Of a DNA stretch of 64,000 nt, positions 1-64,000 are shown piece by piece (position 1 is the stretch's first letter; each line of letters starts with the position of its first letter). The notes under the pieces were generated by a model. The model saw only the letters and a list, made by a program, of their open reading frames with translations, was not told the DNA's origin and ran no database searches. Both the position numbers and the translations under genes were made by a program. The stretch comes from Candidatus Latescibacterota bacterium. Lineage in GTDB: Bacteria; Latescibacterota; UBA2968; UBA8231. Location: contig OZ241889.1 in the NCBI GenBank assembly GCA_965203355.1, positions 2,912,001 through 2,976,000 on the forward strand, written 5' to 3'.

Positions 1-1
1 T

Positions 2-247
2 CTCGAACTGCCCGGCAATGAACACACCTTAGAGTTGACCTATTCCGCTGATTATCAACTCGCTGTCCCCGAAGATCTCATGCACCTCGCGATCGCGGTT
101 CCCGACTTAATCGGCTTTTGCGACACGCTGGAAAACAACGGGATTGAAATATGGCCTAGCGATTGGCGCGCGACTTTCCCTACCGGCCGCAAGATGGCCT
201 TTATCGACGATCCCGACGGTTACGAGATCGAGCTACTTGAAGGTTGA
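2..247 (+). CDS. VOC/glyoxalase (lactoylglutathione lyase-like) protein, 5'-truncated by window edge
   Basis: Frame open from base 2 (LELPGNEHTLELTY); HLAIAV and C-terminal FIDDPDGYEIELLE are VOC motifs. Confidence 0.85.
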   Translation, partial: LELPGNEHTLELTYSADYQLAVPEDLMHLAIAVPDLIGFCDTLENNGIEIWPSDWRATFPTGRKMAFIDDPDGYEIELLEG

Positions 248-1692
248 TTTAACTGGCCCTTGTCGCGCAAGTACTGCGGCAAGTAGGCGACGATGAAATC
301 CCGCGCTGTCCGGCCTCCGACTAAATCGTGATTGTGCCGCATCCGCCAAACTTCGAAGGCGGCCAATAATTCATCTTCTGGCAGGTCAATCCCGGCCCGA
401 CGCGCATAGGACAGTACCATAGAGTGGTATTGCTGCCTACTGGGCAGACCGAGAAATACCTTCAGGGCAAAACGGTCGTCGAGCGCCCGCTCCTGATCGA
501 GCCGTTGCTGTTGTTGAGGATCGTAGAATTCAGCTTGAATGCCTTGGTTGACCAGATTGGGACGCTCGTCGTCTAGCGGCATCTGGCCCAACCCTTGCGG
601 CCGCTCGCCCTCTCGGTCCACTAGATCCTTATAGTTGGAGGTTGCATAGAAGACCAAGTTGTTCGGGCACGCTTCTAATCCCCCGTCGAGTACGCGCGAC
701 AGTAGATGTAAATGGCTGTCCCCTCGACTCAAGGACACATTGTCCAGTACCCCCACAAAGCACTGGCGACGCCCCCGGACGAGGGCAAACAGGTCGGGTA
801 ACAGATGGTAGCAAGACGGGGCGATTTCGATGGCGCGCAGACCGCGATCAAAGAATTGCCCTATCAAGGCCCGTATCAGCGTCGATTTGCCGCCGCCACG
901 CGGACCCCAGATTAGCGCGTTGTGTGCCCGATAACCGACGAGAAAATGGCGCGTGTTTTCCGCTAACACTTGGATTCTCGCTCTGTTACCCTCCAGCCAG
1001 CCGAGGGGAAATTCCGCGAAATGGCGGATAGGTTCCAAGATGGGCTTGCCCCCCCGGCCGACTAGACGAAAAGCTGGGAATCGGCGCAGCGAACCCCGGC
1101 CGTACTCGTGGATCAGGCATCCAAGCTCTCCTGCTAACTCAGCCCAATCCGCGCTGCGGACAAAACGCTCTTTCAGTTGGTCAACGGCTGCGGGTTCCAC
1201 TCCATCTCCGGGTATGGGAGCCAAAGGCTCCTCCTTGCTGCCGATCAGCCGCAGCCATGTTCCCCAACGAGGACGAGCCAAAACCGCGGCACTTTGCAAG
1301 TCGCGACACGCAACCTGATACAGCGCAGCGGGAACATCTACTGGAGATTGCTTTTCGCAAGCGCGCAAAAACAAATGTCGGCCATCGAGGAGCCGGTTGA
1401 GCAACAGCCCTTGTAAGTCCGGTGCGCCACCGCCCCAATCGCCGTTAAGTGCCACCGCGAGGAGCGCATCTGAACAACGCTGGTGTTGCGCGATCAACTC
1501 GTCCGCTGTGCATTGTGCCTGTTTACCGGCCACCAGTCTGTCGACGCACCCCTTTGCATAGAGCAGCAAGGAACGCAACGGTTCCACCTCGGCAGGTTTG
1601 AGTAGCTGACTGAAAGAGGAGAACCGGTCCAAAGCAGCCAGCATGGCTTCGACTTGGCCGGCGATTTGCAGCGTCTCTTCACGCTTTGTCAT
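220..1692 (-). CDS. DUF815-family P-loop (AAA+) ATPase with N-terminal extension
   Basis: NALIWGPRGGGKST Walker A; LDGGLEACPNNLVFYATSN and LDDRFAL match DUF815 motifs. Confidence 0.8.
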   Translation of the reverse strand: MTKREETLQIAGQVEAMLAALDRFSSFSQLLKPAEVEPLRSLLLYAKGCVDRLVAGKQAQCTADELIAQHQRCSDALLAVALNGDWGGGAPDLQGLLLNRLLDGRHLFLRACEKQSPVDVPAALYQVACRDLQSAAVLARPRWGTWLRLIGSKEEPLAPIPGDGVEPAAVDQLKERFVRSADWAELAGELGCLIHEYGRGSLRRFPAFRLVGRGGKPILEPIRHFAEFPLGWLEGNRARIQVLAENTRHFLVGYRAHNALIWGPRGGGKSTLIRALIGQFFDRGLRAIEIAPSCYHLLPDLFALVRGRRQCFVGVLDNVSLSRGDSHLHLLSRVLDGGLEACPNNLVFYATSNYKDLVDREGERPQGLGQMPLDDERPNLVNQGIQAEFYDPQQQQRLDQERALDDRFALKVFLGLPSRQQYHSMVLSYARRAGIDLPEDELLAAFEVWRMRHNHDLVGGRTARDFIVAYLPQYLRDKGQLNQPSSSSIS

Positions 1693-1850
1693 CTAAATGC
1701 AAAACCTAGTTAAAATCCGCTATTAGAATTGGGTTGCTGACATTCTCATTGATTTCCCTCGGGGCGACGGCCCTGCACTTGGGCGCACACTTAAGCCTGT
1801 GCCACACAACCTCAACTGTCTGACAGACAACCGTTTTCGAGGAAAGGAAC

Positions 1851-1924
1851 TACCCCCGGGCGGATTCGAACCGCCGACCCACAGATTAGGAATCTGTTGC
1901 TCTATCCTGCTGAGCTACGGGGGC
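1851..1924 (-). tRNA. tRNA-Arg(CCT), CCA not encoded
   Basis: Reverse complement GCCCCCGTAGCTCAGCAGGATAGAGC...CAGAT-TCCTA-ATCTG...GGTTCGAATCC...GGGGGTA forms a cloverleaf; anticodon CCT. Confidence 0.95.
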
Positions 1925-1997
1925 TATAGGAGGGCCGTCATTCATATTATGTTGCGCGAGCCCCAAAGTCAAACGCCCGAGTTTTTTATCTCATGTG

Positions 1998-2025
1998 TTG
2001 ACACCAAATTAAACTGGCCTAATTT
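1998..2025 (+). promoter_or_regulatory. Putative sigma-70 promoter of the act-cox operon
   Basis: TTGACA-N16-TAATTT ending 62 nt upstream of actA. Confidence 0.45.
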
Positions 2026-2087
2026 ACAGATTGTTTTGGCCGAAGAGGTAAGGCCAGCTTTCTACAACCTCAGTTAAACTAATACAT

Positions 2088-2744
2088 ATGGCTCAAGTAT
2101 TCCCGCGCAGCGCTAACTGGGCTTCCAAAGCCAGCATACTCGTTGGCCTCGTCCTAGTCGGCAGTATCCTCGGTATCGTCCTCAATATCAATCGCATTTA
2201 CTTCGTCAATCAGGTCAACGTACCCATCGATCAGCCCGTTCCCTTCAGCCACAAGCACCACGTTACCGGCATGGGCATCGATTGCCGCTATTGCCACACC
2301 ACTGTCGAGGAGAGTGCTTTTGCTGGCGTTCCTCCAACCGAAACCTGCATGACCTGCCACTCGCAGGTCTGGGCCGAAGCACCCATCCTCGAACCTGTGC
2401 GCGCCAGCTTCCGCGACAACGTGCCCATCGAGTGGAATCGCGTCCACGATCTGCCCGACTTCGCCTATTTCAACCACAGCATCCACGTCAATCAAGGCAT
2501 TGGCTGCCAGTCTTGCCACGGCCAAGTCGATCAAATGCCCCTGATGTGGAAAGCCGAATCGCTGAATATGGAGTGGTGCCTCGATTGCCACCGCGATCCC
2601 GCCCAGTACATCCGCCCGCGCGACCAAGTATTTAACATGAATTATCAGTACCCAGCCGATCAAGAGAGCTTGGGAGCGCAACTCGTCGCCGAATACGGCG
2701 TACAGACCAGTCAACTCACCAACTGCTCTATCTGCCATCGCTAA
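2088..2744 (+). CDS. actA: Alternative complex III pentaheme cytochrome c subunit
   Basis: N-terminal TM helix; five CxxCH motifs (CRYCH, CMTCH, CQSCH, CLDCH, CSICH); QPVPFSHKHH and LPDFAYFNHSIH. Confidence 0.95.
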   Translation: MAQVFPRSANWASKASILVGLVLVGSILGIVLNINRIYFVNQVNVPIDQPVPFSHKHHVTGMGIDCRYCHTTVEESAFAGVPPTETCMTCHSQVWAEAPILEPVRASFRDNVPIEWNRVHDLPDFAYFNHSIHVNQGIGCQSCHGQVDQMPLMWKAESLNMEWCLDCHRDPAQYIRPRDQVFNMNYQYPADQESLGAQLVAEYGVQTSQLTNCSICHR

Positions 2745-2746
2745 AC

Positions 2747-5728
2747 ATGGAAACCAGAAAAAACATCGATCTCTCGGCCATTCGTTCCCGTCTCAAAGCC
2801 ACCCAAGGTCAAGTGTACTGGCGCAGCTTGGACCAATTGGCTCAGACCGAAGAATTCGCCGCCATGGTCCAGCGCGAGTTTCCCGAGCAAGCTGCCGAGT
2901 TGAAGGATCCGGTAAGTCGGCGGAATTTTCTCAAGCTCATGAGTGCATCGCTGGCACTAGGCGGGCTTTCGGGCTGCACGATTCAGCCCAGCGAAAAAAT
3001 CGTCCCCCAAGTCCGAGCTCCCGAACACATCATCCCCGGTAAGCCGCAGTACTTTGCTTCAGCCGCCTCGCTTGGCGGCATGGGCATGGGCATTCTAGTC
3101 GAGAGCCATATGGGGCGACCGACCAAAATAGAGGGCAACGCCGGGCATCCCTCCGGCAGTAGAGGCTCTAGTGCGCTCGTCCAGGCTTCGATCCTCGATC
3201 TCTACGATCCCGACCGCGCGCAAACGGTCAAAAACGCCGGTCGAATCAGCGCTTGGAGCATCTTCCTAGCCGATCTGACGCAGCGGCTAAGTTCACACGA
3301 GGCCAATGGCGGGGCGGGGCTGCGCATCCTGACCCAAACCGCGACTTCCCCGACCCTCGGGCACCAGTTGCAGGCTCTGCGGACCAAATTTCCCCAAGCC
3401 CAGTGGCACCAATACGAACCCGTCAATCGCGACAATGCCCGCGCTGGAGCGCAAATGGCTTTTGGCGAGCCGGTACATGCCTTCTACGACGTAGCCAAAG
3501 CCCAGGTCATTCTGTCGCTGGACGCCGACTTTGCCTATAGCGGTGCTGGCCATGTCCGCCACGCTCGGGACTTTGCGGCTGGTCGCAACTTCCGCAACGG
3601 TCAAAAGGCCGGCAATCGGCTCTATGCAGTCGAGAGCAGTCCAACGGCCACGGGCAGCATAGCCGATCACCGTTTGGCACTGGGCACGGCGCACATCGAA
3701 GCCTTGGCCCTCAAAGTCGCCCAAGGGCTTGGCATCGGCTGGTCGGGGCCGATCATCCCCGACGACTTCTCCGCCCACGACGCTTGGATTGCAGCCCTGG
3801 TTGAAGATCTAAAGGCCCATCGCGGCCAAAGCCTTGTGCTCGCTGGCGATCAGCAAGCCCCAGCCGTACACGCTTTGGCCCACGCCATCAACCACGCCCT
3901 AGGCAATGCCGGAGCAACCGTACACTACACCGCCCCCCTCGAAGTCGAATCGGTTGACCAGCGCGAGTCGCTATCCGCTCTAGTCGCCGATATGAACGCC
4001 GGCCAAGTTGAGTCCCTATTCATCCTCGGTGGCAACCCGGTGTACGACGCGCCCGTGGATCTCGGCTTTGCCTCGGCACTCGACAAGGTTGGCTACCGCG
4101 TCCACCTCAGCCTGTACGACAACGAAACGTCGGAACTCTGCCACTGGCACATCCCGGAATCTCACTTTCTCGAAGCCTGGAGCGACATTCGCACCCACGA
4201 TGGCCTGGCCACGATCGTCCAGCCGCTTATTCGCCCGCTCTATAAGAGCAAATCAATGCACGACCTCTTGGCGGTGCTCACCGGCCAGCCCGGGGTCCCC
4301 GATCTCGAGATCGTGCGCCAGTATTGGGAAAGCCAAGGCCTAGATGCGATTGCTTGGCGCCGCGCACTGCACGATGGCTTCGTCGAGGGCACGCGCCCCA
4401 AAGCCCAATCCCCGCAGCTAGGTCCGCTGAACTTACCCGCAACGACCGGAAACCTTCCCGAGGAAGAAGAGCTCGAAATCCACTTTCGGCCCGATCCTAT
4501 GGTGTGGGACGGTCGCTTTACCAACAACGCTTGGCTCCAAGAAACCCCGAAGCCCATCACGAAGCTCACTTGGGACAACGCCGCCCTCGTCAGCCCGGCC
4601 ACGGCCGAGCGTCTGCGACTCAAGAGCGAATTCCTCGCCGAGTTACGCTTTGACGGGCGCGCGATCCATGCCGCGGTTTGGATCGTGCCCGGCCAAGCCG
4701 ACGGCGTCGTCACCCTGCACTTGGGCTACGGCCAACAGCGCAGTGGTCGCATCGGGCGCGACACGGGCTGCAATGCCTATGCCCTGCGGCCAATGGCGGC
4801 CTTGTGGAGCGGCACCGGCCTGCAGGTCACCGGCTCGTACGACCGCTATCGCCTCGCCTGCACCCAAGATCATCACAGCATGGAAGGCCGCAACTTAGTG
4901 CGCCAAGCCTCGCTGTCCTACTACCAAGCACATCCGCATTTTGCCCACGAGGGGGCCCATGATCCGCCCGATGACTTGACGCTGCACAACCGCACGGATC
5001 ACCAGTACACCGGCTACGCTTGGGGCATGGTTATCGACCTAGGTGCCTGCATCGGCTGCAATGCTTGTGCGGTGGCCTGCCAAGCCGAAAACAACATCCC
5101 CATCGTGGGTAAGGACGAAGTACTCAATGGCCGCGAAATGCCTTGGATCCGCGTCGATCGCTACTACCAAGGCTCGCCCGACAACCCCCGAATCGCACAT
5201 CAGCCTGTGCCTTGTATGCAGTGCGAAAACGCTCCTTGCGAACTGGTCTGTCCAGTCGCGGCGACGACGCACAGCGACGAGGGCCTTAACGACATGGTGT
5301 ACAATCGCTGCGTCGGCACCCGCTATTGCGCCAACAACTGCCCCTACAAGGTCCGGCGCTTCAACTTCCTCCAATACGCCGACCGCGAGAGCGAGAGCTT
5401 AAAATTGCAGCGCAACCCGGATGTTACCACGCGCGCCCGCGGCGTAATGGAAAAATGTACGTACTGCGTCCAGCGCATCAACCAAGCGCGAATCGAGGCC
5501 AAAAAAGCCAACCGCACCATAGGCGATGGCGAGATTGTTACGGCCTGTGAGCAGGCCTGCCCGACCGAAGCCATCATCTTTGGGGACATCAACGATTCCA
5601 ATAGTCGGGTCTCCGCGCTCAAGGCATCGCCGCTCAACTACGGTATCCTCACCGAGCTGAACACGCGCCCGCGCACTACGTATTTAGCAAGTATCAAAAA
5701 CCCCAATCCAAAAATTGCCGAGGCTTAG
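2747..5728 (+). CDS. actB: Alternative complex III subunit B (molybdopterin-oxidoreductase-like plus Fe-S domain)
   Basis: YWRSL..., Tat motif [16 protein letters not shown], Cys clusters [31 protein letters not shown]. Confidence 0.95.
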
Positions 5729-5729
5729 C

Positions 5730-7103
5730 ATGTCCGAAGCTGCGAAAACGCCTTATCGCCCCCCAGTATCGGAACTCGGCCCGAGCCAGACCTCGTACAC
5801 TTCGATTACCGACAAGATCAGTGGGATCGTCCTCACCAAAAACACCCCGCTGGCGTGGTTTCTCTGCTTTGCTTTAGGCTTCCTGCTACTACAAGCGTTC
5901 ATGATAGGCGTTCCCTATCTGCTCTTTGAGGGCGTGGGCATCTGGGGCATCAACAACCCCATAGGCTGGGGTTGGGCCATCATCAATTTTGTTTGGTGGA
6001 TCGGTATCGGCCATGCCGGCACCCTGATCTCGGCGATTTTACTGCTGTTCCGGCAGCGGTGGCGCACCTCGATCAACCGCGCGGCCGAGGCCATGACCAT
6101 TTTTGCCGTGCTCTGCGCCGCGCAGTTTCCGCTCTTTCACACCGGGCGGCCTTGGCTGGCCTGCTACTGGCTGCTGCCCTATCCCAACTCTATGGACATC
6201 TGGCCGCAGTTCCGCAGCCCGCTGATCTGGGACGTTTTCGCGGTCTCGACCTATTTGACAGTGTCGCTGGTCTTTTGGTTTGTCGGCTTGGTCCCAGACT
6301 TAGCGAGCCTGCGCGATCGCGCCAAAAACCGCATCGCCCAAGTCATCTACGGCGTCCTCGCGCTCGGCTGGCGCGGATCGGCCATTCACTGGGAACGCTA
6401 CGAAATGGCGTCCCTCCTGCTGGCCGGCCTCTCCACCCCCCTCGTGCTCTCTGTCCACAGCGTCGTCAGTTTCGACTTTGCCGTCGGGCTTATACCCGGA
6501 TGGCACACGACTATATTCCCCCCTTATTTCGTCGCCGGGGCGATCTATGCGGGCTTTGCCATGGTGCTGACCTTGATGATCCCCATGCGTTTCATCTACG
6601 GCTTGGACGACTTCATAACCGAGCGCCATCTAAACAACATGGCCAAAGTCATGTTGGCTTCCGGGCTGATTGTGGGCTATGGCTATTTCATGGAGCAACT
6701 CATCGCCTGGTACAGTGCCAGTGTCTTTGAGAGCTTTATGATGCAAAACCGCATGCACGGCCCGTACGGTCCCTTCTATTGGGCCTTAATCCTCTGCAAT
6801 ATAGCCGTGCCGCAGCTTTTGTGGTTTAGGCACTTTCGCACGAATATGTTCTGGCTGTTTTTCATTTCCCAGTTCATCAACGTCGGCATGTGGCTAGAGC
6901 GCTTTATCATCGTCGTCACCAGCCTACACCGAGATTTTATGCCCTCTTCTTGGGACATGTTCCACCCGACAATCTGGGACATCGCCATCTACGCGGGGAC
7001 TATTGGCCTGTTCATCGTCCTGTTTTTCCTGTTCGTCCGCGGCCTACCGATGATTTCCATCCACGAGATCCGCAATTTGCTGGTCTCCGGAGACCACAAG
7101 TGA
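5730..7103 (+). CDS. actC: Alternative complex III quinol-oxidising membrane subunit (NrfD family)
   Basis: [39 protein letters not shown]; ATG at 5730 just after the actB stop. Confidence 0.95.
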
Positions 7104-7115
7104 GCCATTGAACTT

Positions 7116-7661
7116 ATGCAGCAGCACCAAGAATCAACGCGCTACGGTCTACTGGCCGAATTTGAATCCCCCGACGACTTGCTGGCCGCAGCCAAGACGA
7201 CCGTCGCCGCTGGCTATAGCAAGATCGACGCCTATTCACCCATGCCCATCCACGGCTTGGGTGAGGCCATCGGCTTTTCAGGCACTAGGTTGCCTTGGCT
7301 GGTTTTCGCCTTCGGCCTACTCGGTGCCATCACCGGCTACGCGCTGTGCTATTGGGTTTCGGTCGTAGATTATCCGCTCAATATCGCTGGCAAGCCTTTG
7401 CACAGCGGGCCGATGTTCATCCCGGTGACCTTTGAGCTGACCATCCTCTTTGCCGCGCTCAGTGCGGCTTTTGGCATGTTCATCGCCAACGGCCTACCCC
7501 AGCCCTACCACCCGGTTTTCAACGCGCCTAGTTTCGCCCGTGCCAGTCAGGATCGCTTCTTTCTCAGTATCGAGGCCGAGGATCCCCAGTTCGACCGCAA
7601 AAAAACCGAAGAATTTCTGCGCGGCCTGAATCCGCATGAGGTCGTCGAAGTTGAAAAGTAA
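7116..7661 (+). CDS. actD: Alternative complex III subunit D (DUF3341)
   Basis: DAYSPMPIHGL, YPLNIAGKP, FIPVTFELTIL; operon position. Confidence 0.92.
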   Translation: MQQHQESTRYGLLAEFESPDDLLAAAKTTVAAGYSKIDAYSPMPIHGLGEAIGFSGTRLPWLVFAFGLLGAITGYALCYWVSVVDYPLNIAGKPLHSGPMFIPVTFELTILFAALSAAFGMFIANGLPQPYHPVFNAPSFARASQDRFFLSIEAEDPQFDRKKTEEFLRGLNPHEVVEVEK

Positions 7662-7662
7662 A

Positions 7663-8247
7663 ATGACTATCGCCAATCGACGGCTCGCTGCCTTGTTGGG
7701 CGTGGTGCTATTGCTGGTTAGCACCGCCGGATGCGAACTGCGGCAAGCCATGTACGACCAAGAAAAATACGAGCCGCTAGAAGCCTCGGCGTTTTTTGCC
7801 GATGGCCAGTCTTTCCGTTCGCAGGTTGACGGCACTGTGGCGCGAGGCCAACTGATGCTGGACGATCACTTCTATCAGGGCAAAATACAAGGCCAACTAG
7901 CGGCAACCTTGCCGGTGGCCGTTGACCGCCCGTTGCTAGCGCGAGGCCGAGCGCGCTACAACATTTTCTGCGCCCCCTGTCACGACAAGACTGGCGAGGG
8001 CAACGGCATGATCGTCCAGCGAGGGCTCAAACAGCCGCCGACCTTTCATCAACAGCGGTTGCGCGAGGTGCCCGTCGGCCATTTTTACGATGTCATTACC
8101 AATGGCTTTGGCGTCATGTATAGCTACGCTTCCCGCATCTCTGTAGCCGACCGTTGGGCTATCGTCGCCTATATCAAGGTGTTACAGCTAAGTCAGAACC
8201 TTGAATTCGACCAACTGCCGGCCGAAGACCAAAGGCAACTTCAATGA
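7663..8247 (+). CDS. actE: Alternative complex III monoheme cytochrome c lipoprotein
   Basis: Lipobox TAGC, MYDQEKYEP, GTVARG, single CAPCH. Confidence 0.92.
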   Translation: MTIANRRLAALLGVVLLLVSTAGCELRQAMYDQEKYEPLEASAFFADGQSFRSQVDGTVARGQLMLDDHFYQGKIQGQLAATLPVAVDRPLLARGRARYNIFCAPCHDKTGEGNGMIVQRGLKQPPTFHQQRLREVPVGHFYDVITNGFGVMYSYASRISVADRWAIVAYIKVLQLSQNLEFDQLPAEDQRQLQ

Positions 8248-9479
8248 ACGAGTCGATTATCCAACAGTCTGCGGCCTTGCATCCCTATTTAGACAACCTC
8301 CAGCGCCGGGCGCTGGTCGTGGGACTGGCCGGCTTGGCTGCCACTGTGGTCGGCTATTTCACGGCCGAAGAGCAGTTCTTCCGCTCTTATTTGCTGGCCT
8401 TTACCTTCTGGATCGGCCTGCCCTTGGGCAGCTTGGGCATCCTGATGATCCACCATGTCGGCGGTGGCACTTGGGGGTTTTCAATCCGGCGTCTGCTCGA
8501 AGCCGGGACTCGCACCTTGCCCTTGATGTTTCTGTTGTCGCTGCCGATTCTCTTCTTCGGCCTGCACGATCTCTACGAGTGGGCTCATCCGGGCGTAGTG
8601 CAAAAAGACAGCATCCTCCAGCAAAAGGTCGCCTTGCTCAACGAGCCGTTCTTCATTGTGCGCACCGTGCTCTACTTCGCTATCTGGGGACTGTTCGCCT
8701 TCCTGCTCAACCGCTGGTCCCTACAGCAGGATCAGACGACCGCAACGCATCCGACCCATCGCATGCAGATTCTGAGCGGGCCGGGGATCGTCGTGTTCTT
8801 TCTCACCGCGACGCTGGCCTCGGTCGATTGGCTGATGTCGCTTGAGCCGCATTGGTTCTCGACGATTTTCGGCATCATCTACATCATAGGCATGGGGCTG
8901 ATGGCTTGGGGGCTTGCGTTCCTCGTCGCCGTCCCGCTCTCGCGACGGGAACCACTCCAAGGCGTAATTACCGAGCAGCACCTGCGCGACTTAGGCACCT
9001 TTATGCTCGCCTGTGTCATGCTCTGGGCCTATACCTCGTTTTCCCAGTTGCTGATCATCTGGTCGGCTAATTTGCCCGAGGAGATCACTTGGTACATGAC
9101 TCGTTTAGAGGGCGGTTGGCAATACGTTGGCTACGGGCTGCTGGTGTTTCACTTTGCCATCCCCTTTCTCTTTCTTATATCCAGCACGATGAAGTCCAAA
9201 ACCAAGCTGCTCGCTACCATTGCCGCCGGCTTGGTGTTCATGCGCTTGGTCGATTTGTACTGGATCACGGCACCGGCTTTCACCAAAGTCCACGCCGAAA
9301 AGGGGCCGAGTTTCCACAGCACCGGGATCGCGCTACACTGGCTTGACCTAGCCATTCCAATAGGCATCGGCGGCATCGTCCTTGCGCTCTTCTTCGCGCA
9401 ACTAAAAAAGCGTGCGCTGATCGCGCAAAACGACCCCCGTTTTGCAGACCTCTACCGCGGCGAAAGCAGTCATGGCTGA
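8244..9479 (+). CDS. actF: Alternative complex III membrane subunit F
   Basis: Polytopic; [16 protein letters not shown] and [15 protein letters not shown]. Confidence 0.92.
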
Positions 9480-9867
9480 ACAAGCACACAATCAAACCAA
9501 CCTCGGTTACGAGACAACGGATGCGCGGGTAACGCCGTTAGCGCAGGCCGCCCTCTTTATTGCTGCGCTAGTCATCGCTGCCTTTGTCGGCATGATCGTC
9601 TTATTCAAGGTTTTCGCCTATTACCAGCCGCTCTTCGACGATCCGGTCCCGCCGCTTGTCGATAACCGCGTTGCCAGCGATGCGCCGCGGCTACAGGTGG
9701 ACCCGCCAAAGCAAAAGTTCGAGTTGGCGCAAAGAGAAGCCGCGGTCCTCAACTCCTATGGCTGGATCGACGAACAAGTGCAGGTAGTACGCATTCCTAT
9801 CGAGCGCGCGATTGATCTGGTGAGCGAAGGCAAAGTGCCGCTCATAACGCCGCCAGCAGCCCCATGA
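9472..9867 (+). CDS. actG: ActG-like small membrane subunit
   Basis: Single TM; PRLQ and LNSYGWID...RIPIERAIDL; between actF and sco. Confidence 0.7.
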   Translation: MAEQAHNQTNLGYETTDARVTPLAQAALFIAALVIAAFVGMIVLFKVFAYYQPLFDDPVPPLVDNRVASDAPRLQVDPPKQKFELAQREAAVLNSYGWIDEQVQVVRIPIERAIDLVSEGKVPLITPPAAP

Positions 9868-10703
9868 GCAGAACGATAACTACATTCGCGCACAGCGCGA
9901 TCTTTTTGGCATGGACTCTGCCGCTTTTGCTAGCAGGCCAGACCGGGGCGCAGGTTTATACCCAACAGCTACAAGAGCGCATCGGCATCGACCAGAAATT
10001 AGGCGACCCGATCCCCTTGGATCTCGAATTCACCGACTCAAGCGGCGCACGCGTCTCGCTCCATCAATATTTCGGTCAGAAGCCCGTCGTGCTCGCCTTA
10101 GTGTACTATGAGTGCCCCATGCTCTGCACTCAAGTGCTCAATAGCCTCTTGCGGGCGATGAACGTGCTGAGTTTTGGCGTTGGCACGGATTTCGACGTCT
10201 TGACCATCAGTATTGACCCCGGTGAAACACCGGAATTGGCCGCAGCCAAAAAAGCCGAGTACAGCAAAAACTACCGCGGCCGCGATGGTTCTACAGGTTG
10301 GCATTTTCTCACCGGCAAGCAAGACCAGATCGAACAGCTAGCCGCAGCCGTCGGCTTTCGCTACGCATATGACGAAGACACCGACCAGTACATCCACGCC
10401 AGCGGCTTGATGGTGCTGACGCCGGAAGGCAAACTGGCACGCTATTTCTACGGCATTGACTACCCGCCGCGCGACTTGCGCTGGGGCCTCGTCGAAGCGG
10501 CCGACGGAGCTATCGGCAACCCAGTGGATCAGCTACTCCTGCTTTGCTATAGCTACGACCCAATGACCGGCAAATACGGTCTTTACATCCGCAATTCCCT
10601 GCGCATCGGTGGGCTAATTACCGTGCTGGCTCTCGCGACCTTTATCATCGTCATGCTCAAGCGGGATCGCCGCAACAACTTGCATCACCCTCAGATCAAC
10701 TAG
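9864..10703 (+). CDS. SCO1/SenC copper chaperone
   Basis: YYECPMLC (CxxxC), YIHASG His ligand, C-terminal TM. Confidence 0.92.
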   Translation: MSRTITTFAHSAIFLAWTLPLLLAGQTGAQVYTQQLQERIGIDQKLGDPIPLDLEFTDSSGARVSLHQYFGQKPVVLALVYYECPMLCTQVLNSLLRAMNVLSFGVGTDFDVLTISIDPGETPELAAAKKAEYSKNYRGRDGSTGWHFLTGKQDQIEQLAAAVGFRYAYDEDTDQYIHASGLMVLTPEGKLARYFYGIDYPPRDLRWGLVEAADGAIGNPVDQLLLLCYSYDPMTGKYGLYIRNSLRIGGLITVLALATFIIVMLKRDRRNNLHHPQIN

Positions 10704-10721
10704 TTCGGAGCCTTGAACCGC

Positions 10722-11657
10722 ATGTCCGACTTTCCACTTTTTCCCGCCCAAGCCTCCACCATCGCCTTGCAGGTAGATGCCCTGTACGCAGTCTTGCTCG
10801 TCTTGACTGTGTTCTTCTGCTTGCTCGTCTTCGGCCTGGTAATCACCTTCGCCATCAAGTACCGCCGCCGCTCAGAAGACGAACGGCCCGAGCAAACTCA
10901 CGGCAATCTCGCCCTTGAACTGTCTTGGACCATCGTTCCCCTCTTTTTAGCACTTTTCGTCTTCTTGCTCGGAGCCGATGTTTTCTTCCGGCTCCAGCGA
11001 CCGCCGTCCGACCCCTTGGAAATCTACGTGGTCGGCAAGCAGTGGATGTGGAAAATCCAGCACGAATCGGGCAAGCGAGAAATCAATACCCTACATGTGC
11101 CCAAGGGCCAGCCCGTCCGCCTGACCATGACTTCAGAGGACGTAATCCACGACTTTTTCATCCCGGCCTTTCGCGTCAAAAACGACGTGTTGCCTGGCCG
11201 CTACACGACCCTTTGGTTTGAGGCCACGCAGACGGGCGAGTTCCACTTATTTTGCGCTGAGTATTGCGGCACCCAGCACTCGGGTATGATCGGCAAGGTG
11301 ATCGTCATGGAACCTGCGGATTACCACGACTGGCTGATGGGATCATCCAGCGGTGAATCCATGGTCGAGGCGGGCGAACGCCAGTTCCAACAACTCGGCT
11401 GCGAGACCTGCCACAAATCCACAGCTACGGGCCGCGGCCCTTCACTGGTCGGGATTTACGACAAGCCGGTAACGCTCAGCAACGGGCAGGAGGTCGTCGT
11501 TGATAGCGACTATATCCGCGAGTCCATTCTCCAGCCCCAAGCCAAAATCGTCGCTGGATACGAGCCAATTATGCCCGTCTTTGAGGGGCAGATCAGCGAG
11601 CAGTCGCTGTTGCAAATCGCGTCCTATATCAAATCCCTGAGCGAGTCCGCCGAGTGA
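10722..11657 (+). CDS. coxB: Cytochrome c oxidase subunit II with fused cytochrome c (caa3 type)
   Basis: DVIHDF and [12 protein letters not shown] CuA ligands; C-terminal CETCH heme c. Confidence 0.95.
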
Positions 11658-11682
11658 ACATCTCAACGAGGTCATCCAAGCC

Positions 11683-13350
11683 ATGAGCCACGCAATCAGC
11701 GCCAACGGCGAGCCGAGAAACTATCTCAACGAAACGTATGGGATCAAATCTTGGCTCCTGACCCTAGACCACAAGCGCATCGGTATCCTCTATCTGATAA
11801 CGATGGCGATCTTCTTCTTGGTCGGCAGCGTGTTTGCCAGCCTCATTCGACTTGAACTGATGACGCCCAAAGGCGATTTGATCGAAGCCGAGACCTACAA
11901 CAAGCTCTTCACCATGCACGGCGTGGTGATGATCTTTTTCTTTCTCATCCCCTCCATTCCGGCCGCGCTGGGCAACTTTCTCATTCCCCTGCAGATCGGC
12001 GCGCGGGACGTGGCTTTCCCCCGCCTGAATCTCCTCAGCTACTATCTCTACACGGCTGGGGGGCTGTTCGCCGTGCTGGCTATTATCATGGGAGGCATTG
12101 ACACGGGCTGGACCTTTTACACGCCGTACAGCAGCACCTATGCCACCTCGTTTGTCTCTTTGGCGCTAGTCGGCGTTTTTATTAATGGCTTCTCTTCGAT
12201 CCTCACCGGGGTCAACTTCATGGTCACTATCCACAAGATGCGCGCCCCGGGTATGACGTGGTTCCGCTTGCCACTTTTTATCTGGGGGCACTACGCGACC
12301 AGCCTGATTCAGGTACTAGGCACCCCGGTGGTGGCCATCACCTTGCTGCTGGTCTGCTTCGAGCGCGTCTTCAGGATCGGTATTTTCGACCCCAATTACG
12401 GCGGTGATCCAGTACTTTTCCAGCACATGTTCTGGTTTTACTCGCATCCAGCCGTGTACATCATGATCCTGCCGGGCTTTGCCGTCATCAGCGAAGTCGT
12501 AGCTTGCTTCTCGCGCCAGCGCGTCTTCGGCTATTCCTTTGTGGCCTTTTCCTCAATGGCCATCGCCGTGCTTGGCTTTCTCGTCTGGGGACATCACATG
12601 TTCGTAGCAGGCCAATCGACCTACGCCAGCATGGTCTTTTCCTTCATCACCTTCTTCATCGCTGTCCCCACGGCCATCAAGATTTTCAACTGGTCTTTCA
12701 CCCTCCACAAAGCCTCGGTCAAGCTAGACTCGCCCATGCTCTACGTGATGGGCTTTATCGGCCTGTTCACTATCGGCGGGTTGACCGGCCTGTTCCTCTC
12801 CACCTTGGGCATGGACGTCCATCTCCACGATACCTACTTCGTGGTCGCTCACTTTCACTATGTCATGGTGGGTGGCATGGTCATGGCGTTCCTCTGCGGC
12901 CTGCATTTTTGGTGGCCCAAAATAACCGGACGCATGTATTCGGAAGGGGCGGCCAAGCTCGGCGTCATGTTCGTCTTCGCTGGATTTAACTTGACCTTCT
13001 TTCCCCAATTTATCTTGGGCTACTTGGGAATGCCTCGGCGCTATCACGCCTATCCCGAGGAATGGCAAGCCCTCAACATCATGTCCACCGCGGGTGCCAC
13101 CGTCCTCGGGCTGGGCTTCTCGCTGACCATCGTATATTTCCTCTGGTCCCTGTTCAAGGGCCAGAAGGCTACTGCCAATCCGTTCCACGCCAAGGGCCTC
13201 GAATGGGATATTCCCTCGCCGCCCACCGCCCACAACTTTGAAGCCATCCCGATAGTTACCTGGGAAGCCTACCCCTACGGCGAGGAGGAACCCGCGGCAC
13301 CGAGTACCGAGGCCGTACCTGAACGCGCTAAGGAGGATGAAGTTGTCTGA
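11683..13350 (+). CDS. coxA: Cytochrome c oxidase subunit I, A2 type
   Basis: [15 protein letters not shown] (YS instead of GHPEVY), [18 protein letters not shown]. Confidence 0.96.
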
Positions 13351-14011
13351 GCACGCACATAGCGCCCACCACCTACACCAATTCGAGACAGCGCAGCAGC
13401 AGTACGAAGCCGCTAGTCTCGGCATGTGGGCATTCATCATCCAAGAAATCCTGTTCTTCGGGGGGCTTTTTGGTGCCTACACCGTATATCGCTACACCTA
13501 TATCGAAGCCTTTACCGCTGGCTCCCATCAGCTCGACATCTACTGGGGCACATTCAACACCATCGTGCTGATCGCCAGTAGCCTAACCATGGCGCTAGCC
13601 GTTCGCGCCGCACAGACGAACGCCGGTCGCAACGCGATTACAGGATGGCTCGTCGCAACGATAGTTCTCGGCTGTGCCTTTTTAGGCGTCAAGTACATCG
13701 AGTACAGCCACAAATGGCACGAACACCTCATTCCCGGCAGCATGTTCCAGTGGAACGACCCGGCCTTCCCCGCTGTCTCGCTTGGCAACGCCAAAATTTT
13801 CTTCTCGTTTTACTTCGTGATGACTGGAATGCACGCGCTGCACATGATCGTCGGCGTCGGCATCATGCTGTGGATGATCGCCAAAGTCCGGCGCAACGAG
13901 ATTTCGGCTCAGTACTTTACGCCGATTGAAATCAGTGGCCTTTATTGGCACTTCGTCGATATCGTGTGGATTTTCCTCTTCCCGCTGCTTTATCTGATTG
14001 GACGCCACTAA
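13337..14011 (+). CDS. coxC: Cytochrome c oxidase subunit III
   Basis: [36 protein letters not shown]. Confidence 0.95.
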
Positions 14012-14352
14012 TGTCTGAACATCACTCTGAACATCACGTCGTCCCGCTCAGGATCTACTTTCTGATCTTCTTCGCCCTGATGATCGGCACCATTATCACG
14101 GTGGCAGCGGCCTTCGTCAACCTGGGCTTTTTGAATACGCCGGTCGCCCTAATCATCGCGCTAGTAAAGGCATCGCTGGTCATTTTGTTCTTCATGCACG
14201 TGAAGTACAGCCCCAAGCTGGTTGGGCTTTTCGCGGTCGCGGGCTTCTTCTGGCTGTGCATCCTATTGGTCTTGACCATGCAGGACTACTACACGCGCGG
14301 CTGGGGCGAGGAAGCACCGGTAGAGTTTCTCAAGCAAGGGTCGTTTTTCTGA
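14011..14352 (+). CDS. coxD: Cytochrome c oxidase subunit IV (caa3 type)
   Basis: KASLVILFFMHVKY; ATG overlaps the coxC TAA. Confidence 0.9.
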   Translation: MSEHHSEHHVVPLRIYFLIFFALMIGTIITVAAAFVNLGFLNTPVALIIALVKASLVILFFMHVKYSPKLVGLFAVAGFFWLCILLVLTMQDYYTRGWGEEAPVEFLKQGSFF

Positions 14353-14401
14353 GAGCCTTTAGACGCTCCTCAGTTGATCATTATTCGAAAGCGAGACGCA
14401 T

Positions 14402-15082
14402 ATGGAAAAGCCGCGACAACAGTCATCGCCTGACCGTAAGAATACCCCCCGAGAGACCCACCAGCGAGCGGCTATCTTCGCCAAAAACTTACTTCTAACT
14501 GTACTGGCATTTTCAACACTGTTTCTTTCCTATTGCGGATCTCCAGCACAAGACGACCGATTGGCAGTGGTGAAAATCGACAAGCGGTGGGGATTCATTG
14601 ACCCGAAAGGAACCTTCGTCATTAACCCACAATTTGACGACGCTGGGTCCTTTTCAGAAGGCTTGGCAGTGGTGAAAATCGGCAAGCGGTGGGGATTCAT
14701 TGACCCGAAGGGAACCCTCGTCATTAACCCACAATTTGACTCCGCTGGGTCCTTTTCAGAAGGCTTGGCAGTGGTGAAAATCGGCAAGCGGTGGGGATTC
14801 ATTGACCCGAAGGGAACCCTCGTCATTAACCCACAATTTGACTCCGCTGGGTCCTTTTCAGAAGGCTTGGCAGTGGTGAAAATCGGCAAGCGGTGGGGAT
14901 TCATTGACCCGAAGGGAACCCTCGTCATTAACCCACAATTTGACTCCGCTTGGTCCTTTTCAGAAGGCTTGGCAGATGTGAAAATCGACGGGCGGTGGGG
15001 ATTCATTGATCCGAAGGGAACCCTCGTCATTAACCCACAATTTGACTCCGCTAAGTCCTTTGAATTAATTGGCCACCACTAA
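14402..15082 (+). CDS. WG-repeat (KWG/WG_beta_rep) exported protein, possible lipoprotein
   Basis: Hydrophobic segment ending LSYC, then five 34-aa LAVVKIGKRWGFIDPKGTLVINPQFDSAGSFSEG units. Confidence 0.88.
   Translation: MEKPRQQSSPDRKNTPRETHQRAAIFAKNLLLTVLAFSTLFLSYCGSPAQDDRLAVVKIDKRWGFIDPKGTFVINPQFDDAGSFSEGLAVVKIGKRWGFIDPKGTLVINPQFDSAGSFSEGLAVVKIGKRWGFIDPKGTLVINPQFDSAGSFSEGLAVVKIGKRWGFIDPKGTLVINPQFDSAWSFSEGLADVKIDGRWGFIDPKGTLVINPQFDSAKSFELIGHH
14561..15061 (+). repeat. 102-bp tandem repeat, about 4.9 near-identical copies
   Basis: Unit starts TTGGCAG at 14561, 14663, 14765, 14867 and 14969. Confidence 0.97.
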
Positions 15083-15155
15083 GAAGCGGCCTGAAAATTT
15101 TTGACATAAAGCCTACACCAGAAAACGCCCATCGCATGATGCGAACGCTATACAT
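15051..15155 (-). pseudogene. Possible truncated RelE/ParE toxin remnant
   Basis: ATG overlaps the antitoxin 3' end; MYSVRIMR resembles RelE beta-strand 1, then no toxin similarity; stop after 34 codons. Confidence 0.4.
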
Positions 15156-15369
15156 CCGCGCTATTTGCTTGCAATTCTACTCTAGCCTGCTCCCATGGGA
15201 TGGATTCTTCTGCCGCGGCGCGTAAATGGCCAATTTCCTCTGAGTCTTCAAGGTCCTCCAGCAAATTCAACAGATATTCCCAAGCCGCATAGTCGATCAG
15301 CACTGATTGCTTCTCGCCATTAGAATCCACGACAAACCGAGATTTTTGAATCAGCTCAGCGACGCCCAT
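15148..15369 (-). CDS. Putative type II antitoxin (acidic, RelB/Phd-like)
   Basis: FVVDSNGEKQSVLI, LLEDLED and ESIPWEQAR are typical of small antitoxins; AGGAAGGA RBS. Confidence 0.7.
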   Translation of the reverse strand: MGVAELIQKSRFVVDSNGEKQSVLIDYAAWEYLLNLLEDLEDSEEIGHLRAAAEESIPWEQARVELQANSADV

Positions 15370-15413
15370 TTTGTTTCCTTCCTGTACATGTAAATCTCCG
15401 TCCTAAACAAACC

Positions 15414-15776
15414 TCAAGCAATGTCGCGGACGAGCACTAAGATCGCCGCCTGCGGCACGACGATGAACTTCTCGTCGTCGAACTTGATTTCCACCGCGTC
15501 CTTGCGCAGGAAAATGGCATGATCGCCTTTTTGGGCCTGGAGGCCGATATAGCGCATCTGCTCGCCCCCCTCTTCCCAAGGCGCGTCGTCGTCATCGGCT
15601 TTCGGCGGCAAAGCAACGCCCGGCCCCACTTCTTCAATGCGCCCGCTTTGCACGTTTTCTTTTTCCAAGGCGGTCGGCGGCAAGTAAAGCCCCACGGCCG
15701 TGCGCTCTTCCATGTCGTCAACTCGGATTAGCACGCGGTCGCCGACTACGTGCAGTTCCTTGTCTCCCCTAATCAT
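15414..15776 (-). CDS. GroES (Cpn10)-family co-chaperone, no adjacent groEL
   Basis: VVGDRVLI, ERTAVGLYLP, SGRIEEVGPG; GGAGGAG RBS before ATG at 15776. Confidence 0.85.
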   Translation of the reverse strand: MIRGDKELHVVGDRVLIRVDDMEERTAVGLYLPPTALEKENVQSGRIEEVGPGVALPPKADDDDAPWEEGGEQMRYIGLQAQKGDHAIFLRKDAVEIKFDDEKFIVVPQAAILVLVRDIA

Positions 15777-15790
15777 CTGCTCCTCCTGCG

Positions 15791-17005
15791 TTAAGACGCC
15801 AAACGCAAACACTCGCTGTAGCGCTCAAAGCGTTCACTTTCCTCCTCTGCTGGATCGACGTACTTGAGCCAAAGAGCGCTGTCCTTCTTATCGCCGCTGA
15901 GTTTGCGGCGGCTACCGAGGTTGCTCGGATCCATGCCGCTCCACACCACTTGGCCGTCCTGCATATAAATGAACTGCCCTCGGTAGCGGTCGATGATCTG
16001 CCGCTGTTCGTCTTGGTAGATCAGCCCTTGCTCGCAGGTAGTGCGCCGCCAATTGGCCACCGTGGCGTCTGAGTCCGTAGATACCGAATCAAATTCGGCC
16101 AGCGGAGCCTCGACCTCGCTCGCAAAGTCGATCTCGTTCAAATCCACCGTGCCAAAGCCGCGATCCGCCGCGATCCGCAGGTGATTGCGGTCGCGGCGGA
16201 AGGGCGGTGTTGGCCAATCCGAGTGGGGATCGTGGCCCATCAAGGTCATGCCGCAGGCATCGGTCGCCACCGGATGATCGCCGGCCATCAAAGCGTTGCA
16301 GATCCGGCCCTCGCCGCCCCATTCGCGGCCCCATTGGCCGGTGAGGGCCTCGACGATGTTGAGGCAAGGTTTGGTAATCATGCCCAAGTCCGGCAGGACG
16401 TAGGAAAGCCGGATGAGATGGTGGTAATACGACCGCGTCCGCCCTTCCGGTGGGATCATCGGCGGCAGGCCAAAGAGGTTTTTCAGGGTCAAGGTAATGC
16501 CCATAAAGGCGTGATTCTTCATCTTGGCGATGGATACCACCTCGTCGGCCTCGGCAAAGATGGCATTGAGCCGATAGCGGTCGAACATGCAGCCGCCACC
16601 GGGCACGTCGTACGTGGCAAAAGGCGGCAAATTCGAGTCCACATAGCGGACGCCAAAATCGTCCAGAATATAGCGATAGTTAAAGTCGTCGGGCGTTACA
16701 TAGCCGTTGCCGTAAGGATAGGTGTCGGTGGCGATCAACTCGGCGGTAGTCCGCTCCCGCAGCAGGCGCAGCACCGCGCGGGCCACGGCATCATCTACCA
16801 ACTCCCGGCGGCGGCCAGCGAAGTACTCGATGCGCTCCGGCGGTTTGATCATATTGAATTTTAATACGATCCGCCGCGCCTTTTCCAACTTCTTCCAAGA
16901 GTGCGCTAGCGGATCGGTAGTCCGTTTGAGGGCCTCGTATATTTCTTCCTCGCTCGCCCGATGATCGCAGTGCGAAGCCCTAACTGTGTATTGTCTATTG
17001 GCCAT
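15791..17005 (-). CDS. DUF362-domain protein
   Basis: IVLKFN, IAKMKNH..GITLTLKNLFG, GDHPVATD. Confidence 0.85.
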   Translation of the reverse strand: MANRQYTVRASHCDHRASEEEIYEALKRTTDPLAHSWKKLEKARRIVLKFNMIKPPERIEYFAGRRRELVDDAVARAVLRLLRERTTAELIATDTYPYGNGYVTPDDFNYRYILDDFGVRYVDSNLPPFATYDVPGGGCMFDRYRLNAIFAEADEVVSIAKMKNHAFMGITLTLKNLFGLPPMIPPEGRTRSYYHHLIRLSYVLPDLGMITKPCLNIVEALTGQWGREWGGEGRICNALMAGDHPVATDACGMTLMGHDPHSDWPTPPFRRDRNHLRIAADRGFGTVDLNEIDFASEVEAPLAEFDSVSTDSDATVANWRRTTCEQGLIYQDEQRQIIDRYRGQFIYMQDGQVVWSGMDPSNLGSRRKLSGDKKDSALWLKYVDPAEEESERFERYSECLRLAS

Positions 17006-17038
17006 GATGGTTTTCCCTTCCTGTTAAGTGGTTGTGAT

Positions 17039-18358
17039 TTACGGCTCGCCGAGGATGCCCACGGTCTGTTCGAGCCGCATGAGGGCCAGCGCCTTGTCGC
17101 GACGCGCCACAGCACTTTGGGTGCGCGCCTCCACTAGGGCCAACTGCGCGTCCATATTTTCCAGTTGGGTGCCGACCCCGCTCGCATAGCGCGACTCGGC
17201 GACTTCCAGCCCCTTCTCGGCCTGCAATACTGCATTTTGGTGGGCTTCAATCCGCTGGCTGGCTTCCTCGACCGCATAATAGGCCTGCTGGACTTGCAGC
17301 CGCACTTCACGCGCGATCCGCTGCCGGTCGTACTCTATCCGGCGCAAATCCTGCCGTGCCTGCGCCACGCGCGCCCCGGTGAGCCGCCCGTCGAAAAGCG
17401 GCATTTGCACTACCAGCCCCGTGTTCCAACTCTTGCGCCACGCCCGATCGGCTAGGTCGAATTCGTCGCTCTGGAACTGGGTTTGCCCGGTAGCTACCAG
17501 TTCCACACTAGGCCGGGAGGACGCTTGATCCGCGGCGATCTTTCGCTCGTGCCATCCTATTTCCTGCTCGACGTGTGCCAGCTCTGGCCGCTTCGATAGT
17601 CCCAAGGCGACGAGGGCATCCAGATCGTCGAGAGCGAGTGTCGTCTCAGTGCGAAACGTTCCCCGCACTTCTATGGCTTGGTCTAAGTCTAGACCCACGA
17701 CATTCTTGAGGGCCATGGTGGCCAGCCGCAGGTTGTTTTCGGCGCGGATGGAATCGGCCCGCATGTTTGAAACCTGTACCTGAGCACGCAACTGGTCCAG
17801 TTCAGCGGCCCGACCCGCCTGTGCCTGTGCCTCCACTTGGGACAAATTGTATCTAGCCCACGCCAGCGCCAAGTGCGACACGGTGTGCAACTCTTCTGCT
17901 AGGAGCAGGTCGTAGAATCGCTCCTCGACCTCGGCTAGCACGAGTTGAGTTGTCTGCCGCTCAGTTTCGCCGAGCATGGCAAATTGGCGGCGAGCCATGT
18001 CCTCCGTAGCGCGAATGCGGCCGCCAGCATAGAGCGGCTGGCGCACACGTACGACGCCCGTGAGGTTGTTTTCCGCGCCGATCCGGACGGCATTGCCAGC
18101 AAAAACAAAAGAAGGCAACAGCCAGTTGCGACTATACGTGAAGGAGGCGTCAACCTGCGGCAAACCTGCCGCGCGTGCTGCGCGTAGTTCCTCCCGCCCG
18201 CGCAGCCGGTCAAGGCGGACTTGCAACAGGTGCTCGTTGTTTTCTTGCACTAGGGCCAAACCCGTTTGTAAGTCGAGAATTAGCGGCTCGGCCTCTGCTC
18301 GGGCGGGACGACTGGAGGCCGCGCACAAGACCACCAAACAAAACACCCCCCTCAACAT
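17039..18358 (-). CDS. TolC-family outer membrane efflux protein
   Basis: Signal peptide; QPLYAGG and MPLFDG repeats; RYASGVGT. Confidence 0.9.
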   Translation of the reverse strand: MLRGVFCLVVLCAASSRPARAEAEPLILDLQTGLALVQENNEHLLQVRLDRLRGREELRAARAAGLPQVDASFTYSRNWLLPSFVFAGNAVRIGAENNLTGVVRVRQPLYAGGRIRATEDMARRQFAMLGETERQTTQLVLAEVEERFYDLLLAEELHTVSHLALAWARYNLSQVEAQAQAGRAAELDQLRAQVQVSNMRADSIRAENNLRLATMALKNVVGLDLDQAIEVRGTFRTETTLALDDLDALVALGLSKRPELAHVEQEIGWHERKIAADQASSRPSVELVATGQTQFQSDEFDLADRAWRKSWNTGLVVQMPLFDGRLTGARVAQARQDLRRIEYDRQRIAREVRLQVQQAYYAVEEASQRIEAHQNAVLQAEKGLEVAESRYASGVGTQLENMDAQLALVEARTQSAVARRDKALALMRLEQTVGILGEP

Positions 18359-18612
18359 AGTAAGCCGCGTTGCCGCAACCACGCCTCGACCTCGGTTCCT
18401 CCCACATCGGCCAGCATGACGCCATCAATTTCAACGCAGGGCGAGGCATACTGTCGGCTTTTGGCGACCATTTCCGCCAAGGCTTTGCGGTCGCTGGTAA
18501 TATCTAGTTCCTCGTATGGTAACCCGGCTCTATCGAGTACCGACCGCACGCCCGGGCTCCAAGGGCAATACGGATTGAGATACGCTTTAATCACAGGAGT
18601 AGTCTGTTCCAC
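18352..18612 (-). CDS. Monothiol glutaredoxin-like protein (CPWS)
   Basis: YCPWS active site and QYASPCVEIDG; GTG start at 18612 inferred. Confidence 0.8.
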   Translation of the reverse strand: MEQTTPVIKAYLNPYCPWSPGVRSVLDRAGLPYEELDITSDRKALAEMVAKSRQYASPCVEIDGVMLADVGGTEVEAWLRQRGLLC

Positions 18613-18701
18613 TTTGGCCTTTCCGCTGTACGGGGGACGCGATATATTGAGAAAAACATATCGCCCGCCTCTCATCCCTGTCAAGGAAGAGACCTCGATT
18701 T

Positions 18702-19529
18702 ATGAGACCGCTGATCCTATTCCACGGAGGCTGCAACGACGGCTTCTGTGCCGCGTGGATCTACCGCCGTTACGTCAACCCGCAAGCCGATTTTAAGGCG
18801 GTTCAATACAACACCGACCCACCGCCGACAACCGACCGCGACGTCGTCATCCTCGATTTTAGCTATGAACGGACGCAGCTCATAGAGATGCACGAACACG
18901 CCCGCTCGCTCTTGGTTTTGGACCATCACGAGACAGCCGCAGACGCCTTAGCCGGGCTCGATTACTGCGTATTCGCCCAGGACAAGTCTGGAGCACGCAT
19001 GACTTGGGAATACTTTTTCGATCCCCGCTCTCAGGTCAGTGTTGACGACGTCCCCTGGCTAGTCTCCTATACTGAAGACCGCGACCTGTGGCGGTGGGCC
19101 TTGGCCGATTCCAAGGCCGTCAACGCCGCCCTCGCCTCGTACCCGCGCGACTTTGCTGTGTGGGACAAAATCGCCGAGCGCGGGCCCCAAGCCCTCGTCG
19201 AAGAAGGCCAAGCCATTCTCCGCTTCCAACACCGGCTCATCCGGCCGCGCGTTCGGCATCACGGCTGGACCACCATCAGTGGGTTTCGCGTCCCCATTAC
19301 CAATGCCACGTTCCTGACCTCTGAAATCGGCAATGCCCTCGCCGAAGGGCATCCTTTTTCCGCGGTATTCTTCGTGCGCCCCGACAGCAAGGTCGTGTAC
19401 AACCTGCGTTCCAAGGGAGAAGCTGCCGCGGATGTGGGCCGCATCGCGCGCAATTACGGCGGTGGCGGGCACAAGCACGCCGCGGCTTTTACTTTGGAGA
19501 CCATGCTGCCGATGGAAGCGGGGACGTAA
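18702..19529 (+). CDS. DHH/DHHA1 phosphoesterase (NrnB-like nanoRNase)
   Basis: HGGCNDG, DFSY, LDHH, DRDLW, GGGGHKHAA. Confidence 0.9.
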   Translation: MRPLILFHGGCNDGFCAAWIYRRYVNPQADFKAVQYNTDPPPTTDRDVVILDFSYERTQLIEMHEHARSLLVLDHHETAADALAGLDYCVFAQDKSGARMTWEYFFDPRSQVSVDDVPWLVSYTEDRDLWRWALADSKAVNAALASYPRDFAVWDKIAERGPQALVEEGQAILRFQHRLIRPRVRHHGWTTISGFRVPITNATFLTSEIGNALAEGHPFSAVFFVRPDSKVVYNLRSKGEAAADVGRIARNYGGGGHKHAAAFTLETMLPMEAGT

Positions 19530-19656
19530 ATGCCCCCGAGCAGTGCTATCATTTGCACCTTCCCGACGAGTCGTGCGAACGGCCATTGATCGCCATATGG
19601 CCACGCCCGCCGACCATTTTCCCACCAACGATGGCAGGGCCTGCGCCACCTCACGC

Positions 19657-19695
19657 AAAACAGGCACCTGCGATAGGTCGCAAGTGCCTGTTTTT
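19657..19695. terminator. Bidirectional intrinsic terminator between the DHH gene and tRNA-Lys
   Basis: AAAACAGGCAC...GTGCCTGTTTT inverted repeat with A/T tails. Confidence 0.8.
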
Positions 19696-19771
19696 TGGTG
19701 AGCCCACTGGGAATCGAACCCAGGACCTACGGATTAAAAGTCCGGTGCTCTACCAGCTGAGCTATAGGCTC
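19696..19771 (-). tRNA. tRNA-Lys(TTT)
   Basis: Reverse complement GAGCCTATAGCTCAGCTGGTAGAGC...CGGA-CTTTTAA-TCCG...GGTTCGATTCCC...GGGCTCACCA. Confidence 0.96.
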
Positions 19772-19937
19772 TATGGGTGCTGTATCTAATTCAAAATAAT
19801 TGGTTTGCGTATCCCTCGCAAGACTTCCTGCTCCTAACTTCCCACTGCATGGTTCTTGATTTAGTGGGTGCTATTATCTAAAGTATCCCTGCGCTAGTCA
19901 TAAATCATCAGGAATGCTTTTCCTAGCAGGTTGAGTA

Positions 19938-22900
19938 ATGTTAAAGTACACGCACACGCCGCTATTTTGGAGCAACCAAAAAGCATGGGCTTCGATGCAA
20001 TCAAAAAGCATGACAATCGCCCTTTTCTTGGGCGTCCTGAGCTATACATCCCTTTGGGGACAGAACATAGACTTTTCCCCACCTGATAAACCCGACGGCC
20101 CGGCCAAGCTAGAAAGTGCGCTGTGGGCGTTGGCCGCACCCCGAGCCGGCAAGCCAACTCGCGCTGTACAGGATACGGTCGTCGTCATCTTGGTTCCACA
20201 TCTTGGTCAAGGGTCGGCTTCGCTTGATACGTCGTCGCTGGCGGCACTGGGCGGGATGGTGCGCGCCCAGTCCAAGAGTCTGATGCGGGTTTCGGTTCCG
20301 GCGGCGTCGCTGCGGGCGGTTTCCGAGCTACCGGGGGTTCGCTTTGTTCGCCGGCCGCGTCGGCCGCATCCGAACCAGACTGTCAGCGAAGGGGTGCAAG
20401 TCACCAAAGCGCATGATAATCACCGCAATGGTGTGAGCGGCCAAGGGGCCAAGGTAGCGATTATTGATCTCGCATTTAAGGGGGCGGATCAATTAGGCTC
20501 AGAACTGCCGACGGATGTGAAGAATTTCGACTTTACCGGGGGCGGGATATACGCCTACGCCGGTTCTGAACTCGCTTCTGTCCACGGCACCGCTTGTGCC
20601 GAGATCATCCACGATATGGCTCCTGAAGCTGAACTCACGCTTCTGAAGGTAGGCGATCTCGTTGACGTTGAGAATGCCAAGGACTTTTGCATACGAGAGG
20701 GAATTGACATAATCAATCATTCCATAGCTTGGGCTGATGGCATTGTCGACGGCCGTGGGCGGGTCTGCGACATTGTAAATGACGCGGCTGACAACGGCAT
20801 CCTTTGGGTACAGGGATCGGGCAATACGGGCCACAGAAAATATTACGGAGGGGTATGGTCTGATTCCGATGATGACCGTTGGCACGACTTTGGCAGCCAA
20901 GACGACGAGCTCCTGTCGTTTAAAGCCGAGGCCGGGGATGATATACATGTTTTCTTGACTTGGGATGATTGGCCCATCTCCTACCAAGACTACGACCTGT
21001 ATCTCTATTTTGAGAAAGCCGACGGCGATTTAGAAGAAGTCGGCAAAAGTACCAATTTTCAATACACTTCCGGTGGCGAGCCTTATGAAGGCATCGAAAT
21101 AAAGGCACCAAAATCGGGGAACTATGGCATAGGGGTTTATTTCGGCAATCCGAACAATGTAAATGCCCAGCCTATGAAGCTAAAGATATTTATGTCTGGT
21201 TCCGATTTCGCAGAGTATGCGGTTACCGGGGGCAGTATCCTGAGTCCTGGCGACGCCAGAGGGGCTATGACCGTCGGCGCGATTCATTATAACGATTACG
21301 ACCTAGGTCGGATTGCAGATTACAGTTCCCGAGGGCCTACTGCCGATGGTCGCATCAAGCCCGACCTCGCCGCACCTACTGGAGCATCGACCGTTTCTTA
21401 TGGTGCCGGTGCCTTTTGGGGGACTTCCGCGGCGGGTCCCCACGTGGCCGGCGCGGCAGCGCTGATCAAGTCGGCGAATCCATCGTACTCGTACGCTCAG
21501 TTGTGGGACGCCCTGATCGCGGCAACGGTTGACATCGGACCGCCGGGCCGGGACAACGACAGCGGATACGGCAAACTCGTGCTGCCGATTATGCAAGCTG
21601 TCAGAAGCGACGATACGAATTCCGCGCCCACCAACGATGCGCCGCCCACCAATGATGCGCCGATCTCTTACGATGAGCCAATCTCTTACGATGAGCCAAT
21701 CACTTACGATGAGCCGATCACTTACGACGAGACGTTGAGCGAGAACATCACCTTGTCGGTGCGTCCGAGTGAGATCGAAGAGGACGCGGGGGAGACGACG
21801 GTTACGGTGACCGGGACGTTAGACGGCCAAGGGCTCGACGCGGATGCGACCCTCACGTTGGTCTTGGACCACGCCGCGGACCTGGCGGCGACGCGCGATG
21901 TGGACTATCTGGCGCGGCTGACGACGCTGACGATTCCGCGCGGTTCGGTGTCCGGGACCGCGACGATTGCGATCACCCCGCTCCCCGATGGGCAAGCCGA
22001 CACCCACGAGACGATCACGCTAACGCTGTTGACCGACGACCTCAAAAACCAAGCCGGCGAGACCCTCGCGGTACGGACCGCGGCGATCACGCTGATAGAT
22101 GACACGACTATGACGGATTCGGATGCGCCCGCCGACCTCGGCCGGCCTCGCTTCGCCGCGGGCCCGTTAGCCTTAGCCTTTGAAGCGACGAGGGGGCGGG
22201 CGTTTAGCGCGGTGTTGCCCGCCGCCACGGGCGAAGGGACGCTGACCTATAGCGTCTCGGCCGGGCTACCGGCCGGGCTGGCGTTTGACCCGGCCACCCG
22301 GACGATTGCCGGGACGCCAACCGCCGTGGGTATGGCTACGCTCGTCTATACGGTGCTCGATAGCGACGGCGACCGCGCCGCCCGAACCGTCACCCTCACG
22401 GTTCGGGAAGCCCAGCCGGTCGTGGGGGTCGCGAGTGTGCGGGCTTCGCCAGCGGTCGTGCGCGAAAACGGCGTGCCGACCGAAATCCGCGTTACGGCGA
22501 CGTTGGTGGGGGCGGCCCCGACAGCGGAGACGATTCGCTTCACGCTGGTGCCGCCAGCCAGCGGGACGATGGCCACCCGCAACGTGGATTACACCGCGAC
22601 ATGGGCGGGAACCGTCACCATCGCGGCCGGGGAGACGATGGGTTCGACAACGCTTTTCTTGTCGCCCATCGACAATGCGGCAACGGACGGTCATAAGTAT
22701 TTGGGGATCCGGGCGGCGGCTTCGGGCGGCTGGGGGCAGGTGGACCTGCGGATTTCCGACGACGAGACGGCCAGCACGGCGCTGGTGGTGTCGGTGCTGC
22801 CGAGCGCGATTAGCGAGTCGGCGGAATTGACGGAAGTGATGGTCATGGCTGCGTTGGACGGCCAGCCGTTGGCCACGGATGCGACGGTCGCCATCTCGAT

Positions 22901-24185
22901 TGACGCGGCTTCGAGTGCCACACGCGGTACGGACTACTCGGCCCGGTTCGATCCAGCCGTTACCATTGCGGCCGGTGCGCTTATGGGTTCGACGCGCTTT
23001 TTGATTGATCCGGTCGCCGATGGCTTGGCCGAAGGGGACGAGACGATCGTCCTCCACGCGAGAGGGCCGGGCTTGACGGCGGGTTCGGCGACGCTGGTGC
23101 TGACCGACGTGGACAGCGGCATGATGGACAGCGATGAGGAGAAGACGCTCTCCTTGGCTTTCGTCGAGGGAGCTTCGGTCGCCGCACACACCTATACGGC
23201 GGGCATGGCGATTACGCCGTTGGTCCTGCCGATGGCGATGGGCGGCGAGGGAGCCATCACGTACAGCGTGTCGGATTTGCCAGCCGGGCTGTCGTTTAAC
23301 GCGGCGACCCGGACGATTTCCGGGACGCCAGACGCGGCGACCGATGGGGCCGTTGAGGTCACCTACACGGCGACGGCTGGCGCCGAAAGCGTCTCGCTGA
23401 CGTTCACAATCACGGTCAACCCGATGCTGGACTTGAGCACGTTGTTCGATGTGTTCAACAACGGAGCCGGCAAGCCGGTGCCAGTGCGGGCCGGGCTGAA
23501 TGCGAATGCGCGGCTGTATCTGGATGCGCCGACAGCCCTGCCGAGCGTAGGTGAGGAGTTCGTCGTTAATGTGCGGTTGGCCGACTTCGTGGCGGTCAAA
23601 GGCTACGGCTTGCAGATAGCGTATGACGCCGACCAGCTAACTTTCGTCGAGGTTGCGAACCGATCCGTGCTAGAGGGTCACGCGTGGGCTACGCCGCAGG
23701 TGCTGGCCGAAGCTGGCGTGTTGACGGTAGCCACCCACGGCGATGTCGTTGCCGACGGCGAGCTAATGCTGCGCTTGGTCTTCCGTCCGACGACCGAGAT
23801 CGCGCACACAACCCTCGAAATCACCGACAACCAAACGTATGACCGGGCGTTGGGCTTCAACCGCTTGGCATTGCCCGCGCCGGTGGCATTACAGACGCGC
23901 CCGGCCGTGTTTTCGCTGGCGGCCAACTATCCGAACCCGTTCAATCCGCAGACGACGATTCAGTACGCGTTGCCGCAGGCGGCGGACGTGGGGCTGACGG
24001 TGTATAATGTACTGGGTCAGCCGATTCGGACGCTGGTCGCCGAGCATCAGGCGGCGGGTCGTTACGCGGTCGAGTGGGACGCGACCAACGACAGTGGCCA
24101 GAGCGTGTCGTCGGGGATGTACTTCTACCGCTTACAAGCGGGCGAAGCGTTCCTCGACATCAAAAAGATGCTACTGCTCAAGTAA
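19938..24185 (+). CDS. Secreted S8 (subtilisin-like) peptidase with Calx-beta-like, putative Ig (He_PIG), cohesin-like and FlgD/T9SS-type C-terminal domains; true start may be a later Met
   Basis: Catalytic VAIID / HGTACA / GTSAAGPHVAG; LPAGLAFDPATRTIAGTP Ig modules; C-terminal NYPNPFNP...SSGMYFYRL...KKMLLLK. Confidence 0.9.
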   Translation: MLKYTHTPLFWSNQKAWASMQSKSMTIALFLGVLSYTSLWGQNIDFSPPDKPDGPAKLESALWALAAPRAGKPTRAVQDTVVVILVPHLGQGSASLDTSSLAALGGMVRAQSKSLMRVSVPAASLRAVSELPGVRFVRRPRRPHPNQTVSEGVQVTKAHDNHRNGVSGQGAKVAIIDLAFKGADQLGSELPTDVKNFDFTGGGIYAYAGSELASVHGTACAEIIHDMAPEAELTLLKVGDLVDVENAKDFCIREGIDIINHSIAWADGIVDGRGRVCDIVNDAADNGILWVQGSGNTGHRKYYGGVWSDSDDDRWHDFGSQDDELLSFKAEAGDDIHVFLTWDDWPISYQDYDLYLYFEKADGDLEEVGKSTNFQYTSGGEPYEGIEIKAPKSGNYGIGVYFGNPNNVNAQPMKLKIFMSGSDFAEYAVTGGSILSPGDARGAMTVGAIHYNDYDLGRIADYSSRGPTADGRIKPDLAAPTGASTVSYGAGAFWGTSAAGPHVAGAAALIKSANPSYSYAQLWDALIAATVDIGPPGRDNDSGYGKLVLPIMQAVRSDDTNSAPTNDAPPTNDAPISYDEPISYDEPITYDEPITYDETLSENITLSVRPSEIEEDAGETTVTVTGTLDGQGLDADATLTLVLDHAADLAATRDVDYLARLTTLTIPRGSVSGTATIAITPLPDGQADTHETITLTLLTDDLKNQAGETLAVRTAAITLIDDTTMTDSDAPADLGRPRFAAGPLALAFEATRGRAFSAVLPAATGEGTLTYSVSAGLPAGLAFDPATRTIAGTPTAVGMATLVYTVLDSDGDRAARTVTLTVREAQPVVGVASVRASPAVVRENGVPTEIRVTATLVGAAPTAETIRFTLVPPASGTMATRNVDYTATWAGTVTIAAGETMGSTTLFLSPIDNAATDGHKYLGIRAAASGGWGQVDLRISDDETASTALVVSVLPSAISESAELTEVMVMAALDGQPLATDATVAISIDAASSATRGTDYSARFDPAVTIAAGALMGSTRFLIDPVADGLAEGDETIVLHARGPGLTAGSATLVLTDVDSGMMDSDEEKTLSLAFVEGASVAAHTYTAGMAITPLVLPMAMGGEGAITYSVSDLPAGLSFNAATRTISGTPDAATDGAVEVTYTATAGAESVSLTFTITVNPMLDLSTLFDVFNNGAGKPVPVRAGLNANARLYLDAPTALPSVGEEFVVNVRLADFVAVKGYGLQIAYDADQLTFVEVANRSVLEGHAWATPQVLAEAGVLTVATHGDVVADGELMLRLVFRPTTEIAHTTLEITDNQTYDRALGFNRLALPAPVALQTRPAVFSLAANYPNPFNPQTTIQYALPQAADVGLTVYNVLGQPIRTLVAEHQAAGRYAVEWDATNDSGQSVSSGMYFYRLQAGEAFLDIKKMLLLK
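21624..21731 (+). repeat. 18-bp coding minisatellite, six units (APTNDA PPTNDA PISYDE PISYDE PITYDE PITYDE)
   Basis: Direct reading, e.g. CCAATCTCTTACGATGAG / CCAATCACTTACGATGAG. Confidence 0.92.
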
Positions 24186-24402
24186 CACACACGACACCGC
24201 GCGAGTTACGGAAATGGGACCTCAACTTTCGGTTTGAGGTCCCATTTTCTTATGAACGTCAGAGCGACAGCCTACGGACCGCTTGCAGGCGGGCGAAGTG
24301 CTCCTCGCCGTCCAGAAGATGCTGCTGATCAAGTAGCACACGCGACACCGCGAGAATTACGAAAATGGGACCTCAATTTTCGATTTGAGGTCCCATTTTC
24401 TT
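24127..24402 (+). repeat. Diverged direct repeat (about 125 bp, 151-bp offset) of the S8 gene 3' end plus terminator
   Basis: 24127-24251 versus 24278-24402; the copies encode RLQAGEAFLDIKKMLLLK* and RLQAGEVLLAVQKMLLIK*. Confidence 0.92.
24212..24251 (+). terminator. Intrinsic terminator of the S8 gene (copy 1)
   Basis: AAATGGGACCTCAA-loop-TTGAGGTCCCATTT followed by TCTT. Confidence 0.85.
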
Positions 24403-24406
24403 TTTT
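24361..24406. terminator. Intrinsic terminator (copy 2), probably bidirectional
   Basis: GAAAATGGGACCTCAA-loop-TTGAGGTCCCATTTTC followed by T6. Confidence 0.85.
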
Positions 24407-24461
24407 CGCCGCAACTCGTTGCACTTGGCACTTGATCGTGAAAATCAAGGAAAGCATCCCC

Positions 24462-25490
24462 TTACAGTTTGAGGCAGCGTCCGCTTTCAGCCGCGCCGTA
24501 CGCCGCCTCGACAAAGCGCATGGCCTGCCAAGCATCGTCGCCGTTGGTGATGAAAGTACCCTGCCCACGGCTAGCGGCGACAAAGTCGGCGATAAAGTCC
24601 AATCCGGCCGCTCCACCGTACCCGGGCGCCTCGCCAACTGAGAGGTCAAATTGACGGTACTCGTCCTCGGTCCAGCCCCCGGCTTGGCTTTGGACGATGA
24701 GCCGGTCGCCGCGTCCTTCCCAATCTTGCATCACCCACGTTGCATCCCCTGCCGTTCCCCTAAAACACAAGTAAATATCGCCGTATCGGCGTGGCAGGAC
24801 ATAGCCCGCGTGCAGGCTACCCAGTGCGCCGTTGTCCATGCAGAACGAAGCGGTGAGCACATCCTCGACGTCAATGTCAGTGCCGCTCAGGGTCGCCTTG
24901 TGGGCACTGACGGCTTGGTACTCCAAACCGCTGATATAGCGAATCAAATCGACCGTATGGATCGCCAGCCAGTGTAGGATGCCCCCACCCGCTTGTGCGC
25001 GGTCAAAGAGCCAGTGGTCCGGGTTGCGCTGCTGGACGGTGCTGGTGATCATCCGACCCTCAATCGAGACGATGCGGCCCAAGACACCAGCGGCAACGAG
25101 TTCGCTCATTTTGCTGGCAATCGGATGATAGCGGTTCAGAAAGGCCGTGGCCCACAAGACCTGCTGCTCAGCGGCGACTTTGTTGAGGCGGGCGATGTCA
25201 GCGGCCGTGCGCGCGACCGGTTTCTCGGCAAGGACCGGCACGTCGGCCTGCAAAAGCTGCGCGATGAGGTCTGGTGCTCGATCATTGCGCGTACACACGA
25301 TGGCGAGCCCCAACTTCTCGTCCTCCAACAGTGCGTCTAGGGTGCCATACACCTGATCAACGCCCGTGCATTCCTCGGTCGCACAGACGACCAACCGATC
25401 CACCGCCTCGCCGTGTTGCAGTGAAGCCAGCCAGCCGCGGCTGTGGGGATTGTCCAGCCCGACGAGAGCGGCGCATACTTTATCCGTCAT
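24462..25490 (-). CDS. Gfo/Idh/MocA-family oxidoreductase
   Basis: VLAEKPVA, GGGILHWLAIHTVD, DVED; start MTDKVC inferred. Confidence 0.9.
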   Translation of the reverse strand: MTDKVCAALVGLDNPHSRGWLASLQHGEAVDRLVVCATEECTGVDQVYGTLDALLEDEKLGLAIVCTRNDRAPDLIAQLLQADVPVLAEKPVARTAADIARLNKVAAEQQVLWATAFLNRYHPIASKMSELVAAGVLGRIVSIEGRMITSTVQQRNPDHWLFDRAQAGGGILHWLAIHTVDLIRYISGLEYQAVSAHKATLSGTDIDVEDVLTASFCMDNGALGSLHAGYVLPRRYGDIYLCFRGTAGDATWVMQDWEGRGDRLIVQSQAGGWTEDEYRQFDLSVGEAPGYGGAAGLDFIADFVAASRGQGTFITNGDDAWQAMRFVEAAYGAAESGRCLKL

Positions 25491-26466
25491 GGTAATCCAC
25501 CCTCTTTCCTTCCCGCGCCGACCGGTAGATGTTTTCCAACAACGCCACCGTGCGGCGCCCCTCCCGGCCATCCACCCGCAGGGCGGTCCCATGCTCTAAG
25601 GCCGAGACTACGTCCTCAACGACATTGGTCAGCGGATTGTCTATGGCCAGTAGCTTTTCTTGTAGCCCATCGCCAAAGACGCGCATCTCGCCCGACAGCA
25701 CGGCGTCCAACAACACGCCCCCTTCGCTGCCGTGGACCTCGGCGCTAAAATAAGGGCTTGCCGGGAAGGTCGTCGTGCCCAAAATGCCCCCTTTGGCCCC
25801 GCTCTCGAAGTTCAAGATGGCCTGACCAATATCCTCGGTCTCAATGTCGTGGTTCAGAATCGCCGTTTCGCCATACACCGTCTTGGGCACGCCCATGAAC
25901 CACAGCAGGAGATCAATCAGGTGCGATCCCTGATTGGCCAGCGATCCGCCCCCGTCCATCGCCCAAGTGCCGCGCCAGCCGCCGCCGTGTTCAAAGTACT
26001 CCTGTGAGCGAAACCACTTAAAGCGCACCTCGCCGAGGATGGGCTTGCCTAACAGGCCCTGCTTGAGGGCTTCGGCAACGCGGTAGTTGTTATCGACATA
26101 GCGGCTTTGGTAATCGACTCCGAGCAAGCGTCCGCCCGCGTCGGCCGCGGCAATTAACTCGTCGCAGGCTTTGGTGCTGACGTCCATGGGCTTGGTGGTA
26201 ATTACGTGATTGCCGGCTCTGAGTGCCTCAACGCCTATGGATGCGTGTAGCCCGCTCGGGGTCATCACCAGCACGACATCCACATCGCCCCTCCCCAAAG
26301 CGTCTTCAAGGGCCGTACACCACGCGCAGCCCATTTCCTCGCCTACTTGGCGGGCTAAATCTTCGTTGAGATCGACGACCACGCGCAGTTCGGCCCCGGC
26401 GGTCTCAACCACTTGCCGAGCGCGGTTGCGCCCCATGCCCAGCCCTACAACAGCAAATCCGATCAT
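25480..26466 (-). CDS. Gfo/Idh/MocA-family oxidoreductase
   Basis: AVVGLGMG, TPSGLH, TKPMD, WRGTWAMDGGG; AGGAGAAGG RBS before ATG at 26466. Confidence 0.92.
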   Translation of the reverse strand: MIGFAVVGLGMGRNRARQVVETAGAELRVVVDLNEDLARQVGEEMGCAWCTALEDALGRGDVDVVLVMTPSGLHASIGVEALRAGNHVITTKPMDVSTKACDELIAAADAGGRLLGVDYQSRYVDNNYRVAEALKQGLLGKPILGEVRFKWFRSQEYFEHGGGWRGTWAMDGGGSLANQGSHLIDLLLWFMGVPKTVYGETAILNHDIETEDIGQAILNFESGAKGGILGTTTFPASPYFSAEVHGSEGGVLLDAVLSGEMRVFGDGLQEKLLAIDNPLTNVVEDVVSALEHGTALRVDGREGRRTVALLENIYRSAREGKRVDYHDG

Positions 26467-26627
26467 GGTACCTTCTCCTTTTTCATATCCAATGCTGCCA
26501 GCCTCTCGCGGCGATTGGCCCAAGGCATGTTCCATCCTTGGCGTTCAAGGCCCATTCACATCAGACCGACACCGGCAAAGAACTCGGCAAACGTTTTTTC
26601 AGCTTGAACGGTGCTATTTGGCTCGGC

Positions 26628-27023
26628 TTAGACCCAGTTTTCACATTGCAGTCCCCGAATCCGGCTGAACTCTCTCAGATTATTGCTCACTAGGATGCAC
26701 TGCTGGCTCAGGGCATGAGCAGCGATTAGCAAGTCCATATTGCCGATAGGCTTGCCCCTTTTTTCTACGTTGGTGCGGATTTTACCGTATTGCCGAGCCG
26801 CTTCCGCATCCCAAGGTTGCACGTCCAAGTGAGCGACGAAATCAACTAAAATGCGCTGGTTCATTTTTTTTGCCGAGGATCGCTCAACGCCATATTGCAG
26901 TTCCGCGTACGCAATCGCGGAAATACAGAGCGTATTAGGGGGAATTGAGTTGAATTTCGCCAGCAAGTTAGCCGGTCGTTTTTTGATGATATAGATGCAT
27001 ATGTTGGTATCCAGCATGTACAT
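26628..27023 (-). CDS. vapC: VapC PIN-domain toxin
   Basis: MLDTNICIYII, IGNMDLLIAAHA, LVSNNLREF, ENW. Confidence 0.95.
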   Translation of the reverse strand: MYMLDTNICIYIIKKRPANLLAKFNSIPPNTLCISAIAYAELQYGVERSSAKKMNQRILVDFVAHLDVQPWDAEAARQYGKIRTNVEKRGKPIGNMDLLIAAHALSQQCILVSNNLREFSRIRGLQCENWV

Positions 27024-27260
27024 CTAAAACAGATCCGGGCGGCTTTGGGGTGCGAGATCCACACGAGTCGCCATAAAATCTTCGGAAGGAAGCGGAGTCT
27101 CCTTAAAGAAGGCATCCCAAGACAGCGGACGAGGTGAGAGGATAATGTTCGGGCCTTCTTTACGAATCAATACTTCCGATCCTGCAAAGCGAAATTCTTT
27201 AGGCAACCGCACGGCTTGGCTGCGACCGTTCATAAAGAGCTTGGCAATTTTAGGTTGCAC
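27024..27260 (-). CDS. vapB: VapB antitoxin (AbrB/SpoVT type)
   Basis: AKLFMNGRSQAVRLPKEFRF; GTG start after AAGGAGG. Confidence 0.93.
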   Translation of the reverse strand: MQPKIAKLFMNGRSQAVRLPKEFRFAGSEVLIRKEGPNIILSPRPLSWDAFFKETPLPSEDFMATRVDLAPQSRPDLF

Positions 27261-27281
27261 GATAAAATCCTCCTTGTTGGC

Positions 27282-27298
27282 ATATATCAAAGATATAT
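27282..27298. promoter_or_regulatory. Palindromic vapBC autoregulatory operator (candidate)
   Basis: ATATATC-AAA-GATATAT just upstream of the vapB RBS. Confidence 0.6.
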
Positions 27299-27346
27299 AT
27301 CATAAACGAAAAATCAATTCGAGCCGTTGTGTGTCCGTGCCACCTG

Positions 27347-28951
27347 TCAATCTTCCACCACGTACAACCGCTGGTTCACCGCCAAATCTTCGAGCACTTG
27401 CACGCCCCCAGCCGGCCAGTGAATCTCTAGCCGCTCAATGCGCTCGGCTGTGCCCACGCCGAACACCGGGGCGCGCTGACTCGTCGAGAGGAAACCCGAT
27501 CCCGCCTTTACTTCCCTGAGTTGCCGACGTCCGCCGGCCCATAGGTACAGGCGGGCACCAATGCCGTCGCGGTTGCTCTGCCGACCCTTTAGCGCGACCG
27601 CGAGGTAATGGCCTTGGGCACCGTCGTTGCGCAGCAAGGCGAAGCGGCGGCCGTTGTTGACGAGGGCAATATCCAAGTCGCCATCTTGGTCGATGTCTCC
27701 AAAGGCGGAGCCGCGCACCACGTAGAAGGCAGTAAAAGCCGGACCACTCTCAGCGGTCACTTCGCGGAAGACACCCGCACCGCCATTGCGAAAAAGCTGT
27801 GCCTGTTGTGCGTAGGTCACCAATTCGTCGTACTGTTCAATGTTGTCGTGGACATGGCCGTTGCCCACGAACAGGTCGAGGTGCCCGTCGTTGTCCGAGT
27901 CGAAAAACCCCGTGCCAAAACCAAGGTAGTTCAGGCTGAGATCGCCGAGGCCAGCCTTGAAGCTGATCTCGGAATAAAATGCGCCGTCGTTGCGATACAG
28001 CCCGTTATTTTCCAACTGGTAGTTGGTGACGAAGAGGTCGAGATCGCCGTCTTGGTCTATATCGCCGGAATCAACTCCCATGCCCGCTTGGCTGGCCCCG
28101 TCCGCGCTCAGCGCAGTCCCGGCCAGCAAGCCGATCTCGGCAAAGGTGCCGTCGCCTTGGTTGACGTAGTGGAAATTGGGTGTTAAGTCGTTGGCTACGT
28201 ACAGATCCGGGTCGCCGTCCCCATCGAAGTCGCCAGCCACCGCGCCCAACCCATTGCCCTGGTGCTCAATACCCGCTTGGCGGCTCACCGCAGAAAAGAC
28301 GCCGCGGCCTTCATTGCGGTAGAGAATATCCACGGTAGCAGCAAAAACTCGTGGATCGCAGTAGAAGCGCAGCCCCAAGTCCTCGCGTCCACACCAAGGC
28401 TGTTCGCCCAAGACAAAGCGGACGTACTGCGCGGCGAAGAGGTCGAGGTCGCCGTCGAGATCCCAATCGAACGCAACGGCACTGGTGGTCCATCCCGCGT
28501 GGCCGAGACCGGCCTCTTCCGTGGCATCGACATAACCCCCTCTTTCGCGCCGGTAGAACTGATCCGGCCCCCATGCCGTCAGGTAGAGATCCGGGTCGCC
28601 ATCTCCATCGTAGTCGGCCGCGGTCACCCCCATGCCATAGGAGGTACCGGGTGCGCCCGCGGCGCCATCCACCCGTGCAAAGACGCGCCCGTCGTTGCGA
28701 AAGAGTTGGTTGGCGGCTGGGCCCCGCCCCTGCTCCAAGTCCCCGCTGTTGACCAAGTACAAGTCCCAATCGCCGTCATCGTCGTAGTCGAGAAAGGCAC
28801 TGCCAGCACCATTGGTCTCGGGCAATCGCTTTTGCGGCGAGGCCCCATTGTCGTGGACAAAATCAATGCCTAACTCGCGGGCGACCTCGGCGAAGCGGCT
28901 CTGCCCATAGCTAACGGCCGACAGCAAGAGCACCAAGACTAGGGCACCCAC
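27347..28951 (-). CDS. CRTAC1/ASPIC-UnbV family FG-GAP repeat protein
   Basis: Signal peptide; repeated DYDxDGDxDLY motifs; C-terminal SNRDGIGAR...GSGFLS...WPAG. Confidence 0.93.
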   Translation of the reverse strand: MGALVLVLLLSAVSYGQSRFAEVARELGIDFVHDNGASPQKRLPETNGAGSAFLDYDDDGDWDLYLVNSGDLEQGRGPAANQLFRNDGRVFARVDGAAGAPGTSYGMGVTAADYDGDGDPDLYLTAWGPDQFYRRERGGYVDATEEAGLGHAGWTTSAVAFDWDLDGDLDLFAAQYVRFVLGEQPWCGREDLGLRFYCDPRVFAATVDILYRNEGRGVFSAVSRQAGIEHQGNGLGAVAGDFDGDGDPDLYVANDLTPNFHYVNQGDGTFAEIGLLAGTALSADGASQAGMGVDSGDIDQDGDLDLFVTNYQLENNGLYRNDGAFYSEISFKAGLGDLSLNYLGFGTGFFDSDNDGHLDLFVGNGHVHDNIEQYDELVTYAQQAQLFRNGGAGVFREVTAESGPAFTAFYVVRGSAFGDIDQDGDLDIALVNNGRRFALLRNDGAQGHYLAVALKGRQSNRDGIGARLYLWAGGRRQLREVKAGSGFLSTSQRAPVFGVGTAERIERLEIHWPAGGVQVLEDLAVNQRLYVVED

Positions 28952-28953
28952 TA

Positions 28954-29814
28954 CTATCCCCTGAGCAGCGGCTCTATATAGTCTTTGGCGCGCAGCAAAC
29001 CTTCCTGTTGCAGTTCGGGCGTCTGCCAGAAGTAGTGATCTTCAAGCTCCACCGAGAGTACGCCATCGTAACCCACGTCTTCGAGCCGGCGTATTACAAA
29101 GTTCCAATCCACCTCGCCTTCGCCGGGGATGGTATAGCGCCACCAGCCCTCGCCGCATACGTAGGTCGAACTGTAGGCCTCGCCCAAGTTGCCGGATTCG
29201 TAGAGTTTTTCCGGCATGATCTCGGTGTCCTTGAGATGGACGTGCCGCACGCGGTCGCCAAACTCGTACAAGAGCCGCTGATAGTCGATCTGCAAGCGCA
29301 CAAAGTGGGAGGGATCGTAGCAGATGCCCAGCCGTGGCGACGGACACGCGGCAAAAATCAAGCGTAGGCTCTCCGGCGAGCAGCCCAGATTGGCGTAGTG
29401 GGGTCGGCCCCCCGGCCAAGGTTCAATGGCGATATTAACGCCCACCTTCTCGGCGTGGGCTACGACCCGCGGATAGACCTTGGCAAATATCTCAAAGGTC
29501 TCGGCTTTGGACATGCTGGGGTCGTCTGGGCCGAGCACGGTAAAAAGCGTGTGGCCACCGTGCCGGGCAATCGCGCTCAAACTCTTCTTTAGTTCGCTCA
29601 AGCCCTTGCGGCGCTGGGCCGCGTCGCGGGTGAGGACTTGGCCCCCGCCATCCGAAGTGCCCAGCACCAAGCCTAGTTGCGCGCAGGTGCGGGCGATCTG
29701 CCGGGTCAAAGGCGGGGTATCGACCGCGCCAAAACCGTGCTCGGCCAACCACGCGGCATAGGCGTCGAAGCCGATCTGGCGGGAAAACGGGGGCATGCGA
29801 GTACCGATTTTCAT
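28954..29814 (-). CDS. Sugar-phosphate isomerase/epimerase (xylose-isomerase-like TIM barrel)
   Basis: IAIEPW, YDPSH, HVHLKD, GYDGVLSVELE. Confidence 0.9.
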   Translation of the reverse strand: MKIGTRMPPFSRQIGFDAYAAWLAEHGFGAVDTPPLTRQIARTCAQLGLVLGTSDGGGQVLTRDAAQRRKGLSELKKSLSAIARHGGHTLFTVLGPDDPSMSKAETFEIFAKVYPRVVAHAEKVGVNIAIEPWPGGRPHYANLGCSPESLRLIFAACPSPRLGICYDPSHFVRLQIDYQRLLYEFGDRVRHVHLKDTEIMPEKLYESGNLGEAYSSTYVCGEGWWRYTIPGEGEVDWNFVIRRLEDVGYDGVLSVELEDHYFWQTPELQQEGLLRAKDYIEPLLRG

Positions 29815-29841
29815 GGTATGTTCCCTTCTATTGGATTTGGA

Positions 29842-31053
29842 TTAAATGGGTATGCGACCCTGCTCATCTGGATTGACCCACTGGGTTACTATCAGCGAGA
29901 CAAAGGCCAAGAGCGCACCACTGACGAAAATGACTTCATAGCCAAAAAAGAGCCAGGCATATCCGCCGACTAAGGGGGCGGCCACGGCGGCTATGTGATT
30001 CATGGTTACCCCCATGGAGAGCGTGGGTTTGAGTTCGTCTGGAGGAGCGATCTTGTGCGCGTAGGTAGTCAGTGCGATTCCGCCGAAGAAAATGAGATTG
30101 TCGAGACAATAGAGCGCGTACAAACTCGGCCGGTGCTCCACGAACGCATAGCCCAAAAAGACGAACACCAACACGCTATAACTTAGCGTGAGCATCCGCC
30201 GCTCGCCAAAGCGATCCACCAAACGGCCCATCCACGCAGCCGTCAAGGTGATGAGCACTTGGTTGATCAGCACCAGCACCATGGTCGTTTCCACCGGCAT
30301 CCCGTGTACCTTCACGAGCGCGAAGATGGCGAAGGTTATAAACATCTGCTTGCGCAAGCCCTGGAGGAAATTCAGGGCGTAGAAGAGCAGATAACGCCGC
30401 TTGAGTACCAAGCGTTTCTCGCCTGCGGGCGCGTCCTTGTTATCGACCCAAAACAGGGCCAAGCCGCCCAGGGCCGTACACGCGCCAGCCAAGACAAAGA
30501 CTCCCTCGTAGCGCAAAAACTCCAGCCCCACCATACACGCGCCAATCGCCGCTAGCCAAGCCAAGCTGCTGATGCTGCGCAATTGTCCCAGCCAGCGGCC
30601 CTTGTCCGCGGTCGGGCCGTAGGCCAAGCCCATGCTCTGCTCTAGCGGGAGCCAGCAGTGAAAGCCCAAGCTCCACACCAGCGAGTACGAGGCCAACATG
30701 AAGACCGAGGCCACCTCCGCGTACGCAGCTAGCCCGATCCCCATCACCACCAGCGCAACCGCGGCAACTTTGGGCGGAGCCCAGCGGACGATCAGGGCCA
30801 GAAAAAACGCGTTGAGGAAACCGGGGACTTCGCGCAGCGCCTCGACGTAGCCCAATTCGTGCGGCTCAATGCCCAGCCGCTCGACGATGAAGTTGTTAAA
30901 CAGGGTTAGCTGCACCCCGAAAAACACCCCGGTCCCGGCCACAGCCACGGCTAAGAGCGCGAAGTTTTTATTCCACTCTGCAAAAGGATTGGCGATGACT
31001 CCCCCTTGTTGATGGAGTGAATTCAAGTGTGCTTTCTCCTCGCAGTCAACCAA
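29842..31053 (-). CDS. MFS transporter (start uncertain)
   Basis: About 12 hydrophobic segments; GRLVDRFGER motif A. Confidence 0.88.
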   Translation of the reverse strand: MVDCEEKAHLNSLHQQGGVIANPFAEWNKNFALLAVAVAGTGVFFGVQLTLFNNFIVERLGIEPHELGYVEALREVPGFLNAFFLALIVRWAPPKVAAVALVVMGIGLAAYAEVASVFMLASYSLVWSLGFHCWLPLEQSMGLAYGPTADKGRWLGQLRSISSLAWLAAIGACMVGLEFLRYEGVFVLAGACTALGGLALFWVDNKDAPAGEKRLVLKRRYLLFYALNFLQGLRKQMFITFAIFALVKVHGMPVETTMVLVLINQVLITLTAAWMGRLVDRFGERRMLTLSYSVLVFVFLGYAFVEHRPSLYALYCLDNLIFFGGIALTTYAHKIAPPDELKPTLSMGVTMNHIAAVAAPLVGGYAWLFFGYEVIFVSGALLAFVSLIVTQWVNPDEQGRIPI

Positions 31054-31062
31054 CTCAGCCCC

Positions 31063-31091
31063 TTGACGGGTGGATGGATAGCCGTTAAGCT
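31063..31091 (+). promoter_or_regulatory. Putative sigma-70 promoter of the creatininase-family gene
   Basis: TTGACG-N17-TAAGCT, then AAAGGAG RBS. Confidence 0.55.
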
Positions 31092-31124
31092 ACCGGCTCA
31101 GCCAACGCAAAGGAGATTGGTACG

Positions 31125-31868
31125 ATGGCCGACGAACGCGTCTTTATTGGCGACCTAACCCGCAAAGAATTCCGCGAGCGCATCCAAGCAGGCACGATCA
31201 AGGCCGCCATCGTGCCCACCGCCGCAACCGAACAGCACAACGAACACCTGCACATGATCCACGACACCTTCCACGCCAGCTATATGGCCGAGCACGCGGC
31301 CAAAAAGCTCCTGCCCCAAGTGGTGGTAGCCACGCCGGTGGGCATCGGCGTTTCCGAGCACTGGATGGCACACGTTGGCACCCTGACCGTACGGCCGGAA
31401 ATTTTCTGCGAATACGTCTTCGACGTCTGTCATTCGCTCGCGCGGGCTGGCGTTGAGAACATCTTGGTGCTCAACGGCCATGGCGGCAACGTCAAACCCA
31501 TGATGCGCCGCCTGGACGAATACCGGGAAAAACTCGGCGTCAACCTGCGCTTCCAGTCCTATTGGGATGTATATGACCCCGACTACGTGCAGCAACACAT
31601 GGAGCGGGGACGGCTGCCTGGACACGCCGACGAGTTCGAGACCTCCACGATGCTCTACCTAGCGCCTTGGCGCGTACAGACCGCCGCCATCGACAACTCG
31701 GCCGCGGCCTTAGGCACACGCGCCAAGGGCGAGGCCCTAGTGGGGCCAGCCGTGGACGGGGTCGCCGCGCTGTTGGAGCACATGATCGCCGGCGAGCAAA
31801 TTGACCTGCCGCCGGTGACCTTCTACCCCGAGGGCAAGCGCAACCTCGTCACCGGTGAGCCGGTTTGA
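31125..31868 (+). CDS. Creatininase-family amidohydrolase
   Basis: TEQHNEHL, NGHGGN, HADEFETS. Confidence 0.92.
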   Translation: MADERVFIGDLTRKEFRERIQAGTIKAAIVPTAATEQHNEHLHMIHDTFHASYMAEHAAKKLLPQVVVATPVGIGVSEHWMAHVGTLTVRPEIFCEYVFDVCHSLARAGVENILVLNGHGGNVKPMMRRLDEYREKLGVNLRFQSYWDVYDPDYVQQHMERGRLPGHADEFETSTMLYLAPWRVQTAAIDNSAAALGTRAKGEALVGPAVDGVAALLEHMIAGEQIDLPPVTFYPEGKRNLVTGEPV

Positions 31869-32898
31869 GCACGACCCCCAGCGCTTCGGCCGGCGACTCG
31901 ACGAGCACATCTACGGCCGCGGCGATATCTTCGAGCGCAAACTCGTGGGTGTAGAGCGGTTGGACGCGCAGCTTCCCGGCGGCTATGGCGCGCAGACACT
32001 CGGCTAGGTTGCGCTGCGTTGACCACTCGACCAAGACTCGGGGATACGCTTGGCCGCGCTCGTACGCTGGGTCGTGATAACCAGGACCGGTGCGCGCCGC
32101 ACTCCGCACATCCACATTGCCCAGCGCCGCTCCAAAACCATGCGTTACCTGCGCTCCCCCTACGAGGATAATGCGCCCCATGCGATGCGTATCCGGCGCT
32201 TGCTTTAGGCTCTGATAGATGGTTGCCAAGGCATTGCTGGCCTCGCCGCCAAAGGCAATGACGCCAAAATCCATGCCATACCCTTGGGTAAATGCCTCGG
32301 CCTGCTCGACCACGGCCTGCCCAGCCGGATCGACGACGCGCTCTATGCCCACCTGCCGGGCCAGGTCTCGACGGCGCGCAAAGTAATCGACTCCCAAGAC
32401 ATGGCAGCCGCTTAGCTGAGCGAATTGGGCCGTAAACTGACCGACCAAACCCAACCCGACCACGATCCCGTTTTCCCCGTACAAAGGAGCCGTGCGGCGC
32501 ACTGCGTGCAATCCAGTCGCTGCCAGATGCACAGACGCCGCCTCGGCAAAGCTAACGCCCTCGGGTATGGCCGCGCACAAGTTCTGCGGAACGCAGACCC
32601 AATCGGCGTGTAGGGCGTACCCACCCCCCATGCAGGCCACGCCCTGCCCCACCTCAAATTGCTCTACACCAGCCCCGATCGCCTCAACGACGCCGGCGTT
32701 GGTGTAGCCAAAAGGACGCGGGCCCCTGTCGGGTTGCGGTTTTTCTCGCATGGCCCCTACCCTCCCCAGTTCGGTTCCTGGGCTAATCAACGAGGCCTCC
32801 ACCTGCACTTTTACCTCGCCAGGGCCGAGAGCAGGCATAGTTTCCTCTATACATACTCCCTGACCACGGCCATCAATAGCCGCGACTTTCCTCTGCAT
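31849..32898 (-). CDS. Medium-chain (zinc-binding-type) alcohol dehydrogenase family protein
   Basis: SLISPGTE, PFGYTNAG, VVGLGLVG Rossmann motif, GPGYHDPAYE. Confidence 0.88.
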   Translation of the reverse strand: MQRKVAAIDGRGQGVCIEETMPALGPGEVKVQVEASLISPGTELGRVGAMREKPQPDRGPRPFGYTNAGVVEAIGAGVEQFEVGQGVACMGGGYALHADWVCVPQNLCAAIPEGVSFAEAASVHLAATGLHAVRRTAPLYGENGIVVGLGLVGQFTAQFAQLSGCHVLGVDYFARRRDLARQVGIERVVDPAGQAVVEQAEAFTQGYGMDFGVIAFGGEASNALATIYQSLKQAPDTHRMGRIILVGGAQVTHGFGAALGNVDVRSAARTGPGYHDPAYERGQAYPRVLVEWSTQRNLAECLRAIAAGKLRVQPLYTHEFALEDIAAAVDVLVESPAEALGVVLKPAHR

Positions 32899-32993
32899 CA
32901 GTACCTCCTGCTCGCGCTGGTTGCGCCCTCGTGGACTGCTGTATTACTTATACAACTCATGTTTAATATGTCTATTGCCCTATTCGAGGCGCT

Positions 32994-33761
32994 GTGAACG
33001 TCATCATTGCCGCAGTTTTAGGAGGCATCCTCTTGGTTTGGGGCGGGTTTTTGGGCCTGCTCCGCATTGCGGATCCCTTTGAGCGCAAACACGTGCTGAT
33101 CCTCGCGGCGTACACCACCCTCGTCGTCGGCTGCATTATGGGCTTGGTGCTCTTTATCAATCACGAGCAGCAAAAGCAGCACCGCTATCAGCTAGATGCG
33201 CAAATGGAGGACTTCTCCAATCGCCTCTCCGAGCTGAGCACCCGGCTCATTGGCCAGCTAGAAGAAAAAGCCAATCTGACCGCCTCTGAATTCGAGATCC
33301 GCACCCTCTTGCAAAACGAAAAGGATCACCACAAGCGCACCCGCAATCAACTAGCAACCCAAATAGATCACAACAACTCGCTGCAAAACAAAATGGAAGC
33401 CGAGCGCAAGGAGCGGCTGAGCTACCAATCCAGCATGGACCGCAAACTCGAAGAACGCTTCCGGCAGGAGGACTTGCGCTACCAAAACCTCGCCGACACC
33501 CAAAAGCGCTCCTTGGCAAATGTGCAGGCGCAGTTCGCCCCCCTCAACAACGAGTTGTCCCGTCTGCAACAACAAACCGCGACCTTGCAACGCAACCAGC
33601 AGGCGACCCTAGACAAAATAGCCGCCAGCCGCGAAACCCAAACGCTCTCAGTCCAAAAACTCGACGCGCTCGCCCGCAGCCTGAGTGCCCTGTACGACGA
33701 CTTGAACCGAACTATGGCCCAAGTTGATAGCCTATATCACAGAACATCGCCAACGCCTTAA
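32994..33761 (+). CDS. Hypothetical membrane protein: two N-terminal TM helices plus long coiled coil
   Basis: Two hydrophobic segments followed by about 200 aa of Q/E/L/R-rich heptads. Confidence 0.75.
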   Translation: MNVIIAAVLGGILLVWGGFLGLLRIADPFERKHVLILAAYTTLVVGCIMGLVLFINHEQQKQHRYQLDAQMEDFSNRLSELSTRLIGQLEEKANLTASEFEIRTLLQNEKDHHKRTRNQLATQIDHNNSLQNKMEAERKERLSYQSSMDRKLEERFRQEDLRYQNLADTQKRSLANVQAQFAPLNNELSRLQQQTATLQRNQQATLDKIAASRETQTLSVQKLDALARSLSALYDDLNRTMAQVDSLYHRTSPTP

Positions 33762-33771
33762 GGAGCTGACA

Positions 33772-34596
33772 ATGAAACGTACCCTCATTCCTTTCATCGC
33801 CCTGTTCCTTGCTGCCTGCACCAATAAGGAGCAAGAAATGATCCTGCTCCAATTGCAAAGCGACATGGTCCGCGCCAACGCCGCCATTGACTCGCTGACC
33901 TACTCGCTCGACGACTCCAACCGCTTGCTCGACGACATGCGGGCGCAAGTAGATAGCACCCAACAGGTCAACGACAAGCTCCTCGAAAACGTGCAAAAGC
34001 TCAACAAAGAGTTGCGGCACTGGAGTAAACTGGCCACCGAATACGAGCAGAATAATGAGCGGTTAAAAATCGAAATCAATCAGTTAAGGCAGGAAAAGCA
34101 AGCGGACCGTTACACCATCTCCCAGCTGCGCACCGAGACCGATCGCCTTAACGCCGAGTTGTTGGAAACCCACAGTAGCATCCGCCGCCAGAGCGATCAC
34201 ATCCGCCGCTTAGAGCAGGACTTGGCCGAAGCCAAGACCGAACTGGTCGAGGCCAAGTCCCAAATCGCCGAGCAAAACGCAGTGTACCTCTATGCTGCCA
34301 ACGAAACCCAACTCGTAGAACAGGGCTACCTCAAAACGCACCGCCCCTTTGGCCGGGGGTTCCGCAAGCAGTACGAATTAATTAAAAATATCCGCCCCGA
34401 CAGCCCAGGGGCCCAAGTCGCGCCTATTGGCCAAACCATCGCGCTACCAAGTGAAGTCGAGGCTCTCGTCGATCGCTACGGCAGGCTCAGGAAGGGGGAT
34501 GACTACGAAATGACGCGCAGCGACGCCGGCATACAGGTCGCTTTCCTCAACGAGTTAGCCGGTGGCACGGGCGTCTTGGCGATACTCAAGGAATAG
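33772..34596 (+). CDS. Coiled-coil lipoprotein with C-terminal globular domain
   Basis: AAGGAG RBS; MKRTLIPFIALFLAAC lipobox; heptads followed by NAVYLYAANETQLVEQGYL. Confidence 0.8.
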   Translation: MKRTLIPFIALFLAACTNKEQEMILLQLQSDMVRANAAIDSLTYSLDDSNRLLDDMRAQVDSTQQVNDKLLENVQKLNKELRHWSKLATEYEQNNERLKIEINQLRQEKQADRYTISQLRTETDRLNAELLETHSSIRRQSDHIRRLEQDLAEAKTELVEAKSQIAEQNAVYLYAANETQLVEQGYLKTHRPFGRGFRKQYELIKNIRPDSPGAQVAPIGQTIALPSEVEALVDRYGRLRKGDDYEMTRSDAGIQVAFLNELAGGTGVLAILKE

Positions 34597-34605
34597 CTTG
34601 GCCCC

Positions 34606-35025
34606 TCACCAAGTGTGGACATAGACCGCTGGGCGCACCTTCTCTCCGGTTTGGTCGGTCGAAAGCAGCGAGTCGGCAAACGATGCGTGTTTGGCCAACT
34701 GCTCGCGGCTGCCGCCTTTGAGAAATAAGTGCAAATTAGCCTCAGGTTCGGCGGCGAGGTCCCGCACCATGCGGCGGAAATCCCACTCGCTCAAGGGGCT
34801 GTCGATGGTGTAGCCATTGCGCGATAGCCCCAGGCCCGCGCTCGTGTAGAGCACGACCCGATCCCCAGGCTGTGGGTCGTGGCGATGCACCCGCCAAACG
34901 GGTTGCGTCGCGTTGAGAATCATAATGCCCAGGCTCAACATCAGCATCATAATGCCCAAGAAGAGTTCCTTGCTAATATCGTGCTCTTCAAACTCGGCGG
35001 CTTGGCGCTTGAGATAGCGGCTCAC
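34606..35025 (-). CDS. Atypical ExbD/TolR-like single-TM protein
   Basis: HDISKELFLGIMMLML TM near the N-terminus; alpha/beta periplasmic domain; overlaps the ExbB-like stop. Confidence 0.6.
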   Translation of the reverse strand: MSRYLKRQAAEFEEHDISKELFLGIMMLMLSLGIMILNATQPVWRVHRHDPQPGDRVVLYTSAGLGLSRNGYTIDSPLSEWDFRRMVRDLAAEPEANLHLFLKGGSREQLAKHASFADSLLSTDQTGEKVRPAVYVHTW

Positions 35026-35807
35026 AATTTTTTATTCCTCTCTCTGACCCAAGCGTCCTCCTGCCGGGCCAGCCGCTGGACCAAGTAGTCGGCGATTTTG
35101 CGCAGCGGCAAGTAGGCCAAGAGACCGACGAGCGTGGTCTTAAAAGCCAAAACCAAACCCTCGGCCATGGCGCTGAGTGCCTTAAAGGTCTGCGTGGCTT
35201 CGTCAATCTGACTCAATTCCTGCGCGGTCAGCAGGATACCGCAGACCGTGCCCAAGTAACCGTATAGGGGAATCCGCGCCAGATCCCGGCGCACATGCGT
35301 CAAAGGGTCGCCGAGAAAACCAACCAACTCATCTACTAACTCCTCGTCTCTGCTCTTGAGCTCGCTGTAGTCGGCTGCTTGGCCTTCCAATTCCGCTAGT
35401 TTTTCCATTCTCTTGCGGCCCAAGGTGTTAGCATCGAGCTCTCTTCCGCTCTCCCAAGTCTCCCAAGCCCGTCCCTCGCGCCGAAGGTGCAAATTAATGT
35501 AGGCCAAGCTCAACAGATGGCCACCAGCCGCCCAAGCGATCAGCACGTATGAGAAGCGGCCAATCCACGCAAAGGCACTGTCTAGCTGCGGATTGGTAAA
35601 GAGGTAATAAGCCGCCAGTCCCCCGACGATTGCCCCAGTCAGCAAGCCTATAAAGCTGGCTAGGTACTGTAGGCGGGGTAACTTCAGAGCGTGCGATTCG
35701 TCCTGTCGGCGCATACGTCGGGCTCGGCGCAGGTGCAAATAGCTAACGCTAACGCCGCAGGCCAGCACCAACAGGATGCGGCTGACGAAAACTAATTCGT
35801 CGTTCAA
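35022..35807 (-). CDS. MotA/TolQ/ExbB proton-channel family protein with three N-terminal TMs
   Basis: IPLYGYLGTVCG and EGLVLAFKTTLVGL match the family hairpin; TTG start overlapping the upstream TGA inferred. Confidence 0.85.
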   Translation of the reverse strand: MNDELVFVSRILLVLACGVSVSYLHLRRARRMRRQDESHALKLPRLQYLASFIGLLTGAIVGGLAAYYLFTNPQLDSAFAWIGRFSYVLIAWAAGGHLLSLAYINLHLRREGRAWETWESGRELDANTLGRKRMEKLAELEGQAADYSELKSRDEELVDELVGFLGDPLTHVRRDLARIPLYGYLGTVCGILLTAQELSQIDEATQTFKALSAMAEGLVLAFKTTLVGLLAYLPLRKIADYLVQRLARQEDAWVRERNKKL

Positions 35808-37000
35808 GAGATCTTGAAGAGTTTCCACCACTGCCAACTTATCACCCCCAGATAGAACAGCAGGCCCGTTGCAATTCCCCACAGCGCCCACGGCGTGCTG
35901 CGGATACTGTAGATGCCCTGAGCCGACGATTGCTGTCCACCCATTCCCGCTTCCCTAGCCCGTCCATCCCCTTTGGTTGAACCACGGGCAGCCGGGGGTT
36001 TATAATCTCGGCGACGATCTGCTTCCCCACGCGCTGTGCCGACCATGGTACGCTGCGACGCGACATGGCTCGTACCTTTAAGCGTTTGTTTTGGTGGTAA
36101 GATCAAGGCGCGTTCCTCGGCGGGCAGGGCCTCGGCCCAAGCGAGCAATTTTTTTGCCGCACCTATGCTTTCGACTTCGGCCAATTTGCTCGCTTTCCCG
36201 AGGGAAAAAGCCAGCCGCCCGCGGACAAATCCCTCGTAGAGCACGTCCTGGGTGGGGCGGCGGCGCACGCGGAGTTTTTGCGCCAATTCATCGCGTTGCT
36301 TTTGCAGATGCACCAGACGGCTGACGACCCTATGAGTCTCCATGGGCTGGTGCGACACATTGCTGACCACACCTCCGAGCGGCCGACGACGGGCCGCGCG
36401 GGCTAATTGTGCGGCGTCGAACTGGGTCTCTAATTCGACCTCGCCAAACAGTGCCGTCCCCCAGATGACTTCGGCTCCGGGAATGTCGGGTAAGCTGTGG
36501 TTGTAAAAACGCGGCTCGGCCCGCTGGCCAGCGACCCACCACTGGCCAGTGCCGGTAGCCAGCACCTGGCGCAAGCGGCCGCGGCCATCTTGCAAATACA
36601 AACCAGCCATAAAGCCGCTTTCGACTCGGTCTGTGTCCCAGCAATGGGCGCGCAAGACATTGGACTCGCGCAGGTACACGACGGGAATTTCGACTCGGAT
36701 CGGAGTCAAACGCGTCTCCCCGATCCGCTGTCCATTGAGGAACAGCTCGGCTTCGTCGTCGGCCCAAAATATTAGTACCAGTCTGGAATTGGCTGGCAAT
36801 AGCCGACTGCCTTCCTTTCGCTTTGCCAGCTCGCGCAGATGGTCCCCGCCATAGAGACGGACCAAGGTGTCGATGCTGGCGGACACTTGGTTGTATTGTT
36901 GTCTCAGTGCCACCACATCGTCAGCCATAGCCGTAGCAGGCCAGCCGACTCCGTATGCCGCCCAAGCCAACCCACACATCCATTGCCCATAGCCGTTCAT
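35804..37000 (-). CDS. Exported protein with jelly-roll/carbohydrate-binding-like domain and C-terminal TM anchor
   Basis: Signal peptide ending ATAMA; WADDEAELFLNGQRIG; C-terminal WALWGIATGLLFYLGVISW; ATGA overlap with the SDR gene. Confidence 0.7.
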   Translation of the reverse strand: MNGYGQWMCGLAWAAYGVGWPATAMADDVVALRQQYNQVSASIDTLVRLYGGDHLRELAKRKEGSRLLPANSRLVLIFWADDEAELFLNGQRIGETRLTPIRVEIPVVYLRESNVLRAHCWDTDRVESGFMAGLYLQDGRGRLRQVLATGTGQWWVAGQRAEPRFYNHSLPDIPGAEVIWGTALFGEVELETQFDAAQLARAARRRPLGGVVSNVSHQPMETHRVVSRLVHLQKQRDELAQKLRVRRRPTQDVLYEGFVRGRLAFSLGKASKLAEVESIGAAKKLLAWAEALPAEERALILPPKQTLKGTSHVASQRTMVGTARGEADRRRDYKPPAARGSTKGDGRAREAGMGGQQSSAQGIYSIRSTPWALWGIATGLLFYLGVISWQWWKLFKIS

Positions 37001-37767
37001 ATATTGGACTTGGATTGCCCCCCATCGACATTGATGCAGGCACCGGTCACCCATTTCGCCCGGTCGGATGCCAAAAAGGCCACTACATCGGCCACTTCCT
37101 CCGGGGTGCCAAAGCGACCAAAAGGTATATTGGCGTCGATAAAGGCCTGGATTTGAGCTGGATTTTCCTTCATCCGCCGCTCCCAACTTCCCCCAGGAAA
37201 GAGAATGGAGCCTGGAGCCACAGTATTGACGCGGATGTTCTTTTTTGCCGCTTCAATCGCCAAGTTGGCCCCTAGGCTAATAAGCGCTGCTTTGGCGGCG
37301 TTATAGGAGATAGGCCCGCCGGTTTCGCGGCCAAAAATCGAAGAAATGTGGACGATGCTGCCGCCCCCACGTGCTGCCATTAAGGGAATCGCCGCCCGGC
37401 TCACCCGCACGGCGGAAAGAAAGCTCAAATTGATGATGTCGTTCCACTCGGCATCGTCGATCTCGACAAAGGGGGTCCACTTAGAGCCACCGACATTATT
37501 TACGAGAATGTCTAGCCCGCCAAAGCGACCTCTCGCCGCCTCCACCACAGTGATCGCGCCTTCCGGCGTCGTCATATCTTGCGCGGTCGCCTCTACCTCT
37601 GCGCCTGCATTTGCTAAGTCAGCCGCCGCGTCCGCCAGCGCGTCCGCATCGCGCGCGCAGATGCAAAGCCGGGCACCTTCGGCGGCCAAGGCGGCGGCGA
37701 TGCGCTTGCCAATGCCGCGGCTAGCCCCGGTCACCAAGGCGACTTTGTCTTTGAGTCCTAGATCCAA
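36997..37767 (-). CDS. SDR-family oxidoreductase
   Basis: TGASRGIG, LVNNVG, YNAAK, VDGG. Confidence 0.93.
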   Translation of the reverse strand: MDLGLKDKVALVTGASRGIGKRIAAALAAEGARLCICARDADALADAAADLANAGAEVEATAQDMTTPEGAITVVEAARGRFGGLDILVNNVGGSKWTPFVEIDDAEWNDIINLSFLSAVRVSRAAIPLMAARGGGSIVHISSIFGRETGGPISYNAAKAALISLGANLAIEAAKKNIRVNTVAPGSILFPGGSWERRMKENPAQIQAFIDANIPFGRFGTPEEVADVVAFLASDRAKWVTGACINVDGGQSKSNI

Positions 37768-37768
37768 G

Positions 37769-38755
37769 CTACACTCCTTTTTCAATGCCCGGGGCCAATG
37801 CACCGGGGTTGGTTGCAAAAAGCGCGATCAAATAAGCAATGCACAACACCAACAACACCAAACCCTTCCAGCGGTTTAACGAGTAGCCGAGGCGCATCAA
37901 CCCGAGCATCGTCAGCACGATCGCCAGCATCCACGGGAACATGAAATTGACCACGCTGGCTGGGACCACCAGTGGATTGACCAAAGCCGAAGCACCGGCG
38001 ATCCAGCAGATGTTGAGGATGTCCGCTCCGAGAATGTTGCCCACCGCCAAAGCCCCTTGGCCCTTGCGGGCGGCGACAATGCAGGTGGCGATTTCGGGTA
38101 TCGAAGTGCCCAAGGCCACGACCACCAAGCCGATGACGACATCCGGCAGCCCCAAGGCCCTCGCCACGACCGGCGTGGCTTCGACGATAAAATGGCTACT
38201 GACGACCACGCCAGCTAAGCCACAGGCGAATAGCAACACTACCTTCGAGAGGCTGCGCAGCGGAGCATCCGCCTCCTCGATCTCAGCGCGAGGTCGCCGC
38301 TTCTGTTCCCAGAACGAGTATATTAGGTATAGGACAAAAAGCCCCACCAAGGTACCGCCTTCCACCCGAGCCAGCGTCCCGTCGGAGGCCATGTACCAAG
38401 CCACTAGATCTACGGTAATGAGAAAGACCGCGGCCGAGCGCAGCACAATGCGGTCGATGGCAATGGCCGCAGGAGCAAAAAATGCGGCCATGGGCAGAGC
38501 CACGCCATCGTCGTAAATGACCGACCCTACGGCATTGCCCAGTGCCACTTCGGGTGAGTCCTTGAGGGCGGCGGTCACGGAAACGGCCAATTCGGGCGAG
38601 GTCGTGCCAATGCCGACGATGACGATGCCGATCAATATCGGCGGGGCGTGGAGATAACGCGCAATATCAATGGCTCCCTCGACCAGATAGTCGGCGCATT
38701 TGGCCAACAGCGCGAAGGACAGGACCATCAGGCCCGCAGCTTCCCATACCCCCAT
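37769..38755 (-). CDS. Calcium/sodium antiporter (YrbG/CaCA family)
   Basis: Alpha-repeats GTTSPEL...GNAVGS and GTSIPEI...GNILG. Confidence 0.92.
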   Translation of the reverse strand: MGVWEAAGLMVLSFALLAKCADYLVEGAIDIARYLHAPPILIGIVIVGIGTTSPELAVSVTAALKDSPEVALGNAVGSVIYDDGVALPMAAFFAPAAIAIDRIVLRSAAVFLITVDLVAWYMASDGTLARVEGGTLVGLFVLYLIYSFWEQKRRPRAEIEEADAPLRSLSKVVLLFACGLAGVVVSSHFIVEATPVVARALGLPDVVIGLVVVALGTSIPEIATCIVAARKGQGALAVGNILGADILNICWIAGASALVNPLVVPASVVNFMFPWMLAIVLTMLGLMRLGYSLNRWKGLVLLVLCIAYLIALFATNPGALAPGIEKGV

Positions 38756-38757
38756 GA

Positions 38758-39633
38758 TTAGCCCGGCGCGTCTAAGTAGGAAGACAAGAGGCGCTCGGCG
38801 TTTTGGTAGGCGATCTTGTCAAAGGCTTCCGCAGGTAGCTCGAGGGTGCGCAGAAAATCCATTAGCCGAGTGTCAAAATAGTCCCGACCAAAGAGCAATT
38901 TGTCCTGAAATTCGAGGAGAAAATCGCGCCCGAAGTCCTGGTCCCTTTGCAGCGCACGCAAACCCGACCCGGCCGACAGATCGGCATAGAGGTTGCGGTA
39001 CTGGCGCATCATCGGAGCCAAGTGCCCATTGGGCAACACCGGCCCGCACGGATAGCTCTCCTTGGCGTAGCGATCGTCCCCGGAAATATGGGCCCAAAAC
39101 CCAGGGGCATGACCGATAAAGACCGTCTGCGGGCAAGCTACAATCGCCCGTTCAAGTGCGTCAAGGCTGCCGCCGTACCACCAGTTGGGGCGCGGATAAT
39201 CGCCGCGGCCGTGGTCAATTGGATAGTCGAGATGGATCGTAATGGGCAAGCGCATGGCACCGCAAGCCTCGTACAGGCGCAGCGCGTCTGGATCGTCAAA
39301 CGGCAGGCGCACCTTCAGCTCGGAGGCGACTTGCACGCCATGGATCTCGACTGCGGCCCGGAGCCGATCTATCGCGTCGGGCCGCTTGGGATGCGGCATA
39401 TAGCCGAGGACAAAGCGCTCGGGTGCTTCCCGGCCAACGGCCAGCACATCTTCGAAGGGAATCCCCCAGCCCGTAGGAGGCAACACCGAGTGATACGAAG
39501 GCGAGTATTCATCTGCCGGGACTTCCCACGAGAAAAGCCACATCTGGTCAATGCCTTGCTCGTCCATGTTCCGCAGGATTTTGGCCGCGTTAAACCCGTG
39601 CCAATTGGGGTGATTATGTGCGTCAATAAGCAT
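38758..39633 (-). CDS. Amidohydrolase_2-family metallohydrolase
   Basis: IDAHNH, FIGHAPG, LYADLSA, LLFGRD. Confidence 0.9.
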   Translation of the reverse strand: MLIDAHNHPNWHGFNAAKILRNMDEQGIDQMWLFSWEVPADEYSPSYHSVLPPTGWGIPFEDVLAVGREAPERFVLGYMPHPKRPDAIDRLRAAVEIHGVQVASELKVRLPFDDPDALRLYEACGAMRLPITIHLDYPIDHGRGDYPRPNWWYGGSLDALERAIVACPQTVFIGHAPGFWAHISGDDRYAKESYPCGPVLPNGHLAPMMRQYRNLYADLSAGSGLRALQRDQDFGRDFLLEFQDKLLFGRDYFDTRLMDFLRTLELPAEAFDKIAYQNAERLLSSYLDAPG

Positions 39634-39639
39634 TCGTTA

Positions 39640-39668
39640 ATGATATTCTTGCGGGCGAAAACTGTCAA
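39640..39668 (-). promoter_or_regulatory. Sigma-70 promoter placing +1 at the ATG (leaderless candidate)
   Basis: Minus strand TTGACA-N17-TATCAT-N6-ATG; no Shine-Dalgarno sequence. Confidence 0.65.
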
Positions 39669-39689
39669 GATAAAGCGCAGTTTATCTAG

Positions 39690-39727
39690 GGTGAATAGTA
39701 ATAATTATTATTGATTTATAATTTTTA
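39690..39727 (+). promoter_or_regulatory. Candidate tandem ARG boxes upstream of argG
   Basis: AT-rich island with TGAATAGTAATAAT (39692) and TGATTTATAATTTT (39712), 20 bp apart. Confidence 0.45.
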
Positions 39728-39763
39728 TTTATTATATTATGATCTATTCAAAAAGGAGCAACC

Positions 39764-41023
39764 ATGAATATCGCCGATCTAAAAGGGCAGAAGGTCATGC
39801 TGGCCGCATCCGGTGGCCTCGATAGCTGTACCATCACTCATTGGCTGCAAGCCCAAGGCCTAGCGGTCGTCACCTATACCGCCGATCTAGGCCAACCCGA
39901 CGAGGAGCGCATTGAAGACATACAAAGCCGGATGCAGGCTTGTGGAGCCGCTGCGATGCTCCTCGACGACCGCAGAGAGGCTATCTGCCAAGCTGGTATC
40001 CAACTCGTCCAAGCTCAAGCCCGCTACGAGGGGGGCTATTGGAACACCACCGGCATCGCCCGGCACGTGACGGTGGCTGGCATGTTGTCCCACATGCAGG
40101 AGCGCGGCATCCAAATCATGGCGCACGGAGCCACCGGGCGGGGCAACGATCAAGTCCGCTTCCAACTGGCCGCGCAAATGCTCGCCCCGCAGATCGGAGT
40201 ATACGCCCCCTGGCGCGACCCGGCTTTCTTGCAAAACTTTGGCGGGCGCAGCGAAATGATCGCTTACTGTCAGGGACACGGCCTGCCCATAACCGCCACC
40301 CCAGACAAGCCCTACTCCACGGACGCCAACATGCTCGGACTGACGCACGAGGCCGGCCAGCTCGAAGCCTTAGATACCGCGACCAGCCTAATCGCGCCCG
40401 GCATGGGCTGTTTTCCGCCGCAGGCTCCAGACGCAGCAGAGGTTTTTACCGTGCGCTTTGAACGAGGCGTCCCAATCGCCATCAACGGCCACGCCGTCGG
40501 CCCGGTCGAGGCCATTGAGCAGAGCAACGCCATCGCTGGGCGGCACGGGGTCGGCATTGGCTTACACGCCGTGGAAAACCGCTTTGTCGGCGTCAAGTCG
40601 CGCGGCGTCTATGAAGCACCGGCCTTAGAGCTACTTGGCCAGTGCTACGACTACTTGCTCCAACTCATTCTCGATCGCCGCGCCCGGCGGATCTTTACCG
40701 TTGTATCCGGGTTTATTGCCGAGCAAATCTACCAAGGTTATTGGTTTGACACGGCGACTCAAGCGAGTTGGAAGCTCATCGAGCATTTTAATCAGTTGGC
40801 GACTGGGACCATCGCGGTCTCGCTCTACAAGGGTCAAGTCGCCTTTTGTGCAGCCAGCGACGCCCCCCACTCGCTCTACAGCGAGGACACCGCTTCCATG
40901 GAGGCCATCGGCGATTTCGACCACCGCGACTCCGAGGGCTTTCTCGGCGTCTTGGGCGTCAGCGCCCGCGCACTTCATCAGGCTGGGCAGACGGCGCAAC
41001 CCAGTGGCGATACAGCGGCTTGA
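39764..41023 (+). CDS. argG: Argininosuccinate synthase
   Basis: ASGGLDS, HGATGRGNDQVRF, YSTDANML, ENRFVGVKSRGVYEAP. Confidence 0.96.
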   Translation: MNIADLKGQKVMLAASGGLDSCTITHWLQAQGLAVVTYTADLGQPDEERIEDIQSRMQACGAAAMLLDDRREAICQAGIQLVQAQARYEGGYWNTTGIARHVTVAGMLSHMQERGIQIMAHGATGRGNDQVRFQLAAQMLAPQIGVYAPWRDPAFLQNFGGRSEMIAYCQGHGLPITATPDKPYSTDANMLGLTHEAGQLEALDTATSLIAPGMGCFPPQAPDAAEVFTVRFERGVPIAINGHAVGPVEAIEQSNAIAGRHGVGIGLHAVENRFVGVKSRGVYEAPALELLGQCYDYLLQLILDRRARRIFTVVSGFIAEQIYQGYWFDTATQASWKLIEHFNQLATGTIAVSLYKGQVAFCAASDAPHSLYSEDTASMEAIGDFDHRDSEGFLGVLGVSARALHQAGQTAQPSGDTAA

Positions 41024-41121
41024 CCACTATACCAAAACGCGGCCGGCCGCTCCTTCAATCTGGCACTTGCTCAATAATGCAAAAGCCATCGCGCTCAATG
41101 CGCTGTTTGTACGTAGCCACT

Positions 41122-42021
41122 TCACCCTCGGAGGAGCGGTGCGACGCCCGACCAAATGACCTCCAATTCGGTCAGCGCGTCGCCATCGAGGACGGGCACG
41201 GGTGCCCGGCAGACCGTCGATCCAATCAAGCCGCGCTTTTGCAAAATCCACTTGTAGATCGCAATCCCGTAGAGCCGCTCGTAGTTCATCAGCGGCAGGA
41301 GCTGATAGAAGTACGCCCGCGCTGTCTCGTCGTCTCCCGCTTCAAGGGCATCCCAAATCGCCGTCATAGCGTCGGTCACGTGACAGCCCGGCATATTGCC
41401 GCAGGCACCGCGACGATATTCGTCGAGCAAATAGACGCCCCCTTTGCCACCCAAGACGCCCTTGCAGGCCGCGCCTGCCAGAGCCAGCGTACGGCTGACC
41501 TGCCAAGGCTCGGGAACAGTCTCTTCCTTGATGTAATCGACGCCTGCTAGTTCGCGGCACATCCGCCCCAACAGCTCCCCGCTCATGGGCGTTCCGACCG
41601 GCGCGTCGAAATTCTGTACGCAGATCGGGACCTCAACTGCGTCTGCCAACTGCTGGTAAAAAGCGTAGCAGCCTTCTGGGCCAACGCGCAGTACGTGCGG
41701 CGGCATGGACATGATCCCGTTGGCTCCTGCGGCTTGGGCAAACTGAGCCAGGGCCACGGCTGGCAGGACATGGCCAGAGGTGACCGAGGCCACTACGGGT
41801 ACTCGGCCAGCGGCCGCAGCGACGACGCACTCGATCCAACGGCGGCGTTCCTCGTCGGCAAGGGTCGAAAATTCGCTAGCATTGGCTGGCCCCACTAAGC
41901 CCGTAGCACCCGCTTCAATACTGAAGGCGACCAAGTCCTGCAAGGCCGCTTCATCGAGCGCGTAGCTCTCGGTAAAGGGGGTCACTACAATCGGCATGAT
42001 TCCGCGCCACGTTTCAGTCAT
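41122..42021 (-). CDS. Dihydrodipicolinate synthase (DapA)-family aldolase/lyase
   Basis: GIMPIVVTPF, ANASEF, YIKEE Schiff-base Lys. Confidence 0.9.
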   Translation of the reverse strand: MTETWRGIMPIVVTPFTESYALDEAALQDLVAFSIEAGATGLVGPANASEFSTLADEERRRWIECVVAAAAGRVPVVASVTSGHVLPAVALAQFAQAAGANGIMSMPPHVLRVGPEGCYAFYQQLADAVEVPICVQNFDAPVGTPMSGELLGRMCRELAGVDYIKEETVPEPWQVSRTLALAGAACKGVLGGKGGVYLLDEYRRGACGNMPGCHVTDAMTAIWDALEAGDDETARAYFYQLLPLMNYERLYGIAIYKWILQKRGLIGSTVCRAPVPVLDGDALTELEVIWSGVAPLLRG

Positions 42022-42685
42022 GAATATCTCCTTTTAAGCCGAGCAAAGCGGGCACGGCAAAAAGCCCATCCACCACAAGGCGTTCGCCAAGTTCCAACCG
42101 CCGCCGACTCTGGTGGCCGGAAGACAGCAGGACGCAATGGACGCCGAGCGCAGCCGCCACCTCAATGTCGTGCAGAGTATCGCCGACGAGCAAAACTTCG
42201 TCACGCCGGCAGTCAAGGTCTACAAGGTGCCGATGTCCGCGCTCAATCTTCCCTTCCCCCAAGCCATTATCCACTCCGGCGACTGCGGTAAAGTGGGACC
42301 GCAACCCATAGTGATCGACCATTTCTTTAAGGTCCACTTCGTTGGAGGCCGATAAGAGGGATTGTCCGATCCCGTTGCGGCCCAGCGCGGCCAGCACTTC
42401 GCACGCTCCTTGGCGCAACCGGCATTCGCGGAGACGCTGGCCGTAGAGGATATTGAATTCGTTGCCCGTGGCCGCAAAGTCCTCGCGCTCGAAGTCAAAA
42501 CCTATGCGCTCGTAGTAAGCCCGCAGGGGAAACCCAAAGACCTCGCCGTATTCGCTCGGCGTGATCGGCGCAATCCCTCGGCGCGTCAAGAGTTCGTTGA
42601 CGATCTCGACGCACAGCCAAGCATCGTCCACCAAAGTGCCGTTCCAGTCCCAAATTACGTGGTGCGGCTTCATAGACAGCGGCAC
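42014..42685 (-). CDS. HAD-family hydrolase (alternative start at 42673)
   Basis: WDWNGTLVDD, LLSA, VGDTLHD. Confidence 0.92.
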   Translation of the reverse strand: MPLSMKPHHVIWDWNGTLVDDAWLCVEIVNELLTRRGIAPITPSEYGEVFGFPLRAYYERIGFDFEREDFAATGNEFNILYGQRLRECRLRQGACEVLAALGRNGIGQSLLSASNEVDLKEMVDHYGLRSHFTAVAGVDNGLGEGKIERGHRHLVDLDCRRDEVLLVGDTLHDIEVAAALGVHCVLLSSGHQSRRRLELGERLVVDGLFAVPALLGLKGDIHD

Positions 42686-43429
42686 TTACTCTTTGTAGGC
42701 GACTACGCGCAGACGCCAGTAGTCGGCGTACCAGCCTCCATCGCCGTACAATGCCGGGCGGACAGCCTCCTCCACGGCATCCCACAACTCTGTGCGCATC
42801 AACGGCGGAACGTCCTCTGTAAGCGTCTCGGCGAACATCTCCATCCAGTCGCGCAACCCGCTTTCTCCCGCTAGCGGCGTTGGGCGGGAAAAGTGGCTGG
42901 CATGAGCAACGCGCAGCCCAGCCTGCTCCACGAGCCGTGCGTACTCACCCAAACTGGGAAAATACCAAGGCAACTGCGGATAAAAGCCGCGCGCAGCCAA
43001 TTGATCGATCAGGCTCTGACTTATGGTAGCGATGTTCCGCTCGCCGCCTAGCTCGGCGACAAAACGCCCGCCCGGCCCCAGACAAGCGGCAATACACGCA
43101 AGTGCCGTTTCCGGTGGCTTGACCCAGTGCAGGGTTGCGTTAGAAAAGACCGCATCGAACGACTCGGCAAAGGAAAATTCGCGTACATCGCCGACGGCAA
43201 AGGACAGACTCGGGAACTGCTCGCGGGCAGCCTCGATCATCTCGGCCGACAAATCAATGCCAACGACCGCAGCCCCGGCTGCGGCAATCTGGGCACTCAG
43301 TTGCCCGGTGCCGCAGCCCAAGTCGAGGACGCGTTCTCCAGCTTGGGGGTCCAATACCTCCACCAAGTCGGCACCTGCGGCGGTGACATATTGATGTTTG
43401 GCTTGATAGCGCTTGGGATCTTGGAACAT
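42686..43429 (-). CDS. Class I SAM-dependent methyltransferase (trans-aconitate methyltransferase-like)
   Basis: VLDLGCGTG, FDAVFSNATLHW, ADYWRLR. Confidence 0.92.
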   Translation of the reverse strand: MFQDPKRYQAKHQYVTAAGADLVEVLDPQAGERVLDLGCGTGQLSAQIAAAGAAVVGIDLSAEMIEAAREQFPSLSFAVGDVREFSFAESFDAVFSNATLHWVKPPETALACIAACLGPGGRFVAELGGERNIATISQSLIDQLAARGFYPQLPWYFPSLGEYARLVEQAGLRVAHASHFSRPTPLAGESGLRDWMEMFAETLTEDVPPLMRTELWDAVEEAVRPALYGDGGWYADYWRLRVVAYKE

Positions 43430-43430
43430 A

Positions 43431-44420
43431 TTAGCCCAAGAGATCGGCGATGACCGCGCGCTCCTCTTTGAGCTCGTCTTCAGTCGCCTTGATCTTCGCC
43501 CGGGCGAAATCGCTCAATTCCAAGCCTTGCACGATCTCCCGACCGCCTTGGCCGTCGCTGCGAATGGGAAAGGAGAACATCAACCCCTCGTCCATCCCGT
43601 AGCTGCCGTCCGAATAGACGCCAGCCGAGAAAAAGTCGCCCGCTGGCGTGGTGCTCTCCACGCTGACGATGTGGTCGAGCGCGGCATTGGCAGCCGACGC
43701 AGCCGACGACAAGCCGCGGGCTTCAATGACAGCCGCGCCGCGCTGCTGGACGATTTGGATGAATTCCTCGCGCAACCAAGCGTGGTGGCCTATGACGTCG
43801 TGCGCTGGACGCCCTTCAATGCGCGCATTTTCGGCATCCGGGTACTGCGTGGCACTGTGGTTGCCCCAGATGGCCATATGGGTCACCGCCGAAACCTTGA
43901 CGCCAGCCTTTTGGGCAAGCTGGGCTTGGGCGCGGTTTTGATCCAGCCGGGTCATCGCATAGAAGCGGTCGCGGGGGATGCCTGCCTTCTGGCCGTGGCT
44001 CATGGCAATCAAGCCATTAGTATTGGCCGGATTGCCCACCACCAAGACCCGCACATCCGCGGCGGCTCGGGCCAGAGCCTGACCTTGGCCGACGAATATC
44101 GGGCCGTTTTCCCGAATCAAGTCGCCCCGCTCCATGCCGGGACCGCGTGGCTTGGAGCCAATCAGCAGCCCCCAATTAATCCCGTCAAAAGCCACTTCTG
44201 CTCGATCGGTAATTACGATGTCGTCGAGAAGCGGAAAGGCGCAGTCATCAAGTTCCATAACCACGCCCTCAAGGGCTTTGAGTGCCGGAGTAATCTCCAG
44301 CAAGTGCAGCGAAACCCGGACTTCGCGCCCGAAAACCTCGCCCGAAGCTAAACGCGGCAATATAGCGTAGCCGATTTGGCCAGCCGCCCCAGTGACGGCC
44401 ACTTTCACAGTTCGTGCCAT
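43431..44420 (-). CDS. mdh: Malate dehydrogenase
   Basis: [37 protein letters not shown]. Confidence 0.97.
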
Positions 44421-44558
44421 GTATTCCTCCTAAATAAGGCAGTTTTTAGACAGATAAAATCTGCCAAAAAAAATCGCTCTGTGCAATGCGAGCCCAGCCC
44501 TTGCTCCCACCTTGGCCGACAGTTATTCTCTATGATTCCAACACACAGCCCATAGCCC

Positions 44559-45722
44559 ATGAGCGAAAGGACGGCCATTATGAGCGACGGCTTTGATCTC
44601 ATCATCCAAGGGGGGCATCTGATTGATCCCCAAAATGACCTCAACGGCCCAGCCGATATCGCCATTAAGGACGGGCGAGTCGCTGCGGTAGCCGACCAAA
44701 TTGAGCCCAGTTCAGCAAAGGTCATCAATGTGGCCGGCCTCTATGTCACCCCAGGCTTAATCGATATCCACGTCCACGTCTATGGAGGGTATCAGGGCTG
44801 GCTCTTCCCAGACCAGCACGCTCTGCCCTACGGCGTGACCACCGTAGTAGATACAGGCGGCGCTGGATGGAAGGATTTTGCCGATTTCAAGCGTACCATC
44901 ATTGACCCCGCTCAGACCCGCGTCTTGGCTTTCGTCAATATCGTCGGCGCGGGCATGATCGGTGCTCCCGAACAAGACGTCAGCGAAATGGACCCCGCGC
45001 TCTGCGCCGCGGCGATTGAGCAGTACCGGGAACACGTCGTCGGAGCCAAGTCGGCCCACTTCGGCGGCCCGGGTTGGGAGTCGGCAGGTGGCGCAATCGA
45101 GGCGGCGCGACAGAGCGATTCCATCGCCATGATCGACTTTGCCCCCCGCCCCACCCGCACGTACGAGGAATTGCTCGAGCGCATGAGTCCAGGGGACATC
45201 CACACGCACCTCTATGCCGCCCACATCCCCCTACTCAACGCCGACACAAAAGTAGCAGACTACGTGCGCCAAGCTCGGCAGCGTGGCATCGTCTTTGACA
45301 CGGGCCATGGCAACGGCTCCTTCTGGTTTCGCATTGCCGTGCCCGCCATGGCACAAAATTTTCCCCCGGACACCATAAGTACAGATCTACACAAATCCAG
45401 TCGCATGTTGCCCAACGCCACCATGCCCATAACTATGTCCAAATTCCTGAACCTCGGCATGTCTCTCCAAGAGGTCGTCTATCGCTCGACGTGCAGACCA
45501 GCCGAGGTAATCAGGCACCCCCGGCTAGGACATCTCAGTATCGGAGCGGAAGCCGACCTAGCGGCTTTTGCCCTACACGAAGGGGATTTTGCCTTTGTCG
45601 ATTCGGGCCGAACGCGCATGAAGGGGCGACAAAAACTCGAATGCGAGCTAACGTTGAGAGCGGGCCAAGTCGTCTGGGATCTAAATGGCCGTAGCTTAGT
45701 GGATTGGGACGAGGCTGGCTAA
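44559..45722 (+). CDS. Amidohydrolase/deacetylase-family metallohydrolase (dihydroorotase-like)
   Basis: PGLIDIHVH, GDIHTH, DTGHGNGSF, ISTDLH. Confidence 0.9.
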   Translation: MSERTAIMSDGFDLIIQGGHLIDPQNDLNGPADIAIKDGRVAAVADQIEPSSAKVINVAGLYVTPGLIDIHVHVYGGYQGWLFPDQHALPYGVTTVVDTGGAGWKDFADFKRTIIDPAQTRVLAFVNIVGAGMIGAPEQDVSEMDPALCAAAIEQYREHVVGAKSAHFGGPGWESAGGAIEAARQSDSIAMIDFAPRPTRTYEELLERMSPGDIHTHLYAAHIPLLNADTKVADYVRQARQRGIVFDTGHGNGSFWFRIAVPAMAQNFPPDTISTDLHKSSRMLPNATMPITMSKFLNLGMSLQEVVYRSTCRPAEVIRHPRLGHLSIGAEADLAAFALHEGDFAFVDSGRTRMKGRQKLECELTLRAGQVVWDLNGRSLVDWDEAG

Positions 45723-45766
45723 TATCGCCGCCTCACTTAGATATGTGCAAACCCCTTGCAGACCCC

Positions 45767-45795
45767 TTGACGCAGCACTGCTCCTTATGTATAAT
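45767..45795 (+). promoter_or_regulatory. Near-consensus sigma-70 promoter of the sigma factor gene
   Basis: TTGACG-N17-TATAAT. Confidence 0.75.
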
Positions 45796-45916
45796 CAATT
45801 AGTTTTGCCAATACTGCAATTCTACGCTTACCATATGCACCGAGGCATTTAGTGCTGTGGCGAGAGACAAAACCTGACGGGCAGATAGCCCTTTGTAGGC
45901 AAAGACGAGAGGCTCT

Positions 45917-46756
45917 ATGCACAATCTGCACGACGAAGAAAACACCCTGAGACTCTATTTCGACGATATTGCTGAGTCCACGCCCCTTTCGAGAGAACGC
46001 GAAGTAGAACTGGCCGACCGCATCAAAAATGGCGATATGAACGCTCGTGAAGAAATGATTAGTGCCAATTTGCGGTTTGTCGTCGATGTCGCCAAGAAGT
46101 ACCAAAACCGCGGATTGTCTCTATCCGACCTGATTAGTGCCGGCAATCTCGGCCTCATCACGGCGGCTGACCGCTTCGATGGCACCAAGGGCTACAAATT
46201 CATTTCATACGCGGTTTGGTGGATCCGTCAGTCCATTCTCCAAACTCTCGCCGAACACGTGCGCACCGTGCGTCTCCCACTCAACAAGGTCAGTTTGCTC
46301 AAGGATATTTCCAAAGCCTCGCGCAAATTGGGGCAGCATCGCGCCAGTGAGCCTGGCATAGAGGAAATCGCCGCGGAACTCGAAGTCCCAGCCGAAGAGG
46401 TTCTAGAGACCATCCTCAGCGCCCGCTCCGTGTGTTCGCTCGACGAATCCTTCACCGACGATGACGAGCGCAGCCTACTCAACACCTTGGCCGACAATAC
46501 GGCTGCAGCCCCAGATGCCGACATCCTGAGCGAATCGGCCCGGGAACAGCTCGAGACAGCTTTGGAAACCCTTGAGGAGCGCGAATTGCGCATTATCAGG
46601 CTCTATTTTGGCCTCGACGGCAATGAAGCCCTGACGCTTGAGGAGATCGGCGACATGATGAATCTCACGCGCGAGCGCATCCGCCAGCTCAAAGAGCGGG
46701 CACTCAGCAAACTGCGCCATCCTTCGCGGCATCAGGTGCTTAAAACGCTAGCTTAG
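45917..46756 (+). CDS. RpoD/SigA-family sigma-70 factor lacking region 1.1
   Basis: ANLRFVVDVAKKY, KFISYAVWWIRQSI, TRERIRQL. Confidence 0.94.
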   Translation: MHNLHDEENTLRLYFDDIAESTPLSREREVELADRIKNGDMNAREEMISANLRFVVDVAKKYQNRGLSLSDLISAGNLGLITAADRFDGTKGYKFISYAVWWIRQSILQTLAEHVRTVRLPLNKVSLLKDISKASRKLGQHRASEPGIEEIAAELEVPAEEVLETILSARSVCSLDESFTDDDERSLLNTLADNTAAAPDADILSESAREQLETALETLEERELRIIRLYFGLDGNEALTLEEIGDMMNLTRERIRQLKERALSKLRHPSRHQVLKTLA

Positions 46757-46775
46757 CGGCACCTGAAAATTTGCC

Positions 46776-46861
46776 GGGGGGATACCGAAGCGGTCAAACG
46801 GGGCAGACTGTAAATCTGTTGGCTTATGCCTTCGTAGGTTCGAATCCTGCTCCCCCCACCA
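46776..46861 (+). tRNA. tRNA-Tyr(GTA)
   Basis: GGGGGGA/TCCCCCC acceptor stem, CAGA-CTGTAAA-TCTG anticodon arm, long variable arm, encoded CCA. Confidence 0.96.
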
Positions 46862-46866
46862 TTACT

Positions 46867-46900
46867 AAAAAGGCCGTTCCCAGTAAGGAACGGCCTTTTT
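46867..46900. terminator. Bidirectional intrinsic terminator
   Basis: AAAAAGGCCGTTCC-CAGTAA-GGAACGGCCTTTTT. Confidence 0.9.
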
Positions 46901-46922
46901 AATTGCAATATCCAAGCGCATC

Positions 46923-48053
46923 TTATTGCCCCTTTTCCACGATCCGGTCCAGTTCCACGCTCAAGGCGTCAGCCAGCAAAAACCCCGCCCTAGTCAAACG
47001 CAATCTCTGGCCTTCAAGCGCGGCGTATCCAACTTTCTCCAGAGCGACAAAGTGCCTGCTGCTCTGTACGCGATCTATTTCTTCCTCGGTCAATGCAACC
47101 CCCTCTATCGTGCGCAGACCCAACCACAGACGTTCTCTGCGAGCCGTGTCCGGGACTATGGTCTCCTCTCCTTCACACGGCGACCGGCCTTGGTACATAG
47201 CGTCGAGATAGGTATTGATATCTCGCGTATTCCAAAATCGCTTCCCACCAATAAAGCTATGCGCCCCAAGCCCAACACCTAAGTAAGGAACTCCTGTCCA
47301 GTATCCCCAATTATGGCACGAGCGATATCCAAGACGGGCGTAGTTTGAAATCTCGTAGTGTTCATAGCCAGCCGCCACTAGCTGTGCATCCGTCCACTCC
47401 AAGGTGCGAGCCTGTCCGTCGTCCGATACAGGTTTTAGCAGGTCCTGATGCTGTCGTTGAGCGAAGATCGTGCCTTCTTCAATAGTAAGGCTATAGACCG
47501 CAAGATGCTCTGGAGCCAAAGCGATAGCCCGCTTGACGCTAAAGTGCCAATCGGCCTCTGAGGCTCTAGGTATATTGGCCACCAAGTCCAAGCTCACATT
47601 GGCGAAACCAGCCGCTCTGGCCGCTGCATACGCTCTTTCGACATCGGCTGCGCTATGTTGCCGACCCAAATGACGCAGATCGGCATCGCGAAAAGCCTGT
47701 GCGCCAATGCTGATGCGGTTGCACCCCAGTGCCTTTAGTCTTGCGAACTTCTCGCGATCAACGGTTCCAGGATTGACTTCAACGGAAATTTCCGCGTCTG
47801 AATGTAGCCCCAAATGCCGCTGAGTTGCCTCGAGCATCTGTCCGATTAGTGCCGGCTCGACTTGGCTGGGAGTACCCCCGCCGAAGAACACAGTCTCCAC
47901 CGGCCCTGACAAATGGGCCCAAGATTCGATTTCTCGGCAGATCGCTTCGGCATATAGGCCGTGGCGGTCTTCTTGGCCAACAACCGTAGCAAAGGCACAG
48001 TAGGGGCAGCGTTGGGGGCAAAACGGCACGTGAATATAGAGGCCCAATGCCAT
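46923..48053 (-). CDS. hemW: Radical SAM heme chaperone HemW
   Basis: LYIHVPFCPQRCPYCAF, FGGGTPS, HYEISNY; downstream of lepA. Confidence 0.9.
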   Translation of the reverse strand: MALGLYIHVPFCPQRCPYCAFATVVGQEDRHGLYAEAICREIESWAHLSGPVETVFFGGGTPSQVEPALIGQMLEATQRHLGLHSDAEISVEVNPGTVDREKFARLKALGCNRISIGAQAFRDADLRHLGRQHSAADVERAYAAARAAGFANVSLDLVANIPRASEADWHFSVKRAIALAPEHLAVYSLTIEEGTIFAQRQHQDLLKPVSDDGQARTLEWTDAQLVAAGYEHYEISNYARLGYRSCHNWGYWTGVPYLGVGLGAHSFIGGKRFWNTRDINTYLDAMYQGRSPCEGEETIVPDTARRERLWLGLRTIEGVALTEEEIDRVQSSRHFVALEKVGYAALEGQRLRLTRAGFLLADALSVELDRIVEKGQ

Positions 48054-48112
48054 TATTTGCTTTTTCGGGATTAGGGTACACAGGGCCGGGCAGTACGCCT
48101 CTTGCTCATAAA

Positions 48113-49909
48113 TCAGGCTTCCATCTTGAGCGCGGCCAAAAACGCTTCTTGGGGAATTTCCACCTTCCCAAACTGCTTCATGCGCTTTTTGCCTTCCTTC
48201 TGCCTTTCGAGCAATTTGCGTTTGCGAGTCACGTCGCCGCCATAGCACTTGGCCGTCACATTTTTGCGGAACGGCTTGACCACCTCACGGGCAATCACCT
48301 TACTCCCGACCGCTCCTTGGATGACCACCTCGAACATCTGTCGTGGAATCAACTCCTTGAGTTTAGTACAGAGTTGCCGACCCCACTCATAGGCCTTGTC
48401 GCGATGGATGATCACAGAGAGCGCGTCCAGCGGCTCGCCATTGATCATAATGTCGAGCCTAGATAGTAGGCCAGCCCTCATCTCCAAATGCTCGTAATCG
48501 AATGACGCATAGCCCCGCGACACCGATTTGAGCCGATCGTAGAAGTCGATCACTACTTCGGCCAAAGGCATCTCAAAGCTCAGGATCGCCCGGCTACCAT
48601 CGAGATACTCCGTATTGCGGTAACTCCCGCGTCGGTCAGTGCAAATTTTCATCACTGCGCCGATGTAATCCCTCGGCACCAAGATCTGGACGGCGAGAAT
48701 CGGCTCGCGCACCTCTTCAATCTCAGCAACAGGCGGCAGCAAAGAGGGATTGTCCACGTCGCTCAGTTCCCCATCCTTGGTCAGAATCTCGTAGAGCACA
48801 TTGGGGAGGGTAGTGATGATTTCGACCTGGTACTCGCGGTCGAGACGCTCCTGGACGATCTCCATGTGCAGCAGGCCTAGGAAGCCGCAACGAAAACCAA
48901 AGCCCAATGCCGGCGAGGTCTCCGGCTCATAGGAGAACGCGGCGTCGTTGAGTTTGAGCCGTTCTAAAGCGTCGCGCAGCACCTCGTATTCCTCTGGAAC
49001 AACGGGATAAAGTCCGCTGAAAACCATGGGTTTGAGCGGTTGGTATCCAGGCAACGGTTCTACTTCCGCCTCTATGTCGACGACCGTATCCCCGACATGA
49101 GCCTCGGCCAATTCTTTGATTCCAGCAATGAAATAGCCGACTTCACCGGTCTCAAGTACTTGAGCTGGCACCCGGCTTAAGACCAAGTGGCCGACTTCTT
49201 CGACTTCGTAATGTCGTCCGGTGGAGTGGAAGCGGATCTTCTGCCCCTTGTGGATACATCCATCAACGACTCGGATAAAGCAAATTACCCCTCGGTACTG
49301 GTCGTAGAGCGAATCAAAAATCAGTGCTCGCAACGGCTCCTGCTGACGCCCGGCCGGCGGTGGTATGCGATCGACAATAGCTCCCATCACCTCCTCAACC
49401 CCAACCCCCTTTTTGGCACTGATTTGTAAAATATCTTCGGCTTCCCCCCCCAGCAGGTCAAGCACCTGTTGCTGTACCGCATCGACCTGAGCTGCGGGCA
49501 TGTCGATTTTATTCAGTACCGGGATAACGACCAAGTCGCTGTTTAGTGCCAACAGCAAATTGCTCACGGTCTGGGCTTCTATTCCCTGTGTGGCATCGAC
49601 GACCAATATCGCCCCTTCGCAGGCCGCCAAACTACGCGATACCTCATAGGTAAAATCCACGTGTCCCGGCGTGTCGATCAAGTTGAATTGATAGATCCTA
49701 TCGTCGGCTGCCTGATAGTGCATTCGCACAGCGTGGGCTTTAATTGTAATGCCCCGCTCGCGCTCTAAATCCATGTTGTCGAGGACCTGATTCTGCATCT
49801 GCTTGGCCGTCAGGGTCGCAGTCTTTTCAAGCAGGCGGTCCGCTAGCGTTGATTTCCCGTGATCAATATGGGCAATAATGGAGAAATTGCGAATCTGCGC
49901 GATATTCAT
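48113..49909 (-). CDS. lepA: Elongation factor 4
   Basis: [40 protein letters not shown]. Confidence 0.98.
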
Positions 49910-49952
49910 ACGGTTTGGTCGGTAAGGTTGGTGCGACGAACTCAGCAAGCAG

Positions 49953-50600
49953 TCAGGATATGCGCTGGCGATACAGGCTCTCGTCTACCACGCTAGCCAT
50001 TTGCCGCACATCTAATGGGCGGGCGAGAAAGGTCTTGACTTCGTGGCTCGTGGCCAGCGGGTCGCACAAAACAGCGGAGTAGTTGACATAGAGTACCTCC
50101 ATTTGCGGGTGCTCTGTCAACCACTGTTGTACTGCATTCAAGTGCCGGTCGAAGGCCTCGGCCATCTCGGCGTCAGAAATCCGGTCAGAAGGCTGCCCTC
50201 GCCGTGCTAACATCGCCCGCTGCGAAGCCAAAATCTCGTCCATTTTTCGGTGGACAAAGACGATTTTGTACGGCTTGTGGAGCGGCAATCGGTCGAGCAA
50301 TTGGGATATGACCTTGACGGCTTTACCCTCCGCCGATTCGATCCATGTAGTATCTTTTTCTAGCTGCTTAACCTTCTCGAACTCGTAATATCCCCCGGGA
50401 TTATCGGCATCGGCCCCACGAGTACAATCTGTTAGGATCGGTAAGCCGCCCGCAGCCAACATCTTCATCAACATTGAGGTACCAGAACGAGGCAGACCGG
50501 ACACAATAGTTATGTACTCGTCCGGCTGTGGAGGTGAGGTCGAGTGAGAATACAAAATAGAGAAAGACGGCCCACAGCATAATACGACACACGCTTCCAA
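49953..50600 (-). CDS. Sulfotransferase-family protein (start uncertain)
   Basis: [12 protein letters not shown] 5'-phosphosulfate-binding loop; NPGGYYE. Confidence 0.85.
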
Positions 50601-50653
50601 AGCTTAGCTCCGGAAGCGTGTGTCGTATACTGTGCTACATATGTATGAATCAA

Positions 50654-53600
50654 TTAAAAGACCAAGCGTCCACGCAACAGGACGCCGTGTTCAGCGGCAC
50701 TGGCCATGCGTTGCCAGCGTGTGCTCTCAAGGCTCACAGACATCGACGAGTCCACCTCAAAGCGCGTACCTAAGCGCAACTGCATTCGCTTTGGCGCTTG
50801 AGTCATTCCGCTGTACACAGTGTACACTCCCCGCCCACCGGGCGCGGCTAAACCGTAACCGACCTCTGCTTTGAGTTGACCTTGCGCGTTCATAGCACCC
50901 CGGTCCGCTATCTCGGCTACGCTGCGCTCCCACAGCGTCAGGCTGTTCGTATGCGTACCGTAGGTCGGCATCACCCGCAACGACAACCCGCGCCCACCGG
51001 TGCCAGCCGAGCGCTGGAGCAAGAGATGTGCACCCCATTCTTGGTGCTCAACCTCGTCGTCGCCGTCACTGACCAGACTCCGCGCCATAGCTTCCAGCGT
51101 GAAACCACCGCCTTCATAGCGCAAGCCACCGCCAATTTCTACACCGGCCCCGGTCTGTCCGTCGCCACCATCTTGGCGCAGAGCAACCTCTAGCTGGGGT
51201 GTCATCTGCCCATCCATGCCCACATCGTAAGCATAGGAGCCTTTGAGTGCCAACCTCAAGCGGTTAGCACTCACGGTTTGCTCGGCAATCCGGTTTCCTT
51301 TTCCATCCTCGACTTCTCCACCCTCGATTTCGACCTGTGCAACAGTAGCAGCAGCCTTGATCCGTAGCTGAGTCGGCCCGCTGGAGAGTAAGTCACCGCT
51401 AGCCCCTACACTTGCAGTCCGCAGCGATGTATCGCTCGACTGCTGGCCTACGGTTCCCTGTTCGTCGTCAATCTCGATGTCGCCGCGCCCTAAGCCCGCC
51501 GTCAACCATACTCCAAGCCGCCCTGGCGAGAACCCGACGTAAGGATGCAGGCTCAACATGCGGGGCGTATAAGTACCGTCAACTCGCTCTTCGCCGAGCA
51601 ACGGGGCGGAATAATCGAACGATCCTTGGGCCCACGATAGAGCTAACCCGGTTAGCACTTCGGCACCTGGCCTGGCATCCAAACCAATCTGAGCACGGGT
51701 TAGGTTGCCCTCCCAATCAAGTGAACCGTCGTCGCTAGACATTTGGCCGTAGTCTCCCCGGCCCCAAAATGTGGGACTACCGGGACAAAGAATGCATCCT
51801 CTACCAAAACCAAACGGCGTTGCAAAAGACGAGCCATTCATAACCTGTGCTAGATTAACCGGACGATTCTCGAATATCCGGCCAGACTGAATCATGTTGT
51901 AAAGAGTGGACTCAGCAGCGAAGCGAAAAGACCTATTCTTATCGCCAACTCTGTCCATCTGCTCAAGGCGATCTTCGATGGCGCGATTCGTTCCATCGGC
52001 AATAGCCAATGCGTACTTGGACAAGATCTGTTCATTGAGTTCCGCAAAACGATCCGTAGCCGATTCTTCCACCCGGACCTCAAAGCTAAGAATAGCGGCG
52101 TCCTCAGCAGTCATATTGGCGTCGGTATCGTGGGCCGTATATGTCAACGTATACGTTCCAACCTCTGTCGGTGCCCCCGAAAGCATCGGCGACATGGGGT
52201 TGGGGTCAAAGGTCAGACCCGGAGGCACGTTATCTAGAGTATAAGTCAACTCGCCGAACACAGCCTCGCCGTCTGGATTTAGCGAGAGCAAATTGCCGCC
52301 CGAAGCCAGAGGCAACACCAAGTCTTCAATCGCCTCACCTTCTATGTACGTCTGGTTGGCCACGTCCCCGCTAAAGCTGGGCGCACCATCTACCGTTATG
52401 TGAAAGGTTAACTCAGCCGAATCGCCATCGATATCCTCCACCTGATAGATCAAGCGATATACCCCAGTGTCCGTCGGCGTACCCGAAAGCGTCCGAGATG
52501 CAGCGTCGAAATTCAGACCCGGCACATTCATATCTAAACTATATGCCAACTCACCGTTGCCGCCCGCCGCCACTGGTAATTCCCACGGATTCATCGCCTC
52601 ATTCTGACGCAAAATTCGATCCTCAATGGTCGCGTCAAAAAAGGTAGGTGTACCGTCGACTGTTAGAAAGAAGCTCAACTCAGCCGAGTCGCCATCTTCA
52701 TCTTCTACCCGATACGTCAATTCATATCCCTCGGCAGGATGTGACACATTAAGCTCTGGCGTACCCGAAAGCGTCCGAGACGTGGGATCGAACGCCAGAC
52801 CCGGAGGCAAGTTCTCCTCATTCAAACTATACGTCAATTCGCCGTTGCCGCCCAAAGCCGCAGGTAACTCCAACGGAGCCATCTCCTCCCCTTCAGGAAT
52901 CCACTGATTCGTAACGGATCCTTCAAAGAAGGGCATACCATTCACCGAGATCGTGAAGCTCAACTCAGCCGAATCACCATCTTCATCCGCCACCCGATAC
53001 GTCAACGCATATGCCTCGGGAGAATATGACACATTAGGCGACAACTCACCCGAAATCGTCTGGGACGTGGCATCAAATGCCAGACCCGGAGGCAACTCAC
53101 CGTCCAAGGTATAGGTCAACACCACATTCCCACCTACCGCCGTCGGCAGAGATAAGCTCACCTCATCGCCTGCGGTGTACATCTGGTCTTCCACGACCTG
53201 ATCGCCGAAGCTAGGCATACCATTCACCACAATCGTGAAGGTCAATTCCGCCGAATCGCCATCCTCATCCACGCCCCGATACGTCAACACACATCCCTCG
53301 AAGTACAACACATCCGTCGGCAGCGTACCCGAAATCGTCTGGGACGTGGGATCAAACGTCAACCCCGGATGCAACTCACCGTCCAAGGTATAGGTCAATG
53401 CCACATTCCCGCCTACCGCCGTCGGCAGAGATAAACTCACCTCATCGCCTGCGGTGTACATCTGGTCTTCCACGACCTGATCGCCAAAGCTGGGCATGCC
53501 ATTCACCACAATCGTGAAGGTCAACTCTGCCGAATCGCCATCCACATCTGCCACCTGATAAGTCAGCGGATAGCCCGCAGCATACAACATATCAGCCGCC

Positions 53601-55561
53601 AGATCCCCCGAAAGCGTCCGAGACGCGGCATCAAATGTCAGACCCGACGGCAAATCGCCATCTAGGCTATATGTCAACGCCTCATTACCACCCGAAGCCG
53701 AGGGCAATTCCCAGCTCTCTATCGACGTCCCCGCGGAAAAAGTAATTTCATTCGCCACGGTTCCATCGAAGCTGGGCATACCATTCACCGAGATACTGAA
53801 GCTCAGTTCCACAGCATCGCCATCCACGTCCGCCACCCGATACGTCAACGGATAGCCCGCGGCAGCATATAGTACATCAGTCGACAGATGACCCGCTATC
53901 GTCTGAGACGCGGGATCAAACGTCAGACCCAGAGGCAAATCGCCATCCAAACTATACGTCAATGCCACATTCCCACCTGCCGCCATCGGCAGACCTAAGA
54001 TCACCTCATCGCCTGCGGTGTACATTTGGTCTTCCACGACCTGATCGCCAAAACTCGGCATAGCAGCTATCACAATCGCGTAGCTCAACGTCGCATCATC
54101 GCCATCCACATCCGCCACCCGATACGTGAACGCATATGACTCGTCGTACAGTACATCCGCAGGCGGCACACCCGCTATCGTCCGAGCATCGGCATCAAAC
54201 GTCAGACCCAGAGGCAAATCGCCGTCCAAACTATACGTCAATGCCACATTCCCACCTGCCGCCATCGGCAGACCTAAGATCACCTCATCGCCCGCTGCGT
54301 ACATTTGGTCTTCCACGACCTGATCGCCAAAACTCGGCATAGCAGCTATCACAATCGCGAAGGTCAACTCTGCCGAATCGCCATCGGAATCCACCGCCCG
54401 ATACGTGAACGCATATGACTCGTCGTACAGCACATCCGCAGGCGGCACACCCGCTATCGTCCGAGCATCGGCATCAAACGTCAGACCCAGAGGCAAATCG
54501 CCGTCCAAACTATACGTCAATGCGTCGGTGGACCGACCTACTGGCAACTCCCAAGGCTGTTTTATCTCTTCGCCTGCAGTAAAGGTCGTTTGACCCGCAG
54601 CGACCGCTGCAAAGGTAAGTTCCACTGAGATCGTAAAGGCCAATTCCTCCCCGTCGCTCTCCTCCATATTGGTATCGGAATCTTCTACCCGATAGGTCAT
54701 TCCATACGTCCCAGCTACAGTCGGCGTACCCGAAAGCGTCCGAGACGCAGCATCAAACGTTAGACCTGGCACCTCCGGCGACAAGCTATATCTCGGCGGT
54801 GCCTCATATTCTCCCACCGAAGCCATAGGCAGTTCCAGCGTTCCTATATCCTCGCCTGTCTGGTATGACTGATCGGCAACCATCGCCCCCTCAAAGCTCG
54901 GCCTTGTATCGACTTCTACCTCAAATTTCAACGTGGCCGTATCGCCGTCGGCATCCATTACTTCGTAAGTCATCAAGAAAATAGCCACTTCCGAAGGCGT
55001 ACCCGAAAGCGTCCGAGACGCAGCATCAAATTCCAAACCCGGTGGCAAGGGACTTAGAGCATATTTCAACTCGCCGTTACCACCCGAAGCCACAGGCAAC
55101 TCTAAAGCCTCTATCGCCAACCCGGCCGAGAACATCTGATTGGCAACCGTAGCACCGCCAAAGCTCGGAGCTACATCCTCTTCATTTACTAAAATATTGA
55201 ATTTCAACGTGGCTGTAGCACCGTCGGCATCCATTACTTCGTAAGTCATTAAGAAAATAGCCACTTCCGAAGGCGTACCCGAAAGCGTCCGAGACGCAGC
55301 ATCAAATTCCAAACCCGGTGGCAAGGGACTTAGAGCATATTTCAACTCGCCGTTACCACCCGAAGCCACAGGCAACTCTAAAGCCTCTATCGCCAACCCG
55401 GCCGAGAACATCTGATTGGCAACCGCCGCATCGCCAAAGCTCGGCACATCCTGGGCTTCAGCCGCCGGAGCCGACATCAAAGTGGTCGCCAGAAAGAACA
55501 TACTCAGGCAGGACAGCAATCTATTCCGAACAAGTTTGTTACTAACTACACAACCGCTCAT
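50654..55561 (-). CDS. Large autotransporter (T5SS) with about 12 putative Ig (He_PIG-like) passenger repeats
   Basis: GGAGG RBS; signal peptide ending AEA; repeated LPxGLxFDxxSRTLSGTP; C-terminal barrel (FWGRG...PYVG...LRGRLVF). Confidence 0.9.
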   Translation of the reverse strand: MSGCVVSNKLVRNRLLSCLSMFFLATTLMSAPAAEAQDVPSFGDAAVANQMFSAGLAIEALELPVASGGNGELKYALSPLPPGLEFDAASRTLSGTPSEVAIFLMTYEVMDADGATATLKFNILVNEEDVAPSFGGATVANQMFSAGLAIEALELPVASGGNGELKYALSPLPPGLEFDAASRTLSGTPSEVAIFLMTYEVMDADGDTATLKFEVEVDTRPSFEGAMVADQSYQTGEDIGTLELPMASVGEYEAPPRYSLSPEVPGLTFDAASRTLSGTPTVAGTYGMTYRVEDSDTNMEESDGEELAFTISVELTFAAVAAGQTTFTAGEEIKQPWELPVGRSTDALTYSLDGDLPLGLTFDADARTIAGVPPADVLYDESYAFTYRAVDSDGDSAELTFAIVIAAMPSFGDQVVEDQMYAAGDEVILGLPMAAGGNVALTYSLDGDLPLGLTFDADARTIAGVPPADVLYDESYAFTYRVADVDGDDATLSYAIVIAAMPSFGDQVVEDQMYTAGDEVILGLPMAAGGNVALTYSLDGDLPLGLTFDPASQTIAGHLSTDVLYAAAGYPLTYRVADVDGDAVELSFSISVNGMPSFDGTVANEITFSAGTSIESWELPSASGGNEALTYSLDGDLPSGLTFDAASRTLSGDLAADMLYAAGYPLTYQVADVDGDSAELTFTIVVNGMPSFGDQVVEDQMYTAGDEVSLSLPTAVGGNVALTYTLDGELHPGLTFDPTSQTISGTLPTDVLYFEGCVLTYRGVDEDGDSAELTFTIVVNGMPSFGDQVVEDQMYTAGDEVSLSLPTAVGGNVVLTYTLDGELPPGLAFDATSQTISGELSPNVSYSPEAYALTYRVADEDGDSAELSFTISVNGMPFFEGSVTNQWIPEGEEMAPLELPAALGGNGELTYSLNEENLPPGLAFDPTSRTLSGTPELNVSHPAEGYELTYRVEDEDGDSAELSFFLTVDGTPTFFDATIEDRILRQNEAMNPWELPVAAGGNGELAYSLDMNVPGLNFDAASRTLSGTPTDTGVYRLIYQVEDIDGDSAELTFHITVDGAPSFSGDVANQTYIEGEAIEDLVLPLASGGNLLSLNPDGEAVFGELTYTLDNVPPGLTFDPNPMSPMLSGAPTEVGTYTLTYTAHDTDANMTAEDAAILSFEVRVEESATDRFAELNEQILSKYALAIADGTNRAIEDRLEQMDRVGDKNRSFRFAAESTLYNMIQSGRIFENRPVNLAQVMNGSSFATPFGFGRGCILCPGSPTFWGRGDYGQMSSDDGSLDWEGNLTRAQIGLDARPGAEVLTGLALSWAQGSFDYSAPLLGEERVDGTYTPRMLSLHPYVGFSPGRLGVWLTAGLGRGDIEIDDEQGTVGQQSSDTSLRTASVGASGDLLSSGPTQLRIKAAATVAQVEIEGGEVEDGKGNRIAEQTVSANRLRLALKGSYAYDVGMDGQMTPQLEVALRQDGGDGQTGAGVEIGGGLRYEGGGFTLEAMARSLVSDGDDEVEHQEWGAHLLLQRSAGTGGRGLSLRVMPTYGTHTNSLTLWERSVAEIADRGAMNAQGQLKAEVGYGLAAPGGRGVYTVYSGMTQAPKRMQLRLGTRFEVDSSMSVSLESTRWQRMASAAEHGVLLRGRLVF
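52040..55450 (-). repeat. Array of about 276-282-bp Ig-module repeats, several near-identical
   Basis: Offsets of 276 bp (55436 vs 55160) and 279 bp (54405 vs 54126); outer limits approximate. Confidence 0.88.
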
Positions 55562-55583
55562 AATTCATCCTCCAATGAGAGAT

Positions 55584-55673
55584 TTAAGTTTTAAGATGTT
55601 GTAGCGCAGCGTTGTGCGCTAGACCGCCGCCTCGCCGCTCCAAGGCCGCACCACCTCCCATCACCACACTCAT
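55584..55673 (-). CDS. Candidate 29-aa upstream small ORF
   Basis: GAGAGAGGAACC-ATG; MSVVMGGGAALERRGGGLAHNAALQHLKT*; ends 22 nt before the autotransporter ATG. Confidence 0.35.
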   Translation of the reverse strand: MSVVMGGGAALERRGGGLAHNAALQHLKT

Positions 55674-55839
55674 GGTTCCTCTCTCTTAGCGACCCTTACA
55701 ATAATAGCTTAATTGAAGAGCGTGTAGAGAAGCCTGAGATCGTTTCACGTAACTCAATACAAAATACGCATCTAATATCCAAGATGCAAGAGGTAGTTTC
55801 TAAAACATATGGCCTATCAGCACCTAGCACACAGAAAGG

Positions 55840-56325
55840 TCAAAATTTTGCAAAAAGAGGAATATCTTGACGCAACTCGGCTTCCAACCTAGAGTGGCAA
55901 GAAGGGCAAACCGCAATCAGATGTTCCAGTTTATTGGCCTCTATATTGGAAGAGAAACTGCGATAGGGAATCTTGTGATGTACGTCAAGCTGACGCCCCA
56001 GTTCCTCTTCGCTGACCCCACATACTTGGCATATGAAACCATCGCGAGTCCGCGCCTTTAGCGCTTGGAGTTCCCAATTGGCCCCTCGCCGTTTGGAATT
56101 TTCCCCTAAGCAAACCTCTAACGAGGGCATAGCCTCTGTCCAAGCACGGCGGCAGGACGCGTCGCAAAAGTGCAACTGCGCTTGATCAGCATACCAAGTC
56201 GGCACCTCAATCTCTAGCCGACAATGCACACAGCGCGTAGCGGCCTGTACACTGTCGCCAGCGGGGCATCGTTCGCCAAAATCAAATCCCATCTGATTAG
56301 AAGAAGCCATGAGACCACAGGGCAT
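55840..56325 (-). CDS. HNH endonuclease with N-terminal zinc ribbon (start uncertain)
   Basis: CVHC...FCDASC, GANW, RDGFICQVCG, LDVHH, LIAVCPSCH. Confidence 0.88.
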   Translation of the reverse strand: MPCGLMASSNQMGFDFGERCPAGDSVQAATRCVHCRLEIEVPTWYADQAQLHFCDASCRRAWTEAMPSLEVCLGENSKRRGANWELQALKARTRDGFICQVCGVSEEELGRQLDVHHKIPYRSFSSNIEANKLEHLIAVCPSCHSRLEAELRQDIPLFAKF

Positions 56326-56442
56326 AATTTTATGTGGGATCCAGTTCGCTTCTGGTCTTCGCTAGTCTCTTGTTTGAAGACTCGACTTGCCCCGCCTCCC
56401 CACCTCCTATATATTTAACAATTTTATTGAAGGAGCGCAAAG

Positions 56443-56697
56443 TTGCCTAAACTCAAGTCCGCCAAAAAGCATCAGATCACTAGTGCCAAAGCCTACGAAC
56501 GGAACCGTGCACTTCGCTCGCGGATGCGCACGGCCCTCAAGAAAGTCCGTCAAGCTCGGGACAAAGCCTCAGCAGAGATCGCTCTACAGACGGCGATCTC
56601 GACTGTCGATAGGACCACCAATAAGGGCATCATCCATAAAAATACTGCCGCCCGCTACAAGTCGCAGTTGAGCCGCCTCGTGCAGACGATGGCCTGA
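56443..56697 (+). CDS. rpsT: 30S ribosomal protein S20
   Basis: KSAKK...RNRALRSRMRTALKK...GIIHKNTAARYKS; TTG start after AAGGAG. Confidence 0.96.
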   Translation: MPKLKSAKKHQITSAKAYERNRALRSRMRTALKKVRQARDKASAEIALQTAISTVDRTTNKGIIHKNTAARYKSQLSRLVQTMA

Positions 56698-56704
56698 TGG
56701 CCCC

Positions 56705-57622
56705 TCATTCAAAAGCGCGACTACTCAAGTAGCGCAATCCGCTGTCGCAGAGGATGGTCGCGACCCGAGCATTTCTGCCCATCTCCCGAGCGACTTGGGA
56801 GGCGATGTAGGCGTTGGCTCCTGCTGAAATTCCCACCAAAAGCCCTTCCTCTCGAGCCAAGCGGCGGGCCATTTCATACGCGTCGTCGTCAGTAATGACC
56901 CTCACCTCGTCGATAATCTCGCGGTTGAGAATTGGTGGTACAAAACCCGCGCCAATACCTTCTATATAACTGAATCCAGCCCTCCCGCCTGAAAGCACAG
57001 GCGACCCTGCAGGCTCGATGGCGATGACCCGCACTGTGGACATCGCTTCCTTAAGTACTTCGCCGACGCCAGTCAACGATCCCCCAGTACCCACTCCCGC
57101 TACAAAGGCATCGATCCGGCCATCTAGCTGTTCTAATATCTCACGGCCGGTCGTGCGGCGATGTACTTCGGGGTTCGCTGCATTCATAAACTGCTGTGGC
57201 AAAAAGTAATCTGGATGCTCGCGCTTGAGTTCAAGTGCTTTGTCAATAGCTCCGCGCATACCCTCGACCGCTGGCGTCAACACAACTTCGGCACCGTACG
57301 CCTGCATCTGTAAGCGGCGCTCGCGGCTAGCCGTGTCGAACATGGTGACGATGAGTTTGTAGCCCTTGTAGGCAGCCACCATGGCCAAGCCAATGCCGGT
57401 ATTACCACTAGTGGGTTCAATGATCGTGCCGCTTTTAGCCAGCAGCCCTTGCTTTTCGGCGGCTTCAATCATGGCTAGGGCGATACGGTCCTTGACACTG
57501 CCACCGGGATTGGTCACCTCCAACTTGCCCCATACCTCGGCAGCATCCTCCCCGACCACTCGGCTGAGGCGGACTATAGGCGTAGCCCCGATTAACTCCA
57601 GCACATTGTGAGCGCGTTTCAT
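56705..57622 (-). CDS. cysK: Cysteine synthase A
   Basis: NPGGSVKDRIA, EPTSGNTG, QQFMNAAN, GVGTGGS, IEGIGAGFVP. Confidence 0.9.
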   Translation of the reverse strand: MKRAHNVLELIGATPIVRLSRVVGEDAAEVWGKLEVTNPGGSVKDRIALAMIEAAEKQGLLAKSGTIIEPTSGNTGIGLAMVAAYKGYKLIVTMFDTASRERRLQMQAYGAEVVLTPAVEGMRGAIDKALELKREHPDYFLPQQFMNAANPEVHRRTTGREILEQLDGRIDAFVAGVGTGGSLTGVGEVLKEAMSTVRVIAIEPAGSPVLSGGRAGFSYIEGIGAGFVPPILNREIIDEVRVITDDDAYEMARRLAREEGLLVGISAGANAYIASQVAREMGRNARVATILCDSGLRYLSSRAFE

Positions 57623-57663
57623 CCGGTCTCCAAACCTAACGCCTGTCGTCTGTACGGTAGTCT

Positions 57664-57942
57664 TTAACTCCCGCCGGCAATAGCCGGGACGATGGAGACA
57701 CTGTCACCATCGTTGAGGGGCGTGTCCTTACCGTCGAGGAAGCGAATATCTTCGTCGTTGACAAAAATATTGACGTAGCGGCGGATCTCGCGCCCCTCGT
57801 CAAGCAGTTTATCGGCCAAACCCTCGTAGGAGCGGTCGAGGCCATCTACCAACTCGCTAATAGTCCCCGCCTCCAACTCGACCTCAGCCTGATTGTGGGT
57901 CAATTTCCGCAACGGCGTGGGAATGTGAACAGTAACCGGCAT
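57664..57942 (-). CDS. cysO: MoaD/ThiS-family sulfur carrier (CysO-like) ending GG-S
   Basis: VHIPTPLR, YVNIFVNDEDIRF, IVPAIAGGS; GGAGG RBS. Confidence 0.85.
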   Translation of the reverse strand: MPVTVHIPTPLRKLTHNQAEVELEAGTISELVDGLDRSYEGLADKLLDEGREIRRYVNIFVNDEDIRFLDGKDTPLNDGDSVSIVPAIAGGS

Positions 57943-58005
57943 TTCATCCTCCATGTGGTTAATTTAAGCGGCTCTGCCGCTCGCATTCTATCAATAACTG
58001 TTTGA

Positions 58006-58500
58006 CTAAACTATTTCAACACCCGTTTCGGCGTAGCGGCTACCATCCCAAGCAAAACATTTGTAGCCTTGCACTTTTCGTCGGCTACCCGTCTCCTCGC
58101 CATAAACTGAAAGTACCAGATACATCGCATCCGGAGCATCTGGGTCGTCCCCGGCCTCTCGGCTGTTGAATATCCAAGTGCGTCTTTCGTCTTCTTCCGA
58201 GAAGTAAGCCGCACAATCAATGTGGGAATGGTAGCACCCTGAGATCCGCCCCCCTGCCTTTTCAGCCGCTTCCGCGATGTGCAATTGCTCGCTGGGGTCA
58301 ATCAGATAGGCCATGCGTGCATCGCGGGGATAGTGCCCGGGGTCTTCTTCGTGCCGCTGTTGTTGTATATTAGCGCAAGCATGGGCAGCGGACACCCCAC
58401 TTTGCACCTCCTCCACCAACAGACCGCAACACTCGTGTGGGTACTCGGCCAAGGCTTGGACGCAAATCCGATCAAAATCCTCGCGGGCGATGTGCAGCAT
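58006..58500 (-). CDS. mec: JAMM/M67 metalloprotease (Mec-like)
   Basis: YPHECCG plus HSH-x7-S-x2-D (YHSHIDCAAYFSEED). Confidence 0.88.
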   Translation of the reverse strand: MLHIAREDFDRICVQALAEYPHECCGLLVEEVQSGVSAAHACANIQQQRHEEDPGHYPRDARMAYLIDPSEQLHIAEAAEKAGGRISGCYHSHIDCAAYFSEEDERRTWIFNSREAGDDPDAPDAMYLVLSVYGEETGSRRKVQGYKCFAWDGSRYAETGVEIV

Positions 58501-58512
58501 TCGGCTATCCCT

Positions 58513-59433
58513 TCACTTAGTAACGCCCTCAAGGGCCAGCCGCCACATAGGCGTACTCATATACTTGTCGCCACCATCGCAAAATATCGTCACCACGACC
58601 CCTGTATCTAGCTGACGGGCAACTTCCAGCGCGGCCCAATAAGCTCCGCCCGAAGACTGGCCAACGAGAATCCCCTGCTCGACCGGCAGCCGCAGTGCCG
58701 TATCATAAGCATCATCGGTATCTATCGGTATTTTGTAGTCGAAGAGCGTCTCGTCGTAGATACCAGGGACAATTGAACTCTCCATGTGCTTAAGTCCTTC
58801 AATACCGTGAAACGGCTCAGCTGGCTCAGCGGCGATGATCTGGATCGCTGGATTGAACTTCCTAAGACCTCGGCCAGTGCCCATCAAGGTACCGCTGGTA
58901 CCAATAGTGGCAACAAAATGAGTGACGCGGCCTTGGGTTTGCTCCCAGATTTCGGGTGCCGTAGTATCGCGATGGGCGTACCAATTCGCGGGATTGTTGT
59001 ATTGATCGGGCTTGAAATACCGGTCGGGGTCGGCTTCGTATATCCGCCGTGCTTCCCGTATGGCCCCATCGGAAAGCTCTCCTGGGTCGGTGCATACCAC
59101 TTCGGCACCATAGGCGGCGAGAATGGCCTTGCGCTCGCGGCTGACGTTGGCCGGCATGGCCAATTTTACCCGATAGCCCTTGGCCGCCCCGATCATCGCG
59201 TAAGCAATGCCGGTATTTCCAGAAGTAGAGTCCAAAATGATCTTGCCTGGACCCAGCGACCCGTCCTGCTCGCCCTCCTCGATCATCCGCCGCGCCGGCC
59301 GGTCCTTGACGGACCCTCCAGGATTAAAAAACTCCAGCTTGGCATACACTTCCACCCTCGGTGGAATCGCCGGATCCCTCAGCCGCAAAAGCGGCGTATC
59401 ACCAATCTGTTCGACGACCGATAGACCAATCAC
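58513..59433 (-). CDS. cysM: Cysteine synthase B-like PLP enzyme (probably CysO-dependent)
   Basis: NPGGSVKDR, DQYNNPANW, IGTSGT; adjacent to mec and cysO. Confidence 0.82.
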   Translation of the reverse strand: MIGLSVVEQIGDTPLLRLRDPAIPPRVEVYAKLEFFNPGGSVKDRPARRMIEEGEQDGSLGPGKIILDSTSGNTGIAYAMIGAAKGYRVKLAMPANVSRERKAILAAYGAEVVCTDPGELSDGAIREARRIYEADPDRYFKPDQYNNPANWYAHRDTTAPEIWEQTQGRVTHFVATIGTSGTLMGTGRGLRKFNPAIQIIAAEPAEPFHGIEGLKHMESSIVPGIYDETLFDYKIPIDTDDAYDTALRLPVEQGILVGQSSGGAYWAALEVARQLDTGVVVTIFCDGGDKYMSTPMWRLALEGVTK

Positions 59434-59450
59434 AAAAATCTCCTCTCACG

Positions 59451-59479
59451 ATTAAAAGAACCAAAATCCACTATGTCAA
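59451..59479 (-). promoter_or_regulatory. Putative sigma-70 promoter of the cysM operon
   Basis: Minus strand TTGACA-N17-TTTAAT, then GAGGAG RBS. Confidence 0.6.
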
Positions 59480-59494
59480 CTAATTCCGTCTTTT

Positions 59495-59546
59495 CTTGAC
59501 ACGCTCCAAGCTACCTTCTACTTGACACGCTCCAAGCTACCTTCTA
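59495..59546 (+). repeat. Perfect 26-bp tandem duplication within the putative aspS promoter
   Basis: CTTGACACGCTCCAAGCTACCTTCTA at 59495 and 59521. Confidence 0.95.
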
Positions 59547-59601
59547 TTTTTTGTTGTTTCCCATCTAAAATCCAATTTATTTTATCTTTTAGGTATAACT
59601 T

Positions 59602-61386
59602 ATGGAAGAGCCGAGCGAAGGCTTGGGCAACTGGGAGCGCACACACGATTGCGGCGCGCTCACAGATAAAGACATCGGTCAGCGCGTCCTGATAATGGGC
59701 TGGGTCTGGCGCCGTCGCGACCATGGCGGCGTCATTTTTATAGATCTCCGCGACCGCTATGGCATTACCCAAATCGTCTTCAATCCGCAGCGCGATCCCA
59801 CCTCCTACCAGCAGGCCGACCACTTGCGCAGTGAGTACGTCATCGCCGTACAAGGCGAAGTCGAGGCCCGCCCTGAAGGTATGGTCAACCCGCAGTTGCC
59901 CACCGGGGCTATTGAAGTAAACTGCGATCAGTTACGTCTCCTCAACCGCTGTCGGACCCCGCCTTTTCTCATTGAAGACCAAACCGACGCTGGAGAGGAA
60001 ATTCGGCTCAAGTATCGCTATCTGGACCTGCGGCGACCTCGTATTCAAGGCAATTTGCTACTCAGGCACCAGGGCTATCAGATCGTACGCCATCTGCTCA
60101 ACCAGCGCGACTTCATCGAAGTTGAAACGCCGTTTCTGACCAAGAGCACCCCCGAAGGGGCCCGAGATTATCTCGTCCCCAGTCGAGTACATCCCGGGCA
60201 GTTTTTCGCGCTGCCCCAATCGCCTCAAACTTACAAACAACTCTTGATGATCGCCGGCTACGACCGCTACTTCCAAATCGTCAAGTGCTTCCGCGACGAG
60301 GATTTGCGTGCCGACCGCCAGCCCGAATTTACCCAAATCGACATCGAAATGGCCTTCGTGCGCGAGGATCACGTCATGGCTATTGCCGAGGATATAACCC
60401 GCGCCCTTTTTGCTCAGTTGCGCCAAATCGAGTTACCCAATCCCTTTCCTCGACTCACCTATCGCGAAGCCATAGAGCACTTTGGATCCGATAAACCCGA
60501 CCTGCGTTTCGGTTTAGAGCTCAAAGATGTAGCGGCAGCAGCGCGCACGTCCCAATTCCAAGTCTTTCATTCCGTTCTTGACAGTGGTGGTCAAGTTAAA
60601 GGTATAAATGCCAAGGGCTGCAGTGGGTTCTCGAGGGGACAAATAGACGATTTAATCGCCTTCGCCCAAGGATTAGGTGCCAAGGGTCTTAGCTGGATCA
60701 AACACACCGACGCTGGCCTTGAATCCTCCATTGTCAAATTCTTCCCTCAAGCCGCTCAAACCGAGTTGATCGAGGCGCTCGCATCCGCCCCTGGCGATCT
60801 GATGCTTTTTGTCGCCGACGAGCCCAAGCAGGTCGCTCGGATACTCGGAGCACTGCGCTTGGAGTTGGCTCAGCGCCTCTCATTAGTAACCGAGGATTCT
60901 TGGCAACCCCTTTGGGTCAGCCAATTTCCACTGCTAGAACGCGACGAGGAAGCCAACCGCTTTACAGCCGTGCATCATCCCTTCACAGCGCCCTTGGAAG
61001 AGGATTTTCCCCTCTTGGATAGTGCCCCTGCCGACGCTAGAGCTCGAGCCTATGACTTGGTCCTCAACGGCAATGAAATTGCCGGGGGCAGCATACGAAT
61101 TTTCCAGCACTCAGTACAAGCCCGTCTTTTTCAGCTCTTAGAAATCGGGGCCGAAGAAGCCGCGGCCAAATTCGGCTTCCTCCTAGAAGCCCTCGACTAC
61201 GGAGCCCCGCCACACGGTGGTATTGCCTTTGGCTTTGACCGACTGATCGCCTTGCTCGCCAACGAAGATTCAATCCGCGAAGTCATCGCCTTCCCCAAGA
61301 CCAATAAGGCCGTGGGTTTGATGGAAAACACCCCTTCTTCCGTCGATTTGGGCCAGTTGCGCGAATTGGGTATTCGGTCTGCTTGA
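59602..61386 (+). CDS. aspS: Aspartate--tRNA ligase
   Basis: RDHGGVIFIDLRD, STPEGARDYLVPSR, FRDEDLRADRQPEFTQID, PPHGGIAFG. Confidence 0.98.
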   Translation: MEEPSEGLGNWERTHDCGALTDKDIGQRVLIMGWVWRRRDHGGVIFIDLRDRYGITQIVFNPQRDPTSYQQADHLRSEYVIAVQGEVEARPEGMVNPQLPTGAIEVNCDQLRLLNRCRTPPFLIEDQTDAGEEIRLKYRYLDLRRPRIQGNLLLRHQGYQIVRHLLNQRDFIEVETPFLTKSTPEGARDYLVPSRVHPGQFFALPQSPQTYKQLLMIAGYDRYFQIVKCFRDEDLRADRQPEFTQIDIEMAFVREDHVMAIAEDITRALFAQLRQIELPNPFPRLTYREAIEHFGSDKPDLRFGLELKDVAAAARTSQFQVFHSVLDSGGQVKGINAKGCSGFSRGQIDDLIAFAQGLGAKGLSWIKHTDAGLESSIVKFFPQAAQTELIEALASAPGDLMLFVADEPKQVARILGALRLELAQRLSLVTEDSWQPLWVSQFPLLERDEEANRFTAVHHPFTAPLEEDFPLLDSAPADARARAYDLVLNGNEIAGGSIRIFQHSVQARLFQLLEIGAEEAAAKFGFLLEALDYGAPPHGGIAFGFDRLIALLANEDSIREVIAFPKTNKAVGLMENTPSSVDLGQLRELGIRSA

Positions 61387-61422
61387 AAACTTACAAATAG
61401 GGTAGATTTTCACTTGTTCTGC

Positions 61423-61450
61423 TTGACATCCACTCTAGGTCGCCTATATT
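61423..61450 (+). promoter_or_regulatory. Putative sigma-70 promoter of the lipoprotein-LysM pair
   Basis: TTGACA-N16-TATATT; GGAGG RBS downstream. Confidence 0.6.
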
Positions 61451-61520
61451 TGTGGCCATATTCCGTTTATTAATGTAAGATCGCTGTTTGATCCTTAAGC
61501 TTAGGTGGAGGAATTACTTA

Positions 61521-61805
61521 ATGAACCGTCTTTCCACTTTATCCAACTTGAGATACTCGGGCGTCGCCTTGGCGGTAGTAGTTCTGTCGCTTGTCGCTAG
61601 CTGTTCGCGTGTTCCGTCACAGGAGGACATGGCATACCTAGAGCAACAGCGCCAAGCCACTCTGGCCGCCGAAGCGAAAGTAACCGAGCTACAAGCCGCA
61701 AAAGCACAGCTCGAGCGCGAACTCGCCGAGCGGCAAGCCACCCAAAAAGCACTAGAAGAAAAACTAGCCGCTACTAAGAACAACCTCGCCAACCAAGGTA
61801 AATAA
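61521..61805 (+). CDS. Small coiled-coil lipoprotein with C-terminal Lys
   Basis: Lipobox VASC (Cys28); Ala/Gln/Glu heptads; ends NLANQGK. Confidence 0.85.
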   Translation: MNRLSTLSNLRYSGVALAVVVLSLVASCSRVPSQEDMAYLEQQRQATLAAEAKVTELQAAKAQLERELAERQATQKALEEKLAATKNNLANQGK

Positions 61806-61831
61806 GAAAGGTAACAAGAAAGGGTCTGACC

Positions 61832-62662
61832 ATGAAGAAGTTGTCCGTTGGTGGGTTGGTTTTAGCATTGCTAGTCCTAGCGAGCGGAAACATCTCTGCT
61901 CAAGAGCAGCAGATGACCTGCGAGGAGTACATGGCTCTAGGGAATGAGCTCGTCAACCGCGAAAGCGCAGCCAACACCCAGATCGAAGAGCTAAACGCCC
62001 AGCTTGAAGCACTTAATATGCAGATTGTCCAGCTCGACCGGGCCAATGCCGAACTTAATGCCCAAACCCTCGCAGCAATCGGCCACTCTGAATCCGAAGT
62101 CATGGCCTTTGGGCGCGAGCTCGACGCTATTATCGCCCAACTCGAAGGGCTGATGGCACTGGCTCCAGAAGTGCTTATCATGCGGCGCGGTGAAATTACC
62201 GCCGTCGATTCTCGAGTCGCTGAACTCAAGCAGAGCAACATAGCCGCCCTGCCCGAAATGATGGACAAGCTAGCTACCATTGACCAGATGCTCGCAGACC
62301 TCAAAGCGCGCGTAGCCCAACCCGTGGCCATTGACTACAAGGTCGAGCGGGGAGACAACTTGTGGAATATCTCCAAAAAAGAACAAATCTACGACGATCC
62401 CTATATGTGGCCCCGCATCTACCGCAAGAATAAGGAGCAAATCAAAGACCCAGATTTAATTTATCCCAACCAAGTCTTGGCCGTGCCGTTTGGGGTAGCC
62501 GAAAATCAGTATTTGGTCTCCCGAGGAGATTTTCTCTTCAAAATTGCCGCCGAGCTTTATAACAATGCTGGCAAATGGCACAAAATCTACGAGGCCAACA
62601 AGCAACAAATTGTCGCGCCAGATGTGATTTTTCCTGCTCAAGTCCTCGAAATTCCCAAGTAA
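61832..62662 (+). CDS. Exported coiled-coil protein with two LysM domains
   Basis: Signal peptide; YKVERGDNLWNIS...PDLIYPNQVL and YLVSRGDFLFKIA...PDVIFPAQVL. Confidence 0.92.
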   Translation: MKKLSVGGLVLALLVLASGNISAQEQQMTCEEYMALGNELVNRESAANTQIEELNAQLEALNMQIVQLDRANAELNAQTLAAIGHSESEVMAFGRELDAIIAQLEGLMALAPEVLIMRRGEITAVDSRVAELKQSNIAALPEMMDKLATIDQMLADLKARVAQPVAIDYKVERGDNLWNISKKEQIYDDPYMWPRIYRKNKEQIKDPDLIYPNQVLAVPFGVAENQYLVSRGDFLFKIAAELYNNAGKWHKIYEANKQQIVAPDVIFPAQVLEIPK

Positions 62663-62697
62663 TTACAACTGCTTGATTTAAATACGGTTCAAGACTT

Positions 62698-62750
62698 AAA
62701 GGGGTTTGATTCTTCCGGGTTTTTGAGGGAAGGATTTCAAACCCCTTTTT
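62698..62750 (+). terminator. Intrinsic terminator after the LysM gene
   Basis: AAAGGGGTTTGA...TCAAACCCCTTT with T-rich tail. Confidence 0.75.
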
Positions 62751-62776
62751 GTATTTTTATTTAGCTACCAAGACCT

Positions 62777-63733
62777 ATGAAGGACATTTCTATCGCCGGC
62801 ATTGATCGCCGCTCTCTTTTCGGGCGCAACGATCAACACTTGGCTCATCTCGAAAAGAGATACGGCATTCGCTTAGTCGCTCGCGGCGACAAGCTCACGA
62901 TTAAGGGATCGGATGCCTCGGTACGCGAGGCCAATAGCTTCCTCAGTCCCCTCATAAAACGCATGCGCCACGGTCCGCCCATTGAAGCAGCCGAGCTAGA
63001 GAGCTTGATTCGCTGCAGCTCGATTCTGCCTAAGGGCACCCCCAGCACTCGCTCAAACTCCGTTGCTTATACCTATAAGACGAATATCTATGCCCGCACC
63101 GAAGGCCAAGCGAAATATCTCGCAGCCATCGACAACAACGACGTGGTCTTCGGCATCGGTCCGGCTGGCACCGGCAAGACGTACCTCGCGGTGGCCATGG
63201 CCGTTGCTGCGCTGCGGCAGAAGCAAATATCTCGCATCCTGCTCGCTCGGCCCGCGGTCGAAGCTGGAGAGAAGCTCGGTTTTTTACCTGGTTCTTTTGA
63301 GGATAAAGTCGATCCCTACTTGCGCCCACTCTACGACGCACTACAGGATCTCATGGAACCCGAGCGCCTGAGGCGGATGCAGGATATGAAAATTGTCGAG
63401 GTCGTGCCGCTGGCCTACATGCGCGGCCGCACTCTCAACGACTCGTTTATTATTCTCGACGAAGCCCAAAATACTACGCCACAGCAGATGAAGATGTTTC
63501 TCACTCGATTGGGTAGCCACTCAAAGGCCGTAGTTACTGGCGATATTACCCAAACTGACCTCCGCGATGACCAGCCTTCGGGCTTGGTCGTCGCACCCAA
63601 AATTCTAACCGGGATCGCAGGCCTGGCCTTTGTTCGGCTCAACGAACGAGATGTGGTGCGCAACCCGCTCGTGCAGAAGATCATCAAAGCCTACGACAGC
63701 TATGAGGAAACCCACGTCTCGGCCGATCCATGA
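62777..63733 (+). CDS. phoH: PhoH-family ATPase (YbeZ-like)
   Basis: GPAGTGKT, RPAVEAGEKLGFLPG, YMRGRTL, DEAQN. Confidence 0.95.
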   Translation: MKDISIAGIDRRSLFGRNDQHLAHLEKRYGIRLVARGDKLTIKGSDASVREANSFLSPLIKRMRHGPPIEAAELESLIRCSSILPKGTPSTRSNSVAYTYKTNIYARTEGQAKYLAAIDNNDVVFGIGPAGTGKTYLAVAMAVAALRQKQISRILLARPAVEAGEKLGFLPGSFEDKVDPYLRPLYDALQDLMEPERLRRMQDMKIVEVVPLAYMRGRTLNDSFIILDEAQNTTPQQMKMFLTRLGSHSKAVVTGDITQTDLRDDQPSGLVVAPKILTGIAGLAFVRLNERDVVRNPLVQKIIKAYDSYEETHVSADP

Positions 63734-64000
63734 ACGCCCTTAAACTCAAGTGGTTTGGTTCTAAACGCCGCAGCAATCAGCCCCAGCCTTGGCACCCGCA
63801 TAGCTCGTGGGTGTTCCACATTGCCTTGGCAGGACTAGTCATCGGCCTGCTCACCTATCTATCGCCTTACCAGCGTCCCTACAACGTTGCCCGGCTGCGC
63901 GTCGGCAGCGTCGCGCAAGAGCGCATCGAGGCTCCTTTTCTCTTTAACGTGCCCAAAAGCGATGCCGAATTGGAGCGCGAACGACAAGCAGCCAGCGCCG
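63730..64000 (+). CDS. Probable 7TM-HD (HDIG) phosphodiesterase N-terminus, truncated by window edge
   Basis: ATGA overlap with phoH; TM followed by VGSVAQERIEAPFSF; phoH-HD gene order is commonly conserved. Confidence 0.6.
   Translation, partial: MNALKLKWFGSKRRSNQPQPWHPHSSWVFHIALAGLVIGLLTYLSPYQRPYNVARLRVGSVAQERIEAPFLFNVPKSDAELERERQAASA

Follow-up and report, generated by a model that had tools for sequence, protein, structure and literature searches.

Within the window, i.e. the whole analysed stretch of 64,000 nucleotides from contig OZ241889.1 of a Candidatus Latescibacterota bacterium, a sequence check registered three open reading frames on the minus strand, all of them where an earlier, sequence-only reading had placed them:

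P1, 35804-37000, minus strand: exported protein of 398 aa
P2, 35022-35807, minus strand: channel subunit of the MotA/TolQ/ExbB family, 261 aa
P3, 34606-35025, minus strand: bitopic protein of 139 aa

The motifs WADDEAELFLNG, GYLGTVCG, AFKTTLVG and HDISKELFLGIMMLML were all found in these frames. The first ATG of P1 overlaps the stop codon of an SDR gene located upstream, and close relatives of P1 begin at the second methionine (approximately 36979), which provides an alternative start. For P2, alignment of 79 homologues assigned initiation to TTG at 35807 rather than to GTG at 35891, because conservation begins at the former. This codon overlaps the stop of P1 by 4 nt (TTGA), and the GTG start of P3 overlaps the stop of P2 by the same distance (GTGA), so the overlapping stop and start codons claimed for the three genes are indeed there. 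At aligned starts the 4-nt overlap was observed in 41 of 75 P1-P2 junctions and in 36 of 79 P2-P3 junctions, while most of the others are spaced within a few tens of nucleotides. A promoter and terminator scan of the region 32700-37400 gave nothing above shuffled expectation.

The order of the three genes was followed through 80 loci, all of which belong to Latescibacterota-type MAGs; the survey of loci was based on GTDB species representatives, and the wider distribution was estimated from protein searches alone. Wherever the contigs allow, the trio is complete (P3 in 80/80, P2 in 79/79 and P1 in 75/75 loci). P2 is missing in one locus and P1 in five, each time at a contig end, so that synteny is kept in all 80 loci as far as the sequence is present. 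Such recurrence is far beyond chance. None of the three genes is seen without the other two, and their translation is coupled.

P2 is a member of the MotA/TolQ/ExbB family

With the Pfam model MotA_ExbB (PF01618) P2 scored 37.4 bits (E 2.5e-9), the gathering score being 22.9, and thus passed the family cut-off. Profile comparison by hhalign matched it to TolQ of E. coli with Prob 91% (E 1e-6) and to ExbB with Prob 72% (E 3.4e-5), and a search against PDB profiles found TolQ (8odt, E 0.007), placing T187 opposite T145 and T225 opposite T178. The codons concerned are:

35247..35249, minus strand: codon of P2 Thr187 (TM4), aligned with TolQ Thr145 and ExbB Thr148
35133..35141, minus strand: codons of P2 Lys223-Thr224-Thr225 (TM5), Thr225 being aligned with TolQ Thr178 and ExbB Thr181

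Thr187 is present in 79 of 80 P2 sequences, the remaining one having a gap in a truncated frame, and both Thr224 and Thr225 are present in all 80. Retention of the two channel threonine motifs, GYLGTVCG and AFKTTLVG, had been claimed before and is supported by this conservation. As judged from these alignments, P2 is a bona fide MotA/TolQ/ExbB-family protein keeping both channel threonines, and the threonines together with the whole TM4-TM5 hairpin form its most conserved part.

Homology to TolQ and ExbB spans only the last two transmembrane helices together with a portion of the cytoplasmic domain, which comprises approximately 70 residues between TM3 and TM4. The position of TolQ Glu173 and ExbB Glu176 is occupied in P2 by the invariant Leu220. 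Four transmembrane segments exceeded the hydropathy threshold; the fifth (residues 180-198) was assigned through its alignment with TM2 of TolQ, so that of the five segments claimed earlier four were registered directly, and the total count depends on this alignment. Scores with the NCBIfam equivalog models are below the cut-offs (23.8 versus 135.35 for TIGR02805 and 15.9 versus 221 for TIGR02796). P2 was not, therefore, classified as TolQ or ExbB proper: the equivalog scores are far too low, the glutamate of the last helix is replaced by leucine, and the probable number of transmembrane helices is five rather than three.

A possible resemblance of P3 to ExbD and TolR in architecture

P3 starts with a cytoplasmic N-tail and crosses the membrane once (helix at residues ~21-39); the conserved linker PVWRVHxHDPxxGD then leads to a periplasmic alpha/beta domain of small size. 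Its AF2 model (pLDDT 78) has the transmembrane helix followed by a beta-beta-alpha-beta-alpha-beta domain, with secondary structure elements H2-40, E56-61, E65-68, H80-90, E98-104, H107-120 and E134-138. In Foldseek the highest probability and TM-score were obtained for TolR (5by4; 0.91, TMt 0.50) and ExbD (8pek; 0.77, TMt 0.51), but their E-values were 0.13-0.24, the level of E <=1e-3 was reached by no match, and alpha/beta proteins of many other, unrelated kinds appeared at similar E.

Searches at the level of sequence gave no such match. The Pfam ExbD model (PF02472) was found in 0 of 40 P3 family members at E<=10, and the P3 profile run against PDB sequences detected no ExbD, TolR or MotB and only a chance nitrogenase match with E = 2. 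Hhalign gave non-significant values for TolR (Prob 0.2%), ExbD (4.2%) and the joint ExbD+TolR alignment (2.9%); the ExbD profile used here was shallow, as the search seeded with E. coli ExbD collected only proteins with at least 86% identity, and a deeper ExbD/TolR profile might do better. The family itself includes 217 homologues. Among 1.84e9 representatives the P3 profile found 11 matches with only one full-length 50%-identity cluster, other matches being fragmentary or chimeric sequences (P0122, P0124, P0131) and one spurious hit to an armadillo/HEAT-repeat protein (P0130). The proposed ExbD/TolR likeness thus gained weak support at the level of architecture, where the model hints at an ExbD/TolR-like organization, and none at the level of sequence.

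This disproportion leaves some room for the assumption that P3 is no axle of the ExbD/TolR type, and that the trio serves as a sensor or scaffold of the membrane, its MotA/ExbB-like protein P2 having lost ion-driven motion. Fold similarity as weak as that described, the absence of sequence homology to any B-subunit family and of a clearly mid-membrane acidic residue in P3 are in line with it. It is, nevertheless, an unlikely explanation, since conservation in P2 culminates exactly at the channel threonines and the TM4-TM5 hairpin, and the transmembrane helix of P3 with its flanking polar cluster is invariant in 81 sequences, as is expected of a working ion path. Gene order with the A-type subunit preceding the B-type one and with overlapping start and stop codons is also that described for Mot, Exb and Tol operons (PMC9389320).

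Candidate ion-binding site

The polar cluster of P3 and the residue of particular interest are encoded as follows:

34954..34983, minus strand: P3 His15-Asp16-Ile17-Ser18-Lys19-Glu20-Leu21-Phe22-Leu23-Gly24, polar cluster (cytoplasmic end of transmembrane helix)
34966-34968, minus strand: codon of P3 Glu20, candidate ion-binding residue

Residues H15, D16, S18, K19, E20, F22, L23 and G24 are identical in 81/81 sequences. Asp16 and Glu20 are the sole invariant acids of the transmembrane region and both are found at its cytoplasmic edge; P3, being bitopic, carries an invariant acid where its one transmembrane helix borders the cytoplasm.

The sequence-only reading proposed that this site is rewired: Gly24 would replace the essential aspartate, and Lys223 in TM5 of P2 would pair with Glu20 of P3, implying a different coupling ion or mechanism. 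Ungapped alignment at the HDI motif does set ExbD Asp25 opposite Gly24, leaving Glu20 four residues earlier, and hhalign reproduced the same register. With the last cytoplasmic charge as origin, Gly24 lies 8 residues after Asp16, exactly as D23 after E15 in TolR or D25 after D17 in ExbD. Invariance of Gly24, Lys19 and Glu20 and replacement of the ExbB/TolQ glutamate by Leu220 may also be interpreted in favor of rewiring. However, the register came from an alignment with Prob 3-4% (4.2% for ExbD), which is not significant, and Glu20 takes the position of the aspartate if counted from the periplasmic end: its distance to the next polar residue is 18 residues, compared with 18 for TolR Asp23 and 19 for ExbD Asp25. 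Consequently, assignment of glycine to the aspartate position was not confirmed.

The second component of the proposed pair turned out to be variable. While Glu20 is invariant, position 223 of P2 is K in only 45 of 80 sequences, Q in 33, A in one and R in one. Moreover, lysine covaries with Glu or Asp at position 216 of P2, located seven residues before it in the same helix (38/44 K rows versus 1/31 Q rows, though these counts are phylogenetically non-independent). Covariation of this kind points to a partner of Lys223 inside P2 rather than to Glu20 of P3, and the idea of a Lys-Glu pair with altered ion coupling was set aside; we consider a rewired site quite improbable. In a Ton/Tol-type motor the invariant Glu20 may just stand in for the canonical aspartate. 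Glu20 is situated beside Lys19 at the extreme margin of the hydrophobic segment, whereas the canonical aspartate is described as a mid-membrane residue (PMC9389320), and Glu20 is not clearly so.

P1 is a putative partner anchored in the inner membrane

In P1 an N-terminal signal-like segment is followed by a long helix (residues 21-59), a beta-sandwich (73-219) and another helix (221-246); then come disordered linkers and, at the C-terminus, a transmembrane segment (371-397). The AF2 model of the whole chain has pLDDT 79 and pTM 0.68, and two of its parts are predicted with greater confidence:

36344..36784, minus strand: P1 beta-sandwich (jelly-roll), residues 73-219, pLDDT 91-97 across conserved blocks
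35810..35890, minus strand: P1 C-terminal membrane anchor, residues 371-397, AF2 helix with pLDDT ~89-94

The jelly-roll between helices and the C-terminal transmembrane segment claimed for P1 agree with this model. The acidic and aromatic motifs of the sandwich (FWADDEA, TRLTP, CWDTD-VESG and PDIP) are invariant. All aligned relatives have a hydrophobic segment at the C-terminus; in the window copy it remains below the Kyte-Doolittle threshold of 1.5 because it is rich in tryptophan, and the tail that follows is very short.

Pfam, NCBIfam and PADLOC contain no family matching P1, and Pfam search with members of the P1 family revealed only sub-threshold DUF4982 in 7/47 of them (best E 0.024), apart from noise. 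Thus, P1, just as P3, falls outside described families, which was anticipated, and full-text literature searches found no description of the trio family. Leads from Foldseek included a Pleurotus lectin (6t1d, prob 0.94), Ca-dependent CBM (2xhh, 0.82, and 2xfd, 0.72), as well as N-domains of GH2 and rhamnosidases, with E of about 0.02, none at <=1e-3, and low whole-chain TM-score. The Atlas search suggested Bac_rhamnosid_N (score 0.78), and another Atlas search gave a score of 0.88, also to be taken as a lead only. Glycan binding, supposed previously, is therefore retained as a lead at the level of fold. Placement of P1 at the cell surface was not retained, since the model suggests a periplasmic protein anchored in the inner membrane and bearing a lectin/CBM-like beta-sandwich. 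In a complex predicted for P2, P3 and residues 27-398 of P1, the value scored for P1 was 0.58, and the control with an unrelated protein instead of P2 gave 0.65, so that this score argues neither for nor against binding.

Neighboring genes and genomic setting

Two genes convergent with the trio encode coiled-coil proteins of the envelope:

33772..34596, plus strand: neighbor 1, coiled-coil protein (274 aa) that bears a lipobox (FLAAC) and, C-terminally, a globular domain of ~100 aa
32994..33761, plus strand: neighbor 2, 255 aa, two N-terminal transmembrane helices and a coiled coil of ~190 aa

The stop codon of neighbor 1 is only 9 nt away from that of P3. This gene adjoins the trio in 67/80 loci, including clades with no other common neighbor, and in distant clades its lipobox is replaced by a plain N-terminal transmembrane anchor. 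Pfam search over the family found generic coiled-coil matches only, with DUF3450 in 2/27 members. Neighbor 2 (transmembrane segments 3-21 and 34-52) lies directly upstream of neighbor 1, adjoins in 65/80 loci and has no family match in Pfam, PADLOC or NCBIfam. Upstream of P1 we found no gene conserved across all clades: its neighbors there are clade-specific metabolic genes (SDR, enolase-superfamily), except for an exported TPR gene, which abuts P1 in 20/80 loci. Neighbor 1 is probably an accessory part of the module. The coiled-coil pair and the TPR gene may, however, be not obligatory, since 13 loci, all of one clade, have no adjacent pair, and the TPR gene is absent from the window's own clade.

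Long periplasmic coiled coils encoded alongside the trio, taken together with stalk-like helices and a binding-type domain in P1, raise the question of whether the motor powers some surface process, for example gliding, adhesion or secretion, as GldLM or AglRQS do, with P1 relaying motion to a surface structure. 5:2 motors driving periplasmic shafts provide a precedent (PMC9389320). But neither the window nor the conserved part of the 80 loci contains T9SS, Glt or pilus genes, and the periplasmic part of P3 is small, ExbD-sized and unlike the shaft of GldM, which makes this scenario quite improbable.

Domain search in the 53 other ORFs of the window revealed no TonB, TolA, OmpA, flagellar or Zor domains at E<=1e-5, and phmmer with E. 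coli TolR, ExbD and TolA gave nothing at E<0.05, so that the reported absence of such genes nearby was corroborated. The Ton system was rejected on the basis of these data: there is no TonB_C/TolA domain in 53 + 5 window ORFs, phmmer with TolA was negative and P1 is anchored oppositely. A flagellar stator (MotAB/PomAB) was rejected as well, P3 having no OmpA/MotB domain and the window no flagellar genes.

The locus of the trio is syntenic with housekeeping genes, phylum-wide and with 60-96% identity, and neither plasmid nor phage matches to it were found. These surroundings, the absence of plasmid or phage matches and the origin of all 80 loci from Latescibacterota-type genomes give the pattern of a chromosomal, vertically inherited core gene set restricted to one phylum, rather than that of a mobile island. 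An anti-phage module of the Zorya type, combining a MotAB-like sensor with effector partners, is consequently very improbable: the PADLOC matches of P2 to ZorA models are weak (E 0.008 and 0.016) and do not extend beyond the MotA domain, neither P1 nor P3 matches any PADLOC model, similarity of the coiled-coil neighbors to ZorA tail regions is generic (SMC, JetC and LmuB score alike), and no ZorC, ZorD, ZorE-like nuclease/helicase or other defense gene lies nearby in the window. Neither defense models nor neighborhood, plasmid or phage searches pointed to a role against phages, and we abandoned this idea.

Proposed function of the trio

Based on these data we think it probable that the trio is a phylum-restricted, chromosomal and vertically inherited variant of the Ton/Tol-type ion-driven motor, equipped with a novel output partner. 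Of the initial interpretation, a MotA/ExbB-type module without TonB or TolA in its vicinity was borne out, while the Lys-Glu coupling and the surface partner were not. In such a motor copies of P2, most likely five, would make up the outer ring and enclose two P3 transmembrane helices as a dimer. Protons would pass Thr187 and Thr225 and titrate Glu20 of P3, acting in the role of the canonical aspartate, and this titration would drive movement of P2 relative to P3. The TolR/ExbD-like periplasmic domain of P3 and its conserved linker might then contact P1, the C-terminal helix of which would anchor it beside the motor, with helical stalks holding the beta-sandwich toward the cell wall or outer membrane. 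Being so positioned, P1 may be considered a force-receiving or anchoring element, and would fill the role played in known systems by TonB, TolA or the OmpA-like domain. The convergent coiled-coil pair and the lineage-specific exported TPR protein probably belong to the same envelope machine. As to its output, envelope maintenance is our guess, suggested by the position of this core gene set among housekeeping genes.

A more far-reaching scheme can be offered only tentatively. Latescibacterota might possess a third PMF-driven envelope machine beside Ton and Tol, with a Glu-based motor of MotA/ExbB type, in which the ring subunit has five TM helices and the axle subunit is an orphan, transmitting force to a C-terminally anchored beta-sandwich protein of calcium/glycan-binding type, and cooperating on the cell wall or outer membrane with the coiled-coil pair and, in some lineages, with the TPR protein. 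If the trio is a motor, this further phylum-wide version, distinguished by its orphan axle subunit, glutamate for the canonical aspartate and a structurally new kind of partner, would widen the known ways of delivering inner-membrane energy to the envelope and could be used as a natural test of permissible variation in the ion-binding site. Three core genes labelled "hypothetical" in this widespread and uncultured phylum would at the same time acquire a likely role.

Comparison with known systems

Ton, Tol, Mot, Gld, Agl and Zor systems employ one motor principle for different outputs. Closest to the trio are TolQ-TolR and ExbB-ExbD: the last two transmembrane helices of P2 align with their counterparts, both channel threonines are kept, and the B-type gene follows the A-type one with overlapping stop and start codons. 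P3 (139 aa) is similar in size to TolR (142 aa) and ExbD (141 aa), and its model likewise predicts one N-terminal transmembrane helix and a small alpha/beta periplasmic domain. The differences are also clear. TolQ and ExbB have three transmembrane helices, whereas five are assumed for P2, and the glutamate of their last helix is leucine in P2. P3 has Glu at the membrane edge instead of Asp, its homology to ExbD or TolR could not be detected in sequence, and no gene for TonB, TolA, TolB or Pal is present near the trio. TonB consists of an N-terminal transmembrane anchor, a Pro-rich spacer and the TonB C-terminal domain; in both TonB and TolA the membrane anchor is N-terminal, while P1 has a C-terminal anchor and a beta-sandwich. 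Coiled-coil and TPR periplasmic genes encoded alongside the trio resemble CpoB accompanying Tol-Pal (PMC12204202).

With ZorAB the trio shares a MotA/ExbB-type pair placed outside motility and transport, and weak PADLOC matches of P2 to ZorA; it differs in having no ZorCDE, no long tail in P2 and a core chromosomal location. The key charges of GldL-GldM are Glu on GldL and Arg on GldM, unlike the canonical Asp. GldM is a long four-domain shaft, while P3 is small; P2 clearly belongs to the MotA/ExbB family by Pfam, and no T9SS genes are found in the window. GldL-GldM offers a precedent for a 5:2 motor whose sequence shows no obvious relation to MotAB and whose output proceeds via a periplasmic protein other than TonB (PMC9389320).

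Many non-flagellar relatives of MotAB with unknown function have been reported, and 272 of 379 proteins analysed in that study were classified as "generic ion transporters" (GIT), some of them also of unknown function (PMC12505986). Its main text contains 0 occurrences of Latescibacterota. The short cytoplasmic domain of P2 and the absence of an OmpA-like domain on the B subunit bring the trio close to GIT (PMC12505986), but P3 as a putative B subunit would escape annotation as MotB or ExbD. If P3 is such a subunit, motor censuses based on annotation overlook B subunits that diverged past profile detection.

A conserved three-gene operon

The genes studied, P1, P2 and P3 (the names also serve for their proteins), follow one another on the minus strand:

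35804-37000 (-): P1, exported protein with a C-terminal transmembrane (TM) anchor, 398 aa; its stop TGA is overlapped by the P2 start TTG (TTGA)
35022-35807 (-): P2, MotA/TolQ/ExbB-family subunit, 261 aa; its stop TGA is overlapped by the P3 start GTG (GTGA)
34606-35025 (-): P3, bitopic ExbD/TolR-like candidate, 139 aa

The mechanical list of open reading frames puts the P2 start at the GTG of position 35891. When 79 homologous ORFs were aligned, conservation was seen to begin at the TTG/ATG/GTG codon overlapping the P1 stop, so that the stop/start overlaps described in the sequence-only reading are correct; every motif quoted there was also found in the sequences. At 36997-37000 (ATGA) the upstream SDR gene ends on a stop codon that shares bases with the first ATG of P1. 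Since several close relatives can start only at the second Met (MCWLAWA...), the real start of P1 in the window may lie at about 36979.

In a protein collection of 5.8 billion clusters P3 had 217 homologues at E<=0.01. The 120 of them listed are 134-151 aa long and 62-95% identical, are named, if at all, "hypothetical protein" and come from MAGs labelled Latescibacterota or Gemmatimonadetes; plasmid and phage collections gave no match to P3. With each GTDB species represented by a single genome, a scan yielded 98 encoding stretches. The 80 loci retained all belong to Latescibacterota-type MAGs, some of which carry the label Gemmatimonadota and one Planctomycetota. P3 was present in 80/80 loci, P2 in 79/80 and P1 in 75/80, and each missing member is explained by a contig end (L021, L048, L049, L065, L077). 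At aligned starts, which are approximate in distant loci, the 4-nt overlap was registered at 41 of 75 P1-P2 junctions and 36 of 79 P2-P3 junctions, most of the remaining junctions falling within a few tens of nucleotides. Other neighbours (SDR, Na/Ca exchanger, amidohydrolase, dehydrogenase, creatininase, MFS) are common to only 21-42 of the 80 loci, and the SDR gene is not kept beside the trio in distant clades. Translational coupling and strict co-occurrence thus mark the three genes as a conserved operon rather than an arrangement by chance.

P2 and its channel threonines

P2 scored 37.4 bits against Pfam MotA_ExbB, above the gathering score of 22.9, and fell far under the cut-offs of the NCBIfam ExbB and TolQ equivalogs. 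A search of PDB chains with a profile of 48 family members picked out E. coli TolQ (E 0.007). By hhalign the Prob was 91% for TolQ (E 1e-6) and 72% for ExbB, in alignments that cover the final two TM helices and a portion of the cytoplasmic domain. On these alignments P2 can be assigned to the MotA/TolQ/ExbB family. Of the five TM helices proposed earlier, four were detected by hydropathy (5-23, 52-70, 88-106, 217-235), and the fifth (180-198) is assigned through its homology to TolQ TM2. Judging from the basic loop that follows TM1, P2 may have an N-out, C-in topology.

The same alignments equate Thr187 with TolQ T145 and ExbB T148, and Thr225 with TolQ T178 and ExbB T181; they place Leu220 at the position of TolQ E173 and ExbB E176, and Lys223 opposite TolQ I176 and ExbB L179. 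Among the P2 sequences of the window and 79 loci, T224, T225 and L220 are invariant and position 187 is T in 79/80, the exception being a gap in a truncated ORF, so the channel threonines are conserved. Position 223 varies in the same set (K 45, Q 33, A 1, R 1). In the P2 tree (77 rows, those with <200 aligned residues excluded) 38 of 44 sequences with Lys223 carry Glu or Asp at position 216, as against 1 of 31 with Gln223, where 216 is mostly Gly; these counts are phylogenetically non-independent. Position 216 lies seven residues before 223 in the same helix (together the two positions span 35139-35162 (-)), and the covariation suggests that the partner of Lys223 is found within P2 itself, in an intra-helix or inter-subunit salt bridge. 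The rewired ion site proposed earlier, built on a Lys-Glu pair between P2 and P3, is therefore not upheld: its Lys is not conserved and covaries with P2 position 216.

P3, a candidate ExbD/TolR-type subunit

P3 had no family match in Pfam, NCBIfam or PADLOC, none of 40 family members matched Pfam ExbD even at E<=10, and a profile search of PDB sequences gave no ExbD, TolR or MotB. Against 1.84 billion cluster representatives the profile retrieved only 11 proteins, namely a single full-length cluster at 50% identity, together with fragments and a HEAT/armadillo protein judged spurious. Alignment by hhalign was not significant with E. coli TolR (Prob 0.2%), ExbD (4.2%) or a shallow ExbD+TolR alignment (2.9%). 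In the AF2 model (pLDDT 78) residues 2-40 form a helix, and the domain after it is built in the order beta-beta-alpha-beta-alpha-beta, which is also that of the TolR/ExbD periplasmic domain. Foldseek against PDB found nothing at E<=1e-3. The top matches by probability and TM-score were TolR 5by4 (prob 0.91, TMt 0.50), with the ExbD periplasmic dimer 8pek at prob 0.77 and TMt 0.51, and they stand among many unrelated alpha/beta proteins with similar E-values. Based on its architecture, size, gene position and weak fold match, P3 likely works like ExbD/TolR, of whose family it is a candidate member.

Residues H15, D16, S18, K19, E20, F22, L23, G24, N38, P42, W44, R45 and D55 are identical in 81/81 sequences, those from H15 to G24 forming an invariant polar cluster, and acidic residues are absent from the TM stretch proper. 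Two registers may relate P3 to the essential Asp of TolR and ExbD. Counting from the last cytoplasmic charge, 8 residues separate Asp16 from Gly24, just as they separate E15 from D23 in TolR and D17 from D25 in ExbD; this is the register of the sequence-only reading, which put Gly24 at the Asp position, and hhalign reproduced it without significance. Counting to the next periplasmic-side polar residue gives 18 for P3 Glu20, 18 for TolR D23 and 19 for ExbD D25. The second register is favoured because it needs no gap within the TM helix, and it would make Glu20, rather than Gly24, the candidate equivalent of the Asp.

P1, the proposed partner

The AF2 model of P1 (pLDDT 79, pTM 0.68) begins with a signal-like segment and helices at 21-59. 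Residues 73-219 are modelled with confidence as a beta-sandwich (block pLDDT 91-97), and residues 221-246 as a long helix. Beyond these come linkers of low confidence that carry conserved short motifs, and finally a C-terminal helix at 371-397, which is hydrophobic in every relative aligned. The jelly-roll between helices and the C-terminal TM segment, both noted earlier, are thus borne out at model level. Invariant residues concentrate in acidic/aromatic motifs (WADDEA, TRLTP, CWDTD, VESG, PDIP). No Pfam family was found for P1; it has 327 relatives, and none of the 120 matches listed has a Pfam domain or an informative name. Foldseek gave nothing at E<=1e-3, its leads being a Ca-dependent fungal lectin (prob 0.94), Ca-dependent CBM60/36-type modules (0.72-0.82) and sugar-binding N-domains of GH2 glucuronidases and rhamnosidases; an Atlas lead (0.78, with Bac_rhamnosid_N on 14% of members) pointed in the same direction. 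These leads are weak evidence of fold and family, and glycan binding by P1 is put forward as a hypothesis. As modelled, P1 is a periplasmic protein anchored in the inner membrane and not the surface protein it had been taken for.

Probable accessory genes

Two coiled-coil genes converge on the trio:

33772-34596 (+): coiled-coil lipoprotein with a C-terminal domain of ~100 aa; its stop is 9 nt from that of P3
32994-33761 (+): protein with two TM helices and a coiled coil of ~190 aa

They adjoin the trio in 67/80 and 65/80 loci, respectively, and are kept even in clades with no other common neighbour; in distant clades the lipoprotein has a plain N-terminal TM anchor instead of the lipobox. The 13 loci without the pair form one clade of the P2 tree. 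Downstream of P3 this clade carries unrelated genes (L044:7019-8356 (-) and neighbours) for an AAA_21/AAA_15 ATPase, a dienelactone hydrolase and a pyridine-nucleotide disulphide oxidoreductase. Immediately upstream of P1, on its strand, 20 loci have a gene that abuts or overlaps the P1 start and whose product is an exported TPR protein (340-355 aa):

L022:3024-4049 (+) and L035:2904-3968 (+): TPR gene
L023-L033, L037, L040, L050, L057, L058, L071, L080: TPR gene in 18 further loci

TPR_19 was detected in two of three such proteins tested (29.8-29.9 bits, cut-off 25). Neither the window nor its close relatives (L001-L020) have the TPR gene, and the SDR-less clade lacks it too. The coiled-coil pair and the TPR gene are probable accessory genes of the trio.

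Genomic setting and relation to known motors

The window is a housekeeping chromosomal region, with genes for alternative complex III, cytochrome oxidase, argininosuccinate synthase, malate dehydrogenase, LepA, AspRS and a sigma-70 factor. A long respiratory cluster (2088-14352 (+)) encodes multihaem cytochrome c, Fe-S and NrfD-like subunits and ActD of alternative complex III, then SCO1 and cytochrome c oxidase subunits II, I, III and IV. Two very large surface-type proteins are encoded at 50654-55561 (-) and 19938-24185 (+), of which one (1635 aa) combines He_PIG/Ig-like repeats with an autotransporter beta-domain and the other is a subtilase of 1415 aa that contains He_PIG and FlgD-Ig-like domains. 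A run of genes at 56705-59433 (-) resembles a cluster for CysO/Mec-type sulfur-carrier cysteine biosynthesis; it encodes a ThiS-like sulfur carrier, a JAB-domain protein and two PLP-dependent (PALP) enzymes.

TonB, TolA, Pal, OmpA, flagellar and Zorya genes were not found in the window. With E. coli TolR, ExbD and TolA as queries, phmmer had no match at E<0.05, either in the window or among the 80 loci. In locus L023 the trio is followed, ~6 kb downstream, by a canonical TolQ/ExbB-like gene (L023:11857-12417 (+)) that runs off the end of the locus and matches E. coli TolQ by phmmer at E 9e-16; conventional motors therefore also occur in these organisms. Since one study moreover reports a conventional TonB/ExbB/ExbD system in Latescibacteria single-cell genomes (PMC4454575), the trio looks like an additional system beside them.

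In the mechanism proposed, a P2 ring would surround the P3 helices, protons would pass via P2 Thr187/Thr225 and P3 Glu20, and force would go through the conserved P3 linker (residues 41-55) and domain to P1, which might receive the force or serve as an anchor facing the wall or outer membrane. Because of the core-gene character of the trio, a role in envelope maintenance may be guessed. The sequence-only reading is confirmed in its observation and partly supported in its interpretation, the rewired Lys-Glu site excepted.

A full-text literature search retrieved no description of the trio. Among the relatives of MotAB a 2025 survey distinguishes flagellar from "generic" ion transporters, many with unknown function; its main text does not mention Latescibacterota (PMC12505986), and neither does a 2025 paper on TonB and TolA evolution (PMC12204202). 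A 2022 review places a conserved Asp "mid-way across the membrane" in MotB, TolR and AglQ/S and describes GldLM as being without obvious sequence homology to MotAB (PMC9389320). The trio is best read as a Ton/Tol-type motor in an undescribed variant that is phylum-wide and has novel partners, and the coiled-coil and TPR periplasmic proteins encoded near it recall CpoB of the Tol-Pal system, by analogy rather than homology.
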